This document shows, piece after piece, positions 1 through 64,000 of a stretch of DNA of 64,000 nucleotides. Position numbers and translations under genes: made by a program. This stretch comes from Vicinamibacterales bacterium (GTDB taxonomy: Bacteria; Acidobacteriota; Vicinamibacteria; Vicinamibacterales; UBA2999). The notes under the pieces were generated by a model, which was not told the origin of the DNA, did not search any database, and saw nothing but the letters and a program-made list of their open reading frames with translations. Positions within the stretch are counted from its first letter, which is position 1. The number at the start of each line of letters is the position of its first letter. The stretch is taken from positions 138,282 to 202,281 of the forward strand of contig DATDOE010000090.1 in the NCBI GenBank assembly GCA_035293405.1, in the 5' to 3' direction.

Positions 1-1209
1 GCCCTCCGGAGGCAGTCGGAAACCTGCGGTCAGAGCGCTCCGCGACAACGTCGCGAAGTCCTCCGGCAGCAGCCACTGTCGATCGACCAGCAGCATCGCC
101 CGCTCGATCGCGTTGCGAAGCTCGCGCACGTTTCCGGGCCAGCGGTACTGCTCGAGCACCGCCATCGCCTCCGGCGTCACGCCTTTCACGTGCTTGCGGA
201 ACTCGCGGTTGTATCGATCGATGTAGTAGTCGGCGAGGAGCGTGATGTCGCCCCGGCGACTCCGCAGCGGTGGCAACGCCACCGGCATCACCTGCAGGCG
301 GTAGAACAGGTCCTCACGGAACTTGCCGTCCCGCACTTCCTCTTCCAGATCACGGTTGGTGGCCGCGATCACCCGGACGTCCACGCGAATGTCGGCGAGG
401 CCGCCCACACGCTTGAACGTGCGCTCTTCGAGAAACCGCAGCAGCTTGGCCTGGAGGCCGGGCATCATCTCGCCGATCTCGTCGAGAAACACCGTGCCGC
501 CGTCCGCGGCCTCGAACAGGCCGCGCTTCTGCTGCCGCGCATCAGTAAACGCTCCACGCTCGTGGCCGAACAGCTCGCTCTCCAGGAGTTGCTCGGGCAG
601 CGCCGAGCATGTGATGTTCACGAACGGCCTGGCTGCGCGGCTGCTGTTGTAGTGGATCGCCTTGGCCGCGAGATCCTTGCCGGTTCCGGTTTCGCCGGTC
701 AACATGACCGTGGAGGCCGGGCTCTCCGCGATCCGGCGGAGCAGGGCCTTCGCCGAGGTCATCGCCGGAGACGCGCCGATGATCGCGTCAAACGTGAACT
801 CGCGGCTCTGCGTCCCTCTGAGAAGGCGCACCTCTTTCCTCAGCCGGCTCGTCTCCAGTGCCTTCTCCACCGTGGCCGTGACGTCATCGAGGTTGAACGG
901 CTTGTTCAGATAGTGATAGGCGCCCTGCTTGATCGCTTCAACGGCGTTGTCGATCGACGAGAAGGCCGTCATGAGCACGACCGGCGTGTCGGGCGACAGC
1001 TCCTTGATCCGTCGCAGCGTCGTCAGCCCGTCGCCGTCCGGCAAGCGATAGTCGAGCAACACCAGATCGACACCGGCGGCCATCTGCTCGATCGCGGCGG
1101 CGCAGGTCGCCGCCTCGAGAATAGTGTAGCCGTCGCGCGTGAAGCGTTCGCGCAGCGACCAGCGGACGAGATCCTCATCGTCGACGATCAGTATCGTGGC
1201 ATTCGTCAT
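1..1209 (-). CDS. Sigma-54-dependent response regulator (NtrC family); C-terminal HTH lies beyond the window edge
   Basis: Absent from the ORF track because it runs off the edge. My reverse translation from ATG (cat 1207-1209) gives [19 protein letters not shown] (receiver), then Walker A GETGTGKD, the GAFTDA loop and [16 protein letters not shown]. The listed + ORF 190..1212 is its Arg-rich antisense shadow. Confidence 0.85.
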
Positions 1210-1247
1210 TGACATGCACCAGGCCTGTGCGGCCGGGACTCTCGATT

Positions 1248-1790
1248 TCAAGGGATGCAGCGTGCCTTCGGGTCATCCTTGTCGCGATAGACCTCGTGAC
1301 ATGCTGCACACGCGTCGGAGACCGTACCGCTGACTTCGACCATCGCGTCGAGGTTCTTCGACTGCGCGGCTTTGTAGGCCGCGTTACCCGCGTCCACCAG
1401 TCCCGCGGCGAACTTTCTGAAGTCTTCACGGTCGAGTGGCACCGGCCGGCCGTTCTCGCACACGCGTCCCGGGACGATCAGCAGGTTGGCGGTCTCTGCA
1501 ATCGCCAGCGCATTGTTCTCGACGGCCTGCCAGCCTCCGTAGACGCTCGAGAAGGACGCCGTCGCGCCACGAGCCGTGTCGCCGGCCTTCTTCGGCACTC
1601 CCGGATCCTCGCTCTGCGTGTCGAAGATGATGTTGGAGGCCGGGAACGGGATGCCGCGCATCATCTGCGCCAGCGTCGCGTGTGGCTGTGGCGCAGGCAA
1701 CGCCGGCGCCGGCGCCGGGACAGGATCTGCCGGTGAAGAGCCGCAGGCGCCCACCAGAACCATCGCCGCCACTGCCGAACCGATTCTCAT
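1248..1790 (-). CDS. Cytochrome c'-like (class II cytochrome c) lipoprotein
   Basis: ORF 1248..1820. An internal start gives [16 protein letters not shown] (signal peptide plus lipobox). There is a single CAACH haem motif close to the C-terminus, as in class II cytochromes c. Confidence 0.7.
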
Positions 1791-1865
1791 CTGTGTCCTC
1801 CGAGTCTGTGGCCGGTCCACGGGACCGGCCTACGTATCAAGACGGCATTCATGTGCTTCCGCCAG

Positions 1866-1881
1866 TGCAAATCATCAGCCA
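1866..1881 (-). promoter_or_regulatory. Candidate sigma-54 (-24/-12) promoter for the cytochrome c' gene
   Basis: The minus strand reads TGGCTGATGATTTGCA, i.e. TGGC-N7-TTGCA with exact consensus spacing. It lies 76 nt upstream of the 1790 start. Confidence 0.45.
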
Positions 1882-2053
1882 GCGCCGTTGCCGGGACCGA
1901 TGCGCCAGGAACATTCGCGAATCGAGAGGTGTCTGGCGACGGGGCATGGGACCGGCGCGAACTTTCCCTCACTGGTGTGAAAAATCCCCGGTGCCTGGAC
2001 GGCCGGCGGATGCATCCCCGCGAAAACATCGACCTGGCTGACGCGAGCACCTC

Positions 2054-2069
2054 TGGCCGCGCGCTTGCA
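2054..2069 (+). promoter_or_regulatory. Candidate sigma-54 (-24/-12) promoter for the tonB/small-Cys-protein operon
   Basis: TGGCCGCGCGCTTGCA, i.e. TGGC-N7-TTGCA. It lies about 30 nt upstream of the tonB ATG at 2100 and is divergent from the 1866-1881 site. Confidence 0.5.
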
Positions 2070-2099
2070 CTGATGAGGACTCAGGAAAGGGAGACGGCC

Positions 2100-2840
2100 A
2101 TGTTCGACCTCGTCACAGGCAAGGCGCGACATATCCCGCAGCACGCGACGCTCCCGATCGTGTTATCCACGACGGCACAAGCGTTGGCGCTGGCGGCGGT
2201 GATCGCGATACCGATGCTGTTCGTGGCCGACCAGATGCCGGAAATGCCGACGATGATGGCGTTCGTGGCGGCGCCGCCACCACCGGCTCCGCCGCCTCCG
2301 CCACCGGCGCCCGCTCCGGCGAAACCAACGCCCGCGCAGACGCGGCCCGTCCCCACCACCAGCGCGTTCGCGGCGCCGGTGATCGCTCCGCCTGCGATCG
2401 CCGCCGAGGCTCCGGGCGTGGAGGAAGGTTTCGATGAGGGTGTGCCGGGTGGCGTCGAAGGCGGCGTCCCCGGAGGCGTTGTCGGCGGTGTGGTCGGCGG
2501 ACTGCCTGAGCCCGCTCCGCCGCCGCCGCCGCCGACCCGTGGCCCGGTCCGCATCGGTGGACAAATCGAAGCACCTGCACTCATCCGCCGGGTGGAGCCA
2601 TTCTATCCACCACTCGCCGTACAGGCCCATCTTCAGGGCATGGTGATTCTCGTGGCCATCATCGATCGCGAAGGCAAGGTCGAGGACGTGACGGTACTGC
2701 GATCGGCGGGACCGCTGCTCGATCGAGAAGCGCTGCTCGCGGTGCGCCAGTGGCGCTACTCGCCGCTGGTGTTGAACGGCATTCGCGAGCGCTTCACGTT
2801 GACGGTCACGCTGTCATTTCATCTCGAGATCGGGAAGTAA
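2100..2840 (+). CDS. tonB: TonB family energy transducer
   Basis: In frame with ORF 1851..2840. ATG at 2100 follows AGGAAAGGGAG. It has an N-terminal TM helix, a Pro-rich spacer (PPPPAPPPPPPAPAPAKP) and a TonB C-terminal domain (VEPFYPPLAVQAHLQGMVILVAIIDREGKV...RYSP). Confidence 0.85.
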   Translation: MFDLVTGKARHIPQHATLPIVLSTTAQALALAAVIAIPMLFVADQMPEMPTMMAFVAAPPPPAPPPPPPAPAPAKPTPAQTRPVPTTSAFAAPVIAPPAIAAEAPGVEEGFDEGVPGGVEGGVPGGVVGGVVGGLPEPAPPPPPPTRGPVRIGGQIEAPALIRRVEPFYPPLAVQAHLQGMVILVAIIDREGKVEDVTVLRSAGPLLDREALLAVRQWRYSPLVLNGIRERFTLTVTLSFHLEIGK

Positions 2841-2850
2841 GGAGTTCGCC

Positions 2851-3054
2851 ATGGCCAAGACCGCCGTCGCCACACTGCAGACTGCGTGGGACTGTCGCTG
2901 GAGTCGACCCGGGTTCCGTCTGTCGGGCGTGAAGGAATCACTGCAGCCCGAGAGCGTGTGGGTGTGCATCAGAACCGGCGAGCGTCACAACGTGACCGAG
3001 GCGAAATGCGAATCATGCCCTCACTGGGAATTGGACAAGCGGCACGAGAACTGA
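2851..3054 (+). CDS. Small Cys-rich protein (67 aa), paralogue of 3104..3322
   Basis: AAGGAG RBS directly after the tonB stop. It shares TLxTxWDCRWSR...WVC...CxxCPxW with the next ORF. Confidence 0.55.
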   Translation: MAKTAVATLQTAWDCRWSRPGFRLSGVKESLQPESVWVCIRTGERHNVTEAKCESCPHWELDKRHEN

Positions 3055-3103
3055 AACGTATTCGGCGACTTCCGTCTAGCGATCTGCGACCAAGGACACG
3101 ATC

Positions 3104-3322
3104 ATGAGCGACAAGGCCGCTACGACACTGCACACACCGTGGGATTGCCGATGGAGCCGATTCGGCCGACGGCGAGCGTGCGAAAGCTTCTGGGTGTGTA
3201 CGTTCGCGACGACGCGCATCCCGATCGGCCCATCCGATTGCGAGACGTGCCCGTACTGGGACTTCCAACCGCCGCTCGAAGCGCTGGTTCTGGTGGCCGC
3301 AGGTCACGACCGGGCGAAGTAA
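3104..3322 (+). CDS. Small Cys-rich protein (72 aa), paralogue of 2851..3054
   Basis: Same four-Cys pattern (WDCRWSR, WVC, CETCPYW). Its last 4 codons and stop lie inside the duplicated uvrC 3' fragment. Confidence 0.55.
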   Translation: MSDKAATTLHTPWDCRWSRFGRRRACESFWVCTFATTRIPIGPSDCETCPYWDFQPPLEALVLVAAGHDRAK

Positions 3323-3420
3323 TCGATCACGGCGGCGGCGGCCTTGGCGCCCACCACCGAGGCCAGTTCCTCGCGAGTCCCGCGGCGCACGCCGGCGAGG
3401 CTGCCAAACCTCGTGAGCAG
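3311..3420 (-). repeat. Exact 110-bp copy of the uvrC 3' end (orphan fragment encoding LLTRFGSLAGVRRGTREELASVVGAKAAAAVIDYFAR)
   Basis: I aligned it base by base to 12560..12669 and found 110/110 identity in the same orientation. It is also visible as identical peptide stretches in ORFs 3304..3567(-) and 12550..14457(-). Confidence 0.95.
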
Positions 3421-3633
3421 CGCCCATGGTGCCAATCGGATCGACGTGCACTGCTGGATTGAGCGACACCCGGCCCAGCAAGCGCGCGGTGGGGTCACCG
3501 AGTCGAGCGCGGGAACACGGGCATGTGGCGCCTCGTCACACTCATCCGAGGGCGCGGCCGAGGGCATCGTCGTTCAATGAGATTGGAGACGAACGGTGGG
3601 AGAATGGGTACCGGGCCTCAGAGGAGAACAGTC

Positions 3634-3918
3634 ATGGCAGACAAAACCTGGTGGGACACCGTCAAGCTCGAAGGCGACGCGATTCAGGAAAAACTCAAAT
3701 CGCTGATTCATGAGGGCAACGTCCGGCGGATTCGCATCCAGCACGAAGGGCGTACTGTCGCCGAGTTTCCCGTCACCGCCGGCGTCGTTGCTGTCGTGCT
3801 CGCACCAGTAGCCGCCGCAGTGGGCGCTCTGGTGGCGTTGCTCAAGGACTGCACGATTCAAGTGGAGCGTGAGGAGAAACCTGACGCAGCCGCGGGCGAG
3901 AAACGAGCGTCGGCATAG
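3634..3918 (+). CDS. DUF4342-like small membrane-associated protein
   Basis: ATG 3634 follows GAGGAG. The sequence MADKTWWDTVKLEGDAIQEKLKSLIHEGNVRRIRIQHEGRTVAEFPVTAG plus a hydrophobic tail matches my recollection of DUF4342. Confidence 0.65.
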   Translation: MADKTWWDTVKLEGDAIQEKLKSLIHEGNVRRIRIQHEGRTVAEFPVTAGVVAVVLAPVAAAVGALVALLKDCTIQVEREEKPDAAAGEKRASA

Positions 3919-3986
3919 TCACCCGGCATGAGCGGGCCTCGACAGGCTGGTCCCGGTTCTCTCCGACGCCGCCCGTCACGGCGGAT

Positions 3987-4376
3987 TCAGCGTTTGGCGG
4001 TGAAGGTGCCGCCGCCAAACTCCCCGAGCGTCACTTTGCCCTTCATCGCGTTGCTGGCTTCGATCGTCCCTGTGTAGGTGACCACGATCGTCATCCCCTG
4101 CGCGTTGGCGGTGAAGGAGAACGCGATGTCCGGGCCTTTCACCGTTCCCGTCAGGTCCGCTTCGCCGAGCGCCTCGGACGAGTAGTGACCCGTCAGCGTC
4201 TCACCGGCCTGAGCCAGAGTCACCGTGGGCGATCCTGAGCCGAGCTCTGTCTGCACCTGGAACGTCCACTTCCCCGTCACGTCCACCCGCGAGGCGTCCT
4301 GCGTCGCGACGAGCGAGCTTCCCAGCACCGCGCAGATGGCGGCCACGAACGTGGTCCGCAAGAGACGCTGGATCAT
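3987..4376 (-). CDS. Secreted small beta-rich protein, unknown function
   Basis: Internal start MIQRLLRTTFVAAICAVLGSSLVA (signal peptide) with a GGAGG RBS. It lies 21 nt downstream of the receptor gene. Confidence 0.6.
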   Translation of the reverse strand: MIQRLLRTTFVAAICAVLGSSLVATQDASRVDVTGKWTFQVQTELGSGSPTVTLAQAGETLTGHYSSEALGEADLTGTVKGPDIAFSFTANAQGMTIVVTYTGTIEASNAMKGKVTLGEFGGGTFTAKR

Positions 4377-4396
4377 GGTTCCTCCGATCTCACCGG

Positions 4397-7300
4397 TCAG
4401 AAATCGAACTGCGCCCCGATCTTGAACAGCCGGCCTTGCAGCACGTTGGTTGGTCGCCGCCACGTACTCGTGGCCGTCGTCGCAAAGGTGTTGTTCAGCG
4501 TGAACGGCCAGTTACTGTTGAAGACGTTGTAGAGATCGGCGTCGACGCGCAGCCGGTGGCGATTGATGCGGACTCCCTTCGACAGCCTCAGATCGAGCTG
4601 GTTCAGGTTCTCGCCGTACACCGTCCCTGGCTCGATGAGCGAGATCGTCTTGGTGGCCGTGGCGCCGGCCGCGAGGTTCCGACCGAGGGCGGGCGCGATG
4701 AGCGCGTTCGGCACAGCCCAGTTCGCGAGCACGTTGGGTCCGCGCGTGAACTGGTAGGTGCCGCTGATCGTCACGTCCCACGGGAGCCGGTGCGATCCGA
4801 GCAGCTTCAGGTCGGGCCGGTACGGGAACGTCTGATCGCAGAAGTTGGCCTCGGGATTGTCCACCTGGGCAACAACTCCCGGCGTGTTGCACGTGTTGTT
4901 CTTGCGCTGTTGCGCATTGATCCCGCCAGACAGGAACGTGCCCGCCCGAAGGCGCGCGTTGACGTTGACGTCGAACCCGGTGAACACATCGTCGACGCCG
5001 CCAAAATTGCTGGCGTGGCTGCGGACGTTCCGCACCAGTCCCTGCGCCGTGGGCTTGATGTCGTACAACCCACAGATCTGATAGCCGCCGCCACCTGGCA
5101 GATCCGCGTTGACGGGCGCGGTGACGCAAAACGATCCGTCGTAGCTGGACGCATCGGTGAGCAGATTGTCGGTGGCGAGCTGGTTGCCGAACGACCGCCG
5201 GTAGTAGCCGGCCGACACCGACACGCGTGGGAGCAACTGGTGCTGCACGCTCGTCGTGAATTCCCAGTTGTTGGTACGGACGCCCCATCCGTTGAGCACC
5301 TCCGGATGGGTGGTCGTGGTCGAGGCCACGAGCTTGCCGAAGTTGGCGTTCGTCGTGGGACCAAGTTCCACGCTCTGGACCGAGCCATCGGGGTCGAAAA
5401 TCGTGAAGTCGCCGTTGAGGTCGCGCCAGACGCGGGTGTCGGTGCGGCCCACGGTCGTCTCCGGGTTGTTCGCCGCCGCCGTGCCCGCAGCCTCGCCGTT
5501 GACGTAGCGCGCCGCCGAAAACTTCAGCGCCGTCTTGCCGGTGCCGAACAGGTCATACGCCAGGCCAATCCGCGGACTCAGGTCCTTCCAGTCCTGGACG
5601 TCGAAGCCCTCGAAGTGCGCCGCCGGGCTCCACCGGCCCGCGGGCAGGTCCTCGTCGAGCACGCGGCCCTGGAACCAGTCGTAGCGCAGGCCGGCGTTGA
5701 TCGTCGCGCGCCCGATCGTCCATTTGTCCTGGGCGAACAGGCCGACGTCGGCCTTGATGCCTTCGCGCTGGTCGAGCGGGGTGCGCAGCGTGACGGCCTG
5801 CGGAAGGCCATTCTGAAACGTCATGGTGAGGTCGCCCGTGTACCGCTCGACCGTCCGGCGAGGCCCCTCGCCCATCGTGCCGCCGAACCGGAACGAATGA
5901 GAGCCGGTGACGTAGGTCGCCGCGGCGGAGTAGGTCCGAAGCGTCGAGAAGTGATCCGCGGGGTTGGTCCCGACGATACCGCCCCACGCGGCGAACGTCT
6001 TGCCCGTCGTCTGCTCAGTGATCGCGTAGACGGTCGACCGGGCGACCGCGGCGGTGTCGAACACCTTTTCGTCGATGCCGGTGACGGACGGCTGATACAG
6101 CTCCGTGTACTCCTGACTGTAGATGGAGAAGCCCGCTTCGAGCAACAGCCGGTTCGTCTGCGTGCGGGTCCATTTCGAGACCGACACGTAGCTGGTCGGG
6201 GTGACCTGCACCGCGCTCGCGTCCGGCGTCACGTTGGCGCTGATGCCCCAGTGGTTGCGGTACTTGCTCTGGTCGTCGTGGTAATACGAGAGCTTGTCGC
6301 TCCCGCTCATCTGCCAGGTCAGGCGGCCCGACCGGCTCACGATGTGGCCGTCGTCGACGCCGGGTCGCGTCAGATCGGCGGAGTAGCGATACGGTGAGGG
6401 ATCCGAGTCGAAGTAGCTGTCGACCACTGTCTTTTCGACGCCCCAGTGGCGGAAGGTCCCCTGGAACCAGAGCCGGTCCCGCAGGATTGGGCCACCAATG
6501 GACGGATTGACGTCCCAGATCTTCTGGATCTCGCTGACGTTGCTGATCACGTTGTTGACGTTGTACACGCGACTGCCCGCGAGGTTGCTCCGGAGATTGG
6601 CGGCTTGCCAGCCCTCGCCCGAGTAGTTGCCGACCACCGAGCCGCGGAACAGGTTGCCGCCGTCCTTGGGCACCATGTTGATGCGCACGCCGCCCTGCGC
6701 CATCTCGGCCGAGTCGGCGCCGGTGACGTAGCTCAGCTCGTTGAAGCTCCCGTCGTTCCAGTACACCCCGCTGTACGAGCCGTTCGCCTCGAGGTTGTTC
6801 AGCCGCATCCCGTCGATCGTCATCACGGCGTCGTTCGAGCCGCGCAACTGGAGCGGAGACTGCTGCATGCCGCCGGAGCCTCCGACGTCGCGTGACAGCG
6901 CGCCGCCGCCGCCGAGCGACAGGCTGGTTCCAGGGATCATGATCCCGACTGCCTGGATGTTGCGGGCCGTCGGGATGACGTCGAGCACCTCGCGTGTCAT
7001 CACGGTGCGCTGTGTGATGCTCTGCGTGTCGACGATTGGGGACTCGCCCGTGACCGTGATGGTCTCCTCGAGCGCGCCGACCTTCAGCGCGGCGTTGACG
7101 GGCGCGGTGAAGTCCGATGTCAGCTCGATCCCTTCACGGCGGACCACGCTGAAGCCGGCCACCGCGAAGGTGACGGAATACATGCCGGGGCGCAGGCGTT
7201 CGATCTTGTAGAGGCCGGCGCCGTCGGTCACCGCGGATCGGACTTTCTCGATCAGCGCGGGGCTCGAGACTTCAACGGTCACGCCTGGCAGCACGCCGCC

Positions 7301-7414
7301 CGACGCGTCCTTGACGATGCCCGCGATGCTGCTCGTCTGCGCCGCCGCAGCCGCCGGCCACAGTAGAACACAGACCAGGGTCATGACGATTCGCAAGGCC
7401 AATCCGATGCGCAT
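4397..7414 (-). CDS. TonB-dependent receptor-like outer-membrane protein with N-terminal carboxypeptidase-regulatory-like domain
   Basis: It has a signal peptide (MRIGLALRIVMTLVCVLLWPAAAAAQ), then SIAGIVKDASGGVLPGVTVEV...GLYKIERLRPGMYSV. The long beta-barrel-like sequence ends in a terminal ...FDF. Confidence 0.85.
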   Translation of the reverse strand: MRIGLALRIVMTLVCVLLWPAAAAAQTSSIAGIVKDASGGVLPGVTVEVSSPALIEKVRSAVTDGAGLYKIERLRPGMYSVTFAVAGFSVVRREGIELTSDFTAPVNAALKVGALEETITVTGESPIVDTQSITQRTVMTREVLDVIPTARNIQAVGIMIPGTSLSLGGGGALSRDVGGSGGMQQSPLQLRGSNDAVMTIDGMRLNNLEANGSYSGVYWNDGSFNELSYVTGADSAEMAQGGVRINMVPKDGGNLFRGSVVGNYSGEGWQAANLRSNLAGSRVYNVNNVISNVSEIQKIWDVNPSIGGPILRDRLWFQGTFRHWGVEKTVVDSYFDSDPSPYRYSADLTRPGVDDGHIVSRSGRLTWQMSGSDKLSYYHDDQSKYRNHWGISANVTPDASAVQVTPTSYVSVSKWTRTQTNRLLLEAGFSIYSQEYTELYQPSVTGIDEKVFDTAAVARSTVYAITEQTTGKTFAAWGGIVGTNPADHFSTLRTYSAAATYVTGSHSFRFGGTMGEGPRRTVERYTGDLTMTFQNGLPQAVTLRTPLDQREGIKADVGLFAQDKWTIGRATINAGLRYDWFQGRVLDEDLPAGRWSPAAHFEGFDVQDWKDLSPRIGLAYDLFGTGKTALKFSAARYVNGEAAGTAAANNPETTVGRTDTRVWRDLNGDFTIFDPDGSVQSVELGPTTNANFGKLVASTTTTHPEVLNGWGVRTNNWEFTTSVQHQLLPRVSVSAGYYRRSFGNQLATDNLLTDASSYDGSFCVTAPVNADLPGGGGYQICGLYDIKPTAQGLVRNVRSHASNFGGVDDVFTGFDVNVNARLRAGTFLSGGINAQQRKNNTCNTPGVVAQVDNPEANFCDQTFPYRPDLKLLGSHRLPWDVTISGTYQFTRGPNVLANWAVPNALIAPALGRNLAAGATATKTISLIEPGTVYGENLNQLDLRLSKGVRINRHRLRVDADLYNVFNSNWPFTLNNTFATTATSTWRRPTNVLQGRLFKIGAQFDF

Positions 7415-7465
7415 GGCAAGCTCCCTCGCTGACTGTTTATCGCGTTGAGTGCACCCCGCGCCTAC

Positions 7466-7475
7466 CGACCGGTCG
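7466..7475. promoter_or_regulatory. Palindrome CGACCGGTCG in the receptor/tetR divergent intergenic region (candidate operator)
   Basis: Perfect 10-bp palindrome. Related copies occur at 8311, 10967 and 12459. Confidence 0.4.
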
Positions 7476-7592
7476 TTTAGTTGGCGGAGCATAGCACTGG
7501 CGGGGCCGGCTGACAATCGGACGGACATCACTGGCCAGACGCGGTGTATGCCCCTGAAGACGTTCACGGTCGATCGGGCAGCCGCACGACCT

Positions 7593-7603
7593 GTCAAGTT
7601 GAC
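7593..7603. promoter_or_regulatory. Palindrome GTCAAGTTGAC about 40 nt upstream of tetR (alternative operator candidate)
   Basis: 11-bp palindrome read directly from the sequence. Confidence 0.25.
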
Positions 7604-7643
7604 GGCGGATTACCCGGCGAGGTATCAACGAGCACTCCACGCC

Positions 7644-8333
7644 ATGCCTGCAAAACCGGCCGCCGCCCCGCGCCTCAACACGAAACGAGCGGAGATGTGC
7701 CGCACCGCCGCCGCACTTTTTCGCGATCGGGGCTTCGATGCCACGTCGGTAAGCGACATCGCCCGCGCCCTGGGCATGACCAAGGCCGGCCTCTACCACT
7801 ACTTCAGGAGCAAGGAGGAGCTCCTGCTCGAGATCATGATGTTCGGCCTCGACCGCGTGCGCGACGAGGTCATCGTGCCCTCGCGAGCCATCGCGGATCC
7901 CGAGGAGCGGCTTCGCCAGATCGTGCTTCGGCACGCCCGGATCGCGACGCGCGCTCAGGGCGCCGTCGCCAGCTTGACCGACGAAACACGCGCGCTGCCG
8001 ACACCGGCGCGAAAGAAGGTCGAGGAACTGCAGCGACAGTATTTCGATCTGCTCCGAGAGACGCTGGTGGACATCGAGGCGGCCGGCCGGCTACGGAAGG
8101 TCGATCGCACTGTCGCGGCATTCAGCGTGATCGGCATGATTCTCTGGCTGCCCCGGTGGTTCCGGCACGGTGGCCGCCTGACCACCGAGCAGGCCGCGAC
8201 GGAGATCGCGAACCTGGCGCTCGCGGGCCTCCTGCGACCGCAGGGGCAGGACCGCGCGGCTCGATCCAAGGGCAGCGCCAAGGCCAAGCGGGTGAAGTCC
8301 ACCAACCGACCGACCGGTCGCCGCACCGCTTGA
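7644..8333 (+). CDS. TetR/AcrR family transcriptional regulator
   Basis: In frame with ORF 7449..8333. HTH region RTAAALFRDRGFDATSVSDIARALGMTKAGLYHYFRSKEELL. Confidence 0.85.
   Translation: MPAKPAAAPRLNTKRAEMCRTAAALFRDRGFDATSVSDIARALGMTKAGLYHYFRSKEELLLEIMMFGLDRVRDEVIVPSRAIADPEERLRQIVLRHARIATRAQGAVASLTDETRALPTPARKKVEELQRQYFDLLRETLVDIEAAGRLRKVDRTVAAFSVIGMILWLPRWFRHGGRLTTEQAATEIANLALAGLLRPQGQDRAARSKGSAKAKRVKSTNRPTGRRTA
8311..8320. promoter_or_regulatory. Second perfect CGACCGGTCG palindrome, upstream of the 8407 gene
   Basis: It lies in the last codons of tetR, about 90 nt upstream of the next start codon. Confidence 0.35.
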
Positions 8334-8406
8334 CATCCGCACGGCGCCTGTCCACTATGAGCGCGCACCACGCCCGCGCCGAGTGGCGGGCGACTGGAGG
8401 ACGCGC

Positions 8407-9297
8407 GTGGGCCGAGGGTTCAGTGGACTGACGGGCGTTGCCGTGGCCGGCATCGCCGCTGCGGCTGGCGCGTTGATCACGGCGTTCGCCCTCCCGCTCG
8501 CGGGACAGGGTCAACCGCAAACCGCCGCGTACCGCGCCCCGCGCCCCGCCGATGGCAGGCCAGACCTGAACGGTATCTGGCAGACCATGAGCGGAGCCAA
8601 CGACGACCTCGAAATCCACATGGCGCGACCGGCGCTTGCACTTCGACCCGGACCGTACGGACCCGTGCCGGCGACCGCCGTCCTCGCCCTCGGCGCCGTT
8701 GGCGCCGTCCCGCCTGGCCTGGGCGTCGTCGAGGGCGGACCGATCCCGTACAAGCGGGACGCGCTCGCGACCAGGAAGGACAACCAGGCGCACTCGCTCG
8801 AACGCGACCCGGAAATCAAGTGCTACCTGCCCGGCGTGCCACGCGCCTCCTACATGCCGCATCCCTTCCAGATTCTGCAGAGTGCGAGCGCGCTGACGTT
8901 CGTCTATCAGTACGCGGGAGCCGTGCGGAATGTCCTGATGAAAGACCCCGGACCGGCCCCCGTCGATTCCTGGATGGGCCAGTCGGTCGGCCGGTGGGAC
9001 GGCGACACGCTCGTCGTCGACGTGACCGGATTCAACGACTCGAGCTGGTTCGATCGATCCGGCAACTTTCACAGCGACGCGCTGCACGTGGTCGAACGCT
9101 ACACCCGGACGGCGCCGGACGTGATCAGCTACTCGGCGACGATCGAAGACAGCAACGTGTTCACCCGTCCCTGGACCATCAGCATGCCGCTCTACCGCCG
9201 CCTCGAGAAGAACGCGCAACTGATGGACTTCAAGTGCGCCGAGTTTGTCGAAGAGTTGCTCTACGGCAAGTGGCGAAAGACGCCGCTCGCGCCCTAG
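8407..9297 (+). CDS. Exported protein of unknown function, paralogue of 9319..10422
   Basis: GTG 8407 is preceded by GGAGGA. It has a signal-like N-terminus and shares motifs with the next gene: PDGRPDLNGIW vs PDGHPDLQGMY, and SVGRWDGDTLVVDVTGFND vs SVGRWEGDILVVDTTNFTD. Confidence 0.65.
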   Translation: MGRGFSGLTGVAVAGIAAAAGALITAFALPLAGQGQPQTAAYRAPRPADGRPDLNGIWQTMSGANDDLEIHMARPALALRPGPYGPVPATAVLALGAVGAVPPGLGVVEGGPIPYKRDALATRKDNQAHSLERDPEIKCYLPGVPRASYMPHPFQILQSASALTFVYQYAGAVRNVLMKDPGPAPVDSWMGQSVGRWDGDTLVVDVTGFNDSSWFDRSGNFHSDALHVVERYTRTAPDVISYSATIEDSNVFTRPWTISMPLYRRLEKNAQLMDFKCAEFVEELLYGKWRKTPLAP

Positions 9298-9318
9298 CGC
9301 GAAGGCTGGAGACTGCCC

Positions 9319-10422
9319 ATGCGGAATCGACTGCTCACCGTGGCCGGGTTGCTGGGAGTGGCCGTGACTGTCGGCATCACGCCGGCTCGCCTGACCGGAC
9401 AGTCACCTGCTGTCGCGCGACCGGCGACGACCGCAGCCGCCTCGTCAATCCCTCGCATGCCCGATGGACATCCCGATCTGCAGGGGATGTACGACCTGGC
9501 GACGCTGACACCCATCGAGCGGCCCGCCGGGATGGCGGCCGTGCTGACTCCGGCGGAAGCTGCAAAGCTCGAAGCGCAGGTGGCCGCCCGCCGCAAAACC
9601 GCCGACGACCCGAGCACGGCCGACCGGACCGCGCCCCCGGTCGGCGGTGACGGATCAACAGGCGCCGCCGGCGGCGTCGGCGGCTACAACAACTTCTGGC
9701 TGGATCCGGGGTCGTCCTATACGGTCATCAACGGGCAGAAGCGATCGTCGATCGTCGTCGATCCACCCACCGGCCGCGTGCCGGCGATGACGGCCGAGGC
9801 GCGGGCGCGCCTGCTGGCCGGGCGCACGGTGCGCACCTCGGATCAGACGCAGCGCGAAAACGATCCGGGTCTCGAGCCCCCGGGCTCGTACGACAATCCC
9901 GAGCAGCGTCCTCTCGGCGAGCGGTGCCTGCTCGCCTTCGGTTCCTCGTCCGGCCCGCCGGCGCTGCCGACCTACTTCTACAACAACCTCCACCAGATCG
10001 TGCAGACCCGCGACTCGGTGATGATCCTGACCGAGATGGTCCACGACGCCCGCATCGTGCGCATGAACGCGGAGCACCTGCCGTCGAGCGTTCGGAAGTG
10101 GAACGGTGATTCGGTCGGCCGGTGGGAGGGCGACATCCTCGTGGTCGATACGACCAACTTCACCGACAAGACCCGTTTCCGCGGCGCCACCGAGAACCTG
10201 CGCGTGGTCGAGCGCTTCACCCGCCTCGACGCCAAGACCCTTCTTTACCGGTTCACCGTCGAGGATCCCGCAACGTGGGCCACCCCGTGGACGGGTGAAT
10301 ACGCCTGGCCGGCCACGACCGACCAGATCTACGAGTACGCGTGCCACGAGAACAACTACGCGCTCGAAGGCATCCTGCGCGGCGCGCGATTCCGCGAAGC
10401 CGAAGCGGCGAAGAAGCGGTAG
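9319..10422 (+). CDS. Exported protein of unknown function, paralogue of 8407..9297
   Basis: It has a signal peptide (MRNRLLTVAGLLGVAVTVGI) and the shared motifs listed for 8407..9297. Confidence 0.7.
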   Translation: MRNRLLTVAGLLGVAVTVGITPARLTGQSPAVARPATTAAASSIPRMPDGHPDLQGMYDLATLTPIERPAGMAAVLTPAEAAKLEAQVAARRKTADDPSTADRTAPPVGGDGSTGAAGGVGGYNNFWLDPGSSYTVINGQKRSSIVVDPPTGRVPAMTAEARARLLAGRTVRTSDQTQRENDPGLEPPGSYDNPEQRPLGERCLLAFGSSSGPPALPTYFYNNLHQIVQTRDSVMILTEMVHDARIVRMNAEHLPSSVRKWNGDSVGRWEGDILVVDTTNFTDKTRFRGATENLRVVERFTRLDAKTLLYRFTVEDPATWATPWTGEYAWPATTDQIYEYACHENNYALEGILRGARFREAEAAKKR

Positions 10423-10453
10423 AGAGCCGACCCGGGAGAATGAGGTGATCGCG

Positions 10454-10903
10454 ATGACGTTTCGACACGCACTGGCGAGTGTCGGCTTGATCCTGGTGGC
10501 GGCCGCGCCGGTGGCTGCGCACCATGCCTTCGGGGCCGAGTTCGACCCGAACAAGCCGCTGCTCCTGAAAGGCAAGATCACCAAGGTCGAATGGGTGAAT
10601 CCGCACGCGTGGATTCATCTCGAAGTCTCCAAGCCCGACGGCAAGACAGAGGTGTGGATGATCGAGGGCGGTTCACCAAACTCTCTCCTGCGGCGCGGCG
10701 TCACGAAGGCCTCGCTCACCGTCGGGACCGAGCTCATCGTCGACGGGTATCAGGCGCGTGACCACACGCTGATGCGCGCCAACGGGCGCAACGTCACCCT
10801 CACCGATGGACGCAAGCTGTTCCTGGGCTCGTCGGGCACCGGCGCGCCGATCGATGGCGCCGATGCCTCCGAAGGAGGCCGGCGAGGGGCGGGAGCCCGC
10901 TGA
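10454..10903 (+). CDS. DUF6152-like small periplasmic protein
   Basis: ATG 10454 is in frame with ORF 10106..10903. It has a signal peptide ending AAHHAFGAEFD, then KGKITKVEWVNPHAWIHLEV, which I recall as the DUF6152 hallmark. Confidence 0.6.
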   Translation: MTFRHALASVGLILVAAAPVAAHHAFGAEFDPNKPLLLKGKITKVEWVNPHAWIHLEVSKPDGKTEVWMIEGGSPNSLLRRGVTKASLTVGTELIVDGYQARDHTLMRANGRNVTLTDGRKLFLGSSGTGAPIDGADASEGGRRGAGAR

Positions 10904-10966
10904 GGGAGCAGAAACCGGGGAGACGATTTCAACGCATCGCGACGGTAAGAATTGGCGATCACACTC

Positions 10967-10978
10967 CCGACCGGTCGG
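10967..10978. promoter_or_regulatory. Perfect 12-bp palindrome CCGACCGGTCGG between convergent genes
   Basis: Same core as the 7466 and 8311 sites. It has no loop, so it is a protein-binding-type palindrome rather than a hairpin. Confidence 0.25.
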
Positions 10979-11029
10979 TTGGAGACGGGTCGCGCGGCGT
11001 CCGGAGACGCGCACGGGCGCCCTGGGCCC

Positions 11030-12415
<1,386 letters not shown>

Positions 12416-12458
12416 GACAGCTCCTCGACAGGAGCGGTCAGCCGCATCCTGCACACCT

Positions 12459-12476
12459 ACCGACCGGATGGTCGGT
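12459..12476. promoter_or_regulatory. Inverted repeat ACCGACC-GGAT-GGTCGGT upstream of the cytochrome/monooxygenase gene (candidate operator variant)
   Basis: It lies 44 nt upstream of the 12415 start. The half-sites are identical to those of the CGACCGGTCG palindromes but carry a 4-nt spacer. Confidence 0.35.
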
Positions 12477-12549
12477 CAGTCACGGAGTGTACGCCTCGAG
12501 GTGGTTCCACTGCAACCCAGGGCGTGGCGGGGTTGTGCGACCCTCGCGT

Positions 12550-14457
12550 TCACGCCTTTCGGGCGAAGTAATCGATCACGGCGGCGGCGGCCTTGGCGCC
12601 CACCACCGAGGCCAGTTCCTCGCGAGTCCCGCGGCGCACGCCGGCGAGGCTGCCAAACCTCGTGAGCAGTGCCCGCCTCCGCCGCGCGCCGATGCCCGGA
12701 ATCTGATCGAGCTCCGAACGCAGGTCGCGCATCGACCGCGCCTTGCGGTGAAACGTCACGGCGAAGCGGTGCGCTTCGTCGCGAATCCGCTGGATGAGGA
12801 GCAGGGCCGGATCGTTCTCCGCCAGCACCACGGGCTCGGCACGATCTCGCGTGAAGAGGAGCTCTTCCTTCTTGGCAATGCCCACCGCCACCAGGTTCGC
12901 CAGACCGATTGACGCCAGCCCGTCGTACGCCGCGGAGAGCTGCCCCTTGCCGCCATCGATGACGATGAGATCCGGGAACGGACCGCCAGCCTCGAGGACC
13001 GCGCGATATCGCCGCTGCACCACCTCACGCATCGCCGCGAAGTCGTCGGAACCGAAAGTGGGCTTTGGGCTTTGGGCTCTCGGCTCTAGGCTTTCGGCTT
13101 CAGGTTCTCCGTTTTGGAAGTTGGGAGTTGGCCTCAGGTTCAGGTTGGGAGTTGCCAGTCCTCTAATCCGGAATTTCCTGTACTCGTTCCTCTTCATCCG
13201 CCCGTCCTCGCACACCACCATCGCGGCGACCGTTTCACTGCCCTGAATGGTCGAGATGTCGAAGCACTCGATCCGGCGCGGCATCGACGGCAGGCCCAGC
13301 GCGCTGCGCAGCGTTTCCAGCGCCTCGAAGTGCGAAGCCGTGATGGCGTTGAACCGCGTCCGATAGGACAGCTCGGCGTTGCGAGTCGCCAGTTCCACCA
13401 GCGCGCGCTTGTCGCCGCGCTGAGGCACGTGAATCTTGACTCGCCTGCCGGAGCGGCTCGACAGCCACTCTTCCATCGCCTCCACGTCCTCGATCTCCAC
13501 CGGCAGGTTGATCTCCGAGGACGGCACACGCAGCTCGTAGAACTGACCGACCGCCGTATGCATCACATCGGCGTCACCGTCGGCGATCGCACCCGGGTCG
13601 CTCGTCATCTCCACGCGTTCGACAACCCGGCCGCCCCGAATCTGAAACACCTGGATCGCGACGCCGCTCGGGCCGATCTTCAGGCCGAACACGTCCCGGT
13701 CGCCGAGTCCCGCGGTCGCGACCTTCTGCTGCCGATCCCGGAGCGTCTGCACCGTGCGCATGGCGTCGCGCAGCTGCGCCGCCTCTTCAAACCGCTCGCC
13801 TTCGGACGCCGCCGCCATGCGGCCGCGCAACGTCTCCACCAACTCGTCGTTGCGTCCTTCGAGCAGCAGCCTGGTGCTGACCACCGCCACTCCGTACTGC
13901 TCCTGCGAGCAGATCTCGGCGACGCACGGCGCGATGCACCGCTTGATGTCGTACTCGAGGCACGGCCGCGGGCGCTGTCCGGTGATGACCTCGTTGCACG
14001 ACCGGAGGCCGAACAGCCGGTGCGCCAGCGTCATCGTCCGGCGAGCGAGCTTGGCCGGCAGGAACGGACCGGCGTAGAAGTCGGCGCCCTTCTCGACGGC
14101 GCGGGCGACGAGGACCCGCGGGAACGCCTCGCCCGTGGTCAGACGCAGATACGGGTAGTTCTTGTCATCGCGCAGAAGGATGTTGTATTTAGGCGTGCGC
14201 TGTTTGATCAGGTTGTTCTCGAGCGCGAGCGCCTCCATTACCGAGTCGGTAATGATGACCTCGAGGCGGGCGATGTCGTCGAGGAGGGCGTCGTGACGGG
14301 GGCTCATGCCGTGGGCGCCGAGATAGCTGCGCACGCGGTCGCGCAGCGAGCGCGCCTTGCCGACGTAGATCGTCTCGCCGGCGGCGTCGCCCCACAGATA
14401 CACCCCGGGCTGCTCGGGCAAACGCGCGATCTGATCCTTGAGGTCGTGAACAGGCAT
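12550..14457 (-). CDS. uvrC: Excinuclease ABC subunit C
   Basis: It has a GIY-YIG N-terminus (QPGVYLWGDAAGETIYVGKARSLRDRV), a UVR domain, an endonuclease domain and a C-terminal HhH. It contains an approximately 30-aa low-complexity insert (see repeat 13060..13157). Confidence 0.95.
   Translation of the reverse strand: MPVHDLKDQIARLPEQPGVYLWGDAAGETIYVGKARSLRDRVRSYLGAHGMSPRHDALLDDIARLEVIITDSVMEALALENNLIKQRTPKYNILLRDDKNYPYLRLTTGEAFPRVLVARAVEKGADFYAGPFLPAKLARRTMTLAHRLFGLRSCNEVITGQRPRPCLEYDIKRCIAPCVAEICSQEQYGVAVVSTRLLLEGRNDELVETLRGRMAAASEGERFEEAAQLRDAMRTVQTLRDRQQKVATAGLGDRDVFGLKIGPSGVAIQVFQIRGGRVVERVEMTSDPGAIADGDADVMHTAVGQFYELRVPSSEINLPVEIEDVEAMEEWLSSRSGRRVKIHVPQRGDKRALVELATRNAELSYRTRFNAITASHFEALETLRSALGLPSMPRRIECFDISTIQGSETVAAMVVCEDGRMKRNEYRKFRIRGLATPNLNLRPTPNFQNGEPEAESLEPRAQSPKPTFGSDDFAAMREVVQRRYRAVLEAGGPFPDLIVIDGGKGQLSAAYDGLASIGLANLVAVGIAKKEELLFTRDRAEPVVLAENDPALLLIQRIRDEAHRFAVTFHRKARSMRDLRSELDQIPGIGARRRRALLTRFGSLAGVRRGTREELASVVGAKAAAAVIDYFARKA
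12560..12669 (-). repeat. Resident copy of the 110-bp uvrC 3' repeat
   Basis: Identical to 3311..3420. Confidence 0.95.
13060..13157. repeat. Heptamer tandem array plus short direct repeats, in frame inside uvrC
   Basis: The plus strand reads GGGCTTT GGGCTTT GGGCTCT CGGCTCT AGGCTTT CGGCTTC (6 x 7 = 42 nt), then AGTTGGGAGTTG twice. It encodes TPNLNLRPTPNFQNGEPEAESLEPRAQSPKP between the conserved FRIR and DDFAAMREV. Confidence 0.8.
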
Positions 14458-14509
14458 GAGCTACGATGGTGAGTTCACTTACGATGCGAACCCTTAATTG
14501 TAGCCATCA

Positions 14510-15280
14510 ATGACGTTGACCGGCTTCATCGGCGCCGTATGCATGTTCCCGCTGCGGGCGATCATCGCCGCCAGCGTGGCGCTTGGCATCCACCCGAACA
14601 TGCTCACGCTCATTGGCGTGCTGATCAACGTGGTGGCCGCCGTCGCCCTCGGATTCGACCACTTCCTTCTGGCGTTCGTCATCATGATTGTCGCGAATAT
14701 CTTCGACTTCATCGATGGCAAGGTGGCGCACATCACCAACACCGTGTCCCGCTTCGGCGCCTTCTGGGACTCCACACTCGATCGCTTCTCCGACATCGCG
14801 CTGTTCCTGGGCCTCATCTACCTGTACGCCGATCTCCGCCGTACCGACTACGTCATGGTGGCGTCGCTGGCGATGATGTTCTCGATCATGACGAGCTACG
14901 CGCGCGCCCGCGCCGAATCGCTCATCGAGAAATGCGAAATCGGTTTCATGGGGCGCCCCGAGCGCATCGTCTTGTTCTTGATCGGCGCGCTATTCAATCG
15001 GATGGCGGCCGTGCTGTGGGTGATCCTCGTCCTGGCGATCGTTGCCGTCGCCAACCGCGTCCACTATACGTATCTCGCACTCAACAACAAGCCGATCCCG
15101 ACTGGCTCGAACGTCGTGAGCCGCATCTTCTGGCGCGCGTTCTTCTGGCACGACGAGCGCGCGACGCTGCCCTACGACCTCTGGGTGATCGCGATCCTCG
15201 CCTTCATCCTGCTGACGCCCCCGGATTGGCTTGGCGACCCGACGGCTACCGGGCTCGGCGTCTGGGCATTCCTGAAGTAG
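14510..15280 (+). CDS. CDP-alcohol phosphatidyltransferase family protein
   Basis: Motif DFIDGKVAHITNTVSRFGAFWDSTLDRFSD (DGx2ARx8Gx3Dx3D-type) and multiple TM helices. Confidence 0.8.
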   Translation: MTLTGFIGAVCMFPLRAIIAASVALGIHPNMLTLIGVLINVVAAVALGFDHFLLAFVIMIVANIFDFIDGKVAHITNTVSRFGAFWDSTLDRFSDIALFLGLIYLYADLRRTDYVMVASLAMMFSIMTSYARARAESLIEKCEIGFMGRPERIVLFLIGALFNRMAAVLWVILVLAIVAVANRVHYTYLALNNKPIPTGSNVVSRIFWRAFFWHDERATLPYDLWVIAILAFILLTPPDWLGDPTATGLGVWAFLK

Positions 15281-15282
15281 CC

Positions 15283-15477
15283 GGTTCCATGTTCCAGGTT
15301 CCAGGTTCCAGGTTCGTGTTCCGAGCTCCGCTTCTGGGTTCTGAGCTCCGGGTTCACCGTTCGCGCGGGATGACCCCGGCCACGAGCCCGAACGCCCGGA
15401 ACATCGAACCCCGAACATCGAACGCCGAACTGGAACCTCGAACACGAACCCGGACCGTGGAACCGGGAACCGGGAAC
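15283..15477. repeat. Inverted pair of GGTTCC/GGAACC-type short tandem repeat arrays (long imperfect hairpin)
   Basis: Left arm GGTTCCATGTTCCAGGTTCCAGGTTCCAGGTTCGTGTTCCGAG. Right arm ...CTCGAACACGAACCCGGACCGTGGAACCGGGAACCGGGAAC. Confidence 0.8.
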
Positions 15478-15479
15478 TG

Positions 15480-16256
15480 ATGTCGATGTCGACGGACTCC
15501 GATGAAGCCGCGCGAGCGCTCGAGGCCCTCAAGGACTTCGGCCCCGTTCTGGCGATCAAGCTGTACCGTCTGACGCTCGAACCGGCGCCGGCGGTCCCAT
15601 TGCTGCCCTGCCTCGACCATGAGGCGATGCTCCATGAGGGGATCACTCCGCACGCGGCCGCCTACGTGCAGGACGCCGCCTCCGGCGATTTGCACGAGCT
15701 CGTCTTCATCCCTGCGAAACACCGCATCGAGGTCGACACCGTTTCGACGTGGGGTGAGTGCTCGACGGACTCGCACCAACGGCTGCTCGCCACGATCGCG
15801 GAGCGCTTCCGCAACTACCGTGTGCACGTGCAGGGACCGTCGTGGTGGCGCGGCGAACGCCGGGTGGCGCATGCCTGCCGGGCGCAAGTGTCGCTGCGCG
15901 ACGTGCTGCTGGGGAAAGATACCGCCACGGTGAAGGCGAACATCGATCGCCTCCACACCATCGGCTCGCTGATGGAGAAGCAATCACGTGTGGCGTCGTG
16001 GGGCGTGCGCACAGTGACCGGACCGCTGCTCGCCGCGGCCGGCGTGGTGCTCTTCCTGGTGTTCGGATCCCTGACCGCCACTCTCGGTGAGAGCGTCGTG
16101 ACGGTGCTGCGGTACTCCCTGATCAGCCTGCTCGGCGGAGTGTTCCTCTACTACGGCCTGAAGGCCGTGCAGCTCACGGCGATGTCCAATCGTGTATGGA
16201 AACGGACCGCGGAGTACAACCTCATCCTCGCGGAGAGGAGAAGGCTGGGAACGTAG
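15480..16256 (+). CDS. Hypothetical protein with two C-terminal TM helices
   Basis: 258-aa ORF with GC3-rich codons. The opposite-strand ORFs look like antisense shadows. It is flanked on both sides by repeat arrays. Confidence 0.5.
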   Translation: MSMSTDSDEAARALEALKDFGPVLAIKLYRLTLEPAPAVPLLPCLDHEAMLHEGITPHAAAYVQDAASGDLHELVFIPAKHRIEVDTVSTWGECSTDSHQRLLATIAERFRNYRVHVQGPSWWRGERRVAHACRAQVSLRDVLLGKDTATVKANIDRLHTIGSLMEKQSRVASWGVRTVTGPLLAAAGVVLFLVFGSLTATLGESVVTVLRYSLISLLGGVFLYYGLKAVQLTAMSNRVWKRTAEYNLILAERRRLGT

Positions 16257-16260
16257 ACCT

Positions 16261-16398
16261 GGTTCGTGGTTCGCGGTTCGTGGTTCGCGGTTCGTGGTTC
16301 GCGGTTCGTGGTTCGCGGTTCGTGGTTCGCGGTTCGCGGTTCTTGGTCGTGCGAAGGGTTGGGCCGTTTCGACCTCCAGATTACGAACCAAGAACCAG
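16261..16398. repeat. Heptamer array (GGTTCGT GGTTCGC) x5 ... GGTTCTT GGTCGTG with a distal complementary arm ACGAACCAAGAACC
   Basis: Read directly from the sequence. It sits between the convergent 15480 gene and ku. Confidence 0.85.
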
Positions 16399-16399
16399 A

Positions 16400-17278
16400 C
16401 TACCCCGCCTTCCTCTTCTTCGCCCCATTCGCCGCGGCCTTCGCCTTCGTCACCGGCTTCTTGATGATCGCCTTCGCGGCCTTCTTCTTGTCTCCACTCA
16501 CCGAATCGAGACTTCGGCGCAGCGCTTCCATCAGATCGACGACCTTGGGCGGCTCCTGCTCCTCCGGCGCCACGATCTCTTCACCCGCGATCTTCGCGTC
16601 GATGATCTTCCGCAGCCCTTCCTTGTAGTCGTCCTTGTAGTCCTTCAGGTTCAGCTCGCCATCGAAGGTCGAGATCACCTGCTTGGCGAGCTTCATCTCT
16701 TCGGGCTTCACCTTCGCCGGCAGGGAGCTCAGCTCCTCGATCTGATCGATGCTGCGGATCTCGGCATCGTGATGCAGCGTGTACATCACGAGTCCCTTCT
16801 TCTTCGGCTTGATGGCCACGAGGTACTCGCGTCCATACAACGCCACTTTGCCGATGCCGGCTTTGCCCGCCATCCCCTCGCGCATCACGGCGAAGGCCGA
16901 TGCCGCCATCGGGCCGTCGGGCGCCAGGTAGTACGCCTTGTCGACGTAGATCGGATCGATCGCCGATTCGTCGGTGAACTGCGACAGGTCGATGACGCGC
17001 GTCGACTCGACGCGGACCTTCTGCAGGTCTTCCTCCTCGACGACGACGTAGCGGCCCTTTTCGAACTCGTAGCCTTTCGCCAGCTCCGCATTCGACACCT
17101 CGCGCTCGCAGTGCGGGCACCAGCGCTTCTGCTGAATCCGCGTCTGGCACTCGGCGTGGAGCTGGTTGAATGACAGCGTCGCCGCCGATTCCGTCGCCGG
17201 GAACACTTTGATCGGGATGGTGACCAGGCTGACCTTGAGGTAGCCCTTCCAAGTCGGACGTGGTGGCATAACGGCCAT
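16400..17278 (-). CDS. ku: Ku protein (non-homologous end joining)
   Basis: MAVMPPRPTWKGYLKVSLVTIPIKVFPATE...YLAPDG... with a Lys-rich C-terminal tail. In frame with ORF 16400..17734. Confidence 0.9.
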   Translation of the reverse strand: MAVMPPRPTWKGYLKVSLVTIPIKVFPATESAATLSFNQLHAECQTRIQQKRWCPHCEREVSNAELAKGYEFEKGRYVVVEEEDLQKVRVESTRVIDLSQFTDESAIDPIYVDKAYYLAPDGPMAASAFAVMREGMAGKAGIGKVALYGREYLVAIKPKKKGLVMYTLHHDAEIRSIDQIEELSSLPAKVKPEEMKLAKQVISTFDGELNLKDYKDDYKEGLRKIIDAKIAGEEIVAPEEQEPPKVVDLMEALRRSLDSVSGDKKKAAKAIIKKPVTKAKAAANGAKKRKAG

Positions 17279-17298
17279 TATCGGTTCAAACGGTTCAA

Positions 17299-17880
17299 TT
17301 AAACAGAATCCTCGCCGTCCCGGCTGCCCAGGTTGAGGCCAGCGCCTCCGATTTGGATGTCGTGCGCCTTGATTCGGTCCCGGAGGACCCGGCGGGCCGC
17401 CCCATAGTGCGGCCCGGGGACCTCGAGCCGGCGGGCGATGCTGTGGCCGTGCGAGATGAGAATCAGCGTCACCGCCCCCTCGTCCTTCCACGACACGGCC
17501 GAGATCTGCGACCAGGGCATGAAGCCGCTGTCGGACCAGACGCCCGCCTGATAGAACCCGCGCCCGATGCGGGCGGCCAGCGGGAACAGGCACATGTAGT
17601 AGATGAACATCATCGCCTCGCCGAACAGCGAATATGGCGGGCGTTTCAGGAGGATTTCGACCACGATCAACAGGCCGAGGATCACCCCGAGCAAGAGACT
17701 GATCGCGTAGTAGCGGGGCTTCGGACCGGCCCACACGAGGAGCGTGAACCGCTTGGCGCGGTGATAGCGCACGAGCTCAACGGCCACCTTGATGTTGGCA
17801 ACGAGAAAACCGAGGCCGAAGAGCAACAGCAGCCGCGGCGCCAGCCAGGCGAACCAGGGAATCAGGGCCTCCGAGTCCAT
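17299..17880 (-). CDS. Membrane protein, unknown function
   Basis: 193-aa ORF with 3-4 TM helices in the N-terminal half and a soluble C-terminal half. Confidence 0.55.
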   Translation of the reverse strand: MDSEALIPWFAWLAPRLLLLFGLGFLVANIKVAVELVRYHRAKRFTLLVWAGPKPRYYAISLLLGVILGLLIVVEILLKRPPYSLFGEAMMFIYYMCLFPLAARIGRGFYQAGVWSDSGFMPWSQISAVSWKDEGAVTLILISHGHSIARRLEVPGPHYGAARRVLRDRIKAHDIQIGGAGLNLGSRDGEDSV

Positions 17881-17894
17881 CGGACGATGTCAGG

Positions 17895-18530
17895 TCAGGA
17901 GGCCTGCCAATTGGGGTCCGCGACCGGGGCACGGACCCGCGTCGTCTGAACCGCGGGCGGGTCGTTGGCGAGGAGCGGATCGAAACATCGCCGGCACCGG
18001 GCCTCGTACATCCCCTGCGCCCCCACGAGGACGCGATCGCCGCTCGCCACGAGGCGCTGCGTATGGTTGGCCGGGTTGCCGCACACCATGCAGATGGCGT
18101 GGGTCTTGGTGATGTATTCGGCGATGGCCAGCAGCTGCGGCATCGGCTCGAACGGCTTGCCCAGGTAGTCCTGGTCGAGGCCGGCAACGATCACGCGCAG
18201 CCCGCGGTCGGCCAGCGCGCTGCAGATGGCCGGCAGCTCCTGGTCGAAGAACTGCCCTTCGTCGATGCCGACGACCTCGGTTTCGCCCTCAATGGCGTCG
18301 ATCAGCTGCCGCGAGGTTTCCACGGCCCGCGACTCGATGCGCATCTCGCCGTGAGACACGATGTGATCGTCGGAATAGCGGGTATCGATCGCGGGCTTGA
18401 AGACCTGGACTTTCTGGCGGGCGATGCGCGCACGTCGCAGGCGGCGAATCAGCTCTTCGCTCTTGCCGCTGAACATGCTGCCGACGATGACTTCAATCCA
18501 GCCTTGGATAGGCTGGCGGACGACATCCAT
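17895..18530 (-). CDS. tdk: Thymidine kinase
   Basis: P-loop [11 protein letters not shown], and C-terminal zinc Cys pairs (CMVCG...CRRC). Confidence 0.9.
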
Positions 18531-18538
18531 TTGATTCA

Positions 18539-18627
18539 ACCACGAAGCCCACGAAGAATACGAAGGTCGCGAAGAACGAAACCTAATAGCATTTCGTGTC
18601 CTTCGTCGCCTTCGTGCCTTCGTGGTT
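18539..18627. repeat. Long imperfect hairpin built from approximately 9-nt NNNACGAAG units
   Basis: CCACGAAGCCCACGAAGAATACGAAGGTCGCGAAGAACGAAA - loop - TTTCGTGTCCTTCGTCGCCTTCGTGCCTTCGTGG. It lies between efp and tdk. Confidence 0.8.
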
Positions 18628-18630
18628 AGG

Positions 18631-19194
18631 TCACGCGCGCGACAAGTATTCCCCAGTTTCGGTGTTGACGCGAATCAGATCGCCCGGGTTCACAAACGGC
18701 GGCACCTGCACCACGAGGCCGGTCTCGAGCGTGGCCGGCTTGACCTGGTTGCTGGCGGTGGCGCCCTTGATGCCGGGCACGGTGTCCATCACCTTGAGGT
18801 CCACAGCCTGTGGCAGCTCGATGCCCACCGGCTCCTCGCCGTAGAACTCCACCTCGATCGTCATTTCGGACTTCAGGTAGTTCACCGAGTCGCCGAGCGC
18901 CTCGCTCATGATGTGGATCTGTTCGTACGAGACGACGTCCATGAAGTGATAGGTCTCGCCCTCGTGGTAGAGATACTGCATTTCGCGCTGCTCGAGCGTG
19001 GCGCGATCGAGCGTATCTTCCGAGCGCAGCTTCTGATCCGACATCGCGCCGTTGCGGATGTTGCGCAGCTTCACGCGCACGAACCCGCGCAGGTTGCCGG
19101 GGGTCACATGCTGGAGCTCGAGAACCCGGAACAGGTCCTGGTCAACCTTGATGAGCATGCCCTTCTTGAGACGCGTTGCTTGTATGGACGCCAT
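18631..19194 (-). CDS. efp: Elongation factor P
   Basis: [45 protein letters not shown]... In frame with ORF 18631..19662. Confidence 0.95.
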
Positions 19195-19266
19195 AATTGA
19201 ATCCGTAGATCCTCGAGATCGTAGCACAGGGCTTACCCGCGCCTCTTCGTGGTACGATTTCCCCGC

Positions 19267-19671
19267 ATGGCGTTCGCGCGCTGGGATCCGATTCGCGACC
19301 TGCTCGCCATCCAGCAGCGCCTGGACCGTTTCGCGCCAGGCCCTGCCGGCTGGAGTCCGCCGGTCGATCTCCTCGAAACGGCCGATCACTACATCATCAC
19401 GGCAGAACTGCCCGGCGTTCACCGGGAGGATCTGCACATCTCGATGCATGACGAGGGCCGGATCACGCTCTCGGGCGTGCGGCGCGAGCGCGCGCAGGCA
19501 TACGAGCAGTATCACCGGGTCGAGCGCGGACACGGCAGCTTCAGCCGCACATTCCAGTTGCCGATCCCCGTCGATGCCGATCGCATCACAGCGGATCTGC
19601 GCGACGGCGTTCTCACGGTGACCTGCCCCAAGGCCGCCGACACCGCCTCGCGCCGCATCCACATCACCTAA
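19267..19671 (+). CDS. Hsp20/alpha-crystallin small heat-shock protein
   Basis: PPVDLLETADHYIITAELPGV...GSFSRTFQLP...DGVLTV. Confidence 0.85.
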   Translation: MAFARWDPIRDLLAIQQRLDRFAPGPAGWSPPVDLLETADHYIITAELPGVHREDLHISMHDEGRITLSGVRRERAQAYEQYHRVERGHGSFSRTFQLPIPVDADRITADLRDGVLTVTCPKAADTASRRIHIT

Positions 19672-19679
19672 GCCACATC

Positions 19680-20849
19680 ATGAATCGACGATTGATCTCC
19701 GCAGCGCTCCTGCTCGCGTGCTTTGCCGCGGGCGTGCTCGTGGCCGGACGGTTCCGCGACGCGACCGAGGCGGTGGCGCAGGCACCGGCCGGGAGAACGG
19801 CGGTCACCGCGCCGGGGCCCACCGCGGCTGCCGGCACGCTCACCGACTTCAGCCGCATCGCCGAGCGAACGATCCCTGCCGTGGTGAACGTCCAGGCGCG
19901 GCAGATCGTCCGCCGCATGGTCCCGCGCGATCCGTTCTTCACGTTCTTCGGCGACCCCGGTGACGTCTACGGGTCGCGGCGCGGCGTCGAGAACAGCCTG
20001 GGCTCCGGCGTGATCGTCAGCGGCGACGGCTACATTCTCACGAACAACCACGTGGTCACCGGAGAAACCAGGCCTGTCACCATCGAGCAGCTCGATGTCA
20101 CGGTGGTGCTCGCCGACAAGCGGGAGGTGCCCGCCAAGGTCATCGGCGTGGACACGGCGACGGACCTCGCCCTGCTCAAGATCGACGCGAAGGATCTCCC
20201 CACCATGCCGTGGGGCGATTCCTCGAAGCTGAAGGTCGCGGAGTGGGTCCTGGCGATCGGCAATCCGTATCAGCTCAGTCAGACCGTCACCCTCGGCATC
20301 GTCTCCGCGGTCGGGCGGACCAATCTTGGCGTGTCGACCTACGAAGACTTCGTGCAGACCGACGCCGCGATCAATCCCGGCAACTCAGGCGGCGCGCTGG
20401 TGAACGGCCGGGGAGAGCTGGTCGGCATCAACACCGTCATCTTCAGCCAGAGCGGCGGCTACCAGGGCATCGGGTTCGCCGTGTCGAGCAACCTGGCGAG
20501 GCGGGTCGTGAACGATCTTCAGCAGTACCAGGAAGTCCGTCGCGGGTCGATTGGCTTGGGACCGGATAATCTCGTGACCGTGACGACGAGGATTGCGGCC
20601 GAGCTCACGCTCCCGGATACGCGAGGCGTCCTGATCTACTCGATGAGCAGGAGCTCGCCCGCCTACCAGGGCGGCTTGCTGCCCGGCGACGTCGTCGTCG
20701 GCTTCAACGGCACGCCTGTCGAGGATCCCGGACATTTCGCGCGCATGGTGTCGGACGCGCGGATCGGGAGCACGGCGACGGTCGGCGTGATCCGCGAAGG
20801 CAAACGCGTCGAGCTGAAGATTGCCGTCGCGCGCTTGACGAATCGCTGA
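19680..20849 (+). CDS. HtrA/DegP-family periplasmic serine protease with PDZ domain
   Basis: Catalytic triad contexts TNNHVV, DLALLKI and GNSGGALVN, plus a C-terminal PDZ-like region. Confidence 0.9.
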   Translation: MNRRLISAALLLACFAAGVLVAGRFRDATEAVAQAPAGRTAVTAPGPTAAAGTLTDFSRIAERTIPAVVNVQARQIVRRMVPRDPFFTFFGDPGDVYGSRRGVENSLGSGVIVSGDGYILTNNHVVTGETRPVTIEQLDVTVVLADKREVPAKVIGVDTATDLALLKIDAKDLPTMPWGDSSKLKVAEWVLAIGNPYQLSQTVTLGIVSAVGRTNLGVSTYEDFVQTDAAINPGNSGGALVNGRGELVGINTVIFSQSGGYQGIGFAVSSNLARRVVNDLQQYQEVRRGSIGLGPDNLVTVTTRIAAELTLPDTRGVLIYSMSRSSPAYQGGLLPGDVVVGFNGTPVEDPGHFARMVSDARIGSTATVGVIREGKRVELKIAVARLTNR

Positions 20850-20859
20850 TACCAATCGG

Positions 20860-21951
20860 ATGCCTGCCAACTGGCCGGAACTGACGCTGGCACTGGCGCT
20901 GGTGGTCGTGGCCGCGTACCTCGTCGCGGACTTCGTCTCCCGCCGTGTGGAGTCGGTGCTCCGTACGATCGTCCCCGAGGAGCGCGGGCATCTACTGGTC
21001 GAGAGCCCGCGCGCGGTCGTGCGGACGCTGATCTTCCTCATCACGGCCGCGGCGCTCTCGATACCGGCGTTGCGACTGGTGGGCTACCGGTCGCTCTTTC
21101 GCAATCCCGAAGCCTTCACGGAATGGGTGCTGAGCGCGGGCCTGCGGATCGCGGTGATCGCGGTGGCGGCCTACATCATCATCCGCGTCGGCACCGCTGC
21201 CGCGCGCCGGTTCGAGCGCGCGATGTCGGCCGGCACCGGCCTCAACGTCATCGAGCGAACCAAGCGCGCCCGGACGCTCGGACGCCTGCTGCAGAGCACG
21301 CTGGTCGCCGTGGTCGTGGTCATCGCCGGGTTGACGGTGCTCCGCGAGCTGGGCATCGACATCACGCCCGCGCTCACCGGCGCCGGGATCGTCGGCCTGG
21401 CGGTCGGCTTCGGCGCGCAAACGCTGGTGCGCGACGTCATCTCAGGCTTCTTCCTCATCCTCGAGGACCAGGTGCGCGTGGGCGACGCGGCGGTCGTCAA
21501 CGGGCAAGGTGGCATCGTGGAGGCCGTCAACCTGCGCACCATCGCGCTCCGCGATGAAGAGGGGACGGTCCACGTCTTCCCCAACGGCGAGGTGAAGACG
21601 CTCGCCAACCGCTCGAAGGACTTCGCCTACTACGTCATCACGGTCGGCGTGAGCTGGGACGAGGACCCGGACCGCGTGGCGGAGGCGATGACAGCGGCGG
21701 CTGAGACGCTACAAACAGATCCGGAAATGCGGGTGCACATCCTCGAGCCGCTCGAGGTATACGGCGTCGACGGGTTCGAAGCCGCACACCTCGTGCTCAA
21801 GGCACGCATCAAGACGGTACCGATGAAGCAGTGGGTCGTGGGACGCGAGCTGCGGAAGCGGATCGCCAGGATCTTCAGGGAACGCGGGATTCGGGTGGCG
21901 GGAACTCAGGTTGTGCAGATTGCGACTCAGAAACGAGACACGGCTTCATAG
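20860..21951 (+). CDS. Mechanosensitive ion channel (MscS family)
   Basis: TM helices followed by GFGAQTLVRDVISGFFLILEDQVRVGD...G.VEAVNLRTI. Confidence 0.85.
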   Translation: MPANWPELTLALALVVVAAYLVADFVSRRVESVLRTIVPEERGHLLVESPRAVVRTLIFLITAAALSIPALRLVGYRSLFRNPEAFTEWVLSAGLRIAVIAVAAYIIIRVGTAAARRFERAMSAGTGLNVIERTKRARTLGRLLQSTLVAVVVVIAGLTVLRELGIDITPALTGAGIVGLAVGFGAQTLVRDVISGFFLILEDQVRVGDAAVVNGQGGIVEAVNLRTIALRDEEGTVHVFPNGEVKTLANRSKDFAYYVITVGVSWDEDPDRVAEAMTAAAETLQTDPEMRVHILEPLEVYGVDGFEAAHLVLKARIKTVPMKQWVVGRELRKRIARIFRERGIRVAGTQVVQIATQKRDTAS

Positions 21952-21956
21952 GCAGT

Positions 21957-21984
21957 GTTTGAGTTTTGCGTTTTGAGCCTTGAG
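21957..21984. repeat. Short heptamer array GTTTGAG TTTTGCG TTTTGAG CCTTGAG
   Basis: Read directly from the sequence. It lies between convergent mscS and the leuA-like gene. Confidence 0.6.
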
Positions 21985-21996
21985 TTACTTCCGAAG

Positions 21997-23244
21997 CTAC
22001 ACCCCGTGCCCGTAGCCCGATTCCTGAATCGGGTGATGCGACGCGGCTGAGGGCGTGTCGAACGGATCGATCGCGTCGTGTACGGCGCCGTGGCCGGGGC
22101 GACGCGCGTTCACCGCGATGCGGACGTCCTGATCGGTCAGGATCTTCTTGTCGTCGGCGATCACCATCAGTGCGCGATACACCTCGATCAGCTCCTCGCC
22201 CTCGATCTGGATGCCCAGGTCGGCGCAGCGGCGCTGCACGGCATGGCGGCCTGAGTGCTTGCCGAGCACGAGGGGATTCCACGGCGCGCCCACGTCCTCG
22301 GCGCGCATGATCTCGTAGGTACGGCGGTCCTTCAGCATCCCGTCCTGGTGAATGCCGGCTTCATGGGCGAACGCATTGCGCCCGACGACGGCCTTGTTCA
22401 CCTGGACGCTCTGGCCGGTGAGCTGCGTCAGCATCTCGCTCGTCGGGTAGATCTGCGTGGCCTCGACGCTCGTGGTGTACGGCATCCGGTCGGGCCGGAT
22501 CCGGAACGCCATGACGATCTCTTCGAGCGCGGCATTCCCCGCCCGCTCACCGATCCCGTTGATCGTGCACTCCACCTGGCGGGCGCCGCCCTGCACCGCC
22601 GCCAGCGTGTTGGCGACCGCCAGCCCGAGGTCGTCGTGGCAGTGGGCGCTGAACACGACGGTGTCGGCGTTGGCCACTCGCTCGCGAATCCGGCGAAAGA
22701 AATCCAAGGTCTCGTCCGGCGTGCTGAAACCAACCGTGTCGGGCAGATTGATCGTCGTGGCGCCGACGGCAATCACGGCGTCAACGACGCGGCAGAGGAA
22801 ATCGAAGTCGCTTCGCGTGGCGTCCTCGGCCGAGAACTGCACGTCGAAGGTGTGATGACGCGCGTAGCGCACGGCATCGACGGCCGCCTCGAGGCACTGC
22901 TCGCGCGTCATGCGCAGCTTCGCCTGGAGGTGCAGGTCGGACGTGGCGATGAAGGTATGAATGCGACCCTGCGCGGCCGGCTCGATGGCCCACGCGGCGC
23001 GCTCGAGATCGGCGCGGTGGCAGCGGGCCAGGCATGCGATGATGGGGCGGCGGATCTCGGTCGCAATCTGGCGCACGGCATCGGCATCGGCCGGCGACGC
23101 GATGGGAAACCCGGCTTCGATGATATCCACGCCGAGCGCATCGATCTGACGCGCCAGCTGCACCTTCTCGGACGGCCGGAGCGAGAATCCGGGCGCCTGC
23201 TCGCCGTCGCGAAGCGTGGTGTCGAAGATGCGGACGTGCTCCAT
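21997..23244 (-). CDS. 2-isopropylmalate/citramalate/homocitrate synthase family enzyme (short form without the C-terminal regulatory domain)
   Basis: [27 protein letters not shown] and the [10 protein letters not shown] motif. At 415 aa it is shorter than canonical LeuA. Confidence 0.85.
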
Positions 23245-23297
23245 CGGATCCCCCCTGCCTGCCAGTAGACGCGACTGGCCAGGACAAAGTCAAAATG

Positions 23298-23319
23298 ATA
23301 ATTATTCTGTTTGAATTAT
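23298..23319. promoter_or_regulatory. AT-rich dyad ATAATT-N10-AATTAT (LysR-box-like) in the divergent promoter region
   Basis: This is the only AT-rich stretch in the 23245-23327 intergenic region. The dyad was read directly. Confidence 0.35.
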
Positions 23320-23327
23320 GATCCCTT

Positions 23328-24248
23328 ATGCTGAGCCGGTCTGACCGCTCAGCCTTTACAGCCGTGGAACTCAGCGAATTACGTGTCTTTCTGAAGGTTG
23401 CGACCGAACGGAGCTTCTCCCGGGCGGCCATGAAGCTGCACCGGACTCAGCCCGCCGTCAGCCAGTCCGTCAAGCGGCTGGAGGAGAGCGTCGGGGAGCG
23501 ATTGTTCGATCGCGCCACCAAGGATGCCTCCCTGACCGATGCCGGGCGGCTGCTCCGGGACTATGCCGAGCGTCTCCTGCGCCTGTCCGAGGAGGCCGAA
23601 GGCGCCGTCCGCGATCTGCGCGACCTGCGGCGCGGGCGCGTCCTCATCGGCGCGAACGAAGCCTCGGTCCACGCCGTGCTACCGATCATCGCGCGCTTCC
23701 GGCAGGCACACCCGCTGGTCCATGTTGACGTGCGCCGCATCCCGGCGCGACAGGTGGGCGCGGAGGTCGCGCAAGGCAGCCTCGACTTCGGCGTCCTCAC
23801 CTTTCAGCCCGCCGAGCCGGGACTCGGATCGATGGTGCTGGGACAGGACGAGCTGGTGATGCTCGTCCACCCGTCGCACGCGCTCGCGCACAGCAAGGAG
23901 GTCACGCTCTCCGAGTGCGCGCGCCAGACCGTGATCGCCCACAACGATCCGTCTCACGTGCGCGACCGTGTGTTGCGCCTGTTCGAGCAGCACCACATCC
24001 CGGCCAACATCCTCGTGTCGCTGCCGAGCCTCGAAGGGATCAAGCGCGCGGTCGCGATGCAGATGGGCGTCGCGCTGCTGCCGCGCCGCTGCGCCGAATC
24101 GGAGATCGCCCGCGGCGATCTGGTGGCGCTCGCCATGCCCGAGATTCGCCTGCGTCGTCAGGTGCGGTTGATCTTCCGCAAGGGCGGCGAGAAGTCTCAC
24201 GCCTCGACGGCGTTCCTCGGGTTGCTCGACGACAAGAAGAAAGCGTAG
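23328..24248 (+). CDS. LysR family transcriptional regulator
   Basis: N-terminal wHTH LRVFLKVATERSFSRAAMKLHRTQPAVSQSVKRLE and a LysR substrate-binding domain. Confidence 0.9.
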   Translation: MLSRSDRSAFTAVELSELRVFLKVATERSFSRAAMKLHRTQPAVSQSVKRLEESVGERLFDRATKDASLTDAGRLLRDYAERLLRLSEEAEGAVRDLRDLRRGRVLIGANEASVHAVLPIIARFRQAHPLVHVDVRRIPARQVGAEVAQGSLDFGVLTFQPAEPGLGSMVLGQDELVMLVHPSHALAHSKEVTLSECARQTVIAHNDPSHVRDRVLRLFEQHHIPANILVSLPSLEGIKRAVAMQMGVALLPRRCAESEIARGDLVALAMPEIRLRRQVRLIFRKGGEKSHASTAFLGLLDDKKKA

Positions 24249-24833
24249 TCAGAAACCGCTGACGTACGGCAGGCGGGCTGAGGCGGCGTTGACCTCGTCG
24301 TATCGATCGAGCAGCATCCCGGTCGTGTCCCACGCACCAGTGGCAAAGGCGTCGCGGACATTCGGCGGAATCGATACCGGACAGCGGACGTCCTCGGCTG
24401 CACACGTGCCCGCGGTGAGATCGATGCGAATCTCGGCCTGAGGACTCCGCTCAACGAGGTCCAGGAGCGTCCGCACGTCGACGCCGGACGCGGTCACGCA
24501 GGGCAACCCGATCATCACCGAGTTGCCGAAGAAGATCTCCGCGAACGACTCCCCCACCACCGCCTTGATGCCCCACCGCTGCAGCGCCTGCGGTGCGTGC
24601 TCGCGCGACGATCCGCACCCGAAGTTCGAGTTGACGATCAGCACCGATGCGCCCGTGTACCGGGCATCGTCGATCGCATGCTTCGTCGTCTTCCGGTCGT
24701 CCTCGAAGAGGTGATGCTCGAGCCCCTCGAAGGTGACGGCGCGGAGAAACCGCGCCGGCATGATGCGATCGGTGTCGATGTCGTCGCCGCGAAGCGGCAG
24801 GCCGCGTCCAGCAACGGCGGTGACCTTCAGCAT
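24249..24833 (-). CDS. leuD: 3-isopropylmalate dehydratase small subunit
   Basis: GSSREHAPQAL motif. The 194-aa gene overlaps the leuC stop by 1 nt. Confidence 0.88.
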   Translation of the reverse strand: MLKVTAVAGRGLPLRGDDIDTDRIMPARFLRAVTFEGLEHHLFEDDRKTTKHAIDDARYTGASVLIVNSNFGCGSSREHAPQALQRWGIKAVVGESFAEIFFGNSVMIGLPCVTASGVDVRTLLDLVERSPQAEIRIDLTAGTCAAEDVRCPVSIPPNVRDAFATGAWDTTGMLLDRYDEVNAASARLPYVSGF

Positions 24834-26230
24834 CAGCCCACCAGCCTTCGCACGTCGGTGACTTCACCCGCGACCGCCGCGGCGGCCACCATCGCCGGAC
24901 TCATCAGCAGCGTGCGTCCGGTGGGGCTCCCCTGCCGTCCCTTGAAGTTGCGATTCGACGAGGCGGCGCACACCTGATCGCCTTCGAGGCGATCCGGGTT
25001 CATGCCGAGACACATCGAGCAGCCGGCGCCTCGCCACTCGAAGCCGGCGGCGCGGAACGTGTCCGCGATGCCTTCCTGTTCGGCGGCGCGGCTCACCGAT
25101 GCGGATCCAGGGACGACAAGCGCCTTGACGTGCGGGGACACATGACGCCCGCGGATGATGCGCGCGGCCTCACGCAGATCCGACAGCCGGCCGTTGGTGC
25201 ACGACCCGATGAACGCGACATCCACTTTCATGCCGGCAATCGGCTGACCGGGGCGAAGCCCCATGTAGTCGAGTGCGTCGGTGACGGCCTGCTCGCCGCC
25301 AGGCGCGCCGGCCATCGGCACGCGACCGTCGATGCCGATCGATTGTCCGGGATTCACACCCCAGGTCACGACGGGCGTCAATTCCTCCGCCTTGATCTCC
25401 ACCTCATCGTCATAGACCGCGTCCGGGTCGGAGGCGATCGTGGACCACCACGTCTTGGCGCGGTCGAAGGCGTCGCCGGTCGGGGCAAACGGCCGGCCTT
25501 CGATGTACTTGAAGGTCGTCTCGTCGGGATTCACGTAGCCGACGCGGGCGCCACCCTCGATGGACATGTTGCAGATCGTCATGCGCTCGTCCATCGACAT
25601 CCGCTCGATGCCGTCGCCGGCATATTCGTACGCGTAGCCGGTGCCGCCGCGGACGCCGAGGCGCTGGATGATGGTGAGCACGACGTCTTTGGCGTAGACC
25701 CCTTTGGCCAGGTTGCCAACCAGCCGTATCCGCCGCACTTTGAGCGGCTCCAGGGCGAGACACTGCGACGCCAGCACGTCACGCACCTGCGAGGTGCCGA
25801 TGCCGAATGCGACGGCGCCGAACGCGCCGTGCGTGGAGGTGTGGCTGTCGCCGCACGCGATCGTCATGCCCGGCTGCGTCAGCCCGAGCTCGGGGCCGAT
25901 CACGTGGACGATGCCCTGCCGATCGTCCTCGAGGCCGGCGAACCGGATGCCGTAGTCGCGCACGTTGCGCTCGAGCGAGGCGATCATGTCCTCGGCCATC
26001 ACGTCGATGAACGGCCGCGTCCGCTCACGCGTCGGGATGATGTGGTCAACGGTGGCGAACGTGCGATCGGGGCGCGCCACGCCCCACCCGCGGGCGCGGA
26101 GCTCGTCGAAGGCCTGCGGGGTCGTCACCTCGTGGACCAGGTGCAGGCCGATGAAGAGCTGCGTCTGTCCGGTTGGCAGCTGACGAACCGTGTGGAGGTC
26201 CCACACCTTCTGTAAGAGTGTTTTGCCCAT
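24833..26230 (-). CDS. leuC: 3-isopropylmalate dehydratase large subunit
   Basis: [15 protein letters not shown]...[12 protein letters not shown]...GSCTNGR...CSMCLGMN aconitase-family motifs. In frame with ORF 24833..26404. Confidence 0.92.
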
Positions 26231-26874
26231 TATTCGTCGGTGGAGTCTTTCATCGTAGCATGCGGCAACACTCGCCCTCTCGGGCCGGATACCGACCCAT
26301 GACCGGCGATCCAACAGCGCCACGGGCGATCGGCCGCCTTCCGAATACCGATGCGCGGGCCCCACGAGACTCGTGCGGGAGTCAGGCCTCGGTCCTCGAT
26401 CCACAGCGGGCCAGCCGTGAGATCCCGCAGGTTCTCCTTCATCGCGATGCCAAGCGCCTGGGTCAGGTTGCCTGGTCCACGACAGAGGTCGGCCTGCTTG
26501 ACAGGACTCGTCCCAGCCGCGCGGCGCTCCGTCATCAGGGCGATGCCGTCGATCGGCTCCAGCGCGCGAATCAGCACAGCCGCCGGAGACCCCCTGGCCT
26601 CGGTCACCGCATTCACCAGATAGTGCATCCCGTAATTCAGATACACGTAGGCGATCCCGGGAGGACCGTAGAGCGGGGCGTTACGCGCGGTCGGCCCCGG
26701 CGCCGCGTGACAGGCCGGATCGTCCTCGCCGATGTAGGCTTCGGTCTCGACGATCATCCCCGCGGCGACTCCCGCACGCGTGCGATGTACGAGCACCTTG
26801 CCCAATAACTCTTCCGCGACGACGAGTGTGGGCCGGGCGTAAAACGAGCGACGCAACCGTCGGTCAGAGGGCAA
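26230..26874 (-). CDS. DNA-3-methyladenine glycosylase (AAG/Mpg family)
   Basis: [19 protein letters not shown]...[16 protein letters not shown]...[11 protein letters not shown]. Its TAA stop overlaps the leuC ATG (TAATG). Confidence 0.85.
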
Positions 26875-26878
26875 GCGT

Positions 26879-27258
26879 GTGGCTGCAGGGATTCATGATC
26901 GCGACCGAAAGATCGGCGTGGGCCAGATCCGTGACGAGCGCCTCCGGAGCGTGGAATGCCGAGACCTGTTGCGGCTGACCCGCGGCGAGGTCGTGTATGA
27001 AGCCCTGATCACCGCGCCATGGCTGATGACCTCGCTCGTGGCGTGGCACCTGACGGCGACCGGACAACCCGCCTTTGCGGCGGTCGCACTCGTGGGAGCG
27101 TTCTTCTTCTTCCTCACCGGCCGAACTTCCTCTCCTACGACATGTTCCACCACGTGGAGCACCATCTGTTTCCCGCCGTGCCGACCTGTCGCCTTCCGGA
27201 ACTGTCCCGACGGTTGGATCTGGTGGCCCCGCACTACAAGGACTTCAGCGTGTACTGA
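26879..27258 (+). pseudogene. Fatty-acid desaturase remnant (internal deletion plus frameshift)
   Basis: Frame 1 (ORF 26879..) gives an N-terminal TM segment ...LVAWHLTATGQPAFAAVALVGAFFFFLTG. Frame 2 (ORF 27019..27258) gives the C-terminal third His box FHHVEHHLFPAVPTCRLPEL. The first and second His boxes are absent. Confidence 0.55.
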
Positions 27259-27410
27259 CGGCCACCGGGACATTTGTCTCACATCCGGCCGCCCATTGTT
27301 GAGGCCATCCGGGACAAGGCGCCCATAGCGATCGCGTCGTGGCCGGCGCATTCTCCCTGCAGCACAGGATGCCATGCCGCGCACGACTGCGCGCTCGTCC
27401 AGGAGGCTTT

Positions 27411-28013
27411 ATGACAGTCAGACGATCGACGATGCCACAGGTGTATTCCCTCATCGGCGCTGTCGTGCTCGCGAGCGTGTGGGTCTCCGCCGCACCAGCC
27501 CAAGATGCCCGTGCGCAGGCAGCGCACAATCACGGACCGACATCAGACCAGAAGGCGCCATCGAGCGACCTCGTCAAAGTTGTCCGGGAATCGACCGAGC
27601 GCTTCCGCGATGTCAGGGTGGCCGAGGCAGAAGGCTACGCGCTCCTCTTCGGATGTGTCAGCGGACCCGACTGGGGGGCGATGGGCCTTCACTTCGTGAA
27701 CCTGTCGCTCGTCGGCGACGGCGAACTGGACGCAACGCGACCCGAGATCGTGATCTACGAGCCCCTGCCAGGTGGCCGCCTGCGGCTCATCGGCGCAGAC
27801 TATCTTGTGTTTGCCGACGCTTGGCATGAGAAGCACGCGGAGACACCCCAGCTCATGGGACAGCTCCTGCATCTGTTCGAGAGCCCGAACCGCTTTGGGC
27901 TGCCGGCCTTCTACACGCTGCACGTGTGGGCCTGGAAGGACAACCCGAACGGCACGTTTGTGAACTGGCACCCAAAGGTCTCGTGCGATGCCTTCAGCAG
28001 CCAGACTCAATGA
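27411..28013 (+). CDS. Secreted protein, unknown function
   Basis: ATG 27411 follows AGGAGG. It has a signal peptide (MTVRRSTMPQVYSLIGAVVLASVWVSAAPAQD). Confidence 0.6.
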   Translation: MTVRRSTMPQVYSLIGAVVLASVWVSAAPAQDARAQAAHNHGPTSDQKAPSSDLVKVVRESTERFRDVRVAEAEGYALLFGCVSGPDWGAMGLHFVNLSLVGDGELDATRPEIVIYEPLPGGRLRLIGADYLVFADAWHEKHAETPQLMGQLLHLFESPNRFGLPAFYTLHVWAWKDNPNGTFVNWHPKVSCDAFSSQTQ

Positions 28014-28911
28014 GCCGACGCGCGCACGTGTGGCAGAATTCGGGCATGCCCCGCCAGCGCACCATCGTACGACACGCGCGTGGCGAGCGCTGAGCAAACC
28101 GGCGGAGGACCTGAACTACTTCTTCGCCGCGCTGACGCCGCAGGCACTTCGTCTTCCGAGGCAGGGTTGGACCTTGTATCCCCGCCAGGTCGGGAGCTCA
28201 CGGCCCCTTACCCTCGGATCGCCGCGAGGGCTCGACGATGACAGCTCGGCATGTGCCGACGCACAGGCGTTTCGTAGCGACGTCGCGCGGGTGCCTGTTC
28301 GCCTCTGGCGTTACGGCGACCGTGGACCGGCGCCCATCGTCGGCTTCGGCGTCCTCGGTCCGGCAGCATTCGAGCGCGGCGATGACGTTACGCAGCAGCC
28401 AGACGAGAGTAGCCGTCGCGTGGCACGGCTGGTCGTCCAGCAAGTTCACTCGGTCGAGCGTCGTCTCATTCGAGAGGCCGGAGAGCAATCGCCTCTCACG
28501 CGGTTCTCGGACCGGGAGGAGGTTCGCTCGGTCGTTCGCCTCTTGACGATGGTGCGCCATCCCGCCATCGACGGCGAGTGGTACTTCTTCCAGGCCAGGA
28601 AGCAGTACGGTGAGTGGTACACCTTCGAAGGCAAACGGCAGTACAAGGACTGGGCTGCCGTACGCGTCCATGGCTGGGTTCATTCCTCGCCCGCTCGCCT
28701 CTCTGCGTTCCACGTGGCGGGCGTTCTTGAGGACGGCGACGGGAAGGTGGGCAGTTGGTATCGAGTGACCGGCGTGCTCCGCCTGGAGGATCGCAACGTC
28801 TGGATCACGGTCGTCTCCGGCTACGAGGACGAGGGCTACGAATTCTTCGAGGTTGGACCGGGCGACACGACTCCACACTCCGTTGTCACAGTTATGACGC
28901 ACGCGTCATAG
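27988..28911 (+). CDS. Hypothetical protein (start uncertain)
   Basis: The frame is GC3-rich throughout. The C-terminal part (WYFFQARKQYGEWYTFEGKRQYKDW...GYEDEGYEFFEV) looks like a genuine protein. I recognise no family. Confidence 0.4.
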   Translation: MPSAARLNEPTRARVAEFGHAPPAHHRTTRAWRALSKPAEDLNYFFAALTPQALRLPRQGWTLYPRQVGSSRPLTLGSPRGLDDDSSACADAQAFRSDVARVPVRLWRYGDRGPAPIVGFGVLGPAAFERGDDVTQQPDESSRRVARLVVQQVHSVERRLIREAGEQSPLTRFSDREEVRSVVRLLTMVRHPAIDGEWYFFQARKQYGEWYTFEGKRQYKDWAAVRVHGWVHSSPARLSAFHVAGVLEDGDGKVGSWYRVTGVLRLEDRNVWITVVSGYEDEGYEFFEVGPGDTTPHSVVTVMTHAS

Positions 28912-28941
28912 CGCTCGCGGCAACCGTCGGGCACCGCCGAG

Positions 28942-31900
28942 TCAGCGCGCCGCGTAGGCGTTGGAGCGGCCCGTCGCGAGCACCATCCGGAGCGCGTGAC
29001 CGGTGTACGACGCGTCATTCTGCGCGACCTGTTCGGGCGTGCCCGTCGCGACGACGCGGCCGCCAGCGTCGCCGCCCTCGGGGCCCAGATCGATCACGTA
29101 ATCCGCCGTTTTGATCACGTCGAGGTTGTGCTCGATCACGAGCAGGGAGTGGCCGGCCTCGACCAGCTTGCGGAACGCGGCCAGCAGCTTCGCGATGTCG
29201 TCGAAGTGCAGACCCGTCGTCGGTTCGTCGAGGATGTAGAGCACGCGCTCGCCGCCGAAAGACGCCAGGTGCGCCGCGATCTTGATCCGCTGCGCTTCCC
29301 CACCCGAGAGCGTCGTCGCCGGCTGCCCCAAGCGAAGATAGCCGAGGCCGATCTCGTCGAGCACCTGCAGGCGCCGCAGCACCTTCGCCGACTGACTGAA
29401 GAACGTCAGCGCCTCGCGCACCGTCATCTCGAGCACCTGGTGGATCGACCTGCCTCGATAGCGCACGTCGAGCACCGTCTGCTTGAACCGCATGCTGTCG
29501 CACTGGTCGCAGGGGACGAACACGTCGGCGAGGAACTGCATCTCCACGCGCACTTGGCCCTCGCCCTGACACGCCTCGCAGCGGCCACCAGGCACGTTGA
29601 ACGAGAAGTGACTCGCCGTCAGACCGCGCGCCTTGGCGTCCTTGGTCAAGGAGAACAGCTCGCGGATCGGGTCGAAGGCCTTCAGGTAGGTGACCGGATT
29701 GGACCGCGGCGTACGGCCGATTGGCGTCTGATCGACCAGCGCGACGTCGGTGATGTATTCGAGCCCCTCGAGACCCCGGAATGTGCCGACCCGGCGGTCC
29801 CAATCACCCTTGGCGCGCTTGATCGCCGCGTAGAGGACGTCGTGCACCAGCGTTGACTTGCCGGAGCCGCTGACACCCGTGACGCAGGTGATCGTATTCA
29901 GCGGAATCTCGATGTCCACGTTCTTCAGGTTGTGCTCGCTGGCGCCCTTCAGCTTGATCTTCTGTCCAACCCCTCGCCGCCGTGGTGACGGGACCGGAAT
30001 CGCCAGCTCGTTGCGGAGGTACTTCGCCGTCAGCGACCGCGGCTCCAGGAGCAGGCCGGGCAAATCGCCCGAGTACACGACGCGGCCGCCCTGCTCACCG
30101 GCACCGAGCCCGATGTCCACGATGTGATCGGCAACGCGAATCATGTCCTCATCGTGTTCGACGACCAGGACGGTGTTGCCCTGATCGCGCAGTTGCCGGA
30201 GGATGTCGATGAGCCGCTGGTTGTCGCGCGAGTGCAGGCCGATCGACGGCTCGTCCAGCACGTAGAGCGTGCCGACGAGCGCCGAGCCGAGCGACGTGGC
30301 TAGGTTGATGCGCTGCGATTCGCCACCGGACAGCGTCGACGACAGCCGATCGAGCGTGAGGTAGTCGAGGCCGACGTCGCTCAGAAACGTGAGCCGGCGC
30401 TTGATCTCGCGCAAGATCTTGTCGGCGACGGTGGTCTCCTTCTCACTGAGCTCGAGATCCGCGAAGAAGCGCTGGGCCCCGAGCACGGTGAGTGCCGACA
30501 CCTCGTCCACCGTCCGCCCCCCCACCCGCACGTTGCGCGCCTCGCGACGCAGCCGCGCGCCGCCGCAGTCCGGACAGGCCAGATAGCCGCGGTACCGGCT
30601 GAGGAACACGCGGACGTGCACCTTGTACTTCTTCTTCTCGAGCCACCGGAAGAACCCGCGAATCCCTTCGAAATCGCCGTCGCCCTCGACGACGAATCGC
30701 CGCTCTTCTTCTGACAGATCGCACCACGGCACGTCGAGGCGCAGCGTCGTCTTCTTCGCCGCGCGCTTCATCTCGGCGAGCTGCGCCCGATAGTGCGGCT
30801 TGCTCCACGGCTCGATCGCGCCCTGGGTGATCGACTTCGATGAATCCGGCACCACCAGATCCATGTCGAGCTCGATGATGTTGCCGAAGCCATGGCACAT
30901 CGGGCACGCGCCGAACGGGTTGTTGAACGAGAAGAGCCGCGGCTGCGGCGTTTCGTAGGTGATGCCGCAGGTCCGGCAGTCGAACTTCTCCGAGAAGACA
31001 AGTCTCCGGGATTCGGGATTCGCGATCCGGGACTCGGGACTCGGGACTCGGGACTCGACGAACGCAGAATCCTCCGGATCCCGGATCCCGGATCCCGGGT
31101 CCCGGCCGAGTATCACGGCGAAAGCCGCGCCGCCGCCTTCGCGATAGGACGTCTCAATCGAATCGGTCAGCCGGCTTCGCAGATCGCCGTCGATGCGCAC
31201 GCGATCGACGACGACCTCGAGCGTGGTCTTCGACTTCAACGCCCCGCGATCGACCTCATCGAAGCTCACGGCCTGGCCGTCGATCAACAGGCGGCCGTAG
31301 CCGCGCCGGCGCAATCCCTCGACCGTCTCGACAATTGGATCGAGACCGTTCTTCGCGGCCGGTTGCTCGACATCGTCACCGTCGGCTTCGTCACCGCCCT
31401 CCGCCTCGGCCGCCGGCTTCGCCCCAGCCGACATCGCCACAATCGGCAACTCGAACCCGATCAAGAGGCGTGTGCCGGTGGGTAGCTCGCCGAGCTGCCT
31501 GGCCACCACTTCCGCCGTCTCACGGATCACTTCCTGCCCGCACTGGCGGCAGAACGTCCGCCCCACGCGCGCGAAGAGCAGCCGCATGTAGTCGTGGATT
31601 TCGGTCGTCGTGCCGACGGTCGAGCGAGGGTTGCGGACGCTGTTCTTCTGCCTGATGGCGATGGCCGGGCAGATGCCTTCGATCTTGTCGACGTCGGGCT
31701 TCTCCATCCGCTCCAGGAACTGCCGCGCGTAGGCCGATAGGGACTCGACGTACCGCCGCTGACCCTCGGCGTAGATCGTGTCGAAGGCCAGCGATGACTT
31801 GCCGGACCCGCTGACGCCGGTGATGATGATCAGCTTGCCCGCAGGCAGCGTGACATCGATGTTCTTGAGGTTGTGCGTCCGCGCGCCGCGGACGATCAGC

Positions 31901-31959
31901 GGCCTGCGGACCTTCTGCGGCGTGGTGGCGTCGGGCGTCCCTACAGTGGCGAAATCCAT
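28942..31959 (-). CDS. uvrA: Excinuclease ABC subunit A
   Basis: Two ABC ATPase modules (GVSGSGKSSLAF, GVSGSGKSTLV) and zinc-finger Cys pairs. It carries an approximately 35-aa in-frame repeat-derived insert (see 31006..31106). Confidence 0.95.
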   Translation of the reverse strand: MDFATVGTPDATTPQKVRRPLIVRGARTHNLKNIDVTLPAGKLIIITGVSGSGKSSLAFDTIYAEGQRRYVESLSAYARQFLERMEKPDVDKIEGICPAIAIRQKNSVRNPRSTVGTTTEIHDYMRLLFARVGRTFCRQCGQEVIRETAEVVARQLGELPTGTRLLIGFELPIVAMSAGAKPAAEAEGGDEADGDDVEQPAAKNGLDPIVETVEGLRRRGYGRLLIDGQAVSFDEVDRGALKSKTTLEVVVDRVRIDGDLRSRLTDSIETSYREGGGAAFAVILGRDPGSGIRDPEDSAFVESRVPSPESRIANPESRRLVFSEKFDCRTCGITYETPQPRLFSFNNPFGACPMCHGFGNIIELDMDLVVPDSSKSITQGAIEPWSKPHYRAQLAEMKRAAKKTTLRLDVPWCDLSEEERRFVVEGDGDFEGIRGFFRWLEKKKYKVHVRVFLSRYRGYLACPDCGGARLRREARNVRVGGRTVDEVSALTVLGAQRFFADLELSEKETTVADKILREIKRRLTFLSDVGLDYLTLDRLSSTLSGGESQRINLATSLGSALVGTLYVLDEPSIGLHSRDNQRLIDILRQLRDQGNTVLVVEHDEDMIRVADHIVDIGLGAGEQGGRVVYSGDLPGLLLEPRSLTAKYLRNELAIPVPSPRRRGVGQKIKLKGASEHNLKNVDIEIPLNTITCVTGVSGSGKSTLVHDVLYAAIKRAKGDWDRRVGTFRGLEGLEYITDVALVDQTPIGRTPRSNPVTYLKAFDPIRELFSLTKDAKARGLTASHFSFNVPGGRCEACQGEGQVRVEMQFLADVFVPCDQCDSMRFKQTVLDVRYRGRSIHQVLEMTVREALTFFSQSAKVLRRLQVLDEIGLGYLRLGQPATTLSGGEAQRIKIAAHLASFGGERVLYILDEPTTGLHFDDIAKLLAAFRKLVEAGHSLLVIEHNLDVIKTADYVIDLGPEGGDAGGRVVATGTPEQVAQNDASYTGHALRMVLATGRSNAYAAR
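31006..31106. repeat. Inverted heptamer arrays, in frame inside uvrA
   Basis: GGGATTC GGGATTC GCGATCC GGGACTC x4 - spacer - CCGGATC x3 CCGGGTC. It encodes DPGSGIRDPEDSAFVESRVPSPESRIANPESR just before the conserved LVFSEKFDCRTCG. Confidence 0.85.
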
Positions 31960-31983
31960 CGGGTCCGTAAGAGAGAAATGGTA

Positions 31984-32667
31984 CTACAACTCCGCGAGTT
32001 GGGCGTTTCTTCGCGGCTCGAGCCGTGCCAGCGCCAGCGTGTTCTGTCCAACCGCGAAGGCCAGGGCGATCAGCAGCCCCACGATAGCGACCAGACCGCC
32101 CACGTCGAAGAGCGGCATCCGACCCAACAGTCCAACGTTGACGTGCGGATTCCCTCGAAGCGCAATCGCGCCAATCGCCAGGATAATGCGCAGCTCAGTC
32201 GGACCCACGCCGGCGAACGACATGCGGAAGACCCCGCGAACGGCAGTGGCGAGAAAGACCTCGCCGGACACGAGCAGGTAGGCCACCAACAGGGCGAGCG
32301 CGATCACCGGCGTCATGAAACCCGAGCACGCCAGGCCGGTCAGGAGACACGTGATGCCGACGATGTCGACGACGTGGTCAACGTAGAAGCCATAGCGCGG
32401 CCGCTCGACGCCGCGGACACGAGCGAGGGTCCCGTCCAGACTGTCGCCGAACCAGTTGATCGCGAGGGCGGCGACGACAACCCAAAGCGCCCGGACATCA
32501 AAGCGTGCGAGCCAGAAGCCGACGCCGGCCAGCATCATCGCCCCGAGAGCCAACCCAGTCAGATGGTCCGAGTGGATAGAGGCGGGCATGTGGCTCGCCA
32601 TTCGAGCGAGGAGCCGCTTTTCGACGGCGGCCAGCAGACTGCGGTGTTCGCGCACATGGTCGGGCAT
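31984..32667 (-). CDS. CDP-alcohol phosphatidyltransferase family protein
   Basis: DSLDGTLARVRGVERPRYGFYVDHVVD motif. The probable start is MPDHVREHRS. Confidence 0.8.
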   Translation of the reverse strand: MPDHVREHRSLLAAVEKRLLARMASHMPASIHSDHLTGLALGAMMLAGVGFWLARFDVRALWVVVAALAINWFGDSLDGTLARVRGVERPRYGFYVDHVVDIVGITCLLTGLACSGFMTPVIALALLVAYLLVSGEVFLATAVRGVFRMSFAGVGPTELRIILAIGAIALRGNPHVNVGLLGRMPLFDVGGLVAIVGLLIALAFAVGQNTLALARLEPRRNAQLAEL

Positions 32668-32721
32668 CTGATATCTCCTGTCCCGTAAGGTGCGTACTCT
32701 CGGCAAATCGGCTCACACCCC

Positions 32722-32766
32722 GGGATTCGGGACTCGGGGCTCGGGGCTCGGGACTCGGGACTCGGA
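32722..32766. repeat. Heptamer array GGGATTC GGGACTC GGGGCTC GGGGCTC GGGACTC GGGACTC
   Basis: Same unit family as the uvrA insert. It is followed by the hairpin GGCGGGTCT-N8-AGACCCGCC (32784-32809). Confidence 0.85.
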
Positions 32767-32847
32767 ACAGAGACTTGCCGTAGGGCGGGTCTTGGTTTGT
32801 AGACCCGCCGCCCAAGAACCCGCCAATGCCGAGATACCATCAGCTCA

Positions 32848-34551
32848 ATGCCTGAATCCGGCCTCGTTCTCACGCTTGCCGGAGGCTTCGGCGCCGCCCT
32901 CGTCTTCGGCTACATCACGCAGCGTCTCGGTCTCTCGCCCATCGTCGGCTATCTCATTGCCGGGGTGGCCGTGGGGCCAAGCACGCCCGGGTTCATCGCC
33001 GACATCCACATCGCCGAGCAGTTCGCGGAGATCGGCATCATCCTGCTGATGTTCGGCGTCGGGTTGCAGTTCCACCTCGAGGAGCTGCTCGCGGTTCGCC
33101 GGATCGCGATTCCAGGCGCCATCGCACAGAGCCTGATGGCGACGGCCCTCGGCGCGTTCGCCGCTCACGCCTTCGGCTGGACGTGGCCGGCGGCCATCGT
33201 CTTCGGCCTGGCGCTATCGGTCGCCAGCACCGTCGTCCTCGTGCGCGTTCTTTCGGACAGCCGCAAGCTCCACACTCCGGCCGGACACATCGCCGTCGGC
33301 TGGCTCGTCGTCCAGGATGTACTCACCGTCATTGTCCTGGTGCTCTTACCTGCGCTCAAGGGGGAGCTCACCCCGGCCGCACTCGCCACGAGCCTCGCCG
33401 TCACGTTGATCAAAGTGGCCGGTCTCGTCGCTGTCACGGCCATCATCGGACGGCGGGTGATCCCGTTGATCCTCGATCGCATCGCTGCGACGCGATCGCG
33501 CGAGCTGTTCACGCTGACTGTGCTCGCGCTGGCCATCGGCCTGGCGGTCGGGTCCGCGGCCGTGTTCGGCGTGTCGATGGCGCTCGGTGCATTCCTCGCA
33601 GGCATGGTCGTGGGGACCTCCGACTACAGCCTTCGCGCCGCCACGGATGCATTGCCGATGCGCGACGCGTTCGCGGTGCTGTTCTTCGTGTCGGTTGGCA
33701 TGTTGCTGCGCCCCTCGGCGATTCTGGCCTACCCCGCGTTCACCATCGCCGCGCTGGCCATCGTCATGGTTTGCAACCCGCTCACCGCGGCGGCCGTCGC
33801 CTCGCTGATGCGCTATCCGATTCGAACGACGGCGACCGTGGCGATGTCGCTGGGGCAGATCGGCGAGTTCTCGTTCATCCTCGTGACGCTCGGCCGAGAC
33901 CTGAATATCGTGCCGGCCGAAGCCGTCGATGTGGTCGTGGCCACGGCGATCATCTCGATCACGTTCAACCCGCTTGCGTTCAGAGCCATTGAGCCCATCG
34001 ATCGCTGGTTCGCCCGGAGACGGCTGGCGCAGGTGACGACGGACACAGAGGCGGTGGAGGTCGGCGCGACCTCTTCACTCGAGCCTGATGAGCGCGCGAT
34101 CGTGATCGGATACGGACCAACCGGCCGCACCGTCACCCGGCTGCTTCGCGAGAACGGCATCTTGCCAACCGTCGTGGACCTGAACATGGACGCGGTGCGC
34201 GAGCTGCGCGAGAGCGGTGTGTCGGCCGTCTACGGGGATGCGAGGCATGCCGACACGCTGGTGTCCGCGGGACTCCCCCACGCCGCCACGCTCATCGTGA
34301 GCGGCGCGGATACCGGCACGGCGGAGATTCTTCAGGGCGCCAGGGCGATCAACCCCCACGTCCACATCTTCGCCCGCGGCGGCTATCTGCGTGACGTGCC
34401 CGCGCTGCGTGACGCCGGCGCCGAGCAGGTGTTCTCGGGTGAAGGCGAGGTGGCGCTGGCGATGACCGAGGCCGTGCTGCGTCGCTTGGGAGCGACGGCG
34501 GATCAGATCGACCGGGAGCGGGCGCGGGTGCGGAGAGAGCTGTTCACCTAG
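32848..34551 (+). CDS. Kef-type (CPA2) cation:proton antiporter with C-terminal RCK/TrkA-N domain
   Basis: SPIVGYLIAGVAVGPS...AEIGIILLMFGVGL, and a C-terminal IVIGYGPTGRTV Rossmann motif. Confidence 0.9.
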   Translation: MPESGLVLTLAGGFGAALVFGYITQRLGLSPIVGYLIAGVAVGPSTPGFIADIHIAEQFAEIGIILLMFGVGLQFHLEELLAVRRIAIPGAIAQSLMATALGAFAAHAFGWTWPAAIVFGLALSVASTVVLVRVLSDSRKLHTPAGHIAVGWLVVQDVLTVIVLVLLPALKGELTPAALATSLAVTLIKVAGLVAVTAIIGRRVIPLILDRIAATRSRELFTLTVLALAIGLAVGSAAVFGVSMALGAFLAGMVVGTSDYSLRAATDALPMRDAFAVLFFVSVGMLLRPSAILAYPAFTIAALAIVMVCNPLTAAAVASLMRYPIRTTATVAMSLGQIGEFSFILVTLGRDLNIVPAEAVDVVVATAIISITFNPLAFRAIEPIDRWFARRRLAQVTTDTEAVEVGATSSLEPDERAIVIGYGPTGRTVTRLLRENGILPTVVDLNMDAVRELRESGVSAVYGDARHADTLVSAGLPHAATLIVSGADTGTAEILQGARAINPHVHIFARGGYLRDVPALRDAGAEQVFSGEGEVALAMTEAVLRRLGATADQIDRERARVRRELFT

Positions 34552-35269
34552 CTATATTCTTCATCGCCTCTCTCACACTCAATGGACTCAGGCTCTCCTT
34601 GTGTTCCTTGACGTAGCGCCGCACCTCCTTCGGATCCGTCCACGCGTACTGTCGCAGCGCCCAGCCGATGGCTTTACGGATGAAGAACTCGCTTGCCATG
34701 AGCGAGCCACTCTGTGTGCGAGTCGAACGGTGGGACAGGTTCGGCTCAATGCAGGCGTACAGGAGATCGAGATCCGTGTTTTGCTTGAATCGAATCTGAC
34801 AGAGGATTGCGGCGCGGCGCTTCCACATGTCCTTGTCGGAGGCCCATCGGCGCATCAGCGATTTCATGCGACGGGGCTCGGTGCGTAGGACGTCGCCGAG
34901 GTGATGCGTCGAGATGACGTCAACGAAATCCCACCACGCGCCCGTCACAATCATCTCCTCGAACAGCGGGACCGTCGCGAACGTGCGGAACGAGGCATAG
35001 CGGCGATCGTCGGTCAACAGGATCGCGGCGTAGCGCTCCTCGCGAAAGGAGGCCGTTCGCCAGAGGTCCTCGGCCACCCGGCGCCATTCGGTGAACGAGT
35101 CGAGCGGATGAGCCTTGAAGGCGTCGCGGCACAGCCATTTCAGCTTGGCCGACGACACGCCCCGGTACGGCATCGCCGACTTCATGTAGGCCTGCATTTG
35201 GGGAGCTTTCGCCGGATCGGCGGCCTGTTCGAGGGCGAGGCGAACCGTTCGGACCAACAGATGTGTCAT
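34544..35269 (-). CDS. DNA alkylation repair protein (AlkD-like HEAT-repeat family)
   Basis: The length and the ...FFIRKAIGWALRQYAWTDPKEVRRYV motif are typical of the DNA_alkylation family. Confidence 0.75.
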   Translation of the reverse strand: MTHLLVRTVRLALEQAADPAKAPQMQAYMKSAMPYRGVSSAKLKWLCRDAFKAHPLDSFTEWRRVAEDLWRTASFREERYAAILLTDDRRYASFRTFATVPLFEEMIVTGAWWDFVDVISTHHLGDVLRTEPRRMKSLMRRWASDKDMWKRRAAILCQIRFKQNTDLDLLYACIEPNLSHRSTRTQSGSLMASEFFIRKAIGWALRQYAWTDPKEVRRYVKEHKESLSPLSVREAMKNIAR

Positions 35270-35376
35270 AGGGGATGCGACAAGAGTGGCGCGGCCACAT
35301 CTCTGGCGTTTCGGCAGTATACTCAGGCCGTTCAGGCCAAGGCAGTCAGGGCTGCATCAGCCCAGGAGGTTCGTGA

Positions 35377-35967
35377 ATGCGCGCAATGTTATTGACGATG
35401 GGGCTCACAGCAGCCCTGGCAGTGGGCGCCGGCGCCCAGACCACCGAGCTGAAGGTCGGCGATACGGCGCCGGATTTCAAGCTGCAGGCGTCGGATGGCA
35501 AGACGTATCAGCTGTCGGACTTCAAGGGAAAGAAGGCGGTCGTGGTCGCCTGGTTCCCGAAGGCGTTCACCCAGGGCTGCACCATCGAGTGCAAGTCGCT
35601 GGCGGAGAACGGCGACAAGATCAAGATGTACGACGTGGCGTACTTCATGGCCAGCACGGACAACGTCGAGGACAACACGAAGTTCGCCAAGGCCACCAGC
35701 GTGACGCTGCAGGGCCGGGGCGGCGGGGCCTCCACCGTGGTGGACAAGAAGGAAGCGGACTTCCCACTTCTCGCCGATCCGACGAAGGAAGCGGCCACGA
35801 AGTACGGTGTGCTGATGGCCAACGGCCAGCTGGCGAACCGCTGGACGTTCTACATCGACAAGAGCGGCAAGATCGCCTACATCGAGAAGGCCGTGAAGCC
35901 GGCGACATCGGCCGAAGACATGGTGGCCAAGCTCGGCGAGCTCAAGGTCACGATGAATCATCACTGA
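35377..35967 (+). CDS. Secreted peroxiredoxin (AhpC/TSA/Bcp-like)
   Basis: It has a signal peptide. GDTAPDFKLQASDGKTYQLSDFKGKKAVVVAWFPKAFTQGCTIEC carries the peroxidatic Cys context. Confidence 0.85.
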   Translation: MRAMLLTMGLTAALAVGAGAQTTELKVGDTAPDFKLQASDGKTYQLSDFKGKKAVVVAWFPKAFTQGCTIECKSLAENGDKIKMYDVAYFMASTDNVEDNTKFAKATSVTLQGRGGGASTVVDKKEADFPLLADPTKEAATKYGVLMANGQLANRWTFYIDKSGKIAYIEKAVKPATSAEDMVAKLGELKVTMNHH

Positions 35968-35977
35968 GAACCTTTTC

Positions 35978-36026
35978 GGTTCTTGGTTCTTGGTTCTTGG
36001 TTCTTGGTTCTTGGTTCTTGGTCGTG
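35978..36026. repeat. Heptamer array GGTTCTT x6 + GGTCGTG
   Basis: Read directly from the sequence. It has the same GGTTCTTGGTCGTG end as the array at 16336-16349. Confidence 0.9.
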
Positions 36027-36036
36027 TTCAATGAGA

Positions 36037-36070
36037 GGGCGGGTCCTTGCGGACCCGCCCTTTCCTTTTT
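36037..36070 (+). terminator. Rho-independent terminator of the peroxiredoxin gene
   Basis: GGGCGGGTCC-TTGC-GGACCCGCCC followed by TTTCCTTTTT. Confidence 0.8.
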
Positions 36071-36117
36071 CTGCGAACCTGCTGGTCCTCTACAAACCTG
36101 CTGATTCTGCAAACCTG

Positions 36118-36708
36118 CTACGCAGTGGCGGCTGTACGACTGGTGATCAGCGCCGCCATGTCGTGGCCCAATTGATCCACGACCTTCCAGTCTGTGAGCT
36201 CGTAATCTCTGCTTGCATCCGTCGGAGCCCCCTCCTTGCGGGCGATCCATTTCATGACCATCCGCTTCAAGAACCCGTACTCCAGATACGCGAGACGCCC
36301 GGCTACTGAGACAATCCTGTCCGGTCTCCACTCGTGCTTCGGTGGGAACGCCCGGGCGAGTTGCTCGGCCGCGGCGACCTCCGCTTGGTTCCTGGATGCG
36401 GCGCTGAGACTGACGGAGAAGAACGCCGAGGGTACGGCGTTCAAGTCCGAGGCATGTGCGTGAACGAAGGCGTTGGCGGCCCTCTGGTGCCGGCCTAGAT
36501 GTAGCGACGCGCCGACGAGCGCGCCGTGCACACGGGTCCAGTCGAGCGCGGCCGCATCGGGATCGGCCATATCCAGGGCCTGGCTGTCGAAGCCGTGTTC
36601 TCGGAGGATGGTTGAGAGGCGGATGGCAATCAGCGCCGTTTGCCCCTCGGTGCTCGTAAAGAGCACTGGCACTCCGCAGGTCACGGCTTCGACAGGTGAG
36701 GTCGCCAT
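36118..36708 (-). CDS. Flavodoxin-like protein (HemG-type protoporphyrinogen oxidase family candidate)
   Basis: VLFTSTEGQTALIAIRL flavodoxin-like N-terminus and the ...GASLHLGRH... pattern. The start is uncertain (ORF 36118..36813). Confidence 0.6.
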   Translation of the reverse strand: MATSPVEAVTCGVPVLFTSTEGQTALIAIRLSTILREHGFDSQALDMADPDAAALDWTRVHGALVGASLHLGRHQRAANAFVHAHASDLNAVPSAFFSVSLSAASRNQAEVAAAEQLARAFPPKHEWRPDRIVSVAGRLAYLEYGFLKRMVMKWIARKEGAPTDASRDYELTDWKVVDQLGHDMAALITSRTAATA

Positions 36709-36896
36709 ACACACGACTAGGGCAATTCGCATGCCCCCGACATGCGTTGCTTTTGCCCGCCAACAGGCGCTGTGCTCACTGCGGGGGACTGCCGAGGGGG
36801 ATTCTCTCGCCATCGGCGGGGAAAATCACGCACCGGTCCGGCGTGCTAGAATCGGATGTTTTCGCGTGGTGTCTCGAGGCCACGCGAGCCCGCCTG

Positions 36897-36972
36897 GCCG
36901 GCGTAGCTCAGTTGGTAGAGCAGCTGATTCGTAATCAGCAGGTCGTCCGTTCAACCCGGATCGCCGGCTCCA
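36897..36972 (+). tRNA. tRNA-Thr (anticodon CGU), CCA encoded
   Basis: Manual cloverleaf: acceptor GCCGGCG/CGCCGGC, D arm GCTC-AGTTGGTA-GAGC, anticodon arm GCTGA-TTCGTAA-TCAGC, T arm GTCCG-TTCAACC-CGGAT, discriminator T, then CCA. Confidence 0.9.
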
Positions 36973-37033
36973 TTCTTCGCTCTCGATTGCTGGCGAAGGT
37001 TGCCCGCCGAAGCGCTTCGCGCGAAGGTGGGCT

Positions 37034-37777
37034 GTGAACCTGATCCTCCTGGAAGAGCGCGATCGCGTCGGCTCGTCCTCGGTGACGCTCTCGGATGTGC
37101 GTGCCGCTCACCTGCTGAATGTGCTCGAGGTGGTGCCGGGCCAGACCGTTCGAGTGGGGCTGCTCGATGGCCCACTCGGGGTGGGACACGTCGAATCCGC
37201 AGGCGATGGTCGCGTGACCTTGCGATGCGTGTTCGATGCGGACATCCCTCCCCGGCCCCGAGTCGATCTGTTGCTCGCCCTTCCCCGACCGAAAGTCATG
37301 CGTCGCCTGTGGGCCCAGCTCGCCGCGCTCGGCGTCGGGCAGATCATCCTCACGAATGCCGAGCGTGTGGAACGGCCGTACTTCGACACGCACGTCCTCG
37401 ACGAGACCTGTTACCGTCCACTGCTCATCGAAGGGCTGCAGCAGGCGCGAGACACACGGCTGCCCATCGTCTCGATCCATCGGCAGTTCAAGATCCTCGT
37501 CGAGGATCACTTGACCACGCTCTTCGGCGATGGCTTTCGTCTGGTTGCCGATCCTCACGGTACGACATCCGTCGCATCGGCCATCGCTGAGCACCCCGAC
37601 CGACGCGTGCTGGTCGCGATCGGGCCAGAAGGCGGTTGGAACGCCTTCGAGCTGGCGCTCTTCCAGGCTCACGGCTTCCGGCTCGTCGGCCTCGGGCCAC
37701 GTACGCTACGCGTGGACACGGCATGCACGGCAGTGTTGGCCATCACGCATGCGTCGATAGGACTCGGGTCCGGCTGA
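37034..37777 (+). CDS. rsmE: 16S rRNA (uracil1498-N3)-methyltransferase
   Basis: RsmE-like pattern: N-terminal PUA-like domain and the C-terminal ...VAIGPEGGWNAFE...LGPRTLRVDTA motif. Confidence 0.8.
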   Translation: MNLILLEERDRVGSSSVTLSDVRAAHLLNVLEVVPGQTVRVGLLDGPLGVGHVESAGDGRVTLRCVFDADIPPRPRVDLLLALPRPKVMRRLWAQLAALGVGQIILTNAERVERPYFDTHVLDETCYRPLLIEGLQQARDTRLPIVSIHRQFKILVEDHLTTLFGDGFRLVADPHGTTSVASAIAEHPDRRVLVAIGPEGGWNAFELALFQAHGFRLVGLGPRTLRVDTACTAVLAITHASIGLGSG

Positions 37778-37825
37778 AGCCGGACACTACGTACGTGGGC
37801 CTTCCAGCTTGCGTCCAGCCGCTCC

Positions 37826-38587
37826 GTGACGGAAGATCCTCCTTCACCCCTGACGCGATCCGCGTTGCAAGGAGGGTTGGTGCTTTCGTTTCACAGTCGT
37901 GTCGTCGGAGATATCGCCGTCCTGGAGTGCCGCGGCCAAATCGTCGAAGGCCGCCAATCAGCCTCGCTCCTCCAGCACGTCGATGATCTGCTGGCGATGC
38001 ATCCGCACGTCCTTCTCCACCTCGGCGCAATCGACTTCATCGACAGCAGCGGCGTGGGTCTGCTGGTGCGCGTCCTCACCCGAACACATCTCGCCTACGG
38101 CAAGCTGGCGCTGTGCGCGGTCTCCACGAAGATCCGCGAGGTCCTGACGGTCACCAGGCTGTATTCGATCTTTGACGCCTACGACGCCGAAGCCGAGGCC
38201 ATCGCCGCCTTCTACCGGCGTCCCACAGGCGACGACAGTGCGTTCCGGCAACCGAGCATCTTGTGTGTGGACAAGTCCCCCGATGTGCTCGCGTACGTCC
38301 GAGCCCTGTTGCGGCAGGCGGGCCATGCGGTCGTCACGACCGGCAACCTGCCAGATGCGTTGATACTGCTCACGGCCACCCGGCCGAAGCTGGTGGTGAT
38401 CGGGGCGGATCTGCGGGCGATGCGAGAGACTCAGGCCGCGGGGACGTTCAACCGGTTGGCCGATGCGCTGTCAGTCATTGAGCTACCAGGACACTTCTCC
38501 ACCGATGACGCCGGCGAGGCAGGACCTCAGCTCCTCGCTCAGGTAGGTGCCATCATCGCGATGCCGGATGGACAAGCCGCGATGTGA
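37826..38587 (+). CDS. STAS (anti-sigma-factor antagonist) domain fused to a receiver-like domain
   Basis: STAS region: IAVLECRGQIV...IDFIDSSGVGLLV...REVLTVTRL. It is followed by a CheY-like ILCVDKSPDVLAYVRALLRQAGHAVV...KLVVIGADL region. Confidence 0.6.
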   Translation: MTEDPPSPLTRSALQGGLVLSFHSRVVGDIAVLECRGQIVEGRQSASLLQHVDDLLAMHPHVLLHLGAIDFIDSSGVGLLVRVLTRTHLAYGKLALCAVSTKIREVLTVTRLYSIFDAYDAEAEAIAAFYRRPTGDDSAFRQPSILCVDKSPDVLAYVRALLRQAGHAVVTTGNLPDALILLTATRPKLVVIGADLRAMRETQAAGTFNRLADALSVIELPGHFSTDDAGEAGPQLLAQVGAIIAMPDGQAAM

Positions 38588-38684
38588 ACGCTGACAGCGT
38601 TCCGTCCAGCCTGGCAGCCCGAACATGCTGCACCTCCAGCACTGAGCAGGAGCAACATTCGTGCCCCGACCCTGAAAGCGAAAC

Positions 38685-41546
38685 TCACGAGGAGGTGGTC
38701 GTCGCTCGGCTGCCGGGCTGCTGGTCCTTGGCCGGGCCGAAGGCCTCGAGTGCCGCTTCGTGTCCCAGGCGCCGGTAGCTCTCGAACTGATCCTCGGTGT
38801 AGAACTGGTCGCCGGTGCTCTGGTGCGGGAAGGTCTTGTGGCTCGCTTTGTACTGCAGCACCGACGTGTCCTCATTGCCTGTCATCGATGCCTTGATGTA
38901 GATCAGCTTCCCGTCCGGGGAGCCGTCGTGGTACTCGATGCGGCCCACAGCCGATCGCCTCTTGCTCCAGTGTGATGTGGCATCGGCGCGAATCGGCTCG
39001 ACGTCGATGGTGATCGTCACGCCGAAGTCCACCTCGCACATTCGAATGAGCGTGCCGAGCCCCTCGAATGTCAGCAACGGATCGCATTCGCCGTCGCTGA
39101 TGATGATCGTGCGACACCGGCGCCTGACCAGCTCGTAGGCGGCCAGGTTCTCGAAGTGGCCGCCGTCGGAAATCATCAGGAACTTCGACGTGTCGGTCGC
39201 ACCGCCAAACAGCTCGGCGAGCAGATAGCTGAGATTGAAGTGGGGCGAAGGAAAACCGGTGGCCTGCCTGGCCGGGTTCGGGAACCACCACCCGAGGCGC
39301 ACGTTGAACACGGTCAACAGGAACGCGACGACCGGTGACGTGTGGTAGCCCATATTGGGGCTGGCCGCGGCACCCGAGACGGAGATGGCCTGACCGAGCG
39401 TCGGCGCGCCGAGACGGCCTCCGTACTCGCGCGTCGCGATGTAGCCAACCTCCTCCTTCTTGCCCTCCTGAGTCCGCGAGAAATACCCGCTGCCGCAGGT
39501 CACCGGAGTGAGCGTGAACGCGGCGCTGTGCCGCGTGTGCAGCGCGAGATCACTCGACCCGCCCAGGTTCAGCGCGCAGTTGACGATGTGCAGCGGCCCC
39601 GGCGCGCCCGTGTGTCCGACGAGATCGGCGAGCGCGATGTCGTCCTTGTCGTCGAACCCGGTGAAGTTCTGCGGGTGGCGCTCACCCGGCTCGTAGCGCG
39701 TGGCCCCGAGGTAGCAGCGGACGAGGCGATGCCGGTAGAAGGCGTTCAGGCTGAACTCGTTGATGTCCACGCGCGTGGCCATGATCACCAGCAGCACGAT
39801 GCAGCCGCCCCACACCGCCATCGACACGCCGAGGAGCGACGGATATCCCTCGCGCAGCTGGCCACTGGCGACGCTGAGCCAGTCCTGGCCGGCGTTGATC
39901 AGGATGATCTGATCCAGGACGTAGGCCACGCCAATCAGCAGCCCGCCGATGAACAGGAACGGCGCCACGCGGGCGACCAGTTCCTTGACCGTCGTGGCCG
40001 TGCTCCTCTTCGTGCCTTCACCAGACGTTGATTCGGAGTTGCCCGCGAAGAGGCCGGCGACGATCGTGCCGATCCAGCTGCCGCCAGCGGTCAGCGCGGT
40101 GATTGGGTGGCTCATCAGCGCCATCCCAATCCAGCCTGGACCGTACACCGCAGCGACGGCGATCACCATCCAGGCAACCGCGTAAATGGCCAGCCACGCT
40201 CCGAGCCGGCTCCACCACTCGCGCACACCATCGGTGGACTGCCGGCCCATCATGCCGATCATCACGACGATGGTGAAGACGAATGCGCCGGTCACGAGCG
40301 GCGGCCCCCATACGAACGCCTTCCGTACGAGCGCGGCACCGTGCTCGGGCTTCGCCCATCCATGGAACAGCAGCATGACCGCACACAGCAGTGCGTGGAG
40401 CACCACGACGCCGACAACCGGTGCCCCGATCGCGGCGAATGCGCTCTTCCAGTCGCGCCAGCTGACGGAGCACACCGACAGCAGCCACAAGGACGCGAAC
40501 ACCACTGAGAGCGGGAACGGCCAATACTGCCCCGCCTGCATGAAGAATGCGCCGTAACTCGTCAGCGTGCTCAACACGACGCGGTCCGCCGCCGGCGCCT
40601 CGCCCAGGGTCACGCCAGTGCTCTCGGCCCAGAGAATGGCGGTGACCAGGAACGCGGCGACCATCATTGGCGTCACCACCGCGTACTGCACCCACGCCTG
40701 CGTGTAGTTGATCCGATCCGGCGGATCCACGCCCGACAACCTGTACACGACGGCGGCGATGCGCACGGCGACGGGCTGAAGCACGAAGCCGGTGGCGACC
40801 AGCAGCAGCGCGATGGGCGCCGCGGCCCAGTAGCTGATCAGGCCGCCATGGAAGGGATCGAAATCGACACTCCGTCCGTAGAGCCATGCCACGCCGACGC
40901 AGATCGCTCCGAGAATCAGGCCGAGCAACCAGCTCCTGGCCTGAAGCAGCGGCATCTTGTCGTGGCCGGTCACGGAGATCTGGTTGCCGGCGATGCCGAC
41001 CACGCCGGCCACGAACAGGATGATGGTGACCCAACGCCAATTACCGACGCCCGGCCACTGCTGGAACAGCTCGAACAACGGCCGTGGCAGCATGAGCACA
41101 CAGGCGATCGCGAGGATCACCGTGATCTGCACGAGCAGCGCATTGCGCAGCCAGATGGTCAGCATCGACCAGGTATCGGCACTGAAGAAGCCGACCCTCG
41201 GCGACAGGTAATTCGAGTACCGGCGCAGGTGACCGATCGATTCTTTCCAATCCGCGTCCGGCTCGAGCCAGCCTCTGTGCCGCTTGCAGCTGGCGCTCAA
41301 CCACCCGCCAATGTAGCCGCCGCCAGACACGGTGGACAGGTAGTCCACGGTCTTCAACGTCCCGAGGCGCCTGAGGGCCTCGAGCACACCCAGGCCGAAG
41401 GTCGCGCTGCGGATGCCACCGCCCGAGAAGGCGAGACCGACGAGGTCCTGCCCAGGCGCTCGCTCGTCGCGGCGCCGCTTCTTCACTTCGGCGAGCTCGC
41501 CCTCGAACGCCTGTTCCCAGTCGCAGCAATCGTCACTCTTCGTCAT
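38685..41546 (-). CDS. Patatin-like phospholipase with a large multi-TM insertion between the Ser and Asp catalytic motifs
   Basis: Motifs are GLAFSGGGIRS (oxyanion hole), STVSGGG (nucleophile) and, after about 600 aa with 10 or more hydrophobic helices, ISDGGHFENL (DGG Asp motif). The start MTKSDD follows a CAGGAGC RBS. Confidence 0.8.
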   Translation of the reverse strand: MTKSDDCCDWEQAFEGELAEVKKRRRDERAPGQDLVGLAFSGGGIRSATFGLGVLEALRRLGTLKTVDYLSTVSGGGYIGGWLSASCKRHRGWLEPDADWKESIGHLRRYSNYLSPRVGFFSADTWSMLTIWLRNALLVQITVILAIACVLMLPRPLFELFQQWPGVGNWRWVTIILFVAGVVGIAGNQISVTGHDKMPLLQARSWLLGLILGAICVGVAWLYGRSVDFDPFHGGLISYWAAAPIALLLVATGFVLQPVAVRIAAVVYRLSGVDPPDRINYTQAWVQYAVVTPMMVAAFLVTAILWAESTGVTLGEAPAADRVVLSTLTSYGAFFMQAGQYWPFPLSVVFASLWLLSVCSVSWRDWKSAFAAIGAPVVGVVVLHALLCAVMLLFHGWAKPEHGAALVRKAFVWGPPLVTGAFVFTIVVMIGMMGRQSTDGVREWWSRLGAWLAIYAVAWMVIAVAAVYGPGWIGMALMSHPITALTAGGSWIGTIVAGLFAGNSESTSGEGTKRSTATTVKELVARVAPFLFIGGLLIGVAYVLDQIILINAGQDWLSVASGQLREGYPSLLGVSMAVWGGCIVLLVIMATRVDINEFSLNAFYRHRLVRCYLGATRYEPGERHPQNFTGFDDKDDIALADLVGHTGAPGPLHIVNCALNLGGSSDLALHTRHSAAFTLTPVTCGSGYFSRTQEGKKEEVGYIATREYGGRLGAPTLGQAISVSGAAASPNMGYHTSPVVAFLLTVFNVRLGWWFPNPARQATGFPSPHFNLSYLLAELFGGATDTSKFLMISDGGHFENLAAYELVRRRCRTIIISDGECDPLLTFEGLGTLIRMCEVDFGVTITIDVEPIRADATSHWSKRRSAVGRIEYHDGSPDGKLIYIKASMTGNEDTSVLQYKASHKTFPHQSTGDQFYTEDQFESYRRLGHEAALEAFGPAKDQQPGSRATTTSS

Positions 41547-41574
41547 GTCCGCTCCTGCGTCAGTTCTACAGGCG

Positions 41575-43068
41575 CTATCCTCGCGCTCCCGCGAAGTAGC
41601 GCAGGGCGCGCACGCCCGGAAGAAAGAAGTAGGCGCCGCCTCGCACGGCGACAAAGGACGGCAGCTCCGAGATGCGGCGTCGAAGTCCGCGCGCCGGCAT
41701 CGTAAATCCGTTCGTCACCCGACCGTCGGCAGTGTGAAGGCGATTGCCGAGCAGTGGATCGCTCTCGCCCGTCAATGCCGAGAACTTCGTGCTCGACATC
41801 CAGGCGTTCTGGATGAACTCGAACTGACGCGAGATGTTCGCGTTCAGACAGATGAAGTAGAGCCCTCGCTCGGGATCGTCGGGCGGCGCCGGGCGGAGTG
41901 CATCGTCGACGGACAAGGACGGACCGAACTCGCGGCCGCGACGAAGAATGCGATGGAAACGGACGGACGAGACCACGTCATCCTGAAACGCACTCGGCGG
42001 CAGCCCCAAATCGGCGAGGCGCCGCTTCAGCCCGGTCTCGTGATGCGCGTAGTCGCCGTTCCTGGGGTTCGCCCGGCGGATGTGCGCGCCGAATGGGCAG
42101 CGGACACCGGCCGGGTCGTCATCAAACGTGAACTGATTCAGCCGCCGTTCTTGCGCCGTGCCGGCTACACCGGGACTCCCGTCCGCCTCGATCTGCGCGA
42201 GCGGCTCCCCCGTTCGCGTCCGGCCAACAAGCTGCGACGCCAGCGCGTCGGCAGCCTGACGATCCCCACCGGCGCGGCTCGTGACGTACTGCCAGAAGTC
42301 GTGCACGTTCTGCTTCAACTGACGCATGACCAGGTAGGTGCCGTTCCTGCCGACGTCCCACTTGCCCGGCGCCTCCTCAGCGGGGGGCAGCCCGGGGCTC
42401 GAGAGGTCCACATCGATCAATGGCCGATCTGTGTACTCACCGTACTCGTTGCGATATCCGAGGAGGAGCTCGCCAAGCGCAACCTCGTTGCCATAGCCGT
42501 CTCCGCCGTCTGACGGATCGCGTCGCTGCTCCCAATCCACCGCGGGCTGGCTGATCCCGTCCATGAACCCGAACGGCTCGACTCCATCCAGCTGACTCGT
42601 GGTCAGCCGCCGCGTCTCTTCGAACCCCTCGTGCCATGCGTCCCCGAGCGTGCGGCCGACCCACTCATCGAGCTGTCCGGGCTTCGCGAACAACATCACG
42701 AGCACATGGGGCACGACGGGCGCGTAGCCCCAGTCCCATCGCTCGGGTGCATTCGACTCGACGTCCCCCAGGCGTCGCGCGCGACGAGGGTCGTCCATGC
42801 CGTCCAGGAACTCCGACGAGAAGCCGGCCCGCACGGCGGCGGATACGTCAAGCGCCTCCATGCCCTGTGCCGTGAACGCAATCTGCAGGGCCGTGACCGG
42901 CGGCGGCGAGAGCGTCGCTGCGGTTGTGACCGGCGCCGACCGCAGCCACGCTCGCGCGGCATCGACATTCCGCACACGAGCCAGCACGTACACTGCATCG
43001 GTCATTGACCCGTAGCCGAAACGGACAAGGCCCTGTACGTCGTCGAGCTCAACGCCGCCGAGGATCAC
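41575..43068 (-). CDS. DyP-type haem peroxidase (long, approximately 497 aa form)
   Basis: GxxDG motif FGFMDGISQP and proximal-His motif CPFGAHIRRANPR. GTG start at 43066-43068 overlaps the upstream stop (GTGA). In frame with ORF 41575..43788. Confidence 0.8.
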   Translation of the reverse strand: MILGGVELDDVQGLVRFGYGSMTDAVYVLARVRNVDAARAWLRSAPVTTAATLSPPPVTALQIAFTAQGMEALDVSAAVRAGFSSEFLDGMDDPRRARRLGDVESNAPERWDWGYAPVVPHVLVMLFAKPGQLDEWVGRTLGDAWHEGFEETRRLTTSQLDGVEPFGFMDGISQPAVDWEQRRDPSDGGDGYGNEVALGELLLGYRNEYGEYTDRPLIDVDLSSPGLPPAEEAPGKWDVGRNGTYLVMRQLKQNVHDFWQYVTSRAGGDRQAADALASQLVGRTRTGEPLAQIEADGSPGVAGTAQERRLNQFTFDDDPAGVRCPFGAHIRRANPRNGDYAHHETGLKRRLADLGLPPSAFQDDVVSSVRFHRILRRGREFGPSLSVDDALRPAPPDDPERGLYFICLNANISRQFEFIQNAWMSSTKFSALTGESDPLLGNRLHTADGRVTNGFTMPARGLRRRISELPSFVAVRGGAYFFLPGVRALRYFAGARG

Positions 43069-44396
43069 AGCAGCGCCACCCAATCTTTGGCGGCGCGCTC
43101 GCTCAACGACGAGGCGTCGAGTCCCTGCCGTAGTCTCGCGTTCCGCTCCAGATCGACAGCCGTCAGGCCAGGGTACGCCTTGTACCAGACCTGAGTCGGC
43201 ATCTGGTGACGGCGCAGGTAATCTTTGAACCTGCGCTCGTCGTGGCACCCATCCAGAAGCAGCCATCGGACCCTCGGGTAGCCGATGCCGTTGCCGAACA
43301 CGACGTTGAGCCCGAAGCCGACCTTGTTGATGAAGTCGTCCATATAGCTCTCGACGCTCCCGTCGTAGTTGCTCAGAAAGATCACACGCCGGCGCCCGTC
43401 GAGGAACACCCAGCGCGCGAAATGAATGCTGCGTACGCGCGCGAGGCGTCCCCGTTTGTAGATGTGCCTCGCGGCCCAGTCGATCACCCACAGCACCAGG
43501 ATCGTCGTCCACCGGCGCAGCGGCCCCGGCTTCAGAGTGCCCATCGCGCTGAACTGGTTGGTCACGTCGTGATCCTCGAGTAACGCCAGGGCCGCCACGT
43601 CCTCGCCTGGCGGGCGCGGGCACAACTCCGGATCCGTCTGCTCCAGCACTCGAAGGCGCACGACCGCCAGCACGGCCCCGGCGATGACAACGAGCAGCGC
43701 GATGCGCGGCACGAGCAGCAGCGCCAGGAGCAGGATGAGGATGACGGCCGGCAGACTGGCGAGGTGCAGCAGGTTCGCGATCCGCCATCCCATCGGCGTC
43801 GGTGCGTCCGTGGACAGCGTCAGGCGCCCGGCTCTGACGTCAACCATCACGAGGTCGCGCAGGCGTTCGTGGACTTGTCGAGGCGTGAGGCGCTCGATTT
43901 CAGGCGATCGATTCACATGCCGCTCCAACGCGTCGCGGAGCGCGGCGTCCTCACGAACCTGGCGCGCCGTTCGTCCTCGCCAGTTGACATACACCGCCGC
44001 CGCCGGCGCCTGGTGCGCGCGCATCCACTGGAGCAGGTCCGTCTCGGCGGTGAAGCCCTCACAACACGAGAAGATCGCGCGCAGCCCGGGGCCGGCGCGG
44101 GCGCTCACGTCGACAAGAAAGTCGTCGGCATCACCGTCCACGTCACCAAGAAAGCTGAGGCCTCGCGGATAGACCGGCGCTTGGATTCCGTAGACGCGGT
44201 TGTCGGCCAGCGTCCGATCGTCCACGATGAGAAACCGGGCGACGTGCACCTGCTCGAACTGCCCGAACGGGACGAGCGCGTTGTCGGGCCTGGCGTGTCC
44301 AGGCGCACCGTTCATCGACGCCAGGAGCCGGCCCAACTCCGCCTCGCGCCGGGGGTCGATCGGCGCCAGGACCATGAATGTCGACTGTGGCGTCAT
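43065..44396 (-). CDS. Membrane protein of unknown function with duplicated H[VF]AR[FW] motif halves
   Basis: The N-terminal half has QVHVARFLIVDD. A central hydrophobic stretch (LASLPAVILILLLALLLVPRIALLVVIAGAVLAV) follows. The C-terminal half has SIHFARWVFLDG...FLSNYDGS. Confidence 0.65.
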   Translation of the reverse strand: MTPQSTFMVLAPIDPRREAELGRLLASMNGAPGHARPDNALVPFGQFEQVHVARFLIVDDRTLADNRVYGIQAPVYPRGLSFLGDVDGDADDFLVDVSARAGPGLRAIFSCCEGFTAETDLLQWMRAHQAPAAAVYVNWRGRTARQVREDAALRDALERHVNRSPEIERLTPRQVHERLRDLVMVDVRAGRLTLSTDAPTPMGWRIANLLHLASLPAVILILLLALLLVPRIALLVVIAGAVLAVVRLRVLEQTDPELCPRPPGEDVAALALLEDHDVTNQFSAMGTLKPGPLRRWTTILVLWVIDWAARHIYKRGRLARVRSIHFARWVFLDGRRRVIFLSNYDGSVESYMDDFINKVGFGLNVVFGNGIGYPRVRWLLLDGCHDERRFKDYLRRHQMPTQVWYKAYPGLTAVDLERNARLRQGLDASSLSERAAKDWVALL

Positions 44397-44401
44397 CGGT
44401 G

Positions 44402-45658
44402 CTACTCGAACACCTCATCCCCTGTCGGCTCGTAGTGCGGCACCGCGTTCTTGGTGTGCCGCAGCTGTGACAGCTCCGCGTATATCCGGCGGCGCGCCCG
44501 GCTCAGGTGGCCGAGCGGACGATGCTCGGGAATGGCATGCCAGGGGTTGTACGAGAGCCGCTTGGCGAACTCCATCTGCGACGGTGAATTGAACCGCTGT
44601 CGCGGGATTCGGAGCGTCGCCACCGACACCCGTGGCGACAGCCGCTCAGGCCACAACACCGTGCTCTGCTCGATCGGCATGAGATGCGAATCGGTCTGGC
44701 GCTGGAGACGGATGTCGAACTCGACGTCCTCCCGTTCCAATGTCTTCACCATCGCGTCGCGCAGGTAATCGTCCGGCGGACGAAACGGCAGCCGCGGTAT
44801 CGGCGTGCGCCGTTTCGATGTGGGCCAGAACGAGTACTGCATCGCCTGGCCGTCCCCCAGCAGATACGGGACCTGACTGAAATACTCCACCTCGAACGGA
44901 CTGCTCTGCGTCTTCAGCCGCAGTGACTGCATGATGAAATCGAGGAGGTGCGGCTGGCGAAGGTTCAAGAAATAGTAGATCTGCGCGTTCGTCAGGCTCT
45001 CGCGCTGGAGCTGCGCGTTCGCCCTGACGTCGGGACTGACGAACGTTGGCGTCGATACGGTCAGCAGGTCCTGTGTGAACCGCTCCTCGTCCATCAGCTT
45101 TGGTCCCGGCACGCCCATCAACTTGATGCTCATGCTCAGGAAGCCCACATCGTCGATGTCGGGCGTCACGTACGGACCCGGACCGGCATATCGCACCCAG
45201 GCGCGATACGTGTGCGGACGTGCGTAGATCCCGTGGCGCAACTCCGGCGGAAGGTTGTCGTGCACCGTGAACTCGCCGCGAACGATGCCGTGTGTCTTGG
45301 TGTTGCCGCCGCGCTCGAATCCCCCAGGTTTCCAGAGCAAGCGCATCTGCTCATGGAAACTGGCAATGATCGAATCGACCCAGGCGTCTGCGTCCTGTGG
45401 CGGGCGCTCCTCCGCGAGCGCCAGGTGCTCGTTCCGCCGGCCCATGTTGATCAGGCCGGTGACCACACGCTCGCCCAGGTCGCGAAACAGCACGTCGAAC
45501 AGCGGCCGAAAGAACGGATCGAAACGACGCTCCAGTTGCAAGAGCGCGATGGAGGTATCTGAGATCCAGTCCAGCAGCGCCGAACCGGTGTTCGCACGTG
45601 GCAGCGGACGACTGACGTTCGAGTTGCTGCCGGGGCTCGGTCCAAGCTGTGTGGCCAT
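44402..45658 (-). CDS. Catalase-related haem protein (allene-oxide-synthase/mini-catalase-like family)
   Basis: Distal-His-like context GGNTKTHGIVRGEFTV. C-terminal NPWHAIPEHRPLGHLSRARRRIYAEL (Arg/Tyr proximal-ligand context). It is a paralogue of 55364..56335. Confidence 0.7.
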   Translation of the reverse strand: MATQLGPSPGSNSNVSRPLPRANTGSALLDWISDTSIALLQLERRFDPFFRPLFDVLFRDLGERVVTGLINMGRRNEHLALAEERPPQDADAWVDSIIASFHEQMRLLWKPGGFERGGNTKTHGIVRGEFTVHDNLPPELRHGIYARPHTYRAWVRYAGPGPYVTPDIDDVGFLSMSIKLMGVPGPKLMDEERFTQDLLTVSTPTFVSPDVRANAQLQRESLTNAQIYYFLNLRQPHLLDFIMQSLRLKTQSSPFEVEYFSQVPYLLGDGQAMQYSFWPTSKRRTPIPRLPFRPPDDYLRDAMVKTLEREDVEFDIRLQRQTDSHLMPIEQSTVLWPERLSPRVSVATLRIPRQRFNSPSQMEFAKRLSYNPWHAIPEHRPLGHLSRARRRIYAELSQLRHTKNAVPHYEPTGDEVFE

Positions 45659-45680
45659 CGCGAAATCCCCAGCAGCAGCG

Positions 45681-48167
45681 TCAGAAGGTCTTCAGGAATT
45701 CAATCAGGGCGCGTTTCTCCGGGTCCGCCAGCTCGGTGCCGAACAAGTGCCCGCGGTTCACGATGAAGTCCGGACACTTGCTCATTTCGAGCAGCGGGTC
45801 TACGAGATCCCGGAATGCGGCCGTGGCATCGGCGTCGGTGGCGTTCGCTCCGAGCTTGTGCAGCCGCGCAAGAATCCTGACCATGAGGGCCGCGACCCTC
45901 GCATCGTGCTCGACCTGCCGGGACGGATCGTCGGCGATCAACCGCAGGTTGGAGAGCAGTCCGATCGGCGTCCCTCTCGGAATCGGCCCGATCCGCAAAC
46001 CGTCCTCTGAGAAGAGCGACGGGAACAGCGCCTGCTGCGTCCTGAGCGTCCGCTTGAGGGCCTCAGGGAGATACCCTGCGCTGAACTTCAGGTACACCGG
46101 CTGCGTGCCATGCCCTTCCGGCGCGCGGTCGCCCACGCGATCGATGAGGCCGGGAATCTTGTCGCCGAGCAACGAGTCCTTCTCGCGATCCTGCGGCCAG
46201 AGCAGCTTGTGGATCGAGTCGTCGAACGATCGCATGCGCCCCTCGACCGACGGGCTCATCTCGAGCCGGCCCACCGTGTTGTTCAGGAGGAACGGCGCCG
46301 TGGACCAGAGGCTGACGAGCGACGGCGGCCGCGTGTAGCCACGTCCTCCGGCCGGCATCTCGAAGGAGCGCGCTTCGCCAGTGTATGGGTGATACCAGAG
46401 CATCTTGCCGACCGACGGCAGCTCCTTGTACGACTGCGACGAGAAGTTGTCCCAGATATTGCCGCTCATGGCGTTGGTGGCGAGCGGACTGCAGGCATTG
46501 GTCTGCAGCAGCGTCACTGGTACGCGGACCTCGGCAGAGAGGTAGTTGTCGTTGAGGAAGTCCGGTGCGGTCACGATGTCGCGCATCTGCTTCTTGAACT
46601 CCGGTGTCTGCGTCGCAGCCCAGTACCGGTTCCAGCAATCGAGATATCCCTTGCCGTTGCAGCCCTCCGGGTCGAGGCCAGCCGCCATCTCCGGCAGCTT
46701 GGTCGAATGGCATCGCGCGCAGGTGTCGGCAAACACCTCTTTGCCGCGCGTCAGCACGGTCGCGTCCTTAGTCAGATACGCGGCGCCGCCAGGGGCATCC
46801 GCGAGATGGTGAGCGTCTGTCGTCTTGAGGAAGAACTTCGCCGTGTCGAGGGTCTGCGCCTCGGTCGCCTTGAAGTACGCGGAGTTGCGCCGCGCCGCTT
46901 CGATCCTGAGTGGCGTCTGCGGCCTGGCTCCGATGAGCGGCAGGAAGTGCTGCGTCCACTCCTCGCTGAAGGTCCCGATGTTGAGATACACGCGGTTGAG
47001 CGCACCGAGCGCACCCACCGAGTCGGCGCCGTCCTTGAGCACGCGCGGGGCCCAAACCGCCGGTGACGCGAAGAGCGTGGCGAGCGGGCCGTCCTTGATG
47101 AAGTCGCTGAACTGACGATTGTCGAGCCCACCGCCAGCGAGTGTCTCCTTGCCCCAGCGCTTGGCGTGCAGCAGGCGCGGCCCGATCAAATACAACGCGT
47201 TCATCGTCCGCGGGTTGTTGATGTTGTCGCTCGCAACGAATGAGGTGTCGAGCGAGCCCGGCCGCGACGAATGAAAAATCTGGAACGCAAAGTCCTCGAA
47301 GTCGGCAGCCTGATAGAAGATGCGATCGATCGTGAAGTACTGGGCGCCGACGTTGGAGCTCAGGTTGGCCCACGCCGGGTTATTGGGATCGGCGGGTGGC
47401 TTGATCGGATTGGGACCGACATGGCAGAACCCGCACGACATACCCACGCGGTAGGGTCGGACGAGCGCCTTGTCCTCGTAGTACGTCCGGTCGGTGTAAT
47501 AGCGTTCCGCGTCCCAGCGTTTGGCCGCCTGTTCGTCGAAGTTCGGGTTCGGAAAGAGGCGCAGGCCAACGATGCCCGTGGCATAGCCGTAGAACGATCC
47601 GGTCTCGAAGGGGTTGCCGTTCAGCGTCTGGCCCCGCGCGCCTGTCTGAACGCCGGGGTACTTCGTCGCGTTCTCGAATGGATCCGGTGGACAGTCCGCC
47701 TGGCGCTGATCGACCCACAGACCCCTACGCGCCGGATTGGCTCCCGTCGGCTTGGTGAAGCACGGCTCGTTGACGAGGCCGAAGTAGTCCCACCGGTTGG
47801 CCCGGCTGTAGCTCTGGGACGGGTGGGACGAGACGACTTTGAGAAAGTCGAGCGCCCCGCCACTGGTCTCGCTCAGCGTATCCCACAGCCGATCGTTCCC
47901 GGCGCTCCACACCAGCCACGTATTGCGGCCGCGAATCTCGTCGAGCGAGAGCGTAACGGGACCGCCGCGGTCCTGATCCATGTCGCGGAAGTAATCCTCA
48001 TCGGCCGCAGGGAACGACGCGGCTTCGCGCGCGGGCGACGCGACGAGCGCTTCGTCTTGCTGCTCGGGAGGCGTCGGCGGGTGGGTCCGGAACCAGGCGA
48101 ACACGAGGCCGGCAGTGACGACGACGACGGCCACGCCGGCCAGCAGGCCGGTGCGAGTAGATTGCAT
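45681..48167 (-). CDS. Large exported di-haem c-type cytochrome (peroxidase/oxygenase-like), unknown function
   Basis: Signal anchor MQSTRTGLLAGVAVVVVTAGLVFAWF. It has two CxxCH motifs (MSCGFCHVGPNP and DTCARCHSTK) about 230 aa apart. Confidence 0.7.
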   Translation of the reverse strand: MQSTRTGLLAGVAVVVVTAGLVFAWFRTHPPTPPEQQDEALVASPAREAASFPAADEDYFRDMDQDRGGPVTLSLDEIRGRNTWLVWSAGNDRLWDTLSETSGGALDFLKVVSSHPSQSYSRANRWDYFGLVNEPCFTKPTGANPARRGLWVDQRQADCPPDPFENATKYPGVQTGARGQTLNGNPFETGSFYGYATGIVGLRLFPNPNFDEQAAKRWDAERYYTDRTYYEDKALVRPYRVGMSCGFCHVGPNPIKPPADPNNPAWANLSSNVGAQYFTIDRIFYQAADFEDFAFQIFHSSRPGSLDTSFVASDNINNPRTMNALYLIGPRLLHAKRWGKETLAGGGLDNRQFSDFIKDGPLATLFASPAVWAPRVLKDGADSVGALGALNRVYLNIGTFSEEWTQHFLPLIGARPQTPLRIEAARRNSAYFKATEAQTLDTAKFFLKTTDAHHLADAPGGAAYLTKDATVLTRGKEVFADTCARCHSTKLPEMAAGLDPEGCNGKGYLDCWNRYWAATQTPEFKKQMRDIVTAPDFLNDNYLSAEVRVPVTLLQTNACSPLATNAMSGNIWDNFSSQSYKELPSVGKMLWYHPYTGEARSFEMPAGGRGYTRPPSLVSLWSTAPFLLNNTVGRLEMSPSVEGRMRSFDDSIHKLLWPQDREKDSLLGDKIPGLIDRVGDRAPEGHGTQPVYLKFSAGYLPEALKRTLRTQQALFPSLFSEDGLRIGPIPRGTPIGLLSNLRLIADDPSRQVEHDARVAALMVRILARLHKLGANATDADATAAFRDLVDPLLEMSKCPDFIVNRGHLFGTELADPEKRALIEFLKTF

Positions 48168-48181
48168 CACGACGCGTCGCC

Positions 48182-48616
48182 TCACTCGAATTCGAGGGTG
48201 AAGTGCAGACTCGGCTTGTTGTGGGCGTACACCAGGCCGAGATACAGCTTGGGAGCGATGAGCCGGATCTCGTCGCGAATCCAACTCGCCACGAGGGACG
48301 TCTTCGAGTAGTCGAGGACGATGCACTCGTTGCCATCAAACTGACTGGGGCCCTTGTAGACCTCCGCCACGATGGCGTTCAGGCCAAAGGCGGTAATGCG
48401 GTTGCGCAGGACGCCGTGCGCACCGTCAAACGTTTTGCCCTGCCAGACAAACCGGCTGACGGCTTCAGCGATCGCCGGTGAAAACCTGGTGCCGGCGGCA
48501 ACAATAGCCGTCCCCTTCGCCGCGCCGTCGGGAAGAGGTCCGGCGACCGCGGACCGAAACATGTCATTGAGCTGCGTGTCGTCGAGTGTGAGCAATGTCG
48601 GGACGTCGATCACCAT
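48182..48616 (-). CDS. Small conserved protein (144 aa), unknown function; first gene of the operon
   Basis: Start MVIDVPTLL with a GAGG RBS. The motif FDGNECIVLDYSKTSLVASWIRDEIRLIAPKLYLGLVY is one I recall from a conserved hypothetical family. Confidence 0.6.
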   Translation of the reverse strand: MVIDVPTLLTLDDTQLNDMFRSAVAGPLPDGAAKGTAIVAAGTRFSPAIAEAVSRFVWQGKTFDGAHGVLRNRITAFGLNAIVAEVYKGPSQFDGNECIVLDYSKTSLVASWIRDEIRLIAPKLYLGLVYAHNKPSLHFTLEFE

Positions 48617-48814
48617 ACATGTGCCTCGCGAAAGACTTGCCTGGACCACTCAGTTGAGGTTCGCGTGGGGAGCTCGCGCGCTCGCCCGCTTCGTAGTGGC
48701 GGCGCGGAAGGAATCGTTACACATGAAGAACGACAATGGACGAGAAACCGAACGTCGATGGTGAATCGTGGGCAAGCGCCCGTGGCGCGCCAACGGCCGA
48801 GCTTCAGGGAACCG

Positions 48815-49270
48815 TCAGATCCCGGTGATCTGGACGTTGGCCCCGTCGGGATCCTTCACGTGGAACCCGAACTCCAGGTTCTCGCGTGGAGTGAGGCCCA
48901 TCCCCAGCAGCTCCTTCGTCACCGCGTCCTTGTTGAAGTTCTCCACGCCAATCGCGAAGTGATCCACGAGGCCGGGAGGCGGCTCGACCCGAAGGGACAC
49001 GAGCACCTTGCCGCCGATGCCAAGCCGCGAAATCCTGTTGGGCTTGTCCTCGTTCACGACCGACAGTCCGAACACACGGTTGTAGAAATCAATCGAGCGT
49101 GGCATGTCCGTCACGAGCACCGAGACGTGGTTGATGCTGCCCGATTTCAGCGAGGCCGCCGAAGCGGTCGCGCCCGCGGCGGCGACCATCGCCAGCGCCT
49201 GGATCAACTCGCGGCGCGAGAGCCGCCCGCGCTCGAAGCGCGTCACGAGGTCGGAAATCATGTGTTCCAT
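48815..49270 (-). CDS. VOC (glyoxalase/bleomycin-resistance/dioxygenase) family protein with Tat-like signal
   Basis: SRRELIQALAMVAAAGATASA twin-Arg-like signal. INHVSVLVTD...FY..VFG VOC pattern. Confidence 0.8.
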   Translation of the reverse strand: MEHMISDLVTRFERGRLSRRELIQALAMVAAAGATASAASLKSGSINHVSVLVTDMPRSIDFYNRVFGLSVVNEDKPNRISRLGIGGKVLVSLRVEPPPGLVDHFAIGVENFNKDAVTKELLGMGLTPRENLEFGFHVKDPDGANVQITGI

Positions 49271-49384
49271 GGCGCGCAGTGTACGCCGTTTCGTGTTCGG
49301 TTCGCCCTCCGGGCTCGTTCATCGAGCACTACGACGTGATTCCGGCTTGACTCTCCCCCAACGTCAGACTGCAAGCTATGCACG

Positions 49385-50446
49385 GTGACGATCGACGCGA
49401 GCCCATCGTACCGGGTCCATGAGTTCGCCGAGCTGGCCGGCGTCACGGTCAAGACGCTGCATCACTACGATCGGCTGGGTCTGCTCAAGCCGGGGCGCAC
49501 CGCCGCCGGCTATCGGGTGTACACACCCGCGGACCTGCCACGTCTCGAGCAGATCGTCGCGCTCAAGGCGCTCGGGCTCTCGCTGAAGGACATCCGCGCC
49601 CTTCTCGACCGCGACGCGCTCCCCCTGCAGTCGACGTTCCGCCAGCAGCGTGAAGTCCTCGAAGAGAAGCGGCGGCTGCTCGACCGCGCCATCCAGACAC
49701 TGACCGAGGCGGAACAGGCGATCGCGTCGAGCCCGGCGTCGGCGACGCCGATCCTTCAGAAGGTAATCAGGGCCATGACCATGCAGGACATCGACGTCAT
49801 GCGGAAGTACTACAGTGACGAGGCGTGGATCCAGTGGAGGCGCTACTACGAAGAGTGGCCGTCGCCCGAGTGGCAGGCGCTGTATCGTGACCTCAACGCG
49901 GCGCTCGATCTCGACCCCGCGAGCGACGCCGCACAGCAACTCGCCGATCGATGGATGGCCCTCTTCAAACGCGACAGCCAGATGCCGGCCATCCGTACCG
50001 GTCTGATGAAGGCATGGGCCGATCGCGAGCATTGGCCACCCGCCCTGAGGCGCCGCATGGCCGAGTTCAACATCGAGCGCGCCACGGAGTTCGTCAACGA
50101 GACGTTGTGGGTCAGGTGGGACCGAGAGCGTGAGGCCCGTGCACACGCCGGCGCGCAGGGCATGCCCAGCGTCACTGAGTCGCGACGTGCCTTGTTCCGT
50201 GAGTGGGCGGCGGCCCTCGACGTCGATCCCGGCAGCCCGCAGGCGCAGACCCTCGCCGCTCGATGGCGTGCGCTCCTCGATGCCGAGACCCATGGTGACG
50301 AAGAGATCAAAGCCGAGGTCCTCGGCTTCTTCCGCCGGCGTCGTCAGTGGCCGGCAGGGATGAAGCGCTACGTCGCCTCGCTGTATGGGATGGACGCCCA
50401 GACATGGGAGCGCGTCACGGACCTCATCGAAAGAGCGGCATTGTGA
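49385..50446 (+). CDS. MerR family regulator with TipAS-like C-terminal repeats
   Basis: YRVHEFAELAGVTVKTLHHYDRLGLLKPGRTAAGYRVY HTH, followed by two similar Trp-rich segments. Confidence 0.85.
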   Translation: MTIDASPSYRVHEFAELAGVTVKTLHHYDRLGLLKPGRTAAGYRVYTPADLPRLEQIVALKALGLSLKDIRALLDRDALPLQSTFRQQREVLEEKRRLLDRAIQTLTEAEQAIASSPASATPILQKVIRAMTMQDIDVMRKYYSDEAWIQWRRYYEEWPSPEWQALYRDLNAALDLDPASDAAQQLADRWMALFKRDSQMPAIRTGLMKAWADREHWPPALRRRMAEFNIERATEFVNETLWVRWDREREARAHAGAQGMPSVTESRRALFREWAAALDVDPGSPQAQTLAARWRALLDAETHGDEEIKAEVLGFFRRRRQWPAGMKRYVASLYGMDAQTWERVTDLIERAAL

Positions 50447-50507
50447 GGTGGGTGTCGCAGGGCCCAAGAGAAAGTCCTCGGTGCCTCTGTGCCTCGGTGT
50501 GTCGTGA

Positions 50508-51716
50508 TCAGCGAGCCGGCGCTCGCGTGTATGCGGTCCGATGGAACACCACCGCACCCGCGCGCGTGGTCTTGACCTCGATCCGCCGAACGCGTTTGAG
50601 CGGGTCCTGATTGCTCGAGTAATACCCCAGCACGTAGTAATCGCTCGTCTCGTTGTCGATCCGCTTCAGTCCCGCCTCGAACCCGTTCGTGTTCACGATG
50701 GCGAAGCCGCCGGTCTCTTCGGAGAGAACCCGCAGGCTGTCCTGCGATTCGCGGAGGTGCGCGTTCCACTCGACCGTCTTGAGGTCCTGGTCGATATCCG
50801 GGCCCGCCGACAGGCCGCGAGGATCGATCGTGTAGATCGTCGCGTTGGCGCGGTTCGCCGCCCGCGTCAGCTCGGCCAGCTCCCGGACAAGATCCGCGGC
50901 ATTCAGCAGCTGACTGCTTTGCTGCGTGCGGAAGAACGGATCGTTCTGCAGGTCCGCGGCCTCGACGTGCATCCGGAGCGCCTGCTCCTCCACTCGCGAC
51001 TCCGCGAATGGATTGAAGTCGTAGCCGCTGCTGATATAGAGGACGGCCTTTCGCCGGTTCTGCACCTTCTCCAGATTGCGCATCAGGTCGTAGGCGGTCG
51101 AAAACGCCACGTGCGCGCGATGTCGCAGCTCCGTGGGGCCCTGAGATCCTTGCGCCCCCTGGATGACCTCTTTGGGCGTCAAGCCGCCGGCCGTGATGCG
51201 GGAAATCGCAGACTCGAGAACCTGCCGGTCGTAGGTGAGCTGTTCCGAGATCGATGAATACCCGGTCGAGACGATCCCGAACATGTCCCCGTCGTGAATC
51301 ACGGTCCGGAGGACTTGCCCCATCAACTGACGCACCTTCGGCGTCAGGGTGGGATCGAGATGGAAATCGTCAATCACAATCAGAAAGATGCGGCCGGCCG
51401 CGTCGCTCGTCGGCCGGTTGCGGGGAACGATGACGCCTTCCTGCACCGGCGAGGGCAGGCTCTGCACGTTGAACTGGCGTCCGCCGTGAATCAACAGGAT
51501 GGAGGCGATGTTCTGTTTCACTCCGTCCTCGAAGACCTCGATCTCACCCGGCTTCAGATCCGCCACAAACTGGTTCCGCTGATCGCGAACGATGACGTCG
51601 GTGGTCACCAGGTCGACGCCGACTATGAAGTCTGGCTTTTTCTGCTGCGCCGCCGGAGTTGGGGCCTCCAAGGTGACGAGCACGGCGAACAGGAGGAGCG
51701 TGACCGCATAGCGCAT
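50508..51716 (-). CDS. VWFA-related (von Willebrand A) secreted protein, acidobacterial type
   Basis: It has a signal peptide. VDLVTTDVIVRDQRNQFVADLKPGEIEVFEDGVKQ N-terminal module, followed by a VWA fold. Confidence 0.8.
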   Translation of the reverse strand: MRYAVTLLLFAVLVTLEAPTPAAQQKKPDFIVGVDLVTTDVIVRDQRNQFVADLKPGEIEVFEDGVKQNIASILLIHGGRQFNVQSLPSPVQEGVIVPRNRPTSDAAGRIFLIVIDDFHLDPTLTPKVRQLMGQVLRTVIHDGDMFGIVSTGYSSISEQLTYDRQVLESAISRITAGGLTPKEVIQGAQGSQGPTELRHRAHVAFSTAYDLMRNLEKVQNRRKAVLYISSGYDFNPFAESRVEEQALRMHVEAADLQNDPFFRTQQSSQLLNAADLVRELAELTRAANRANATIYTIDPRGLSAGPDIDQDLKTVEWNAHLRESQDSLRVLSEETGGFAIVNTNGFEAGLKRIDNETSDYYVLGYYSSNQDPLKRVRRIEVKTTRAGAVVFHRTAYTRAPAR

Positions 51717-51724
51717 GCCTCAGT

Positions 51725-52465
51725 ATGAATCAGCTCTTCACGGCTGCGTCCGCCGCACAGTATTCTTACCGGATGGCTGAAACCGTCGAATTCCGCAGCA
51801 ATGGCAGCATGGCCTCGGGGTATCTCGCCCGACCCGCGGCCGGTTCGGGCCCGGGCGTGCTGGTGATCCAGGAGTGGTGGGGCCTCGATTCGGGGATCAA
51901 GACGATGGCGGATCGTCTCGCCGGCGACGGGTTCGTCGCCCTCGCGCCCGATCTCTATCACGGCGAACTGGCCGCGCACGACGAGATGGACAAGGCCTCG
52001 CACCTGATGCAGAGTCTGCCACCCGATCGCGCCGGCCGCGACATGAGCGGAGCGGTTGACTTCCTGGCCTCACACCCCGCCGTCACCGGCAACGGGATCG
52101 GCGTCGTCGGCTTCTGCATGGGAGGCATGCTCGCCTTTCTCATTGCCGCCAATCGTCCCGACAAGGTCAAGGCGCTCGTGCCCTTCTACGGATTCCCGCA
52201 GGGCGCGGCCGAACCGGACTGGTCGAAGCTCACGGCCTCGATCAGCGGGCACATGGCAGAGCACGATGATTTCTTTCCTCCGGCCGCAGCGCGTGCGCTT
52301 GAAGCCAGGCTGCGCGGCATGGGGAAGAACGTCACACTGAACGTTCATCCCGGCACCGGCCACGCCTTCATGGGCCCGCACAACGCACTGGGCACCCTCA
52401 ACGCGACGCTCGCGGCACAGATCTGGCCGGAGGCGATTGGCTTTCTGAAGAGCACCTTGAAATAG
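51725..52465 (+). CDS. Dienelactone hydrolase family protein
   Basis: GVLVIQEWWGL...VGFCMGG nucleophile elbow...GHAF. The start could be 51773 (MAETVEF). Confidence 0.85.
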   Translation: MNQLFTAASAAQYSYRMAETVEFRSNGSMASGYLARPAAGSGPGVLVIQEWWGLDSGIKTMADRLAGDGFVALAPDLYHGELAAHDEMDKASHLMQSLPPDRAGRDMSGAVDFLASHPAVTGNGIGVVGFCMGGMLAFLIAANRPDKVKALVPFYGFPQGAAEPDWSKLTASISGHMAEHDDFFPPAAARALEARLRGMGKNVTLNVHPGTGHAFMGPHNALGTLNATLAAQIWPEAIGFLKSTLK

Positions 52466-52466
52466 C

Positions 52467-52494
52467 GGTTCGTGGTTCTTGGTTCTTGGTTCCT
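52467..52494. repeat. Heptamer array GGTTCGT GGTTCTT GGTTCTT GGTTCCT
   Basis: Read directly from the sequence, immediately after the dienelactone hydrolase stop codon. Confidence 0.8.
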
Positions 52495-52520
52495 GGGCAG
52501 TTTGCGGATCCTTCTAGTAA

Positions 52521-53501
52521 ATGGCTGAACACGACTCTCAGAAGCCAGACATCACTCTTTCAGCGCGCGACGTTTTCACGATCGACACGGACCTGCAAGT
52601 GCCGGCGTTCTCGGCCGCGGACGAGCACGTGCCCGCTTGTGATCCGGACTACGTGTTCGACCGCGCCACGACGCTCGCCCTGCTCGCGGGATTCGTGCAC
52701 AACCGCCGCGTGATGGTGCAGGGCCGCCATGGCACGGGCAAGTCCAGCCACGTCGAGCAGGTGGCGTCACGACTGAACTGGCCCTGCGTCCGCGTGAATC
52801 TCGACGGTCACGTCAGCCGCATGGACCTGATCGGCAAAGACGCGATCGTGATCAGGGACGGCAAGCAGGTCACGGAGTTTCAGCCCGGCATGCTCACGTG
52901 GGCGCTGCAGCGGCCGTGCGCGCTGGTCTTCGACGAGTACGACGCCGGCCGTGCCGACGTGATGTTCGTGATTCAGCGCGTGCTCGAAGTGGAAGGGCGT
53001 CTGACGCTCCTCGACCAGAGCCGCGTCATCGAGCCGCACCCGTCGTTTCGTCTGTTCGCCACCTCCAATACGGTCGGCCTTGGCGATGCGACCGGCCTCT
53101 ATCACGGGACACAGCCGCTCAATCAGGGCCAGATGGACCGCTGGAACATCGTCGTCACGCTGAACTACCTGGCGCACGATCGTGAAGTCGAGGTCGTGCT
53201 GGCGCGATGCCCGGAATATCGGAATGCCGAGGGACGGGCCAAGGCCAGCGCCATGATCGCGCTGGCGAACCTGACACGCCGCGGGTTCGCCGACGGAGAC
53301 CTGTCGACGGTCATGTCCCCTCGAACCGTGGTGACGTGGGCACAGAACACGACGCTCTTCCACGATCCCGGGCTGGCATTCAAGCTGACATTCCTCAACC
53401 GGTGCGACGAAGACGAACGCGCCCTCGTCGCCGAGTACTACCAGCGCTGTATGGGCGGCGATCTCGCGGACGAAGATCGGCCTGCGCCGGGAAAGCGGTG
53501 A
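52521..53501 (+). CDS. cobS: CobS-like AAA+ (MoxR-class) ATPase
   Basis: GRHGTGKSSHVEQVASRLNWPCVRVNLDGHVSRMDLIGKDAIV...VFDEYDAGRADVMFVIQRVLE...FRLFATSNTVGLGD closely follows the CobS pattern. Confidence 0.85.
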   Translation: MAEHDSQKPDITLSARDVFTIDTDLQVPAFSAADEHVPACDPDYVFDRATTLALLAGFVHNRRVMVQGRHGTGKSSHVEQVASRLNWPCVRVNLDGHVSRMDLIGKDAIVIRDGKQVTEFQPGMLTWALQRPCALVFDEYDAGRADVMFVIQRVLEVEGRLTLLDQSRVIEPHPSFRLFATSNTVGLGDATGLYHGTQPLNQGQMDRWNIVVTLNYLAHDREVEVVLARCPEYRNAEGRAKASAMIALANLTRRGFADGDLSTVMSPRTVVTWAQNTTLFHDPGLAFKLTFLNRCDEDERALVAEYYQRCMGGDLADEDRPAPGKR

Positions 53502-55126
53502 TCGACGAACGTGGAACCGGGCCCGTCCGCGCCATCGGGGCCTGCACTCGCGCGCTCGCGGGATCGAGCGGCGTGGACGCCGCGATGGCCGGAGCGAATG
53601 CTCCAACACTGAGCGGGCTGCGGGCGATCGGGGATCGGCTCGCGGTGCGCACGCGCTTCCATGACGCGACGGCGTACCGCGATCACCTTCCGCCCGAGAT
53701 GCCCGCGTCGGGTCTCTTCAGCGCGCTTGAACTCGCCCGTCTCGACGTGCTCGGCGTGGGCTGGCTGCCCGGCATCGCCCGCAATCTGATGGCGCATCCG
53801 GGCGCCGAGAACGATGGCGTCCGCTGGCTCGCCTTCGAGTTGATGGGCGGCCGCGCCGCGCCAGGTGAGAAGGCCGTCATGGCCGGCGCGGTGAAGAGCG
53901 CGCTGCCCTCGCATCTAGTAGACGGTCTTACTGGGCTCGCCACACACCTGAACGATCCCGCGACGTTTGCGGCCACAGCCGCCACATGGGCGCGCGCTGC
54001 GGGCGCGCGGCTTCCGAAGGCCCTGATCGCGCCTGCCGAGGCAGGGCGCATCCCGCTGCCGGCACGCGAGGTGCGGCGTCAGCTTCCGAGGCGCGGCGAC
54101 CCGGGTGCGACGTCGGCTCCCCTGCGCGAGGACCAGCGCGCCGATCCGAGTCAGGATTCAGAGGGCACCGCAACAGGGAACACGGGAGCCTCAGGTCAAG
54201 GCCACGACGGATATCGTGTCTACACCACTGCGCACGACCGGGTCGTGAACGCCGCCGCACTCGCCAGCCGGGAGGAGCTCGCCACCCTGCGCACCCAGCT
54301 CGAGGCGGAATTCGGCTCGATCCGCTCGGTAGTGGCCCGGCTGGCCAAGCGATTGATGCGCGTACTGATGGCGCGGCAAGTACGTGAATGGCGCTTCGAT
54401 CTCGACGAGGGCGTCCTGGACGGCTCGCGTCTGGCCACGCTGGTCGCCAGCGGAGGCCGAGCCCGTCCCTTCAAACAAGAGAGCGATTCACCATTCCCGG
54501 GAACAGTGGTCACCCTGCTCATCGACCACTCAGGCTCGATGCGCGGCCGGCCGATGCTCATCGCCGCCCTCACGGTGGAGATCTTCGCCCGCGTGCTCGA
54601 GCGATGCGGCGTGCGCTGCGAGGTGCTGGGGTTCACCACGCGCGACTGGAACGGCGGCGAGCCCGCGCGCGAGTGGGCGGCGCACGGCTATCCCGAGAGC
54701 CCGGGGCGGCTCAACGCGCTCCAGCACATCATCGTCAAGAGCGCCGACGTCCCGTGGCGGCGGGCCCGGGTTGCTCTCGGCCTCTTCCTCCATGACGAGA
54801 TGCTGAAAGAGAACATCGACGGCGAAGCGCTGGCCTGGGCTCACAAGCGTCTGCTTGCGCGCAGCGAGCCCCGCCGCATTCTCGTGGTCGTCTCCGACGG
54901 CACGCCGATGGATGAAGCCACGCTGGCGGCCAACGGCCACGAATACCTGGAACGCCATCTGCAGGCCGTGGTCGAGGGCATCGAGAAGACCTCGCGCGTT
55001 CAACTCGCGGCGATCGGCATTGGCCACAACGTCTCGGCCTTCTACACCAACGCCACGACGGTCGCGAAGATCGAGCAGCTCGGCCCCGCCCTCAGCGCCA
55101 AGCTGACGGCGCTGCTCGGCTCATAA
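53498..55126 (+). CDS. cobT: CobT-like VWA-domain protein
   Basis: GTG start overlaps the cobS stop (GTGA). The C-terminal VWA has LLIDHSGSMRG (DxSxS MIDAS). In frame with ORF 53207..55126. Confidence 0.8.
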   Translation: MIDERGTGPVRAIGACTRALAGSSGVDAAMAGANAPTLSGLRAIGDRLAVRTRFHDATAYRDHLPPEMPASGLFSALELARLDVLGVGWLPGIARNLMAHPGAENDGVRWLAFELMGGRAAPGEKAVMAGAVKSALPSHLVDGLTGLATHLNDPATFAATAATWARAAGARLPKALIAPAEAGRIPLPAREVRRQLPRRGDPGATSAPLREDQRADPSQDSEGTATGNTGASGQGHDGYRVYTTAHDRVVNAAALASREELATLRTQLEAEFGSIRSVVARLAKRLMRVLMARQVREWRFDLDEGVLDGSRLATLVASGGRARPFKQESDSPFPGTVVTLLIDHSGSMRGRPMLIAALTVEIFARVLERCGVRCEVLGFTTRDWNGGEPAREWAAHGYPESPGRLNALQHIIVKSADVPWRRARVALGLFLHDEMLKENIDGEALAWAHKRLLARSEPRRILVVVSDGTPMDEATLAANGHEYLERHLQAVVEGIEKTSRVQLAAIGIGHNVSAFYTNATTVAKIEQLGPALSAKLTALLGS

Positions 55127-55209
55127 CGGCTGGTTTGACACTGGGACGTTCGTCCTGCGATAGTCGGAGCCCATAGACTCGCAACTCCAACTATCAAGGT
55201 CCGGTATCT

Positions 55210-55320
55210 GTGTTTGAAACGATTGCCGCACTCAGTACCATCGCCTTCATCGTCGTCTTCATCGTGCTCTTCCAGATGAATCGCGCCAGCCGGAACGAGG
55301 GCGAAGACTCGCCGACCTGA
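55210..55320 (+). CDS. Possible 36-aa single-TM peptide
   Basis: My own translation from the GTG start: MFETIAALSTIAFIVVFIVLFQMNRASRNEGEDSPT. It falls below the ORF-track size cut-off and has a weak RBS. Confidence 0.25.
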   Translation: MFETIAALSTIAFIVVFIVLFQMNRASRNEGEDSPT

Positions 55321-55363
55321 CGCGCGCTACTCGGCGGCCTCGACGGTGCCCTTCCGCCGGACC

Positions 55364-56335
55364 TTACCCGACCTGGCGCGACTGGCGGAACCGGGACATG
55401 GCCTCGTAGATCTCGCGACGCGCCCGGTTCATGTTCCCGAGCGGACGATGCTCCGCGAGGCAGTGCCAGGGATTGAAGGCCATGCGCTCGCAGGCGCGGT
55501 CGCGGCCCGGCACGTCGATATCCTGTCGCGGGATGCGCAGACGGGCGACGCGCACGTACGGCGACTCGCGCTCTTTCCACTCCACGCTCGCATCCTCGAT
55601 CGGCATCCTCGTGGCATCGATCTGAAACTGGACGAAGAAGTCGAAGCTCGCCTCGTCGGTGGACAGACGCTGGCGGAGCGCGTCGTGGAGGTAGGTATCG
55701 GTCACGTTCGGCTTCCGTGCGTGCACGCGAGGGGTGGGCCGGACGATGTACTTGACGGCCCGGCCGGTCCCGAACTGATAGGGCGTCGTGCTCCAGTACG
55801 GAATGTCCAGGTGACTCGAGGGATGCTCCCGCGAGGCAAACGCGATGCGCGCGGCCTTCGGATGCGACAGGAAGTACCGGGCCTTCCCCATCGTTCCCCC
55901 TTCGACCGCCCGCAGCAGCTCCAGGAACTCCCGGGTTCCAGGGACCATCATCACGGGATGGCTGTTGAGGATGAAGTCCTGCGAGGTTTCTCCGGGTGTG
56001 AGATTCTCGCCCGGCACGCGGAGCAGCTTGATCGACATCCCGCGGACGTCTTTCGCGCGGTCTGAGGCCGACGCTGCACTGGCGAACCGAATCCAGGCTG
56101 GATAGCTCCTCGGCTCGCTGAACGCGCCGATCCTGAGGTTGCTGTCGAGGCCGTTGACGACCAGGAGCTCGCCTTCCACACAGCCCGAGTGCCTCGCCTG
56201 ATTGAACCGGCGCAGGGGGCCCGTGGGATATCGGCTGGTGCTGGCCGACTGCAGGAAGGCGATAAACTCGGCGGTGACGGCGCGCTCGTCCGGCGCGATG
56301 GTCTCGCCCGCGAGGTCTTGTCTCGGCCTGGCCAT
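55364..56335 (-). CDS. Catalase-related haem protein (small, approximately 323 aa)
   Basis: ARHSGCVEGELLV distal context. FNPWHCLAEHRPLGNMNRARREIYEAMSRFR proximal Arg/Tyr context. It is a paralogue of 44402..45658. Confidence 0.75.
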   Translation of the reverse strand: MARPRQDLAGETIAPDERAVTAEFIAFLQSASTSRYPTGPLRRFNQARHSGCVEGELLVVNGLDSNLRIGAFSEPRSYPAWIRFASAASASDRAKDVRGMSIKLLRVPGENLTPGETSQDFILNSHPVMMVPGTREFLELLRAVEGGTMGKARYFLSHPKAARIAFASREHPSSHLDIPYWSTTPYQFGTGRAVKYIVRPTPRVHARKPNVTDTYLHDALRQRLSTDEASFDFFVQFQIDATRMPIEDASVEWKERESPYVRVARLRIPRQDIDVPGRDRACERMAFNPWHCLAEHRPLGNMNRARREIYEAMSRFRQSRQVG

Positions 56336-56377
56336 CGTTCAGCGTCCTCTCTGGCGCTTCGCGCGCATCATATACCG

Positions 56378-56569
56378 ATGGACCCTCTCTTCCTGGTGAC
56401 GTGCCCCTACTGCGGCGAAGAAATCGAGATCTACCTGGAGCCCGAGATTCGAGGCTCGCTCGTCCAGGACTGCGAGGTGTGCTGCAACCCCTGGAATCTC
56501 AGCGTGTCGGCGGCTGACGAGGACGGCGAGCGGTACGTGGACGTCACGCGCGGCGACGGATCGGAATGA
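56378..56569 (+). CDS. CPXCG-motif zinc-ribbon small protein
   Basis: MDPLFLVTCPYCGEEIEIYLE...DCEVCCNPW. In frame with ORF 56189..56569. Confidence 0.7.
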   Translation: MDPLFLVTCPYCGEEIEIYLEPEIRGSLVQDCEVCCNPWNLSVSAADEDGERYVDVTRGDGSE

Positions 56570-56633
56570 GGAGTGCCGGTTCGTCGTCTGGCCAGCGTTG
56601 GTTTTTCGTCACCTCGTGGCCAGCCCGTTGAGC

Positions 56634-56665
56634 GCGGGAAGCCTGCGAGTACGCAGGCTTCCCGC
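56634..56665. other. Perfect 14-bp stem / 4-nt loop hairpin
   Basis: GCGGGAAGCCTGCG-AGTA-CGCAGGCTTCCCGC. No U-tract follows on either strand. Confidence 0.5.
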
Positions 56666-57008
56666 GAAAAATCATCGGCGGAGTGAGCCGCGGTCCGCTG
56701 CGAGGTCGTCGCAACGGTGGCACGCCGATTGGATGCATCACTGACGGCACATCATGAACGTCCGAGTTGAGACCCTCGACCGCCTCGATCCGCTGGTCGG
56801 CTCTTCCAGTCGGCTCTTTCCCGCCCTTCGCACCATAACCGCAGCCGCGACCGTGATGTTCACGTCGCTGTGGCATCGCCAATCGTCGATGGTGATGAGC
56901 GAAGAGTGGATGAAAGAGCACCGCTGGACGTCCCGCATCCACTAGATCTCTGGGCCCGGCCAGACCCGGTTTCCGAGTAAGACTGGCCACGCCGTGACTC
57001 CCGGGTAA

Positions 57009-57053
57009 GATCGTTCGGATCGTTCGGGTCGTTCGGATCGTTCCGGTCGTTCA
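57009..57053. repeat. Nonamer array (GATCGTTCG-type x5) at the 3' end of the TMEM175-like gene
   Basis: GATCGTTCG GATCGTTCG GGTCGTTCG GATCGTTCC GGTCGTTCA. It is inverted relative to 57603..57665. Confidence 0.9.
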
Positions 57054-57668
57054 AGACGTCGAGATGCGGCGCTCGATGCGGCGATCGGGGATCAGCCACC
57101 AGAGGGCCACGGCAATGTAGAGGCCAACCCCCAGCCAACGGTTGACGAAGGACAGTGCGATCGCGACGGCGTAGATCGCGACCGACATCTTGCCCTTGAC
57201 GTCCCGCCCGACCGCCTCGTGCAGGGTCGAGTCGGATCCGTGGTGGCGGATCAGCGCGCGCACGAGGATGAAGTACGCAATGCCGGACATCATCATCACG
57301 AACCCGTAGAGCGCCACCGGCCACCGGTCGAAGTGATTCTCGCCCATCCATGCGGTCACCAACGGCACGAGCGAGAGCCAGAACAAGAGGTGCAAGTTGC
57401 TCCACAGGATGGCGCCGTTGACTTGCTTCACGGCGTGCAGCATGTGGTGGTGATTGTTCCAGTAGATGCCGACGTGCACGAAGCTCAGGACGTAGCTGCC
57501 GAAGACGGGCATCAGCGGGCGCAACGCCTCGAAGTCCGTGCCGTGAGGGGCCCGCATCTCGAGCACCATGATGGTGATGATGATGGCGATGACCCCGTCG
57601 CTGAACGCTTCGAACGACCCGAACGTTTCGAACGATCCGAACGACCCGAACGACCCGAACGATCTCAG
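57051..57668 (-). CDS. TMEM175/DUF1211-family potassium channel-like protein (start codon unresolved)
   Basis: The track ORF starts at MVLEM (57569). The hallmark FEAFSDGVIAIIITIMVLE continues upstream in frame with no ATG/GTG/TTG before the in-frame stop at 57834. A CTG at 57666-57668 overlaps the upstream gene stop (CTGA). Confidence 0.6.
   Translation of the reverse strand: MRSFGSFGSFGSFETFGSFEAFSDGVIAIIITIMVLEMRAPHGTDFEALRPLMPVFGSYVLSFVHVGIYWNNHHHMLHAVKQVNGAILWSNLHLLFWLSLVPLVTAWMGENHFDRWPVALYGFVMMMSGIAYFILVRALIRHHGSDSTLHEAVGRDVKGKMSVAIYAVAIALSFVNRWLGVGLYIAVALWWLIPDRRIERRISTS
57603..57665. repeat. Nonamer array (GAACGACCC-type x7) forming the 5' end of the TMEM175-like gene
   Basis: GAACGCTTC GAACGACCC GAACGTTTC GAACGATCC GAACGACCC GAACGACCC GAACGATCT. 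It encodes (SFG)n on the minus strand. Confidence 0.9.
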
Positions 57669-60448
57669 GACTCCAAATACTCCGATAGCGTCATCCGAAC
57701 GAAGCCCGCAGGCGGCTCGTCGCCGATGGCCATGCGCGCCGACTCGTGGACGATCACATCCTGGAACGTGACCGGCTTCGCCCGCGCCCAGTCCAGCTCG
57801 AAGGTTTCCGCGTAGTACTGCGAGATCTCGACGTCATCGAAGATCAGGCTCGCGTCGCGGTTCAGGGTCACACCCGACGAGCTCCAGTTGTGGCTGCCGA
57901 TCAGCACGCGGCGGCCGTCAACGACGATGCCCTTGGTGTGCGTGTTCGGCAACAGCCGCACGGTCTGGTGGACATCCATCCCGAGCCGCTTCAGCTGCGA
58001 CAAATGGAAGTCCTTGCCGTCGAGCGGCGAGCGCAGAATGATGCGACAGTCCGCGATCGTCTTCGACCGGTCGACAAGAGCGGCCACCAGCTTCTTGAGG
58101 AAGCCCGCCTCCGCTCCTTTCATGTTGATGTACTGGTTCTGAAACAGGAGCTGGGTGGTCGCCGAGCGAATCAGCTGCAGCACGGCGTTGCTGTACACAG
58201 CACCCTGCTTGTCTGGCGTCAGCAACGGCTTGACGCGTACCTTCCGCGTGATCGTCTTCGGCAGCATCACGTGCGCGGGCGGCCCTTCGGCCACCACCGC
58301 CTCCAGGACGGTCACGGGCACGTCGACGAGCGGTGGATTCTCCACCGCCTCCGGCGTCCCGCCAAGCGTCATCGCCTGCTCGAAGTCCGCCTCGATGTGG
58401 TTGCGGAACCGATCGGCCAGCGTCTTGTTGGCGATCACCACATGCCACTCACGGTTCCCGGCCTTGGAGGTCTTCGAAGGATTGTCGAGGTCGGCCGGCG
58501 CGATGAGTGGCTGACTCGTCTTGGTCCAGTTTCCGCTCGACAGCCAGACCACCGCATCCTTTCCTTCATCGCGAACCGTGACCTTGATGTGGTACGCGTT
58601 GGCGACCAGCCCGTTGGCGCCGTAGGGCACGAAGATGCGATCGAAGTGGTCGCCGAAATCGGATTCCCACTGATCGAAGGTCAGGCTGCGATCGAACTCC
58701 CCCGCCGGTATCGTGCCGCTCGAGGGGTCCTTGCTCTGCGGTGCGAGCACCATCTTCAGTGACGCCTGACCCTCGAGCTCGGCCTGCATCGCTTTCGCGA
58801 TGTGCGCCGCCTGGAACTCGTACATCGAGGTCACCAGCCGCTTCTTCGTTCCGGCCAGGAAGTCGGCGAGAACGGTCCAGCTGCGCTCGGGCCCGATGTG
58901 GAGGTTCAGCTCCATCATCTCGTTGACCCAGTTGAAGCTGAATCCATGCCCGGTCCGATCCTCATCGTTGTACGAAATCGACGTCGTCGCTTCAGTCGTC
59001 AACTCGGGCGCGCTCACCATCAGCTGCTCTTCCAGTGATGCCGGCCGGACATCGACAGGAAGGCCGCGGAACTCGCGCGGCATGCGCACCTGCACCTCCG
59101 CGAAGCGATCCGGGTGCGCGGAGACGACAATGCACTCGTCGTCGCTCAACTGCTCGTCACGAATGAGATAGCCCGCCCAGGCATCGAGCACGCCGTTGCC
59201 TCGCTGCTCCTGCCGCAACGCGTCAGCCGCCGCTTCCGCATCGGAACGCGGCGCATCCGTCTCGGCTCCTCCGGTCTGCTGCGGCTGGCCAAGCGACACG
59301 TGGACGAGGAGAGGGATCGTGATGGAGATGGTGCCGTCGTCAGTCGTTAGCGACGCGTGGGCGACCGTCGTTTTCTTGTCTTCCGGCGCTTCTGGAGGCG
59401 CGGGGCGTGGACGCGGAACGGGCGACGGCGTCCCCCCGTGCCACGGCCGGGTCTTCAGATACTGCCGCATCATCGAGGCAGGGACCGCGTAGTTCTCGAC
59501 CATGTAGAGACCCGCGAAGTGCAGCGCGACCGCGCGTCCCGTCTTCATGTCCAGCACCACCGACCCGGAGTTGCCGCCGAGCGTCGTGCAGTCGTGCGTG
59601 GCCCAGCCGCGGCTCGCTTTGCCGACGAGGCCGGGTGCGATGCGTTTGATGTCGTAGGTGCCGTTGTAGATCCGATCCATCCACGCCTGATCGGGAATGA
59701 TGTGGGCCGGCGCTCGTGCCGGGTAGCCGACGACCGCAACGTGCGTGTTCTCGGCAACGTCCGCGTCAGCCAGCGGAATGAACGGCGGCCGGCCCTCCAC
59801 GACGCTTCCGCTGCCGATCTGCAGAAACGCGATGTCGGCTTTCCTGGCCTCCGATTCAATCCACAGCACGCGGCGGACGGGCACTGACGCCGCCTCGGTC
59901 ACGCCGAGCTCATGGCGTGAGTCGAGCGACACGACCATGTCATCGCCAAACCGTCCCGGACGGAAACGATAATGCGCGCCGTCCCGCTGCGCGATGAGAT
60001 CCGCCACATGCCGGTTCGTGACGACGATGTCGCGATCGACGAGCCAGCCGGTGCCCACGTAGGTCGCGTTGCCCGGGAAGTTGGCGACATCGATGCGACC
60101 GACAAGAGGGATGACCGACCCGAGAAGGCCCGCCGCGCCCTTCAATCGCGCGACGATCTGCTTGGCCGACGCTTCGATCAGCGCATCCTGGTAGACGATC
60201 TGACGGTCCTTGATGAGAAACGCCGGACGGCCTTCGCGAACGATGGTCTCGAAGGCGATGTCGTCGGCCTCGATGCCGCGCAGGCCCGAGGCCGCGGCTT
60301 CGAGCCTGAACGCATTGCCCGGAGACGAGACCAGATTGTCGAACCGCGCCGACAGCTCGCGGTGCAGATCCGGGTCGTTGTGCTCCAGCGCCTGCAACCA
60401 GTTGCGGTAGAGGCTCCGGTCGCTCCCGGACGTCATGTGTGGCGACAT
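57665..60448 (-). CDS. Fusion protein: trypsin-like (S1) serine protease + linker/middle domain + two-HKD phospholipase D-family domain
   Basis: Protease triad contexts are VVTNRHV, DIAFLQI and GGNSGSVV. A Pro-rich linker and a middle region follow. HKD motifs are HIKVTVRD...SSGNW and HTKGIVVDGRRVLIGSHNWS. There is no signal peptide. Confidence 0.8.
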   Translation of the reverse strand: MSPHMTSGSDRSLYRNWLQALEHNDPDLHRELSARFDNLVSSPGNAFRLEAAASGLRGIEADDIAFETIVREGRPAFLIKDRQIVYQDALIEASAKQIVARLKGAAGLLGSVIPLVGRIDVANFPGNATYVGTGWLVDRDIVVTNRHVADLIAQRDGAHYRFRPGRFGDDMVVSLDSRHELGVTEAASVPVRRVLWIESEARKADIAFLQIGSGSVVEGRPPFIPLADADVAENTHVAVVGYPARAPAHIIPDQAWMDRIYNGTYDIKRIAPGLVGKASRGWATHDCTTLGGNSGSVVLDMKTGRAVALHFAGLYMVENYAVPASMMRQYLKTRPWHGGTPSPVPRPRPAPPEAPEDKKTTVAHASLTTDDGTISITIPLLVHVSLGQPQQTGGAETDAPRSDAEAAADALRQEQRGNGVLDAWAGYLIRDEQLSDDECIVVSAHPDRFAEVQVRMPREFRGLPVDVRPASLEEQLMVSAPELTTEATTSISYNDEDRTGHGFSFNWVNEMMELNLHIGPERSWTVLADFLAGTKKRLVTSMYEFQAAHIAKAMQAELEGQASLKMVLAPQSKDPSSGTIPAGEFDRSLTFDQWESDFGDHFDRIFVPYGANGLVANAYHIKVTVRDEGKDAVVWLSSGNWTKTSQPLIAPADLDNPSKTSKAGNREWHVVIANKTLADRFRNHIEADFEQAMTLGGTPEAVENPPLVDVPVTVLEAVVAEGPPAHVMLPKTITRKVRVKPLLTPDKQGAVYSNAVLQLIRSATTQLLFQNQYINMKGAEAGFLKKLVAALVDRSKTIADCRIILRSPLDGKDFHLSQLKRLGMDVHQTVRLLPNTHTKGIVVDGRRVLIGSHNWSSSGVTLNRDASLIFDDVEISQYYAETFELDWARAKPVTFQDVIVHESARMAIGDEPPAGFVRMTLSEYLES

Positions 60449-60784
60449 CCTGCACTCCTTCAGTGAACCGAGCCTGCTCAGGATCTTCGCGCGAGAAGGT
60501 CCCCCTCCGCCGAAGGCTTCGGCGGGACAGGCCTACGCAAACCATTAACGCTGGGGCCAGACCATTCGAACACAGACTTGCCTGCCGCTTCACGGCAGGA
60601 AGCGATTCTTCACGATCACTCTCAACTCGAAATCACTACCGGTTTTGATCAGAACTCTTTATCAGAGTGGAACACGGCTTTCTCAAAGTGGAACACGCCC
60701 AGGAGCTGCCCCCCGGATTTGCGCCGAGAGTGAACAGTCTTCGATGGCAATCCGCTTGCTCCGTCGGTCGGGTCCAGGTGTCGT

Positions 60785-62368
60785 GTGTCTTATCTAACTA
60801 TTGAAGACCTCATCGTCCGTCACGCGTCCGGCCGCGGCACCCAGCCAGTGGTCGACGGGTTGACGTTCGCCGTCGAGGCCGGCGAAATCGTGGGCGTATC
60901 GGGGCCTTCGGGATCCGGCAAGACGACGGTGGCTCGCGCGCTGCTCGGGCTGCTGCCGGCGAGCGCGGACGTATCGGGCGTGATCCGCTTTCGCGGCCGC
61001 GATCTGCGCGGCCTGAAAGAGCGCGAGCTGGAGACCATCCGCGGCGCCGAGATCGGCATCGTGTTCCAGGAGTCGGCGCTCGCTCTGAACCCCGTCTTGA
61101 CGGTCGGCGCACAGATTGCGGAAGTCGTTCACGCACACACCCGCTGCGATCGAGTCACCGCGCGTGAGCGCGCGCTGGCCACGATGGCCGATGTGGGGTT
61201 CGGCGACTACAACCGCCGCATCTACGACGCCTACCCGCACGAGCTGAGTGGCGGACAGCGTCAGCGTGTGCTCATCGCGCAAGCGATTGTGTGTCAGCCA
61301 ACACTGGTGGTCGCAGACGAGCCCACTGCGTCCCTCGATGCCAGTGCGCGCGCCGAGGTGCTGCGCCTCATTCGCCGGATCAATGAGCGTCAGGGCACGG
61401 CGTTTCTGTTGATCAGCCACAGCGCCGAGGTCCTCGCCACGACGGCCCATCGCGTCATCACCATGGACCATGGACGGTTGACCACCAGCGCTCGCGCGTT
61501 GCGTGAGCCGGCCGGCCCACGCTTCGACATCGTCCCGGCATTCAGCCGACCCGCGAACGCGCCGAATGCGTCGCCGATCGCGGAGATGGCCAGCGGCACC
61601 AAGACACACCGGCAACAGCGCCTGCTGTCACGAGCGCGTCACGACGTCGCGGCGCTGGCCGGTGTCGATCTGCGGATCGAACGCGGCAGCACCCTGGGGC
61701 TGGCCGGAGAGTCCGGGTGTGGGAAGTCCACCCTCGCCCGATGTCTCGCCGGCCTCGAGCCGCTCGATGCTGGCGAGGTTCGTATCGACGGCGTGGATAT
61801 CTCCTCGCTTCGGGGACGCGCGCTGCTCCCCTATCGCAATCAAGTGCAGCTGATCTTCCAGGACTCGGCGGCGGCGCTGAACCCCCGGTTCACCGCGCTC
61901 GACATCATCACCGAGCCGATGGTCGTGCAACGGGTTGCCAATCCCACCGAGCGCGTCCTGCGCGCGGTCGATCTCATGCTGCAGGTGGGCCTGCCGGCCG
62001 ATCGTCTGCAGTCGCGGTCGGGCGAGTTCAGCGGCGGTGAGCGGCAGCGGCTCGCGATTGCGCGCGCGCTGGCGATGAAGCCGCGGCTGCTCATCCTCGA
62101 CGAAGCGTTCTCGGGGCTCGACGTCGAGACCCGCACGCGCATCACAAGCCTGCTGATCAACCTTCAGGAGACGCACGACCTCACGTATCTCTGCATCTCG
62201 CACGACCTCGAGCTGCTCGGCGAGTTCGCGTCCGAGGTGGCGGTGATGCAGGGCGGCCGGATCGTCGAACGCGGCGAGACCGGCGAAGTGATCGACGAGC
62301 CCAGGCACGCACACACGCGCGCGCTCCTGAGCGCGATGCGCAGCCAGTCAGAAGGCGCCGCGGCATGA
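60785..62368 (+). CDS. ABC transporter ATP-binding protein with two fused ATPase domains (Dpp/Opp/Nik type)
   Basis: It has two Walker A motifs (GPSGSGKTT, GESGCGKST) and two signature motifs (LSGGQRQR, FSGGERQR). Confidence 0.9.
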   Translation: MSYLTIEDLIVRHASGRGTQPVVDGLTFAVEAGEIVGVSGPSGSGKTTVARALLGLLPASADVSGVIRFRGRDLRGLKERELETIRGAEIGIVFQESALALNPVLTVGAQIAEVVHAHTRCDRVTARERALATMADVGFGDYNRRIYDAYPHELSGGQRQRVLIAQAIVCQPTLVVADEPTASLDASARAEVLRLIRRINERQGTAFLLISHSAEVLATTAHRVITMDHGRLTTSARALREPAGPRFDIVPAFSRPANAPNASPIAEMASGTKTHRQQRLLSRARHDVAALAGVDLRIERGSTLGLAGESGCGKSTLARCLAGLEPLDAGEVRIDGVDISSLRGRALLPYRNQVQLIFQDSAAALNPRFTALDIITEPMVVQRVANPTERVLRAVDLMLQVGLPADRLQSRSGEFSGGERQRLAIARALAMKPRLLILDEAFSGLDVETRTRITSLLINLQETHDLTYLCISHDLELLGEFASEVAVMQGGRIVERGETGEVIDEPRHAHTRALLSAMRSQSEGAAA

Positions 62369-63324
62369 GATACGCCCTGCGGCGCGTCGCACACGGCGTG
62401 GGCCTTGCGCTCGCGGTGTCACTCCTGACGTTCACGATACTGGAGCTGGCGCCAGGAGAGTTCTTCGACGACCTGAAGATGGACGCGAGCGTCACGGCAG
62501 GTACGGTTGAAGCATTGCGCCAGGAGCACGGGCTGACGCAGTCGCCGGCCACGCGGTATCTGCGGTGGCTCGGGTCCGTGATGCAGGGAGACTTCGGTGT
62601 CTCGCTCGCCCATCGAACGCCAGTGGCGCCGCTGCTGTGGGAACGGGCGCGAAACACGCTCGCGCTGACGGTTCCGGCGATGTTCATCACCTGGCTCGTC
62701 GCCCTGCCGCTCGGACTGTGGGCGGCCCGGCATCGGGGACGCCTGCTGGATCGACTGTGCGACGGCGCCACCTCCACGCTCTTGGCGCTGCCAGACCTGC
62801 TGATCGCGCTGATGCTGCTCCTGCTCGCGCTGCGAACGGGCCTCTTTCCCACTGGCGGGATGTTCTCGCCCGGTTCGAGTGACGCCGGCCTCACGGCGCG
62901 ACTCCTGGATTTCGCCTCGCACGCGTGTCTCCCGCTCTTCGCGCTCATCGTCAGCACCCTGCCGGCGGTGTTGCGGCACGTGCGAGCGAGCGCGATTGAA
63001 GCCGCCGACTCGCCGACCGTTCATGCGGCGCGCGGTCACGGCATCGGCAGGTGGCGGCTCAACCTGCGGTACATCCTGCCGATGGCCGCCAATCCGCTGG
63101 TCTCGCTGGCCGGCCTGTCGATCGCTGCGCTGCTCAGTGCATCGCTCCTGGTCGAAGTCGTCATGAGCTGGCCGGGGCTGGGGCCGCTGCTCGTCGAGGC
63201 CCTTCTTGCGAGAGACGTGCACGTGGTGCTTGGCGCATCGATGCTGGCCACCCTGTTCCTGGTGACCGGCAACCTGCTCGCGGACCTGACGCTCTTCGCC
63301 ATCGATCCGAGGATCCGGGCATGA
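62365..63324 (+). CDS. ABC transporter permease (DppB/OppB-like)
   Basis: ATGA overlap with the ATPase gene. It has six TM helices and a BPD_transp_1-like core. Confidence 0.9.
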   Translation: MRYALRRVAHGVGLALAVSLLTFTILELAPGEFFDDLKMDASVTAGTVEALRQEHGLTQSPATRYLRWLGSVMQGDFGVSLAHRTPVAPLLWERARNTLALTVPAMFITWLVALPLGLWAARHRGRLLDRLCDGATSTLLALPDLLIALMLLLLALRTGLFPTGGMFSPGSSDAGLTARLLDFASHACLPLFALIVSTLPAVLRHVRASAIEAADSPTVHAARGHGIGRWRLNLRYILPMAANPLVSLAGLSIAALLSASLLVEVVMSWPGLGPLLVEALLARDVHVVLGASMLATLFLVTGNLLADLTLFAIDPRIRA

Positions 63325-64000
63325 GGCTCGCCACATGCCTCGCCGGCGCGCTCATTGCGCTGCACCTGCTCGTGGCCTTCGCCGGATTTGTCGCGCCGTA
63401 TGACCCGGTGGCGCAAGTGCGCTCGGTGCCGTTCGCGCCGCCGACGGGCGTGCACTTCCGGGATGCCAGCGGTGAGTTCCATCTTCAGCCCTTCGTGTAC
63501 GCGCAGGTACCGGCGGCTGACAGCTACGACACATATGTGGACGACACGTCGCAGCGCTATCCGCTGCGGCTGATGGTGGCGGGCAACCCCTACACCGTCG
63601 TCCCGGGCATCGAGAGCCGCCTGCACCTGATCGGGGTTGACGGGCCCGGGCGGATATCGCTCCTCGGCACCGATGGCTTTGGCCGCGACGTCTTCTCCCG
63701 GCTCCTCTACGGCGGCCGCGTGTCGGTAGCTGCCGGCCTGCTCGCCGCCGCGTGCGCGCTGTTCCTCGGCCTCACCCTTGGAACGCTGGCCGGGTTCTGC
63801 GGAGGTGTCGTCGATCGTGGCCTCATGCGCGTGGCCGACGTGTTCATGGCGGTGCCGTGGCTGTACCTGCTCTTCGCGGTGCGCGCTGCGCTGCCGCTCC
63901 ACATCGACACGCGCGCCACGTTCCTCGTCCTCGTCTCGGTACTCGGAGTCGTGGGCTGGGCGCGGCCAGCCCGGGTGATTCGCGGCATCGTGCTGAGCGC
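63321..64000 (+). CDS. ABC transporter permease (DppC/OppC-like), 3' end beyond the window
   Basis: My translation from ATG 63321 (ATGA overlap) reads MRLATCLAGALIALHLLVAFAGFVAPYDP...LLGTDGFGRDVFSRLLYGGR. It is not in the track because it runs off the edge. Confidence 0.85.
   Translation, partial: MRLATCLAGALIALHLLVAFAGFVAPYDPVAQVRSVPFAPPTGVHFRDASGEFHLQPFVYAQVPAADSYDTYVDDTSQRYPLRLMVAGNPYTVVPGIESRLHLIGVDGPGRISLLGTDGFGRDVFSRLLYGGRVSVAAGLLAAACALFLGLTLGTLAGFCGGVVDRGLMRVADVFMAVPWLYLLFAVRAALPLHIDTRATFLVLVSVLGVVGWARPARVIRGIVLS

Follow-up and report, generated by a model that had tools for sequence, protein, structure and literature searches.

Simple-sequence repeats whose unit is not a triplet are usually held to be barred from bacterial coding regions, or to act there as on/off switches. 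The intragenic repeats of Borgs are reportedly built of units that are multiples of three. In Borg proteins, tandem repeats have been described as the source of intrinsically disordered regions (PMC9879509). Another class of repeat, the G-rich heptamers of GGGNATC type, was reported by Rehm et al. 2015 from Xanthomonas (GGGAATC) and Nostoc (GGGGAYT) (PMC4692102). Four units are the mode of these repeats, which are often paired on opposite strands in convergent orientation, so that stem-loops can form, lie mainly in intergenic regions near stop codons with 7-11% overlapping ORFs, and have an undefined role; the intragenic copies were treated merely as under-represented and left out of the transcript analysis (PMC4692102). 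Rickettsia palindromic elements (RPEs; Ogata et al. 2000), as outlined in PMC10969869, are dispersed consensus elements of about 100-150 bp placed in frame in housekeeping genes. A heptanucleotide repeat is also known from neuO of E. coli K1, where the poly-psi VNTR is a single-direction tract two nucleotides past the start codon, with 2-93 copies; it is a proven phase-variation switch, and the heptads raise activity (PMC3046976).

The stretch analysed here (the window) comprises 64 kb of DNA from a member of the Vicinamibacterales and carries an intact uvrA, whose product matches UvrA 2r6f with E = 2.6e-285. Within this gene, 99 bases consist of two opposed 7-base tandem repeats, and no stop codon interrupts their reading frame (Table 1). 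In forward-strand order the block is CGGGATT twice, CGCGATC, CGGGACT four times, ACGAACGCAGAATCCT, CCGGATC three times and CCGGGTC, and the minus-strand ORF reads through it as ...VILGRDPGSGIRDPEDSAFVESRVPSPESRIANPESRRLVFSEKFDCRTCG.... The sense G-rich arm has four G3 tracts and, as a sequence motif, G3N4G3N4G3N4G3; the C-rich arm reads GGGACTC/GGGATTC in antisense and gives six G tracts on the plus strand. It can be seen that the element resembles the GGGNATC repeats in its 7-nt unit (a G3 tract with a 4-nt tail), in the four G tracts of its sense arm, and in the opposite-strand arrangement of stem-loop-capable arms. It is unlike them in occurring in Acidobacteriota (Vicinamibacterales) with several unit variants, and in that both arms are contained entirely in a conserved gene, in frame and at one codon position across a clade.

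Table 1. Features of the uvrA block and of related arrays in the 64-kb window.
Feature	Coordinates	Strand	Basis
uvrA CDS, 1005 codons plus stop, intact	28942..31959	-	ORF list and translation
In-frame uvrA insert, codons 286-318, RDPGSGIRDPEDSAFVESRVPSPESRIANPESR, predicted disordered loop	31006..31104	-	Alignment and AlphaFold
uvrA sense-strand G-rich arm, GGGACCC then (GGGATCC)x3, encoding DPGSGIRDP	31074..31105	-	Tandem Repeats Finder (TRF; period 7, 4.6 copies, CCGGATC, 96% matches) and sequence
uvrA non-repetitive 16-nt spacer, hairpin loop	31058..31073	-	Sequence
uvrA sense-strand C-rich arm, (GAGTCCC)x4, GGATCGC, (GAATCCC)x2, encoding ESRVPSPESRIANPESR	31007..31057	-	TRF (period 7, 7.3 copies, consensus CGGGACT, 88% matches)
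Intergenic array with uvrA-type units CGGGATT/CGGGACT/CGGGGCT, 6.4 copies	32721..32765	+	TRF, sequence and word search
In-frame heptamer-derived uvrC insert, codons 439-466	13060..13143	-	Translation, TRF and comparison with 3c65

A preliminary description of this DNA had recognised a heptamer element of intergenic type in frame inside uvrA, and the uninterrupted 1005-codon ORF bears this out. The arrays and the encoded peptide that it described were found again, with a spacer of 16 nt in place of the 17 it gave; the segment it put at about 35 residues is indeed an insertion relative to 2r6f, of 33 residues. Its statement that the second block is partly complementary to the first also holds: complementarity of the arms is incomplete, and 6 of 7 positions per unit pair as RNA (5 Watson-Crick, 1 G-U). 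The intergenic array of matching units, which it placed at 32722-32766, was recovered by TRF one base upstream.

An assembly artefact was considered as the origin of the block and rejected, since independent ENA, JGI and NCBI assemblies give identical architecture at the same uvrA codon. Unitigs of the source sample (Logan contigs) match both uvrA flanks with zero differences; they break within the arrays, where the word depth in these assembled contigs is about 500 times that of the flanks. Joints at the uvrA loop in other samples were tried as alleles and rejected, being relatives with short or different loops.

At the protein level, in the alignment to Geobacillus stearothermophilus UvrA (2r6f) the insert is flanked by residues 258 and 261, a point at which solved UvrA structures have 2 residues, and it has no counterpart in 2r6f or 3pih. 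In the AlphaFold model (mean pLDDT 82.9), residues 287-316 have a pLDDT below 50 and are flanked by strands 278-284 and 319-323. The insert is therefore predicted by the model to be a disordered surface turn linking two strands. It lies at the margin of the UvrB-binding domain (the 4dfc fragment aligns to residues 208-282) and directly before the zinc-module segment, where a surface loop had been anticipated. Over an equal alignment stretch the loop has 40 residues here versus 9-26 in outgroup Acidobacteriota. In the orthologue alignment the segment is an insertion relative to the solved structures, other phyla and these outgroups; the sign of an ancestral loop named in the preliminary description, a homologous non-repetitive segment across the phylum, was not found. 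As with RPEs so far as PMC10969869 outlines them, palindromic repeat DNA that is otherwise intergenic sits in frame in a conserved gene, at a structurally permissive place, and is tolerated as extra peptide. For annotators, low-complexity inserts of this type in Vicinamibacterales proteins are real. As fast-evolving intra-ORF tandem repeats that add a disordered segment, the arrays are comparable to those of Borgs; they differ from the latter in the 7-nt unit, with all three phases read in turn and only certain totals allowed.

The element is not confined to this genome but recurs across a clade of soil Acidobacteria. In more than 100 Vicinamibacterales UvrA clusters, one shared site contains a G-rich and a C-rich arm with a spacer between them. 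Reading through (GGGANNN)n yields the peptide DxGxGx[RG]D, and 81 of 113 full-length UvrA clusters have this left-arm signature. Right-arm signatures such as ESRIPNPESR or DPRSPIPDP occur in most of the clusters, and a one-heptad signature in 78; since the 120 UvrA relatives were ranked partly by loop similarity, the fraction of the order carrying the element is overestimated by these counts. Read as sense-strand DNA, the window and 10 orthologues have the form (GGGANNN)n, spacer, (NNNTCCC)n, and three further orthologues have other heptamer-type loops. A loop-masked UvrA tree places the proteins that bear the insert in a single clade (118 leaves); the 11 outgroups are without the element. Unit sequences and copy numbers vary among lineages, as does the loop peptide (GSGIRD, GLGTRD, GDGRRE). 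Loop lengths are spread over 19-49 residues and steps of 7 residues were not seen among them, so that indels in the spacer and compensating 1-nt changes must occur as well. At the extremes, the arms of one orthologue (L087) have the GGGA/TCCC core alone in common, three others (L084, L015, L021) carry decayed arrays or one arm only, and one subclade has fossilised, non-repetitive versions conserved as protein, e.g. GRDSGSGVRDSKTGDRGPGTGDERIV. In L001 and L011 the element is lost, the loop is short and uvrA is intact. These short-loop alleles do not correspond simply to the long allele with its site empty, and because they occur in two well separated clades, vertical descent with a single loss is insufficient to explain them. 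Taken together, these comparisons show that the origin of the element dates to the ancestor of a large Vicinamibacterales subclade, or earlier, and that the element has since stayed at one site despite turnover in unit sequence and copy number.

The preliminary description had compared the block with RPEs. On such a reading a small mobile palindromic element (RPE- or MITE-like) would have entered the uvrA of this genome recently, as a one-off insertion. The palindromic architecture, the matching units in the nearby intergenic array, and a close relative without the element (L001, 89% identity) would fit such an event. It is hardly credible, however, against an element filling the same codon position clade-wide in more than 100 UvrA clusters. 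L081, the relative whose loop is most similar, has a homologous spacer, but the two have diverged (5 of 18 positions); a second copy of the spacer was not found in the 64-kb window with up to 3 mismatches permitted, and neither terminal inverted repeats nor a target-site duplication apart from the arrays was seen at the element. Unlike RPEs, to the extent that PMC10969869 portrays them, the uvrA element shares only the 7-nt unit with other loci in the 64 kb, its interior spacer being unique there, and its arrays vary by unit number with no sign of transposition.

All 14 heptamer-type uvrA loops read as DNA are in frame, every length being a multiple of 3. This bears on whether uvrA might be a contingency locus, phase-varied by gain or loss of single 7-nt units as neuO is. 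Like neuO, uvrA holds a heptanucleotide repeat in its CDS, in which three units make a 7-residue heptad in an unfolded segment and full-length protein is produced only in frame; a run of four perfect tandem heptamers lies in the CDS, the loop of L081 is set apart from that of the window by two heptamers and a 1-nt indel that compensates for them, which would leave room for out-of-frame intermediates in the past, and neuO proves that heptamer tracts can act so (PMC3046976). Unlike neuO, the uvrA element is internal and two-armed with short tracts, and out-of-frame alleles were not seen among the 14 loops in assembled contigs. With a tract at codons 286-318 of 1005, far from the 5' end and of 4 perfect units only, and with no ecological rationale, switching of this kind seems highly improbable. 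What the reading frames do show is that selection on uvrA purges variants that break the frame or make stops.

Heptamer arrays are also found outside uvrA. A lag-7 scan of the 64-kb window gave 7 period-7 regions, whereas neither shuffled sequence nor scans at lags 6 and 8 gave any; 5 of the 7 are intergenic or abut stop codons. Words of three GGGAYYC units occur solely in the uvrA block and at 32722-32763 (chance expectation 0.01), the latter within the intergenic array between the divergent genes 31984-32706 (minus) and 32848-34551 (plus). The other arrays of the window have only the unit in common with uvrA, or belong to other unit families. Among relatives, 15 lag-7 arrays were counted in 182 kb from the loci of 24 relatives versus 2 in 509 kb from other phyla. 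Both arrays of the window that are internal to a CDS sit in uvr genes, uvrA and uvrC; a link peculiar to excision repair is nevertheless given little weight. In the uvrC CDS (12550-14457, with the stop codon to 14460), TRF reports an array at 13059-13100 with unit TGGGCTT; the insert is without counterpart in UvrC 3c65, and most of the 120 relatives listed have heptamer-type loops at the matching site. Inserts of this kind are thus not confined to uvrA.

Rates of evolution are far apart in the arms, the spacer and the synonymous sites. Set against L081, the window has 1 difference in 62 arm positions, the 5 of 18 given above in the spacer and 39.5% at third codon positions; the conservation of the arms corresponds to P of about 1e-12, or 3e-5 against whole-gene nucleotide divergence. 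In every pair compared, uvrA third codon positions are 53-66% identical, which places the synonymous sites near saturation, yet lag-7 identity inside the arms is 0.68-0.95 in every lineage. It suggests active turnover of the arms, which, judged from their sequences, appear to be held at the nucleotide level. For the same pair, conservation falls on the third codon positions (91% against 61%), the opposite of what selection on the protein would give. This result speaks against co-option of the peptide as a tether, charged, flexible and Pro/Ser/Gly-rich, that would sit at the base of the domain binding UvrB and Mfd and aid the UvrA-UvrB or UvrA-Mfd hand-off. The loop is kept in nearly all of a large clade, at the edge of the UvrB-binding domain, and its fossilised forms are conserved as protein in one subclade, all as such a role would have it; given that peptide sequence and length vary widely and that short-loop alleles exist in otherwise intact genes, we nevertheless find it very doubtful.

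With respect to folding, the RNA of the window block has a predicted energy of -61.3 kcal/mol, z -3.1 versus dinucleotide-preserving shuffles. The hairpin is weak (z -2.6 to -3.1 as RNA and about -1.2 to -1.3 as DNA), and the helix uses G-U pairs and is therefore more stable as RNA than as DNA. The RNA folds of all 11 uvrA loops beat dinucleotide shuffles (z -2.0 to -6.6). Native arm pairs fold at -1.88 kcal/mol per nt versus -1.56 for chimeric pairs, a sign of co-variation with a permutation P of 0.004 that is to be read with the non-independence of orthologue pairs in mind. Where the left unit is GGGATCA, its perfect complement TGATCCC is either swapped for CGATCCC or phased so that TGA is not read; perfect complementarity is forgone where it would create a stop codon. 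A known RNA family was also sought for the hairpin, and the Rfam matches, far below threshold and miRNA-precursor-like, were dismissed as reflecting a generic hairpin shape.

These properties raise the possibility of dual coding. The arms would form a structure, be it an RNA hairpin, a G-quadruplex or one in the DNA, and would thereby adjust the transcription of uvrA (and uvrC), pausing during translation or decay of the mRNA, the nucleotides rather than the peptide being selected. Conservation of the arms far above spacer or synonymous sites, their co-variation, the hairpin potential of 11/11 orthologues and a window helix that is better as RNA than as DNA are all consistent with it. In addition, the G arm has exactly four sense G tracts in 7 of the 11 orthologues read as DNA and the one-heptad signature in 78 of the 113 protein clusters, with 4 to 12 tracts in the C arm, and the four tracts fit the four-unit preference reported for the G4-forming GGGNATC repeats (PMC4692102). 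On the other hand, four may be just the ancestral number, as in-frame steps of three units permit only 1, 4 or 7. Unit sequence, arm length and stem quality vary widely, down to the bare core of L087, single-armed or decayed forms persist, and L001 and L011 have lost the element from an intact uvrA. On balance we regard dual coding as unlikely. Still, the conservation of the arms relative to synonymous sites exceeds what is expected of a purely neutral passenger, and a function at the DNA or RNA level is possible.

Preferably, the uvrA block is explained as a long-resident, still slipping inverted heptamer-array hairpin that is tolerated in a permissive UvrA loop, a reading to which we assign a probability of about 0.68. 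Its source would be the class of GGGNNNN heptamer hairpin repeats, akin to those of Xanthomonas and Nostoc, that probably fill the intergenic spaces of this lineage, and its host site the permissive turn of a beta-hairpin, situated on the UvrB-binding domain at its C-terminal edge, with the disordered loop of about 33 residues as the predicted read-through product. The arrays would change by replication slippage, unit variants spreading within an array; all unit types at the site (GGGATCC, GGGACTC, GGGATCA, GGGAACC; GAGTCCC, GAGCCCC) could be linked by single substitutions. One nucleic-acid-level process or constraint, for which hairpin and/or four-tract G-quadruplex potential is a candidate basis, would keep the uvrA arms and the intergenic copies alike repeat-like and complementary. 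The loop peptide would then be a by-product without a sequence-specific repair role.

A further-reaching version, in which the inverted arrays of uvrA and uvrC are selected nucleic-acid elements within coding sequence and the G arm switches between a G-quadruplex and a hairpin with the C arm, seems to us rather improbable. If it were true, nucleotide-excision-repair genes throughout a bacterial order would have their expression coupled to DNA or RNA structure, and the peptide would be what the code allows.

As regards novelty, the preliminary description knew of no in-frame case for this kind of array. The repeat class itself is already described (GGGNATC heptamers, PMC4692102); persistence of in-frame heptamers at one protein loop over long evolutionary time was not found in the literature. 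Here, a two-armed 7-nt repeat has been resident in a conserved repair gene clade-wide, with continued slippage and unit changes that leave the frame open and avoid stops. The uvrA loop shows repeat DNA making and remodelling disordered loops in bacterial proteins. Because arms, spacer and synonymous sites evolve so differently, it offers a natural system in which the maintenance of repeats as nucleic acid can be separated from selection on the protein, and the persistence of GGGNNNN hairpins becomes tractable at a locus whose phenotype, UV survival, is easy to score.

The window has a G+C content of 65.5%, and the public sequences nearest to it come from metagenome-assembled Vicinamibacterales (Acidobacteriota) genomes. 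Its uvrA gene contains two period-7 arrays separated by 16 nt. The sense-strand sequence of the block is GGGACCC (GGGATCC)x3, a spacer, and (GAGTCCC)x4 GGATCGC (GAATCCC)x2, and its stop-free translation is RDPGSGIRDPEDSAFVESRVPSPESRIANPESR. A lag-7 scan returned seven regions, as against none at lags 6 and 8 and none in shuffled sequence; the period-7 arrays are a genuine property of the window. The preliminary description of a heptamer block lying in frame in uvrA was borne out in all essentials by the Tandem Repeats Finder arrays and the stop-free ORF.

Positions of the uvrA element and of other repeat-associated features in the window
Feature	Position	Strand	Details
uvrA ORF	28942-31959	minus	1005-residue UvrA; E = 2.6e-285 against Geobacillus stearothermophilus structure 2r6f
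Period-7 array in uvrA	31007-31057		7.3 copies, CGGGACT-type units (Tandem Repeats Finder)
Period-7 array in uvrA	31074-31105		4.6 copies of CCGGATC (Tandem Repeats Finder)
Second low-confidence UvrA segment	about 31348-31431		residues 177-204
Intergenic array	32721-32765		same units as the uvrA block
uvrC CDS	12550-14457	minus	stop codon to 14460
uvrC in-frame insert	13060-13143	minus	codons 439-466, about 28 residues, between RIRGLA and GSDDFAAMREV
Intergenic heptamer arrays, other unit families	15283-15315 with 15387-15477; 16260-16351; 35978-36022; 52467-52496
TMEM175/DUF1211-like membrane protein gene	57051-57833	minus
Inverted 9-nt arrays flanking that gene	57009-57052; 57611-57662		units GATCGTTCG / CGAACGACC

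In alignments, the UvrA structures 2r6f and 3pih lack any equivalent of residues 286-318; in 2r6f the insert falls between chain residues 258 and 261. AlphaFold2 modelling from an alignment of 102 sequences (mean pLDDT 82.9) left residues 287-316, which are flanked by strands 278-284 and 319-323, below pLDDT 50 and devoid of secondary structure. Structure 4dfc, the isolated UvrB/Mfd-binding fragment of UvrA, aligns to residues 208-282, which places the insert at the C-terminal margin of the UvrB-binding domain. The insert is predicted to be a lengthened beta-hairpin turn on the surface there, directly before the zinc-module segment FSEKFDCRTCG (domain names from PMC7835731). The second low-confidence segment (pLDDT < 50), in the same domain, is acidic and length-variable. 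Its matching loop carries an independent (CCGGATC)x4 array in L083, a relative's locus (3578-3619), and a 21-nt tandem repeat in another, L009, so new arrays originate in other disordered loops as well.

From the best-matching relatives, 21 uvrA loci were retrieved, 17 of them Vicinamibacterales-like and four of other lineages, and a protein search was limited to UvrA residues 225-365. The left-arm signature DxGxGx[RG]D was found at the loop in 81 of 113 full-length UvrA clusters, a proportion that overstates the generality of the element because the protein list was ranked partly by loop similarity. This signature is the read-through of (GGGANNN)n, with GSGIRD from GGGATCC or GGGATCA, GLGTRD from GGGACTC and GSGIGD from GGGGATC; right-arm signatures (ESRIPNPESR from GAATCCC, DPRSPIPDP from GATCCCC) occur in most clusters too. 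Ten such orthologues, read as DNA, have the same sense-strand plan of G-rich arm, spacer and C-rich arm; unit sequences and copy numbers vary, and all lengths are multiples of three. Among other lineages, L084 has a GAACC-type array running in one direction only, and L015 and L021 have AGCCC-type units that have decayed. In a loop-masked tree every carrier falls within a single clade of 118 leaves, and the element is absent from the 11 outgroups (seven basal Vicinamibacterales-like loci, two other Acidobacteriota and two Ignavibacteriales). Counted over one stretch of the alignment, the outgroup loops are 9-26 residues long and that of the window 40. The short-loop sequences AI[ND]AD[TS]GER of two relatives, L001 (3768-3873) and L011 (3741-3846), are nested at different places in the carrier clade (SH-like support 0.96-0.999), and their flanks group with their own clades; the short allele would reflect either two losses by parallel deletion or transfer via a short recombination tract. 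The element is thus old and found order-wide, and no fresh insertion. The earlier interpretation is upheld in part: the block is a repeat of intergenic type lying in frame, but it is an ancient resident that keeps evolving, not one newly inserted.

Third codon positions of any two of these uvrA genes are only 53-66% identical, and synonymous sites are therefore near saturation. Lag-7 identity within the arms is nevertheless 0.68-0.95 in every lineage, and the arms remain good tandem repeats; they therefore cannot be fossils and must undergo continual re-homogenisation. L081, whose loop is the most similar among the relatives, shares 85% protein identity with the window UvrA. Over the colinear part, the arms differ at 1/62 positions and the spacer at 5/18, whereas 39.5% of the gene's third codon positions differ (P about 1e-12 for arm conservation; 3e-5 against overall nucleotide divergence). 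Third-position identity is 91% in the 33 loop codons versus 61% gene-wide, the opposite of what is expected under peptide selection, and the arrays appear to be constrained as nucleotide sequence. The diverged spacer speaks against the entire element having been transferred recently. The right arms differ by two heptamers and one compensating base, so changes are not confined to clean three-unit steps.

All 11 two-armed loops folded better than dinucleotide-preserving shuffles (RNA z -2.0 to -6.6; DNA z -1.3 to -6.9). The window copy is among the weakest (RNA -61.3 kcal/mol, z -3.1; DNA z -1.2) because each unit has one G-U pair and one mismatch. Native arm pairs gave -1.88 versus -1.56 kcal/mol per nt for arms swapped between genes (permutation P = 0.004), a test only moderately strong because some pairs are related. 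For the left unit GGGATCA the perfect complement, TGATCCC, would give an in-frame TGA, and the right arm has CGATCCC; the sole TGATCCC unit (L089, from a relative) is read in phase as CCT GAT CCC. L083 has a 21-nt super-repeat made of three unit variants, GGGACTC/A/G, whose phase is fixed relative to the reading frame, so that CTA is read and TAG never. Multiple-of-three lengths and stop-codon avoidance are the best evidence available for translation of the block, as opposed to its removal. Of the 11 orthologues read as DNA, 7 have exactly four G3 tracts in the sense-strand G arm, and the C arm has 4 to 12 tracts; the former count agrees with the four-unit preference of GGGNATC repeats that form G-quadruplexes (PMC4692102). 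Such a four-tract arm, like the arm conservation, would suit a nucleic-acid element kept for a function of its own, the main rival explanation, which we consider unlikely; four tracts could equally be the ancestral number, as in-frame steps permit 1, 4 or 7.

In its units, four-unit mode and convergent pairing, the element resembles the heptameric G-rich repeats of Xanthomonas and Nostoc, which are mainly intergenic and near stop codons and 7-11% of whose arrays overlap ORFs (PMC4692102). Within the window, 5 of the 7 arrays are intergenic or abut stop codons. Lag-7 arrays are enriched in the relatives: 182 kb of their loci contain 15, and 509 kb of DNA of other phyla contain 2. As with the Rickettsia palindromic element (PMC10969869), to which the block had been likened, repeat DNA is tolerated in frame. 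However, the loci have only the 7-nt unit in common, the uvrA spacer is unique in a window search, and neither an indication of insertion as one unit nor the defining features of Rickettsia palindromic elements were found for the uvrA element. Three heptamers make one heptad, as in neuO (PMC3046976); unlike such a contingency locus, the element has neither a 5' position nor a long tract, and all 14 heptamer-type loops read as DNA are in frame. An Rfam search gave nothing fitting it.

The intergenic arrays built from further unit families (GGTTCCA/GAACC, TGGTTCG x13 and GGTTCTT) start a few bases from stop codons; in one case two inverted arrays are spaced about 70 nt apart. In relatives' loci L004 (2996-3032), L013 (2151-2188) and L083 (6003-6101), an array of heptamers, single or as an inverted pair, starts directly at the uvrA stop codon, unlike in the window, where no such array follows that codon. 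Translated, the upstream 9-nt array of the TMEM175/DUF1211-like gene gives (SFG)n, placed at the N-terminus or ahead of it. In run X1 of the source soil metagenome, summed contig word depth over the two uvrA arrays (31012-31107 of the window) was about 4,600-22,900 versus about 35 in the flanks, roughly 100-700x. Units of this kind abound in soil DNA and are places where assemblers break contigs.

Besides uvrA, the only CDS-internal array in the window is that of uvrC; it is striking that both are excision-repair genes, but we take the probable target to be permissive loops of any gene and not repair genes specifically. The uvrC insert is composed of AAGCCCA-type and degenerate CCAACTN heptamers and is absent from the UvrC structure 3c65. 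Among the 120 closest UvrC clusters listed, most have a loop of heptamer type there; examples are REPRAQSPEPKAQSPEP, GSGIRD...DPGSRIPDP and PESRIPNPESRIP. Taken together, we give a probability of about two in three that the uvrA block is one of the lineage's heptamer hairpin repeats, a copy that renews itself and is tolerated in a permissive turn of UvrA, under constraints of frame and stop codons that uvrA itself would impose.

Follow-up and report, generated by a model that had tools for sequence, protein, structure and literature searches.

In Nostoc punctiforme, a linoleate 10S-dioxygenase acts with a separate catalase-related 10S-hydroperoxide lyase, according to Brash et al. 2014 as cited in PMC13049297, and AOS-LOX fusion proteins are known from corals and cyanobacteria (PMC5617202). 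Both arrangements couple, at the genetic level, a haem or iron dioxygenase with a small haemoprotein of catalase-related type, by which the fatty-acid hydroperoxide is converted. In Pseudomonas aeruginosa, the periplasmic enzymes PA2077 (fatty-acid dioxygenase) and PA2078 (diol synthase) fall in one group with RoxA; their haem motifs are spaced by 245 and 235 residues, respectively, and those of RoxA by 199 (PMC4496055). Plasmid pNGR234a of Sinorhizobium fredii NGR234 carries a co-directional run (NGR_RS31595-31610) of a catalase, a hypothetical gene, a di-haem cytochrome c peroxidase, and a patatin-like phospholipase, for which we found no functional characterisation in the literature.

We analysed a 64,000-nt window of a Vicinamibacterales bacterium (GCA_035293405.1, contig DATDOE010000090.1, forward strand 138,282-202,281), a soil Acidobacterium in which six co-directional genes, g1-g6, occupy the minus strand between 38685 and 48616. 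On comparative-genomic evidence, which supports this reading well, the cluster probably encodes membrane-associated fatty-acid oxygenation and hydroperoxide conversion, an oxylipin-type pathway; bacteria may thereby have a further, new way of making oxylipins. We found no published description of the cluster, and an earlier sequence-only reading of this DNA likewise knew of no described system with this combination. The features are:

48617-48814, minus strand: intergenic gap 5' of g1, 198 nt, the sole sizeable gap
48182-48616, minus strand: g1, 144-aa small β-barrel protein without a Pfam family, member of the invariant core
45681-48167, minus strand: g2, 828-aa RoxA-like di-haem cytochrome c, candidate oxygenase
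44402-45658, minus strand: g3, 418-aa long-form catalase-related haemoprotein, core
43065-44396, minus strand: g4, 443-aa protein with two ABM-like halves and a transmembrane hairpin, core
41575-43068, minus strand: g5, 497-aa DyP-type haem peroxidase, core
38685-41546, minus strand: g6, 953-aa split patatin-like phospholipase, accessory cluster member

From g1 to g6, the genes are spaced by 14, 22, 5, -4 (a GTGA overlap), and 28 nt, as the sequence-only reading had stated. It had also placed all six proteins in the right families, and every motif it cited in g2-g6 exists and is kept in homologues. Gene boundaries were matched by independent calls (three public contigs), with the g4 start set seven codons later in one gene caller.

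The most conserved core gene is g3 (69-77% identity across phyla), a candidate fatty-acid hydroperoxide-converting enzyme. In the PDB, sequence search matched g3 to the coral allene oxide synthase alone (1u5u, profile E 0.09), whose T66-H67 align opposite the T-H of the g3 motif T122-H123-G124. A second motif, H379-R-P-L-G...R389...Y393, supplies the proximal side, and the haem residues H123, R389, and Y393 are conserved; g3 thus keeps the Thr-His distal and Arg/Tyr proximal pairs of AOS-type enzymes. Unlike the Nostoc and AOS-LOX proteins, g3 is a long form, its N-terminus extended by a conserved stretch of ~75 aa, and it has Ser/Thr where catalase and coral AOS have the distal Asn, so its chemistry may differ from theirs. 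It also falls below the Pfam Catalase threshold. P0412, a distant relative by g3 profile (E 3.6e-70), scores 40.3 bits against PF00199 (cut-off 25), and plasmid relatives with 28-36% identity are annotated 'catalase family protein'. The Nostoc lyase is likened to g3 through its description in the citing paper.

The di-haem protein g2 is predicted to be a membrane-tethered periplasmic cytochrome c of the RoxA-like / 'CytoC_perox' group and is the candidate oxygenase. Its N-terminus forms a hydrophobic anchor, many homologues carry a lipoprotein box, and the CxxCH motifs C245/C248/H249 and C483/C486/H487 are invariant in 21 homologues. No family cut-off is reached by the window protein: it matches NF040606 at E 1.1e-7 (31 bits against a cut-off of 150) and, through its C-terminal tail, the RoxC model at E 0.0018, with no match to PF21419 (RoxA-like_Cyt-c). 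The same tail matches the RoxA structure 4b2n. Across the family, all 21 members match NF040606 (best 7e-17), 13 match PF21419, and 13, 10, and 7 match the RoxC, RoxB, and RoxA models. Rather than falling within canonical CCP/MauG, g2 groups with RoxA-like proteins, among which one paper (PMC4496055) also counts the oleate dioxygenase and diol synthase of P. aeruginosa, in support of the Pseudomonas precedent that the sequence-only reading had invoked for di-haem fatty-acid oxygenases.

Like PA2077 and PA2078 (FadCcp subfamily) and RoxA, g2 is a large exported di-haem cytochrome c with two CxxCH motifs, and its haem-motif spacing of 238 residues is close to that of the Pseudomonas pair. The known proteins oxygenate hydrophobic alkenes, and by analogy g2 may do the same. 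Tandem g2 paralogues in some Acidobacteriaceae loci recall the PA2077/PA2078 pair, and the matches of the g2 family to RoxA-like Pfam and NCBIfam models recall RoxA. However, g2, at 828 aa, exceeds them in size and resembles them only remotely, PA2077 and PA2078 being compared through their published description, and the Pseudomonas system consists of two genes, is wholly periplasmic, and has no partner of the catalase-related, DyP, ABM-like, or patatin type. Members of the wider di-haem family are also found beside S8 peptidases and other unrelated genes.

The cluster is present in several hundred bacterial species. Among 52 loci with at least 7 kb of flank on both sides of g3, the core of g1, g3, g4, and g5 occurs together in 47, spanning five phyla, and g2 in 40. 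This one gene set appears in at least ten gene orders across the five phyla, so the association is more than chance, and because orthologues are syntenic in other genomes, a lack of synteny cannot be held against the grouping. The cluster is widespread and appears to be horizontally shared and exchanged between phyla. The six-gene operon of the sequence-only reading is not the conserved unit, which is instead the four-gene core plus an interchangeable oxygenase.

The oxygenase partner in the 47 core loci is g2 alone (35 loci), an animal-haem-peroxidase-family gene alone (7), both (3), or neither (2); a candidate oxygenase, an O2-activating haem enzyme of either the g2 or the α-dioxygenase type, thus accompanies the core in 45. 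The α-dioxygenase variant, paired with the core in 10 of the 52 loci, is found in cyanobacteria and some others. It matches rice and Arabidopsis fatty-acid α-dioxygenase over its full length (E 1.5e-124), and the motif EEFxSVYR[LM]H, with the catalytic Tyr and proximal His, is present in 13/13 copies. Cyanobacterial clusters swap the g2 gene for this homologue, which fits the earlier suggestion that the di-haem protein would provide the oxygenating step. An α-DOX/COX-type dioxygenase beside g3 in some core clusters is a further likeness to the Nostoc and AOS-LOX systems, whereas the oxygenase partner in our window is a di-haem cytochrome c rather than a LOX or COX-type enzyme, and g1, g4, and the DyP g5, which accompany g3, are absent from the described two-gene systems.

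Natural fusions join the same classes. DyP is fused to long-form g3 in P0364, P0367, and P0388, and in P0364 the N-terminal half is 52% identical to g5. A catalase-related domain, a transmembrane helix, and a RoxA-like di-haem domain follow one another in P0440, P0453, and P0457; P0495 has the two enzymatic domains in reversed order. P0433 combines An_peroxidase (COX/α-DOX-type) with a catalase-related domain, again as in the AOS-LOX arrangement, and P0488 combines a START-like lipid-binding domain with one. In Methylobacterium currus, the gene immediately 5' of one for a 'catalase family protein' encodes a 'peroxidase family protein'. On pNGR234a, in an unrelated alphaproteobacterium, the catalase, di-haem, and patatin classes stressed by the sequence-only reading are clustered independently, adjacent and co-directional, and the di-haem protein has an N-terminal membrane anchor like g2. 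Unlike our cluster, this one encodes a short-form catalase-family protein (36% identity to g3), a di-haem protein of 596 aa that is 24% identical to g2 over one domain, and a patatin protein that lacks the membrane insert and is not matched to g6 by BLAST; DyP, g4, and g1 are missing from it. The di-haem domains of the fusions and of pNGR234a are ~23-24% identical to g2, so these links are at superfamily level and not orthologous.

In 22 of the 52 loci, the cluster includes a GMC flavoprotein with aryl-alcohol, alcohol, and choline oxidases among its relatives; this 64,000-nt window has none. The FAD-binding fold of the GMC protein starts near residue 12, with NAD_binding_8 from residue 14. 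This partner bears on a different reading, in which an extracellular or exogenous hydrophobic polymer or aromatic (polyisoprenoid, lignin-like, or humic) would be attacked jointly by a RoxA-like cleaving oxygenase, a DyP, and a GMC oxidase supplying H2O2, like fungal ligninolytic systems. Most hosts are soil bacteria, the DyPs closest to g5 are fungal D-type enzymes, and the RoxA, RoxB, and RoxC models matched by g2-family members are rubber oxygenase models. Yet these matches are weak and limited to the haem-c and C-terminal segments, g1, g3, g5, and the GMC protein lack a signal peptide, and the α-dioxygenase homologue, patatin lipase, and START fusion would be left unexplained. We regard polymer attack as quite improbable.

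The gene for g4 lies directly upstream of g5 on the same strand in 64/64 loci. Pfam gave no match for g4. Its AlphaFold model (pLDDT 78.6, pTM 0.81) consists of two ABM-type α+β barrel halves joined by long helices; each ferredoxin-like half flanks the transmembrane hairpin and bears one motif, H51-V-A-R54 or H325-F-A-R328-W. Foldseek matched the WhiE-ORFI ABM/SchA-like 9lmn (E 3e-4) and, further, the polyketide decarboxylase 9ltx, the putative monooxygenase 3mcs, and TcmI (1tuw). By sequence, g5 belongs to the DyP-type haem peroxidases and most resembles the C/D-type (class V) enzymes. The motifs G167-F-M-D170-G and A-H329-IRRANPR contain the GxxDG Asp (D170) and proximal His (H329), which together with R376/R377 are invariant in 16 homologues. 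Homology begins at about residue 6; database matches are PDB entry 8re3 (E 3e-40, residues 61-493), fungal D-type DyPs (~1e-26), and TIGR01413 (1.7e-22). Class V DyPs such as fungal AauDyP and DyP2 thus share its fold, GxxDG Asp, distal Arg, and proximal His, solved DyPs being homologous at E 1e-26 to 3e-40. In contrast to them, g5 has a strict partner, the membrane-anchored protein with two ABM-like halves, and some organisms fuse g5 to the catalase-related protein; we know of no comparable partnership described for characterised DyPs.

The AlphaFold model of g1 (pLDDT 87.5) has a calycin/FABP-like fold, with the uncharacterised Tcur_1030 (4mve, E 9e-5) as best Foldseek match, followed by weaker matches to FABP, CRABP, and nitrophorin. 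It is present in 47 of the 52 loci and has homologues in 2953 clusters; among the matches listed and the cluster members looked up, all source names are 'hypothetical protein'. Since every core fold has haem-binding relatives (DyP/EfeB, IsdG/HmoB-like ABM, nitrophorin-like β-barrels, catalase-like), the cluster could be imagined to handle haem, through uptake, iron release, or degradation. The g4 model weakly matches the haem-degrading HmoB and LmHde, the g1 model nitrophorin, and g5 the EfeB-type model TIGR01412, but these matches are weak (E 0.2 to 1), and in g5 the Asp, Arg, and His of peroxidase catalysis are all retained. The neighbourhoods examined hold no conserved transporter or haem-uptake gene, and the α-dioxygenase, GMC, and patatin partners would go unexplained, making haem handling highly improbable.

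The split lipase g6 scores 31.8 bits (E 2e-7) with Pfam Patatin, for which the cut-off is 27.7, and its N-terminus aligns with cPLA2-delta lipase motifs. SGGGIRS, STVSGGG, and SDGGHF are each at least 90% conserved in 10 homologues. The catalytic halves are parted by a polytopic membrane insert of ~470-600 aa, with ~10 hydrophobic segments in residues 128-595. The gene is downstream of g5 here and in locus L026, and upstream of g2 in Verrucomicrobiota. It is present in only 7 of the 52 loci, so the lipase step is not generally required; the patatin, earlier taken as an integral part, is an accessory. Patatin-like lipases are effectors in known defence systems, e.g., CBASS CapV, and an anti-phage or conflict system using g6 as a membrane-destroying effector would agree with the apparent exchange between phyla. 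None of the six proteins matches a PADLOC model, however, the patatin gene is missing from 45 of the 52 loci, and the core, made up of redox haem enzymes, lacks any sensor or component for nucleotide signalling, which renders a defence role barely conceivable.

For the oxylipin-type pathway, we propose the following sequence of events. In this organism, g6 would free a fatty acid from membrane phospholipid, and g2, on the periplasmic membrane face, would dioxygenate an unsaturated acyl chain to a hydroperoxide, as PA2077 does, or else cleave the double bond in RoxA-like fashion. The lipid product would move through the membrane to the cytoplasmic face, where g3 would rearrange the hydroperoxide by allene-oxide, epoxy-alcohol, or lyase-type chemistry. 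There, g5 would work with g3, g4 would hold g5 at the membrane, and g1 would bind or shuttle hydrophobic substrate or product; these putative roles of g1, g4, and g5 come from fold and gene adjacency only. The sequence-only reading had overlooked compartments. No export signals were detected in g1, g3, g4, and g5, and g2 faces the periplasm, the other haem enzymes being apparently cytoplasmic, so the intermediate would need to cross or stay in the membrane. Membrane or lipid signatures recur in the g2 anchor and lipobox, the g4 transmembrane hairpin, polytopic g6, and the weak FABP-like matches of g1. Neither Acidobacteriota nor Verrucomicrobiota is known for polyunsaturated lipids, and a monoene or some other lipid may serve as substrate.

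Hosts without such lipids have little obvious need for signalling oxylipins, which would suit detoxification of lipid peroxides and membrane repair after oxidative stress. The patatin would then excise the damaged chain, g3 and the DyP destroy the hydroperoxide, the β-barrel act as carrier, and the di-haem protein serve as a peroxidase. Both g3 and g5 belong to peroxide-consuming enzyme classes, and the NCBIfam model matched by g2 carries a peroxidase name. A MerR/TipAS-type regulator and a VOC/glyoxalase gene lie upstream of the six genes, confirming the gene layout reported earlier, and an AhpC/Redoxin gene lies ~3 kb past the downstream end. These stress-related neighbours are conserved in no other locus, though: the MerR/TipAS and VOC genes have no counterparts in 80 related loci and are local neighbours only. 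The α-dioxygenase homologue that 10 of the 52 loci pair with the core keeps the catalytic Tyr of a class that makes hydroperoxides, the An_peroxidase or RoxA-like fusions to catalase-related domains mirror the producer-converter layout of AOS-LOX, and the lipase is a minority component. We therefore consider detoxification unlikely.

The 198-nt gap upstream of g1 is likely the promoter region of the six-gene unit; a σ70 consensus scan returned 0 promoter-like sites across the whole 38300-49500 stretch, where the terminator-like count was not above that of shuffled sequence. A convergent STAS-domain gene lies 97 nt past the downstream end of the unit.

Six adjacent genes on the minus strand of the window, g1 to g6, are separated by gaps of 14, 22, 5, -4 and 28 nt. 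This layout is common to the ORF list and to gene calls made independently on three public metagenome contigs with an identical locus, and it bears out the arrangement described in the sequence-only reading, where a six-gene lipid-oxidation/oxylipin operon was proposed; every motif cited there for the six proteins was also found. On its upstream side, a 198-nt gap separates the unit from a VOC/glyoxalase gene, with a divergent MerR/TipAS gene farther out; on its downstream side lies a convergent STAS-domain gene. The genes of the unit and those adjoining it upstream are as follows:

48182-48616, minus strand, g1, small protein modeled as a β-barrel (144 aa)
45681-48167, minus strand, g2, di-haem cytochrome c (828 aa)
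44402-45658, minus strand, g3, catalase-related haemoprotein (418 aa)
43065-44396, minus strand, g4, double ABM-like protein (443 aa)
41575-43068, minus strand, g5, DyP-type peroxidase (497 aa)
38685-41546, minus strand, g6, split patatin (953 aa)
48815-49270, minus strand, VOC/glyoxalase gene adjoining the cluster
49385-50446, plus strand, MerR + TipAS-like regulator, divergent, adjoining the cluster

The nearest genome match is an uncultured Acidobacteriota MAG, whose g3 is 94% identical. A scan of positions 38300-49500 returned no promoter-like sites and a chance-level count of terminator-like sites, and is uninformative in either respect for a genome of 65% G+C. The VOC and MerR/TipAS genes have a counterpart in 0 of 80 related loci and, should they regulate the cluster, this arrangement is specific to the present lineage.

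With each GTDB species represented by a single genome, a pattern scan revealed relatives of g3 in 436 species. We surveyed the neighborhoods of the best 80 loci by tblastn of the window proteins and all-against-all ORF clustering, and based counts on the 52 loci from this set with at least 7 kb on each side, which belong to Acidobacteriota (18), Verrucomicrobiota (16), Proteobacteria (11), Cyanobacteria (6), and Gemmatimonadota (1). Three genes, g1, g4, and g5, accompany g3 in 47/52 loci, forming a four-gene core. At least 10 gene orders occur with the gene set unchanged, and g4 lies directly ahead of g5 in 64/64 loci. The di-haem gene g2 is found in 40/52 loci, and the patatin gene g6 in 7/52, at two positions relative to the core and in two phyla. 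Across phyla, g3 retains 69–77% identity, an unusually high value that points to strong constraint plus horizontal exchange. Cultured carriers include Variovorax ureilyticus P51, Variovorax sp. J22P240, Rhodanobacter sp. Soil772, Leptolyngbya sp. JSC-1, Microseira wollei NIES-4236, and Stenomitos frigidus ULC18. One contig binned as 'Patescibacteria group bacterium' (L041, DATMXF010000072.1) carries g3-g4-g5 at 57–71% identity to the window and is probably mis-binned, as such genes are unexpected in that lineage.

Genes absent from the window also cluster with the core. A GMC flavoprotein is present in 22/52 loci; among proteins of known structure, it is closest to choline, alcohol, and aryl-alcohol oxidases and to fatty-acid photodecarboxylase. 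A protein of the 'animal haem peroxidase' family is present in 10/52. The cyanobacterial version of the latter matches the rice and Arabidopsis fatty-acid alpha-dioxygenase (alpha-DOX) end to end (E = 1.5e-124), and the motif EEFxSVYR[LM]H, where fatty-acid haem dioxygenases have their catalytic Tyr and proximal His, is kept in 13/13 alpha-DOX-like copies. The distribution of this gene is largely complementary to that of g2: the 47 core loci comprise 35 with g2 only, 7 with the alpha-DOX-like gene only, 3 with both, and 2 with neither. No other single observation argues as strongly as this complementarity that the core acts on what a fatty-acid oxygenase makes, with g2 acting as the oxygenase where alpha-DOX is absent. 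We consider it probable, in general terms, that the cluster oxygenates fatty acids and converts the resulting hydroperoxides. Removal of peroxidised lipids, a detoxification role that would draw on most of the same components, is hard to square with dedicated dioxygenase partners and appears unlikely. In the cyanobacterial clusters, and only there, a protein with zero Pfam matches is always encoded between the alpha-DOX-like gene and g1:

L014:5640-6575, plus strand, ~311-aa cyanobacterial protein (also in loci L005, L015, L018, L029, and L040)

Judged by its sequence, g3 appears to be a divergent long-form member of the catalase-related family, extended by ~75 conserved aa at the N-terminus, and is a candidate converter of fatty-acid hydroperoxides. 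The window protein has zero Pfam matches, and its homology to the family is supported through its relatives: those that the g3 profile retrieves (E = 1e-60 to 1e-70) pass PF00199 (e.g., P0412, profile E = 3.6e-70, 40.3 bits against a cut-off of 25), plasmid relatives (28–36% identity, tblastn E = 1e-27 to 6e-49) are annotated as 'catalase family protein', and H123, R389, and Y393 are kept. An exhaustive profile search yielded 4605 clusters, of which distant members of ~340 aa pass the Pfam Catalase threshold. On the proximal side, neither R389 nor Y393 varies across the g3 family or its short-form relatives; in catalase, likewise, an Arg stands four residues ahead of the Tyr that ligates the haem. 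On the distal side, T122 is invariant and H123 is kept in at least 90% of 15 g3 homologues, and a profile alignment to coral allene oxide synthase (AOS; PDB 1u5u), the sole PDB sequence match (profile E = 0.09), superimposes T122-H123 onto T66-H67. A Thr preceding the distal His is characteristic of lipid-hydroperoxide enzymes, as in T66-H67 of coral AOS (PMC5617202). The distal-Asn position (N137 in coral AOS, N148 in catalase) aligns with S202/T203 in g3 and is N or H in the short forms; according to the title of a reference listed in PMC5617202, Asn mutations affect rate and not essential chemistry.

The g2 protein begins with a hydrophobic anchor, replaced in many homologues by a lipoprotein box, and its two haem-binding motifs, C245xxCH and C483xxCH, are invariant in the family and 238 residues apart. 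The window protein matches NF040606 (E = 1.1e-7, 31 bits vs. a cut-off of 150) and the RoxC tail (0.0018), with zero matches to PF21419. In the family, NF040606 is matched by 21/21 members (best 7e-17), PF21419 (RoxA-like_Cyt-c) by 13/21 (best 4e-6), and the RoxA, RoxB, and RoxC models by 7 to 13 of 21. Sequence and profile searches of g2 against the PDB returned generic cytochrome c motif matches and the RoxA tail, and no others; the latter is a weak match to structure 4b2n limited to the C-terminal 25 residues (E = 0.16). The active-site residues of RoxA are F317 and W302. Placement of g2 inside the canonical CCP/MauG group would have counted against the sequence-only reading; the family-model and 4b2n tail matches point to a place outside that group, among RoxA-like proteins. 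In P. aeruginosa, the oleate 10S-dioxygenase PA2077 and the diol synthase PA2078 share a branch with RoxA, and large di-haem oxygenases are set apart by being about twice the size of canonical CCPs (PMC4496055). The g2 spacing of 238 residues compares with 245 in PA2077, 235 in PA2078, and 199 in RoxA (PMC4496055). Several loci from Acidobacteriaceae and Verrucomicrobiota have at least two g2 paralogues, either in tandem or near one another (L022:3921-8804; L044:118-5287; L010, L017, L033, and L077), which recalls the PA2077/PA2078 dioxygenase/diol-synthase pair.

Fusion proteins join the same enzyme classes in single chains. A DyP is fused to a long-form g3, the N-terminal half of P0364 being 52% identical to g5 over its full length, and the DyP fusions are built from true orthologues of g5 and g3. 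Other proteins combine a catalase-related domain, one transmembrane helix, and a RoxA-like di-haem domain (P0440, P0453, and P0457), the di-haem and catalase-related domains in reverse order (P0495), an An_peroxidase domain with a catalase-related domain (P0433), or a START/Polyketide_cyc2 lipid-binding domain with a catalase-related domain (P0488). The di-haem and peroxidase fusions contain short-form catalase-related paralogues, and the di-haem part is 23% identical to g2, so these links hold at the superfamily level. One further candidate, P0363, which resembles a g3-g4 fusion, was left out of the count of fusions because its C-terminus looks frameshifted. By their predicted topology, the transmembrane-linked fusions have a cytoplasmic catalase-related domain and a periplasmic c-type haem domain, matching an anchored, exported g2 and a g3 without a signal and thereby explaining an otherwise puzzling separation of the two proteins. 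Oxidation of a polymer or an aromatic compound by the cluster is improbable, given that the DyP, the GMC protein, and g3 are without export signals.

G167-F-M-D170-G, H329, and R376/R377 of g5 are invariant in 16 homologues, and the protein matches the solved DyP 8re3 with catalytic residues aligned (E = 3e-40) and fungal D-type DyPs at ~1e-26. On sequence grounds, g5 is unambiguously a DyP-type peroxidase, scoring below the curated cut-offs of TIGR01413 (80.1 vs. 100.5 bits) and of Pfam DyP_N and Dyp_perox_C. In g6, the oxyanion-hole motif SGGGIRS, the nucleophile-elbow motif STVSGGG (Thr replacing the first Gly of GxSxG), and the catalytic-Asp motif SDGGHF are each at least 90% conserved in 10 homologues, identifying a patatin-type lipase whose motifs are split by a predicted membrane-type insert. 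The match to Pfam Patatin (31.8 bits vs. a cut-off of 27.7) spans residues 38–107 only, and the domain is not contiguous, with ~720 residues, including ~10 hydrophobic segments, between the Ser and Asp motifs. For g4, searches against sequence families gave zero matches. Its AlphaFold model (pLDDT 78.6) consists of two ferredoxin-like β-α-β halves with helices between them, including a transmembrane hairpin, and matches WhiE-ORFI (9lmn, E = 3e-4), 9ltx, 3mcs, and TcmI (1tuw); the top structural matches are ABM-type polyketide enzymes, namely WhiE-ORFI, the decarboxylase Abx(+)O, and TcmI. A degenerate DyP paralogue, with HVARF/HFARW resembling AHIRR, was considered for g4 and rejected (profile-profile probability 0.4%). 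The g1 model (pLDDT 87.5) is a small β-barrel with one significant match, the uncharacterised structural-genomics protein 4mve (E = 9e-5), and weak similarity to FABP, CRABP, and nitrophorin (E ≥ 0.09, TM-scores ~0.3). Sequence and profile searches of g1 against the PDB gave zero matches, and a Pfam scan of its family members gave noise only. Family members of g1, g3, and g4 are labeled 'hypothetical protein' in all sources looked up.

Beside the observed family assignments, catalytic-residue conservation, clustering, fusions, interchangeable oxygenase, and membrane association of g2, g4, and g6, we infer a reaction order that runs from g6 through g2 to g3 and g5. Specifically, g6 would free a fatty acid, g2 would oxygenate it, and g3 and g5 would then convert the hydroperoxide on the cytoplasmic side of the membrane; g4 would serve as a membrane anchor or extra catalyst and g1 as a lipid carrier. 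By analogy with Pseudomonas, the substrate may be a monoene (PMC4496055). We put forward more tentatively, as a possibility with the odds against it, that the core and g2 constitute a new and widespread transmembrane bacterial oxylipin pathway, in which a dioxygenase at the periplasmic face (g2) feeds a g3/g5/g4 complex at the cytoplasmic face to give a specific product, e.g., a signalling or volatile lipid. The RoxA-type g2 would then stand in, as a fatty-acid dioxygenase, for lipoxygenase (LOX) or COX-type enzymes, and the ABM-like and β-barrel proteins could take cyclase or carrier roles comparable to those of the plant jasmonate route. We give little credence to haem handling as the function of the cluster, and least of all to a defence system, for which the six proteins tested returned zero PADLOC matches.

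The pairing of an oxygenase with a catalase-related hydroperoxide converter is already established in AOS-LOX fusions (PMC5617202), the 10S-DOX of Nostoc works with a catalase-related lyase (as cited in PMC13049297), and di-haem fatty-acid oxygenases are known (PMC4496055). No published description of the present gene combination was found in a literature of incomplete coverage, in which absence is unproven. New here are the invariant four-gene core with three unannotated families, its obligate pairing with a DyP, a patatin lipase in split form, the use of a RoxA-like protein as the commonest oxygenase partner, and the breadth of distribution. Only a few systems of bacterial oxylipin biosynthesis are known, namely lipoxygenases, the Pseudomonas oleate-diol synthase, and the Nostoc dioxygenase/lyase pair. 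If correct, the proposal would add to these a pathway spread over several hundred species or more from abundant soil and freshwater phyla and groups (Acidobacteriota, Verrucomicrobiota, Burkholderiales, Gemmatimonadota, and Cyanobacteria), give a first functional context to three large families (two 'hypothetical' without Pfam, one a divergent clade of catalase-related proteins), hint at a lipid as the physiological substrate of one DyP peroxidase class, and provide a second, independent case of a di-haem cytochrome c as a fatty-acid oxygenase. The cultured carrier strains make the hypothesis directly testable.

Related enzyme classes also meet on plasmids. The symbiosis plasmid pNGR234a of Sinorhizobium fredii NGR234 (L084, NC_000914.2 410107-416160) carries four co-directional genes adjoining IS21 elements, annotated as catalase, a 232-aa hypothetical protein, di-haem cytochrome c peroxidase, and patatin-like phospholipase; being only remotely related to g3, g2, and g6, they represent a separate assembly of the three enzyme classes, here in a plant symbiont. 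The trio is not a general feature of plasmid di-haem homologues, as only pNGR234a had it in full. Other plasmid di-haem genes lie near S8 peptidases or alpha/beta hydrolases, once with a metallophosphoesterase, and a 443-aa neighbor of the di-haem homologue in S. fredii NXT3 is not catalase-related. On other plasmids, the partner of a catalase-family gene is a 'peroxidase family protein' gene or an alpha/beta hydrolase gene. A Bradyrhizobium barranii plasmid encodes a di-haem 'cytochrome c' of 666 aa that shares 41% identity with the one from NGR234; a cytochrome P450 comes directly after it, an oleate hydratase and an SDR lie 3–5 kb upstream, and the region may hold another fatty-acid oxygenation cluster:

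L094/L095, NZ_CP088281.1 288058-294860 and 141-1304, B. barranii di-haem/P450 region

Within the window, some 7 kb away from the cluster, is a second catalase-related gene, of the short form (323 aa; 55364-56335, minus strand). Its product retains the proximal motif ...HRPLG..R.R.IY and a distal SHP segment and has zero Pfam matches at E ≤ 0.01. The gene is flanked on one side by a CobS/CobT-like pair and on the other by a gene for a small membrane protein, and no oxygenase partner is obvious. The pair, a CobS-like AAA+ ATPase and a CobT-like (vWA) protein (52521-55126, plus strand), lies between the cluster region and this g3 paralogue and matches Pfam CobS_N/AAA_5 and CobT/CobT_C in an identical public contig; no other cobalamin genes are in view nearby. 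A 927-aa protein (57665-60448, minus strand) combines an N-terminal Trypsin_2 domain (8e-15) with a C-terminal PLDc_2 domain (6e-22), an unusual protease-phospholipase D/nuclease architecture.

Follow-up and report, generated by a model that had tools for sequence, protein, structure and literature searches.

The CARD-NLR anti-phage systems are the closest described relatives of the locus reported here. They comprise the gasdermin operon of Lysobacter enzymogenes, which codes for two trypsin-like proteases and a STAND ATPase, and its relatives in Pedobacter and Azospirillum (Wein et al. 2023, PMC10312443); the name 'CARD-NLR' is that of DefenseFinder, as cited in PMC13236601. Caulobacter crescentus LypC, one of the three LypABC proteins, consists of a trypsin-like peptidase (aa 1-335), a linker and an endonuclease (Banks et al. 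2026, PMC13236601). LypC is the only protein with this combination of peptidase and nuclease that has been characterised; its nuclease residues are dispensable for GTA-linked lysis while the protease serine is essential, and thus the hydrolase domain of such proteins is not always the executioner. A trypsin-like peptidase combined with Endonuclease_NS is the architecture of 'System 3', for which a proteolytic cascade has been proposed (Kaur, Burroughs, Iyer and Aravind 2020, PMC7159879); HKD or PLD versions are not mentioned in that paper. For Hachiman and AVAST, too, gated pro-nucleases that a trypsin-like protease activates are on record (Tuck et al. 2025, PMC12799240).

The window, which is the complete 64-kb stretch of DNA that was analysed, contains a gene in which a trypsin-like protease is fused to a two-HKD PLD domain. 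We consider it reasonably probable that its product is a CARD-NLR-type abortive-infection effector, a protease-gated PLD hydrolase which survives here without its three partner genes.

Domain anatomy of the fusion

The following features were assigned to the fusion gene.

57665-60448, minus strand: complete CDS of the protease-PLD fusion, 927 aa (ORF list, Pfam, homologues)
60455-60459, minus strand: Shine-Dalgarno sequence AGGAG, 6 nt upstream of the fusion ATG (read directly from the sequence)
60107-60448, minus strand: N-terminal helical extension, aa 1-114 (AlphaFold2 models; no fold assigned)
59435-60106, minus strand: trypsin-like protease domain (PA clan, S1-type), aa 115-338 (Pfam; triad conservation)
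59246-59434, minus strand: Pro-rich, low-confidence linker, aa 339-401 (pLDDT 31-35; sequence)
59282-59329, minus strand: conserved linker motif ISITIPLLVHVSLGQP, aa 374-389 (regular expression; alignment)
58952-59245, minus strand: small alpha/beta domain, aa 402-499 (AlphaFold2, pLDDT 80-90 for aa 404-485)
57668-58951, minus strand: two-HKD PLD-superfamily catalytic domain, aa 500-927 (Pfam, Foldseek, PDB matches)
58568-58591, minus strand: HKD1, HIKVTVRD at aa 620-627, followed by SSGNW
57917-57940, minus strand: HKD2, HTKGIVVD at aa 837-844, followed by GSHNWS

The ORF begins with an ATG, the methionine of which is invariant among the aligned homologues, and ends with a TGA at 57665-57667. 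All 927 codons form an unbroken frame, and three independent assemblies give this sequence without a difference. As more than 1,200 homologues were found, with full-length matches at 50-65% identity, the fusion is not a chance ORF but a real gene. Its N-terminus is hydrophilic and no 19-residue window reaches transmembrane-level hydrophobicity (maximum Kyte-Doolittle value 1.59), so that a cytosolic location is a reasonable prediction.

Both enzymatic domains score above the Pfam cutoffs. Trypsin_2 matches aa 132-309 with E 8e-15 and 56 bits (cutoff 27.6), and PLDc_2 matches two stretches with E 5.7e-22 and 78 bits (cutoff 27). The protease triad H147/D205/S294 is represented by TNRHV at 144-148, the catalytic ADIAF at D205 and GGNSGS at 291-296, and is intact in all 52 loci tested except for one truncated contig. 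All protease and HKD motif residues are invariant in an alignment of 20 sequences from four phyla. A second DIAF at aa 63-66 is non-catalytic.

A sequence-only reading of this DNA had described a cytosolic 927-aa polypeptide without signal peptide, with triad and HKD motifs at these positions and with a Pro-rich linker followed by an unassigned middle region. This is borne out, the cytosolic location as a reasonable prediction; in the AlphaFold2 models a disordered linker (about aa 338-401) is followed by a folded alpha/beta domain (aa 404-485).

For the N-terminal extension, AlphaFold2 predicts helices at aa 7-24, 26-41, 46-53, 61-72 and 93-109, and a hairpin at aa 78-85. There is no Foldseek match, no detectable Death/CARD fold and no sensor-like domain recognised by Pfam or Foldseek. 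A match to aa 65-331 (E 1.4e-16) was obtained with PDLC03010, a PADLOC defence model that bears the label 'nacht'. Over aa 11-389, the N-terminal module shares 36% identity (E 1e-49) with a trypsin/Endonuclease_NS protein encoded on an Agrobacterium Ti plasmid; a shared N-terminal module with a different C-terminal enzyme suggests a modular effector swap.

The linker motif, G.[VI]S[IV]T[IV]P[LV]T[IV].[IV]SLG.P when written as a strict regular expression, occurs in 36 of 52 fusion homologues and also in this Ti plasmid protein, and we consider it a candidate docking or cleavage element. The small alpha/beta domain has no Pfam, NCBIfam or PADLOC match.

Top Foldseek matches of the PLD domain are PLD1/2, the PLD3/4 nucleases and F13 (E ~1e-13), while the best PDB matches by sequence are MitoPLD/Zucchini, Nuc and NucT. 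PADLOC DrmC and the NCBIfam models for NucT and DrmC also match, and among named families PLD-superfamily nucleases score best for aa 755-890. These matches are far below the family cutoffs (DrmC_I, 27 bits versus 133) and thus indicate similarity at the superfamily level only. DISARM DrmC, Mokosh MkoB/C, Nuc, NucT, Zucchini/MitoPLD and PLD3/4 share the HxKxxxxD motifs and the PLD fold with the fusion, but they are dimers with a single HKD, or components of unrelated systems, and none of them carries a protease. While fold and sequence are compatible with both activities, a nuclease appears more likely than a lipase.

Operon context of the homologues

In the clade to which the window protein belongs, the gene order is protease-PLD fusion, trypsin-like protease of ~380 aa, trypsin-like protease of ~660 aa, and STAND/NACHT-like NTPase of ~1,100 aa. 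Six homologues, one of them with 59% identity to the window protein, are followed within 0-20 nt by these partners (Trypsin_2 proteins of ~380 aa and ~660 aa and an AAA_16/NACHT-like protein of 1,080-1,660 aa). With family HMMs built for this analysis, the four-gene arrangement was found in 17 of 52 non-redundant loci, and 7 further loci have a TPR-S/Trypsin_2 partner. The fusion is solo at 23 of the 52 loci (about 40%); 19 of these solo copies keep all 11 catalytic or motif residues and 15 carry the strict linker motif. The neighbor-joining tree contains whole solo clades (two with two loci and one with four). The window protein is located within a clade of six operon-borne loci, and its solo state is thus derived. 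Split or frameshifted copies of the fusion occur at six loci.

Partner proteins match the PADLOC defence models PDLC03010 and PDLC03017 ('trypsin-like') and the Pfam families AAA_16, NPHP3_N, NACHT and TPR-S. PDLC03010 matches the ~380-aa protease as well as the fusion itself. Sequence comparison of the N-terminus of the ~660-aa partner with the solved CARD-like domains 8SRZ and 8SS1 yielded no match, nor does this N-terminus resemble the N-terminal extension of the fusion; the sole hint at a CARD comes from an Azospirillum agricola homologue (E 0.47).

The homologues have a patchy distribution across phyla. Among their neighbours are SEFIR-NACHT, PIN toxin-antitoxin, TIR and Roc-COR-TIR genes, and solo copies occur among defence islands. 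Integrases are found near some homologues, one is located on an integrative element that also carries relaxase, ParE and HsdM, and those on conjugative rhizobial plasmids adjoin caspase, CHAT, S8 and TIR genes.

The resemblance of the N-terminal region to NTPase-linked trypsin-like proteins, and a role in conflict systems, had been suggested by the sequence-only reading. Both suggestions are supported by the PDLC03010 match and by the operons of the closest homologues, which carry two trypsin-like proteases and a STAND NTPase.

Comparison with described systems

The operons of the relatives have the same composition and order as CARD-NLR systems (PMC10312443), namely effector, trypsin-like protease, longer trypsin-like protease and STAND/NLR-like ATPase. 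They differ in that a CARD-like fold of the partner protease was not found by sequence search, and in the effector, which is a trypsin/two-HKD PLD fusion instead of a gasdermin or the tested Pedobacter phospholipase-endonuclease. In the window, only the effector is present. The fusion is likened by architecture to systems that combine trypsin-like proteases with a STAND/NLR-like NTPase; the proposed equivalence is based on this architecture, on PADLOC and Pfam matches and on published descriptions, by which the proteins from Lysobacter, Pedobacter, Azospirillum TSO35-2 and Caulobacter were compared.

LypC is laid out like the fusion: a trypsin-like peptidase region of ~335 aa at the N-terminus is connected by a flexible linker to an effector domain of the phosphodiesterase type at the C-terminus. 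It also lacks a signal peptide and belongs to a CARD-NLR-like triad. However, its C-terminal domain is an endonuclease (H471, N505) and not a PLD, and it works with LypA and LypB, which are encoded alongside. The likeness is drawn via the Agrobacterium trypsin/Endonuclease_NS protein, LypC itself being compared by description.

System 3 shares with the fusion family a trypsin-like peptidase fused to or beside a nuclease and operons with several trypsin paralogues, in which a STAND NTPase with a Death-like domain is optional; in both, the nuclease is proposed to be deployed through a proteolytic cascade. Its N-terminal module is homologous to that of the window protein, but its effector domain is NucA/HNH rather than PLD and it is mostly alphaproteobacterial. 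In the Hachiman, AVAST and 'canu' loci, an upstream sensor controls a trypsin-like protease, which cuts a latent nuclease at a specific site and thereby activates it. The nuclease there has an MBL fold and a gene of its own, and the protease forms a fusion with the sensor, whereas the fusion has protease and PLD fold on one chain; the logic is shared and no homology is implied.

The copy in the window

Neither tblastn nor the family HMMs detected a homologue of the partner NTPase or proteases in the 64-kb window, in line with the earlier remark that no sensor NTPase is adjacent, and there are no partner genes within 10 kb on the 227-kb contig. The surroundings are housekeeping genes (UvrA, UvrC, aconitase-family, ABC transporter, CobS/T-like) and not a defence island. 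While UvrC has database relatives at 94% identity, the nearest relative of the fusion reaches only 59-65%. In the close relative L090, the fusion gene has been deleted to a 35-nt remnant, together with a 116-nt stretch upstream of it. Judged by this identity gap and this deletion, the fusion is an isolated accessory gene of this Vicinamibacterales-like chromosome. Compared with its operon-borne sister, it shows no visible lengthening of its branch in the tree.

Downstream of the fusion, a TMEM175-type gene is flanked by 9-nt repeats.

57051-57569, minus strand: TMEM175-family ORF of 172 aa when an internal ATG is taken as its start (Pfam TMEM175)
57614-57665: 9-nt tandem array of GTTCGGRTC units, right arm of an inverted repeat (TRF, repeat search, sequence)
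57008-57059: left arm of the inverted repeat, same units in opposite orientation (TRF, repeat search)

The Pfam TMEM175 match (E 2.2e-19) starts only at model position 17. Homologues are ordinary 190-aa genes that start with MGKGRLEAFSDG; here, the native start and the first five codons have been overwritten by the array, which abuts the fusion stop codon and reads in frame into TMEM175 as SFGSFGSFGSFETFGSF. Upstream of the FSD motif the frame has no ATG, GTG or TTG. It is open up to a CTG at 57666-57668, the sole near-cognate start candidate, which overlaps the fusion TGA. The two arms of the inverted repeat (52 nt, 85% complementary) have opposite orientation, and the left one overlaps the TMEM175 stop codon. 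In L090, the protein is about 90% identical and the ATG is kept, while the segment is inverted relative to the shared flank. A TMEM175 gene adjoins none of the other 70-odd fusion-homologue loci. The sequence-only reading had correctly recognised the channel family and the CTG, while its module of protease, PLD and ion channel does not hold up. On the evidence of these neighbourhoods, TMEM175 is without functional tie to the fusion and not part of its system.

Proposed function and alternatives

In the ancestral four-gene operon, the NTPase would sense infection and activate a partner trypsin-like protease, and proteolysis would then release the killing enzyme, here a two-HKD PLD-superfamily hydrolase presumably of the nuclease class. 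The most likely model is a protease-gated pro-enzyme in which the PLD hydrolase is tethered via the disordered linker to its own trypsin-like domain. Cleavage at or near the linker motif (aa 374-389) or in the conserved C-terminal tail, either by this domain or by a partner protease, would unleash the PLD activity. As partners are absent from the window and within 10 kb on the contig, no gene has been identified in this genome that would do the sensing and the activating. The fusion gene is intact and probably still functional but dispensable. Its function, which had been left open, can now be predicted more narrowly as that of an orphaned CARD-NLR-type effector, probably a protease-gated PLD nuclease/phospholipase that belongs to a known kind of anti-virus system.

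The many intact solo copies, the solo clades, the presence of some solo copies in defence islands and the retained linker motif would also fit an autonomous one-gene toxin or defence module, where the extension or the protease senses the trigger and the protease cuts the linker and frees the PLD domain, with no need for an NTPase. The own Shine-Dalgarno sequence and the joint loss of the 116-nt upstream stretch in L090 point the same way, and Kaur et al. (PMC7159879) regard trypsin-like peptidases plus nuclease as the 'essential core', with the STAND NTPase as an add-on. We nevertheless consider such a module unlikely: the clade of the window protein is operon-borne, so that partner loss is recent on that scale, the extension has no recognised sensor-like domain, L090 simply lost the gene, and an experimental precedent for a solo version was not found in the literature consulted. 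Still less probable is a non-functional relic, left over after deletion of the partners and on its way to loss. The missing partners, the 35-nt fragment in the sister lineage L090, the six split or frameshifted copies and the damage to TMEM175 by repeat expansion, which suggests an unstable region, agree with decay, but the uninterrupted frame, the intact translation signals and catalytic residues, the unremarkable branch length and the identity of three assemblies do not.

Two further readings are far less probable than these. Fusion and TMEM175 lie on one strand, the CTG overlaps the fusion stop and an independent JGI assembly shows the same junction, as would be expected of a translationally coupled toxin or abortive-infection unit; however, the overwritten start, the inverted segment next to the missing fusion in L090 and the lack of TMEM175 at other homologues make this very improbable. 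We give least credence to a housekeeping phospholipid enzyme, a PLD similar to cardiolipin or phosphatidylserine synthase with an attached protease. Some homologues are annotated as 'phosphatidylserine/phosphatidylglycerophosphate/cardiolipin synthase-like', and there is a weak NCBIfam match to CDP-diacylglycerol--serine O-phosphatidyltransferase (E 0.056). Yet the fusion has no transmembrane segments, it is patchily distributed and by sequence it matches best to PLDs of the nuclease type (Zucchini/MitoPLD, Nuc, NucT, DrmC). The lipid or cardiolipin context that the sequence-only reading had considered as a counter-indication was not encountered among the homologues examined, whose neighbours are proteases, NTPases and defence or mobile genes and never lipid-synthesis genes.

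Domain architecture of the protease-phospholipase D fusion

The fusion gene starts with an ATG that is preceded, at a distance of 6 nt, by an AGGAG Shine-Dalgarno sequence. Searches against Pfam placed both catalytic parts of its product above the gathering thresholds: Trypsin_2 was found at residues 132-309 (E 8e-15, 56.3 bits against a threshold of 27.6), and PLDc_2 was matched in two stretches (E 5.7e-22, well over the threshold). The AlphaFold2 model has a mean pLDDT of 74.6, is beta-rich between residues 117 and 323, and divides the protein into five parts.

57665-60448, minus strand: fusion gene (ORF list), 927 aa
aa 7-110: helical N-terminal extension (AlphaFold2)
aa ~115-338: protease fold (AlphaFold2)
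aa 338-401: disordered Pro-rich linker (AlphaFold2)
aa 404-485: small alpha/beta domain, confidently modelled (AlphaFold2)
aa 500-927: PLD fold (AlphaFold2)

The protease triad consists of H147, D205 and S294, in His-Asp-Ser order. The first HKD motif is formed by H620, K622 and D627 with S638-G-N640 following, the second by H837, K839 and D844 with G851-S-H-N854 following. The triad and the His, Lys and Asp residues of both HKD motifs are invariant in an alignment of 20 sequences, which spans Acidobacteriota, Planctomycetota, Alphaproteobacteria and Betaproteobacteria. Inspection of the protein sequence revealed neither a hydrophobic segment nor a signal-like N-terminus. The fusion protein is probably cytosolic and contains intact serine-protease and two-HKD centres with a flexible linker between them. 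Pfam, motifs and model thus confirm in full what the sequence-only reading had described: an S1 triad, two HKD motifs, a Pro-rich linker and no signal peptide. Triad order and Trypsin_2 score mark the protein as a probable PA-clan serine protease of S1 type, and the presence of both motifs on a duplicated fold likewise points to membership in the two-HKD PLD superfamily.

Homologues of the fusion and their gene neighbourhood

More than 1,200 homologues were retrieved from 5.8 billion proteins, and the best 120 of these are full-length with 49-59% sequence identity to the fusion. Most carry no annotation other than 'phospholipase D-like domain-containing protein'. The family is spread over Acidobacteriota, Planctomycetota, Alpha- and Betaproteobacteria and rhizobial plasmids, and orthologues are often located in defence islands or mobile elements.

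For analysis of the neighbourhood, 74 loci were fetched from species-representative genomes, together with further contigs for individual proteins. In the closest homologues, the fusion gene is followed within a few nt by a gene for a Trypsin_2 protein of ~380 aa, then by one for a Trypsin_2 protein of ~660 aa, and finally by a gene for a large NTPase (1,080-1,660 aa), which has weak AAA_16, NPHP3_N or NACHT signatures and is in some cases extended by TPR-S and a further trypsin domain. The partners of ~380 and ~660 aa match the PADLOC defence models PDLC03010 and PDLC03017. The longer one has an N-terminal region of ~130 aa and, after its protease domain, a degenerate P-loop of GPxGSG type.

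HMMs made from the partners were run on 52 non-redundant loci, in all of which the fusion is intact. The full operon, with the two additional trypsin-like proteases and an adjoining NLR-like STAND NTPase, was found in 17 loci; 7 have only a TPR-S/trypsin partner, 5 are cut by contig ends, and 23 are solo, with no partner gene nearby. Solo copies show no decay: all 11 catalytic and motif residues are kept in 19 of the 23, and in the others the only change is at D627 or a contig end cuts the copy short. The fusion from the window groups among operon-borne sequences in a neighbour-joining tree (computed without bootstrap support), and its solo state is thus derived. All-against-all ORF clustering of 75 loci detected no conserved neighbours beyond the protease and NTPase families; the only cluster in common with the window flanks is a generic ABC ATPase, which occurs at scattered positions.

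Two loci have additional features. On plasmid pBb1S5b of Bradyrhizobium barranii (L091, 6361-11727), a 1,788-aa protein has two trypsin domains before the PLD, and its gene adjoins genes for a caspase-family protein and an M12 peptidase. In another locus (L084, 7240-9927), an 895-aa patatin-like protein, possibly a second effector, is encoded directly upstream of a complete four-gene operon.

A portable N-terminal module

PDLC03010 also matches residues 65-331 of the fusion. As the ~380-aa partner, the first of the proteases, matches the same model, it and the N-terminal half of the fusion are paralogues. This match and the partner operons of relatives bear out the resemblance, noted before any database search, of the N-terminal region to trypsin-like effectors of NTPase-linked conflict systems. 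For residues 1-118 modelled separately, the confidence of AlphaFold2 was low (pLDDT 62) and Foldseek returned no PDB match at E < 6, so that a CARD- or Death-like fold is unsupported. Pfam gave no EAD or Trypco match in the N-terminus, and homotypic adaptor pairing with the N-terminus of the ~660-aa partner found no support (hhalign probability 1.3%).

A tblastn search of plasmids aligned residues 11-389 of the fusion with a protein from an Agrobacterium Ti plasmid (36% identity over 393 aa, E 1e-49), which has a Trypsin_2 domain and then a C-terminal Endonuclease_NS domain. As the likeness takes in extension, protease and linker while the head is a different one, these three parts constitute a portable chassis on which phosphodiesterase heads (PLD or NucA-type) are swapped. 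A homologous N-terminal module with a swappable hydrolase is also what characterizes effectors of the LypC or 'System 3' type, and through the Agrobacterium protein the fusion appears to belong with them.

Within the otherwise variable and disordered linker, the strongly conserved motif G.[VI]S[IV]T[IV]P[LV]T[IV].[IV]SLG.P (aa 374-389, window 59282-59329) is common to the PLD fusions and to the Agrobacterium Ti-plasmid proteins of trypsin/Endonuclease_NS type (L092, 8989-11091). By inference, we take this motif as the leading candidate for a site of docking or cleavage.

Affinities of the PLD domain

By Foldseek, the C-terminal half of the fusion resembles two-HKD PLDs, among them PLD1/2, the PLD3/4 nucleases and vaccinia F13 (E ~1e-13). 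Its nearest solved or curated sequence relatives are PLDs of the nuclease type: Zucchini/MitoPLD (1.9e-8), Nuc, NucT and DrmC. Given these affinities and the swap with a NucA-type head, nucleic acid is the more likely substrate. The fusion is neither DrmC of DISARM nor MkoB-C of Mokosh, as it matches no such model over its full length and lacks the system genes: the match to DrmC_I (NCBIfam) scores 26.9 bits against a cutoff of 133 and covers only the HKD region, the PADLOC matches to DrmC and Mko are likewise partial and confined to that region, and DISARM and Mokosh partner genes are absent near the fusion.

The adjacency of TMEM175 and the fusion results from a local rearrangement

Downstream of the fusion gene, the window contains an ORF of the TMEM175 channel family, which is bracketed by inverted arms.

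57051-57569, minus strand: TMEM175 ORF
57008-57059 and 57614-57665: inverted arms of 52 nt, 85% complementary

Homologues of this TMEM175 protein, one of them 90% identical, begin with MGKGRLEAFSDG. In the window, the start and the first five codons have been overwritten by a 9-nt tandem array, which continues in frame and reads SFGSFGSFGSFETFGSF. No canonical start is found 5′ of the encoded FSD motif, and the only in-frame candidate, as had been seen before, is a CTG that overlaps the TGA of the fusion gene and may serve as start. A complete functional channel gene would have six TM segments, an RxxxFSD motif and a start codon, and the window ORF does not appear to be one. Both arms are built of 9-nt units (GTTCGGRTC) that occur nowhere else in the window; in the arm at 57008-57059 the array is inverted and overlaps the TMEM175 stop codon. 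One Logan contig stops 27 nt past the stop codon, but an assembly artefact was discarded as explanation, since the junction between fusion and TMEM175 recurs with 100% identity in an independent assembly from JGI.

A close relative is represented by a contig of 1.5 kb (L090). Here, TMEM175 is also flanked by the arrays, and the one upstream of it leaves its start intact; the array thus belongs to the TMEM175 flanks and is not the scar of an operon deletion, an origin that we had considered and rejected. Downstream of TMEM175, this contig contains a 35-nt fragment of the fusion coding sequence (33 of 35 positions identical to window 58080-58114) and, 4 nt further on, a 217-nt homologue (91%) of window 60565-60781, which is located upstream of the ABC operon (L090 1247-1501 spans this comparison). 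Relative to this common flank, TMEM175 has the opposite orientation to that in the window, and ~2.9 kb of the fusion gene are missing. The protease-PLD gene has thus been deleted in L090, its presence varies among close relatives and, as its deletion in a sister lineage indicates, it is dispensable in this lineage and not essential.

As TMEM175 is inverted and the fusion deleted in L090, their adjacency in the window is the product of a local rearrangement. The arms suggest that the TMEM175 segment was inverted by way of its inverted repeats, or is possibly an invertible segment. TMEM175 was found beside no other fusion homologue. The idea of a module that combines protease, PLD and ion channel therefore had to be abandoned, and the coupling to the channel is an accident of genome rearrangement. 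For the window itself, the main gain is one of clarity: what looked like a module of three activities is a side effect of gene loss and local rearrangement.

Relation to published systems

The gasdermin operon of Lysobacter consists of genes for gasdermin, two trypsin-like proteases and a STAND ATPase, and related CARD-NLR operons have endonuclease or phospholipase effectors in place of gasdermin (Wein et al. 2023, PMC10312443). The operon of the fusion's relatives agrees with these in gene content and order and probably belongs to the CARD-NLR family, as judged from architecture, domain matches and the descriptions in the papers. Since its orthologues take the first operon position, the fusion would correspond to the cell-killing effector gene, whose product in such systems is often joined to a trypsin-like protease. 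The window locus itself is not a CARD-NLR system: only the effector is present. By tblastn and family HMMs, neither an NLR-like STAND ATPase nor a gene for a trypsin-like protease with a CARD-like domain was found in the window, and homologues of the partner proteases and NTPase are absent from the 64 kb and within 10 kb on the 227-kb contig, in accordance with the earlier remark that no sensor NTPase is adjacent.

In LypC of Caulobacter, a flexible linker connects a trypsin-like peptidase (aa 1-335) with an endonuclease, and LypA consists of a CARD, a trypsin domain and a degenerate ATPase-like domain (Banks et al. 2026, PMC13236601). LypA resembles the ~660-aa partner with its degenerate P-loop after the protease domain. 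Full-length and N-terminal profiles of this partner and hhalign gave no match to the CARD-like domains 8SRZ and 8SS1, and the Azospirillum agricola homologue gave a weak one (E 0.47). For the phenotype studied, the protease serine of LypC was essential while its nuclease residues were not needed (PMC13236601), which advises caution in assigning a killing step to the hydrolase of the fusion. Kaur et al. described a trypsin-NucA 'System 3', with the architecture of the Agrobacterium Ti-plasmid protein, and proposed that its nuclease is deployed through a proteolytic cascade (PMC7159879).

Proposed function of the fusion

From domain content and gene order, we consider the fusion to be an effector of a conflict system, with NTPase-linked trypsin proteins as its relatives. 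It is an orphaned effector within a kind of system that has already been described. A widespread and generically annotated family is hereby placed in the effector slot of CARD-NLR-type immune systems. In a complete system, the NTPase would sense infection and switch on a protease cascade, at the end of which the effector would be cleaved and its PLD activity freed. The protease-activated 'gated' nucleases of Hachiman and AVAST provide experimental precedent for such cleavage (PMC12799240), and the conserved linker motif offers a testable activation site.

The solo copy in the window may be triggered in trans by partners encoded elsewhere, may act autonomously, or may be a relic. The frequency of the solo state, together with the intact catalytic centres, raises the question whether these effectors can work without a sensor. 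If so, solo trypsin-PLD genes (~40% of the family, including the one in the window) would not be leftovers but a self-sufficient one-gene immune or toxin module, in which the N-terminal helical extension acts as sensor or autoinhibitor, the protease cuts the motif at aa 374-389 in cis or between copies, and the released PLD nuclease kills the cell. The operons with NLR-like NTPases would then be elaborations of a simpler core. We consider this improbable, and lean towards an effector that has been orphaned but is still functional, because frame, Shine-Dalgarno sequence and all catalytic residues are intact and solo copies are conserved in many lineages.

Genomic surroundings

The genes around the fusion are of the chromosomal housekeeping kind and encode UvrA, UvrC, a protein of the aconitase family, a Na+/H+ exchanger, CobS/CobT-like proteins and a divergently transcribed oligopeptide-type ABC transporter. 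UvrC is 85% identical to that of a Vicinamibacterales MAG and has further relatives at 94%, whereas the nearest relative of the fusion is at 59-65%, which fits an accessory, horizontally moving gene. Beyond TMEM175, two genes follow, neither of which is conserved beside fusion homologues.

55364-56335, minus strand: 323-aa protein, no Pfam match
56381-56569, plus strand: 62-aa CPXCG zinc-ribbon protein

Scans of 56300-60900 for sigma-70 promoters and intrinsic terminators, which are uninformative for this phylum, returned no sites. Between the fusion and the ABC-transporter operon, which are transcribed divergently, the intergenic DNA contains a 21-nt direct repeat (two copies of CTTTATCAAAGTGGAACACGG) at 60657-60697. 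It is kept in L090, where the fusion is missing, and thus probably serves the ABC operon as an operator. Beyond this transporter, 2.7-6.3 kb past the right end of the window, a 961-aa CHAT-TPR protein is encoded beside an ECF-type sigma factor (L075, 853-4325); it is of a protease-based conflict type and has no evident link to the fusion.

A run of large ORFs on the minus strand (38685-48326) begins with a 989-aa patatin-like protein (38685-41654), which is followed by ORFs of 737, 443, 418 and 881 aa without Pfam matches. The run may constitute a locus of its own, either of conflict type or based on a lipase. The window also contains many short tandem arrays of 7-nt units (15387-15477, 16260-16351, 31007-31105, 32721-32765, 35978-36022 and 52467-52496), at least the one at 31007-31105 being located within the long UvrA-like ORF. 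Their units are TGGTTCG (13 copies), CGGGACT (7 copies, at two places), GGTTCTT (6 copies, at two places) and CCCGAAC-like, and they look like a genome-wide microsatellite-like feature.
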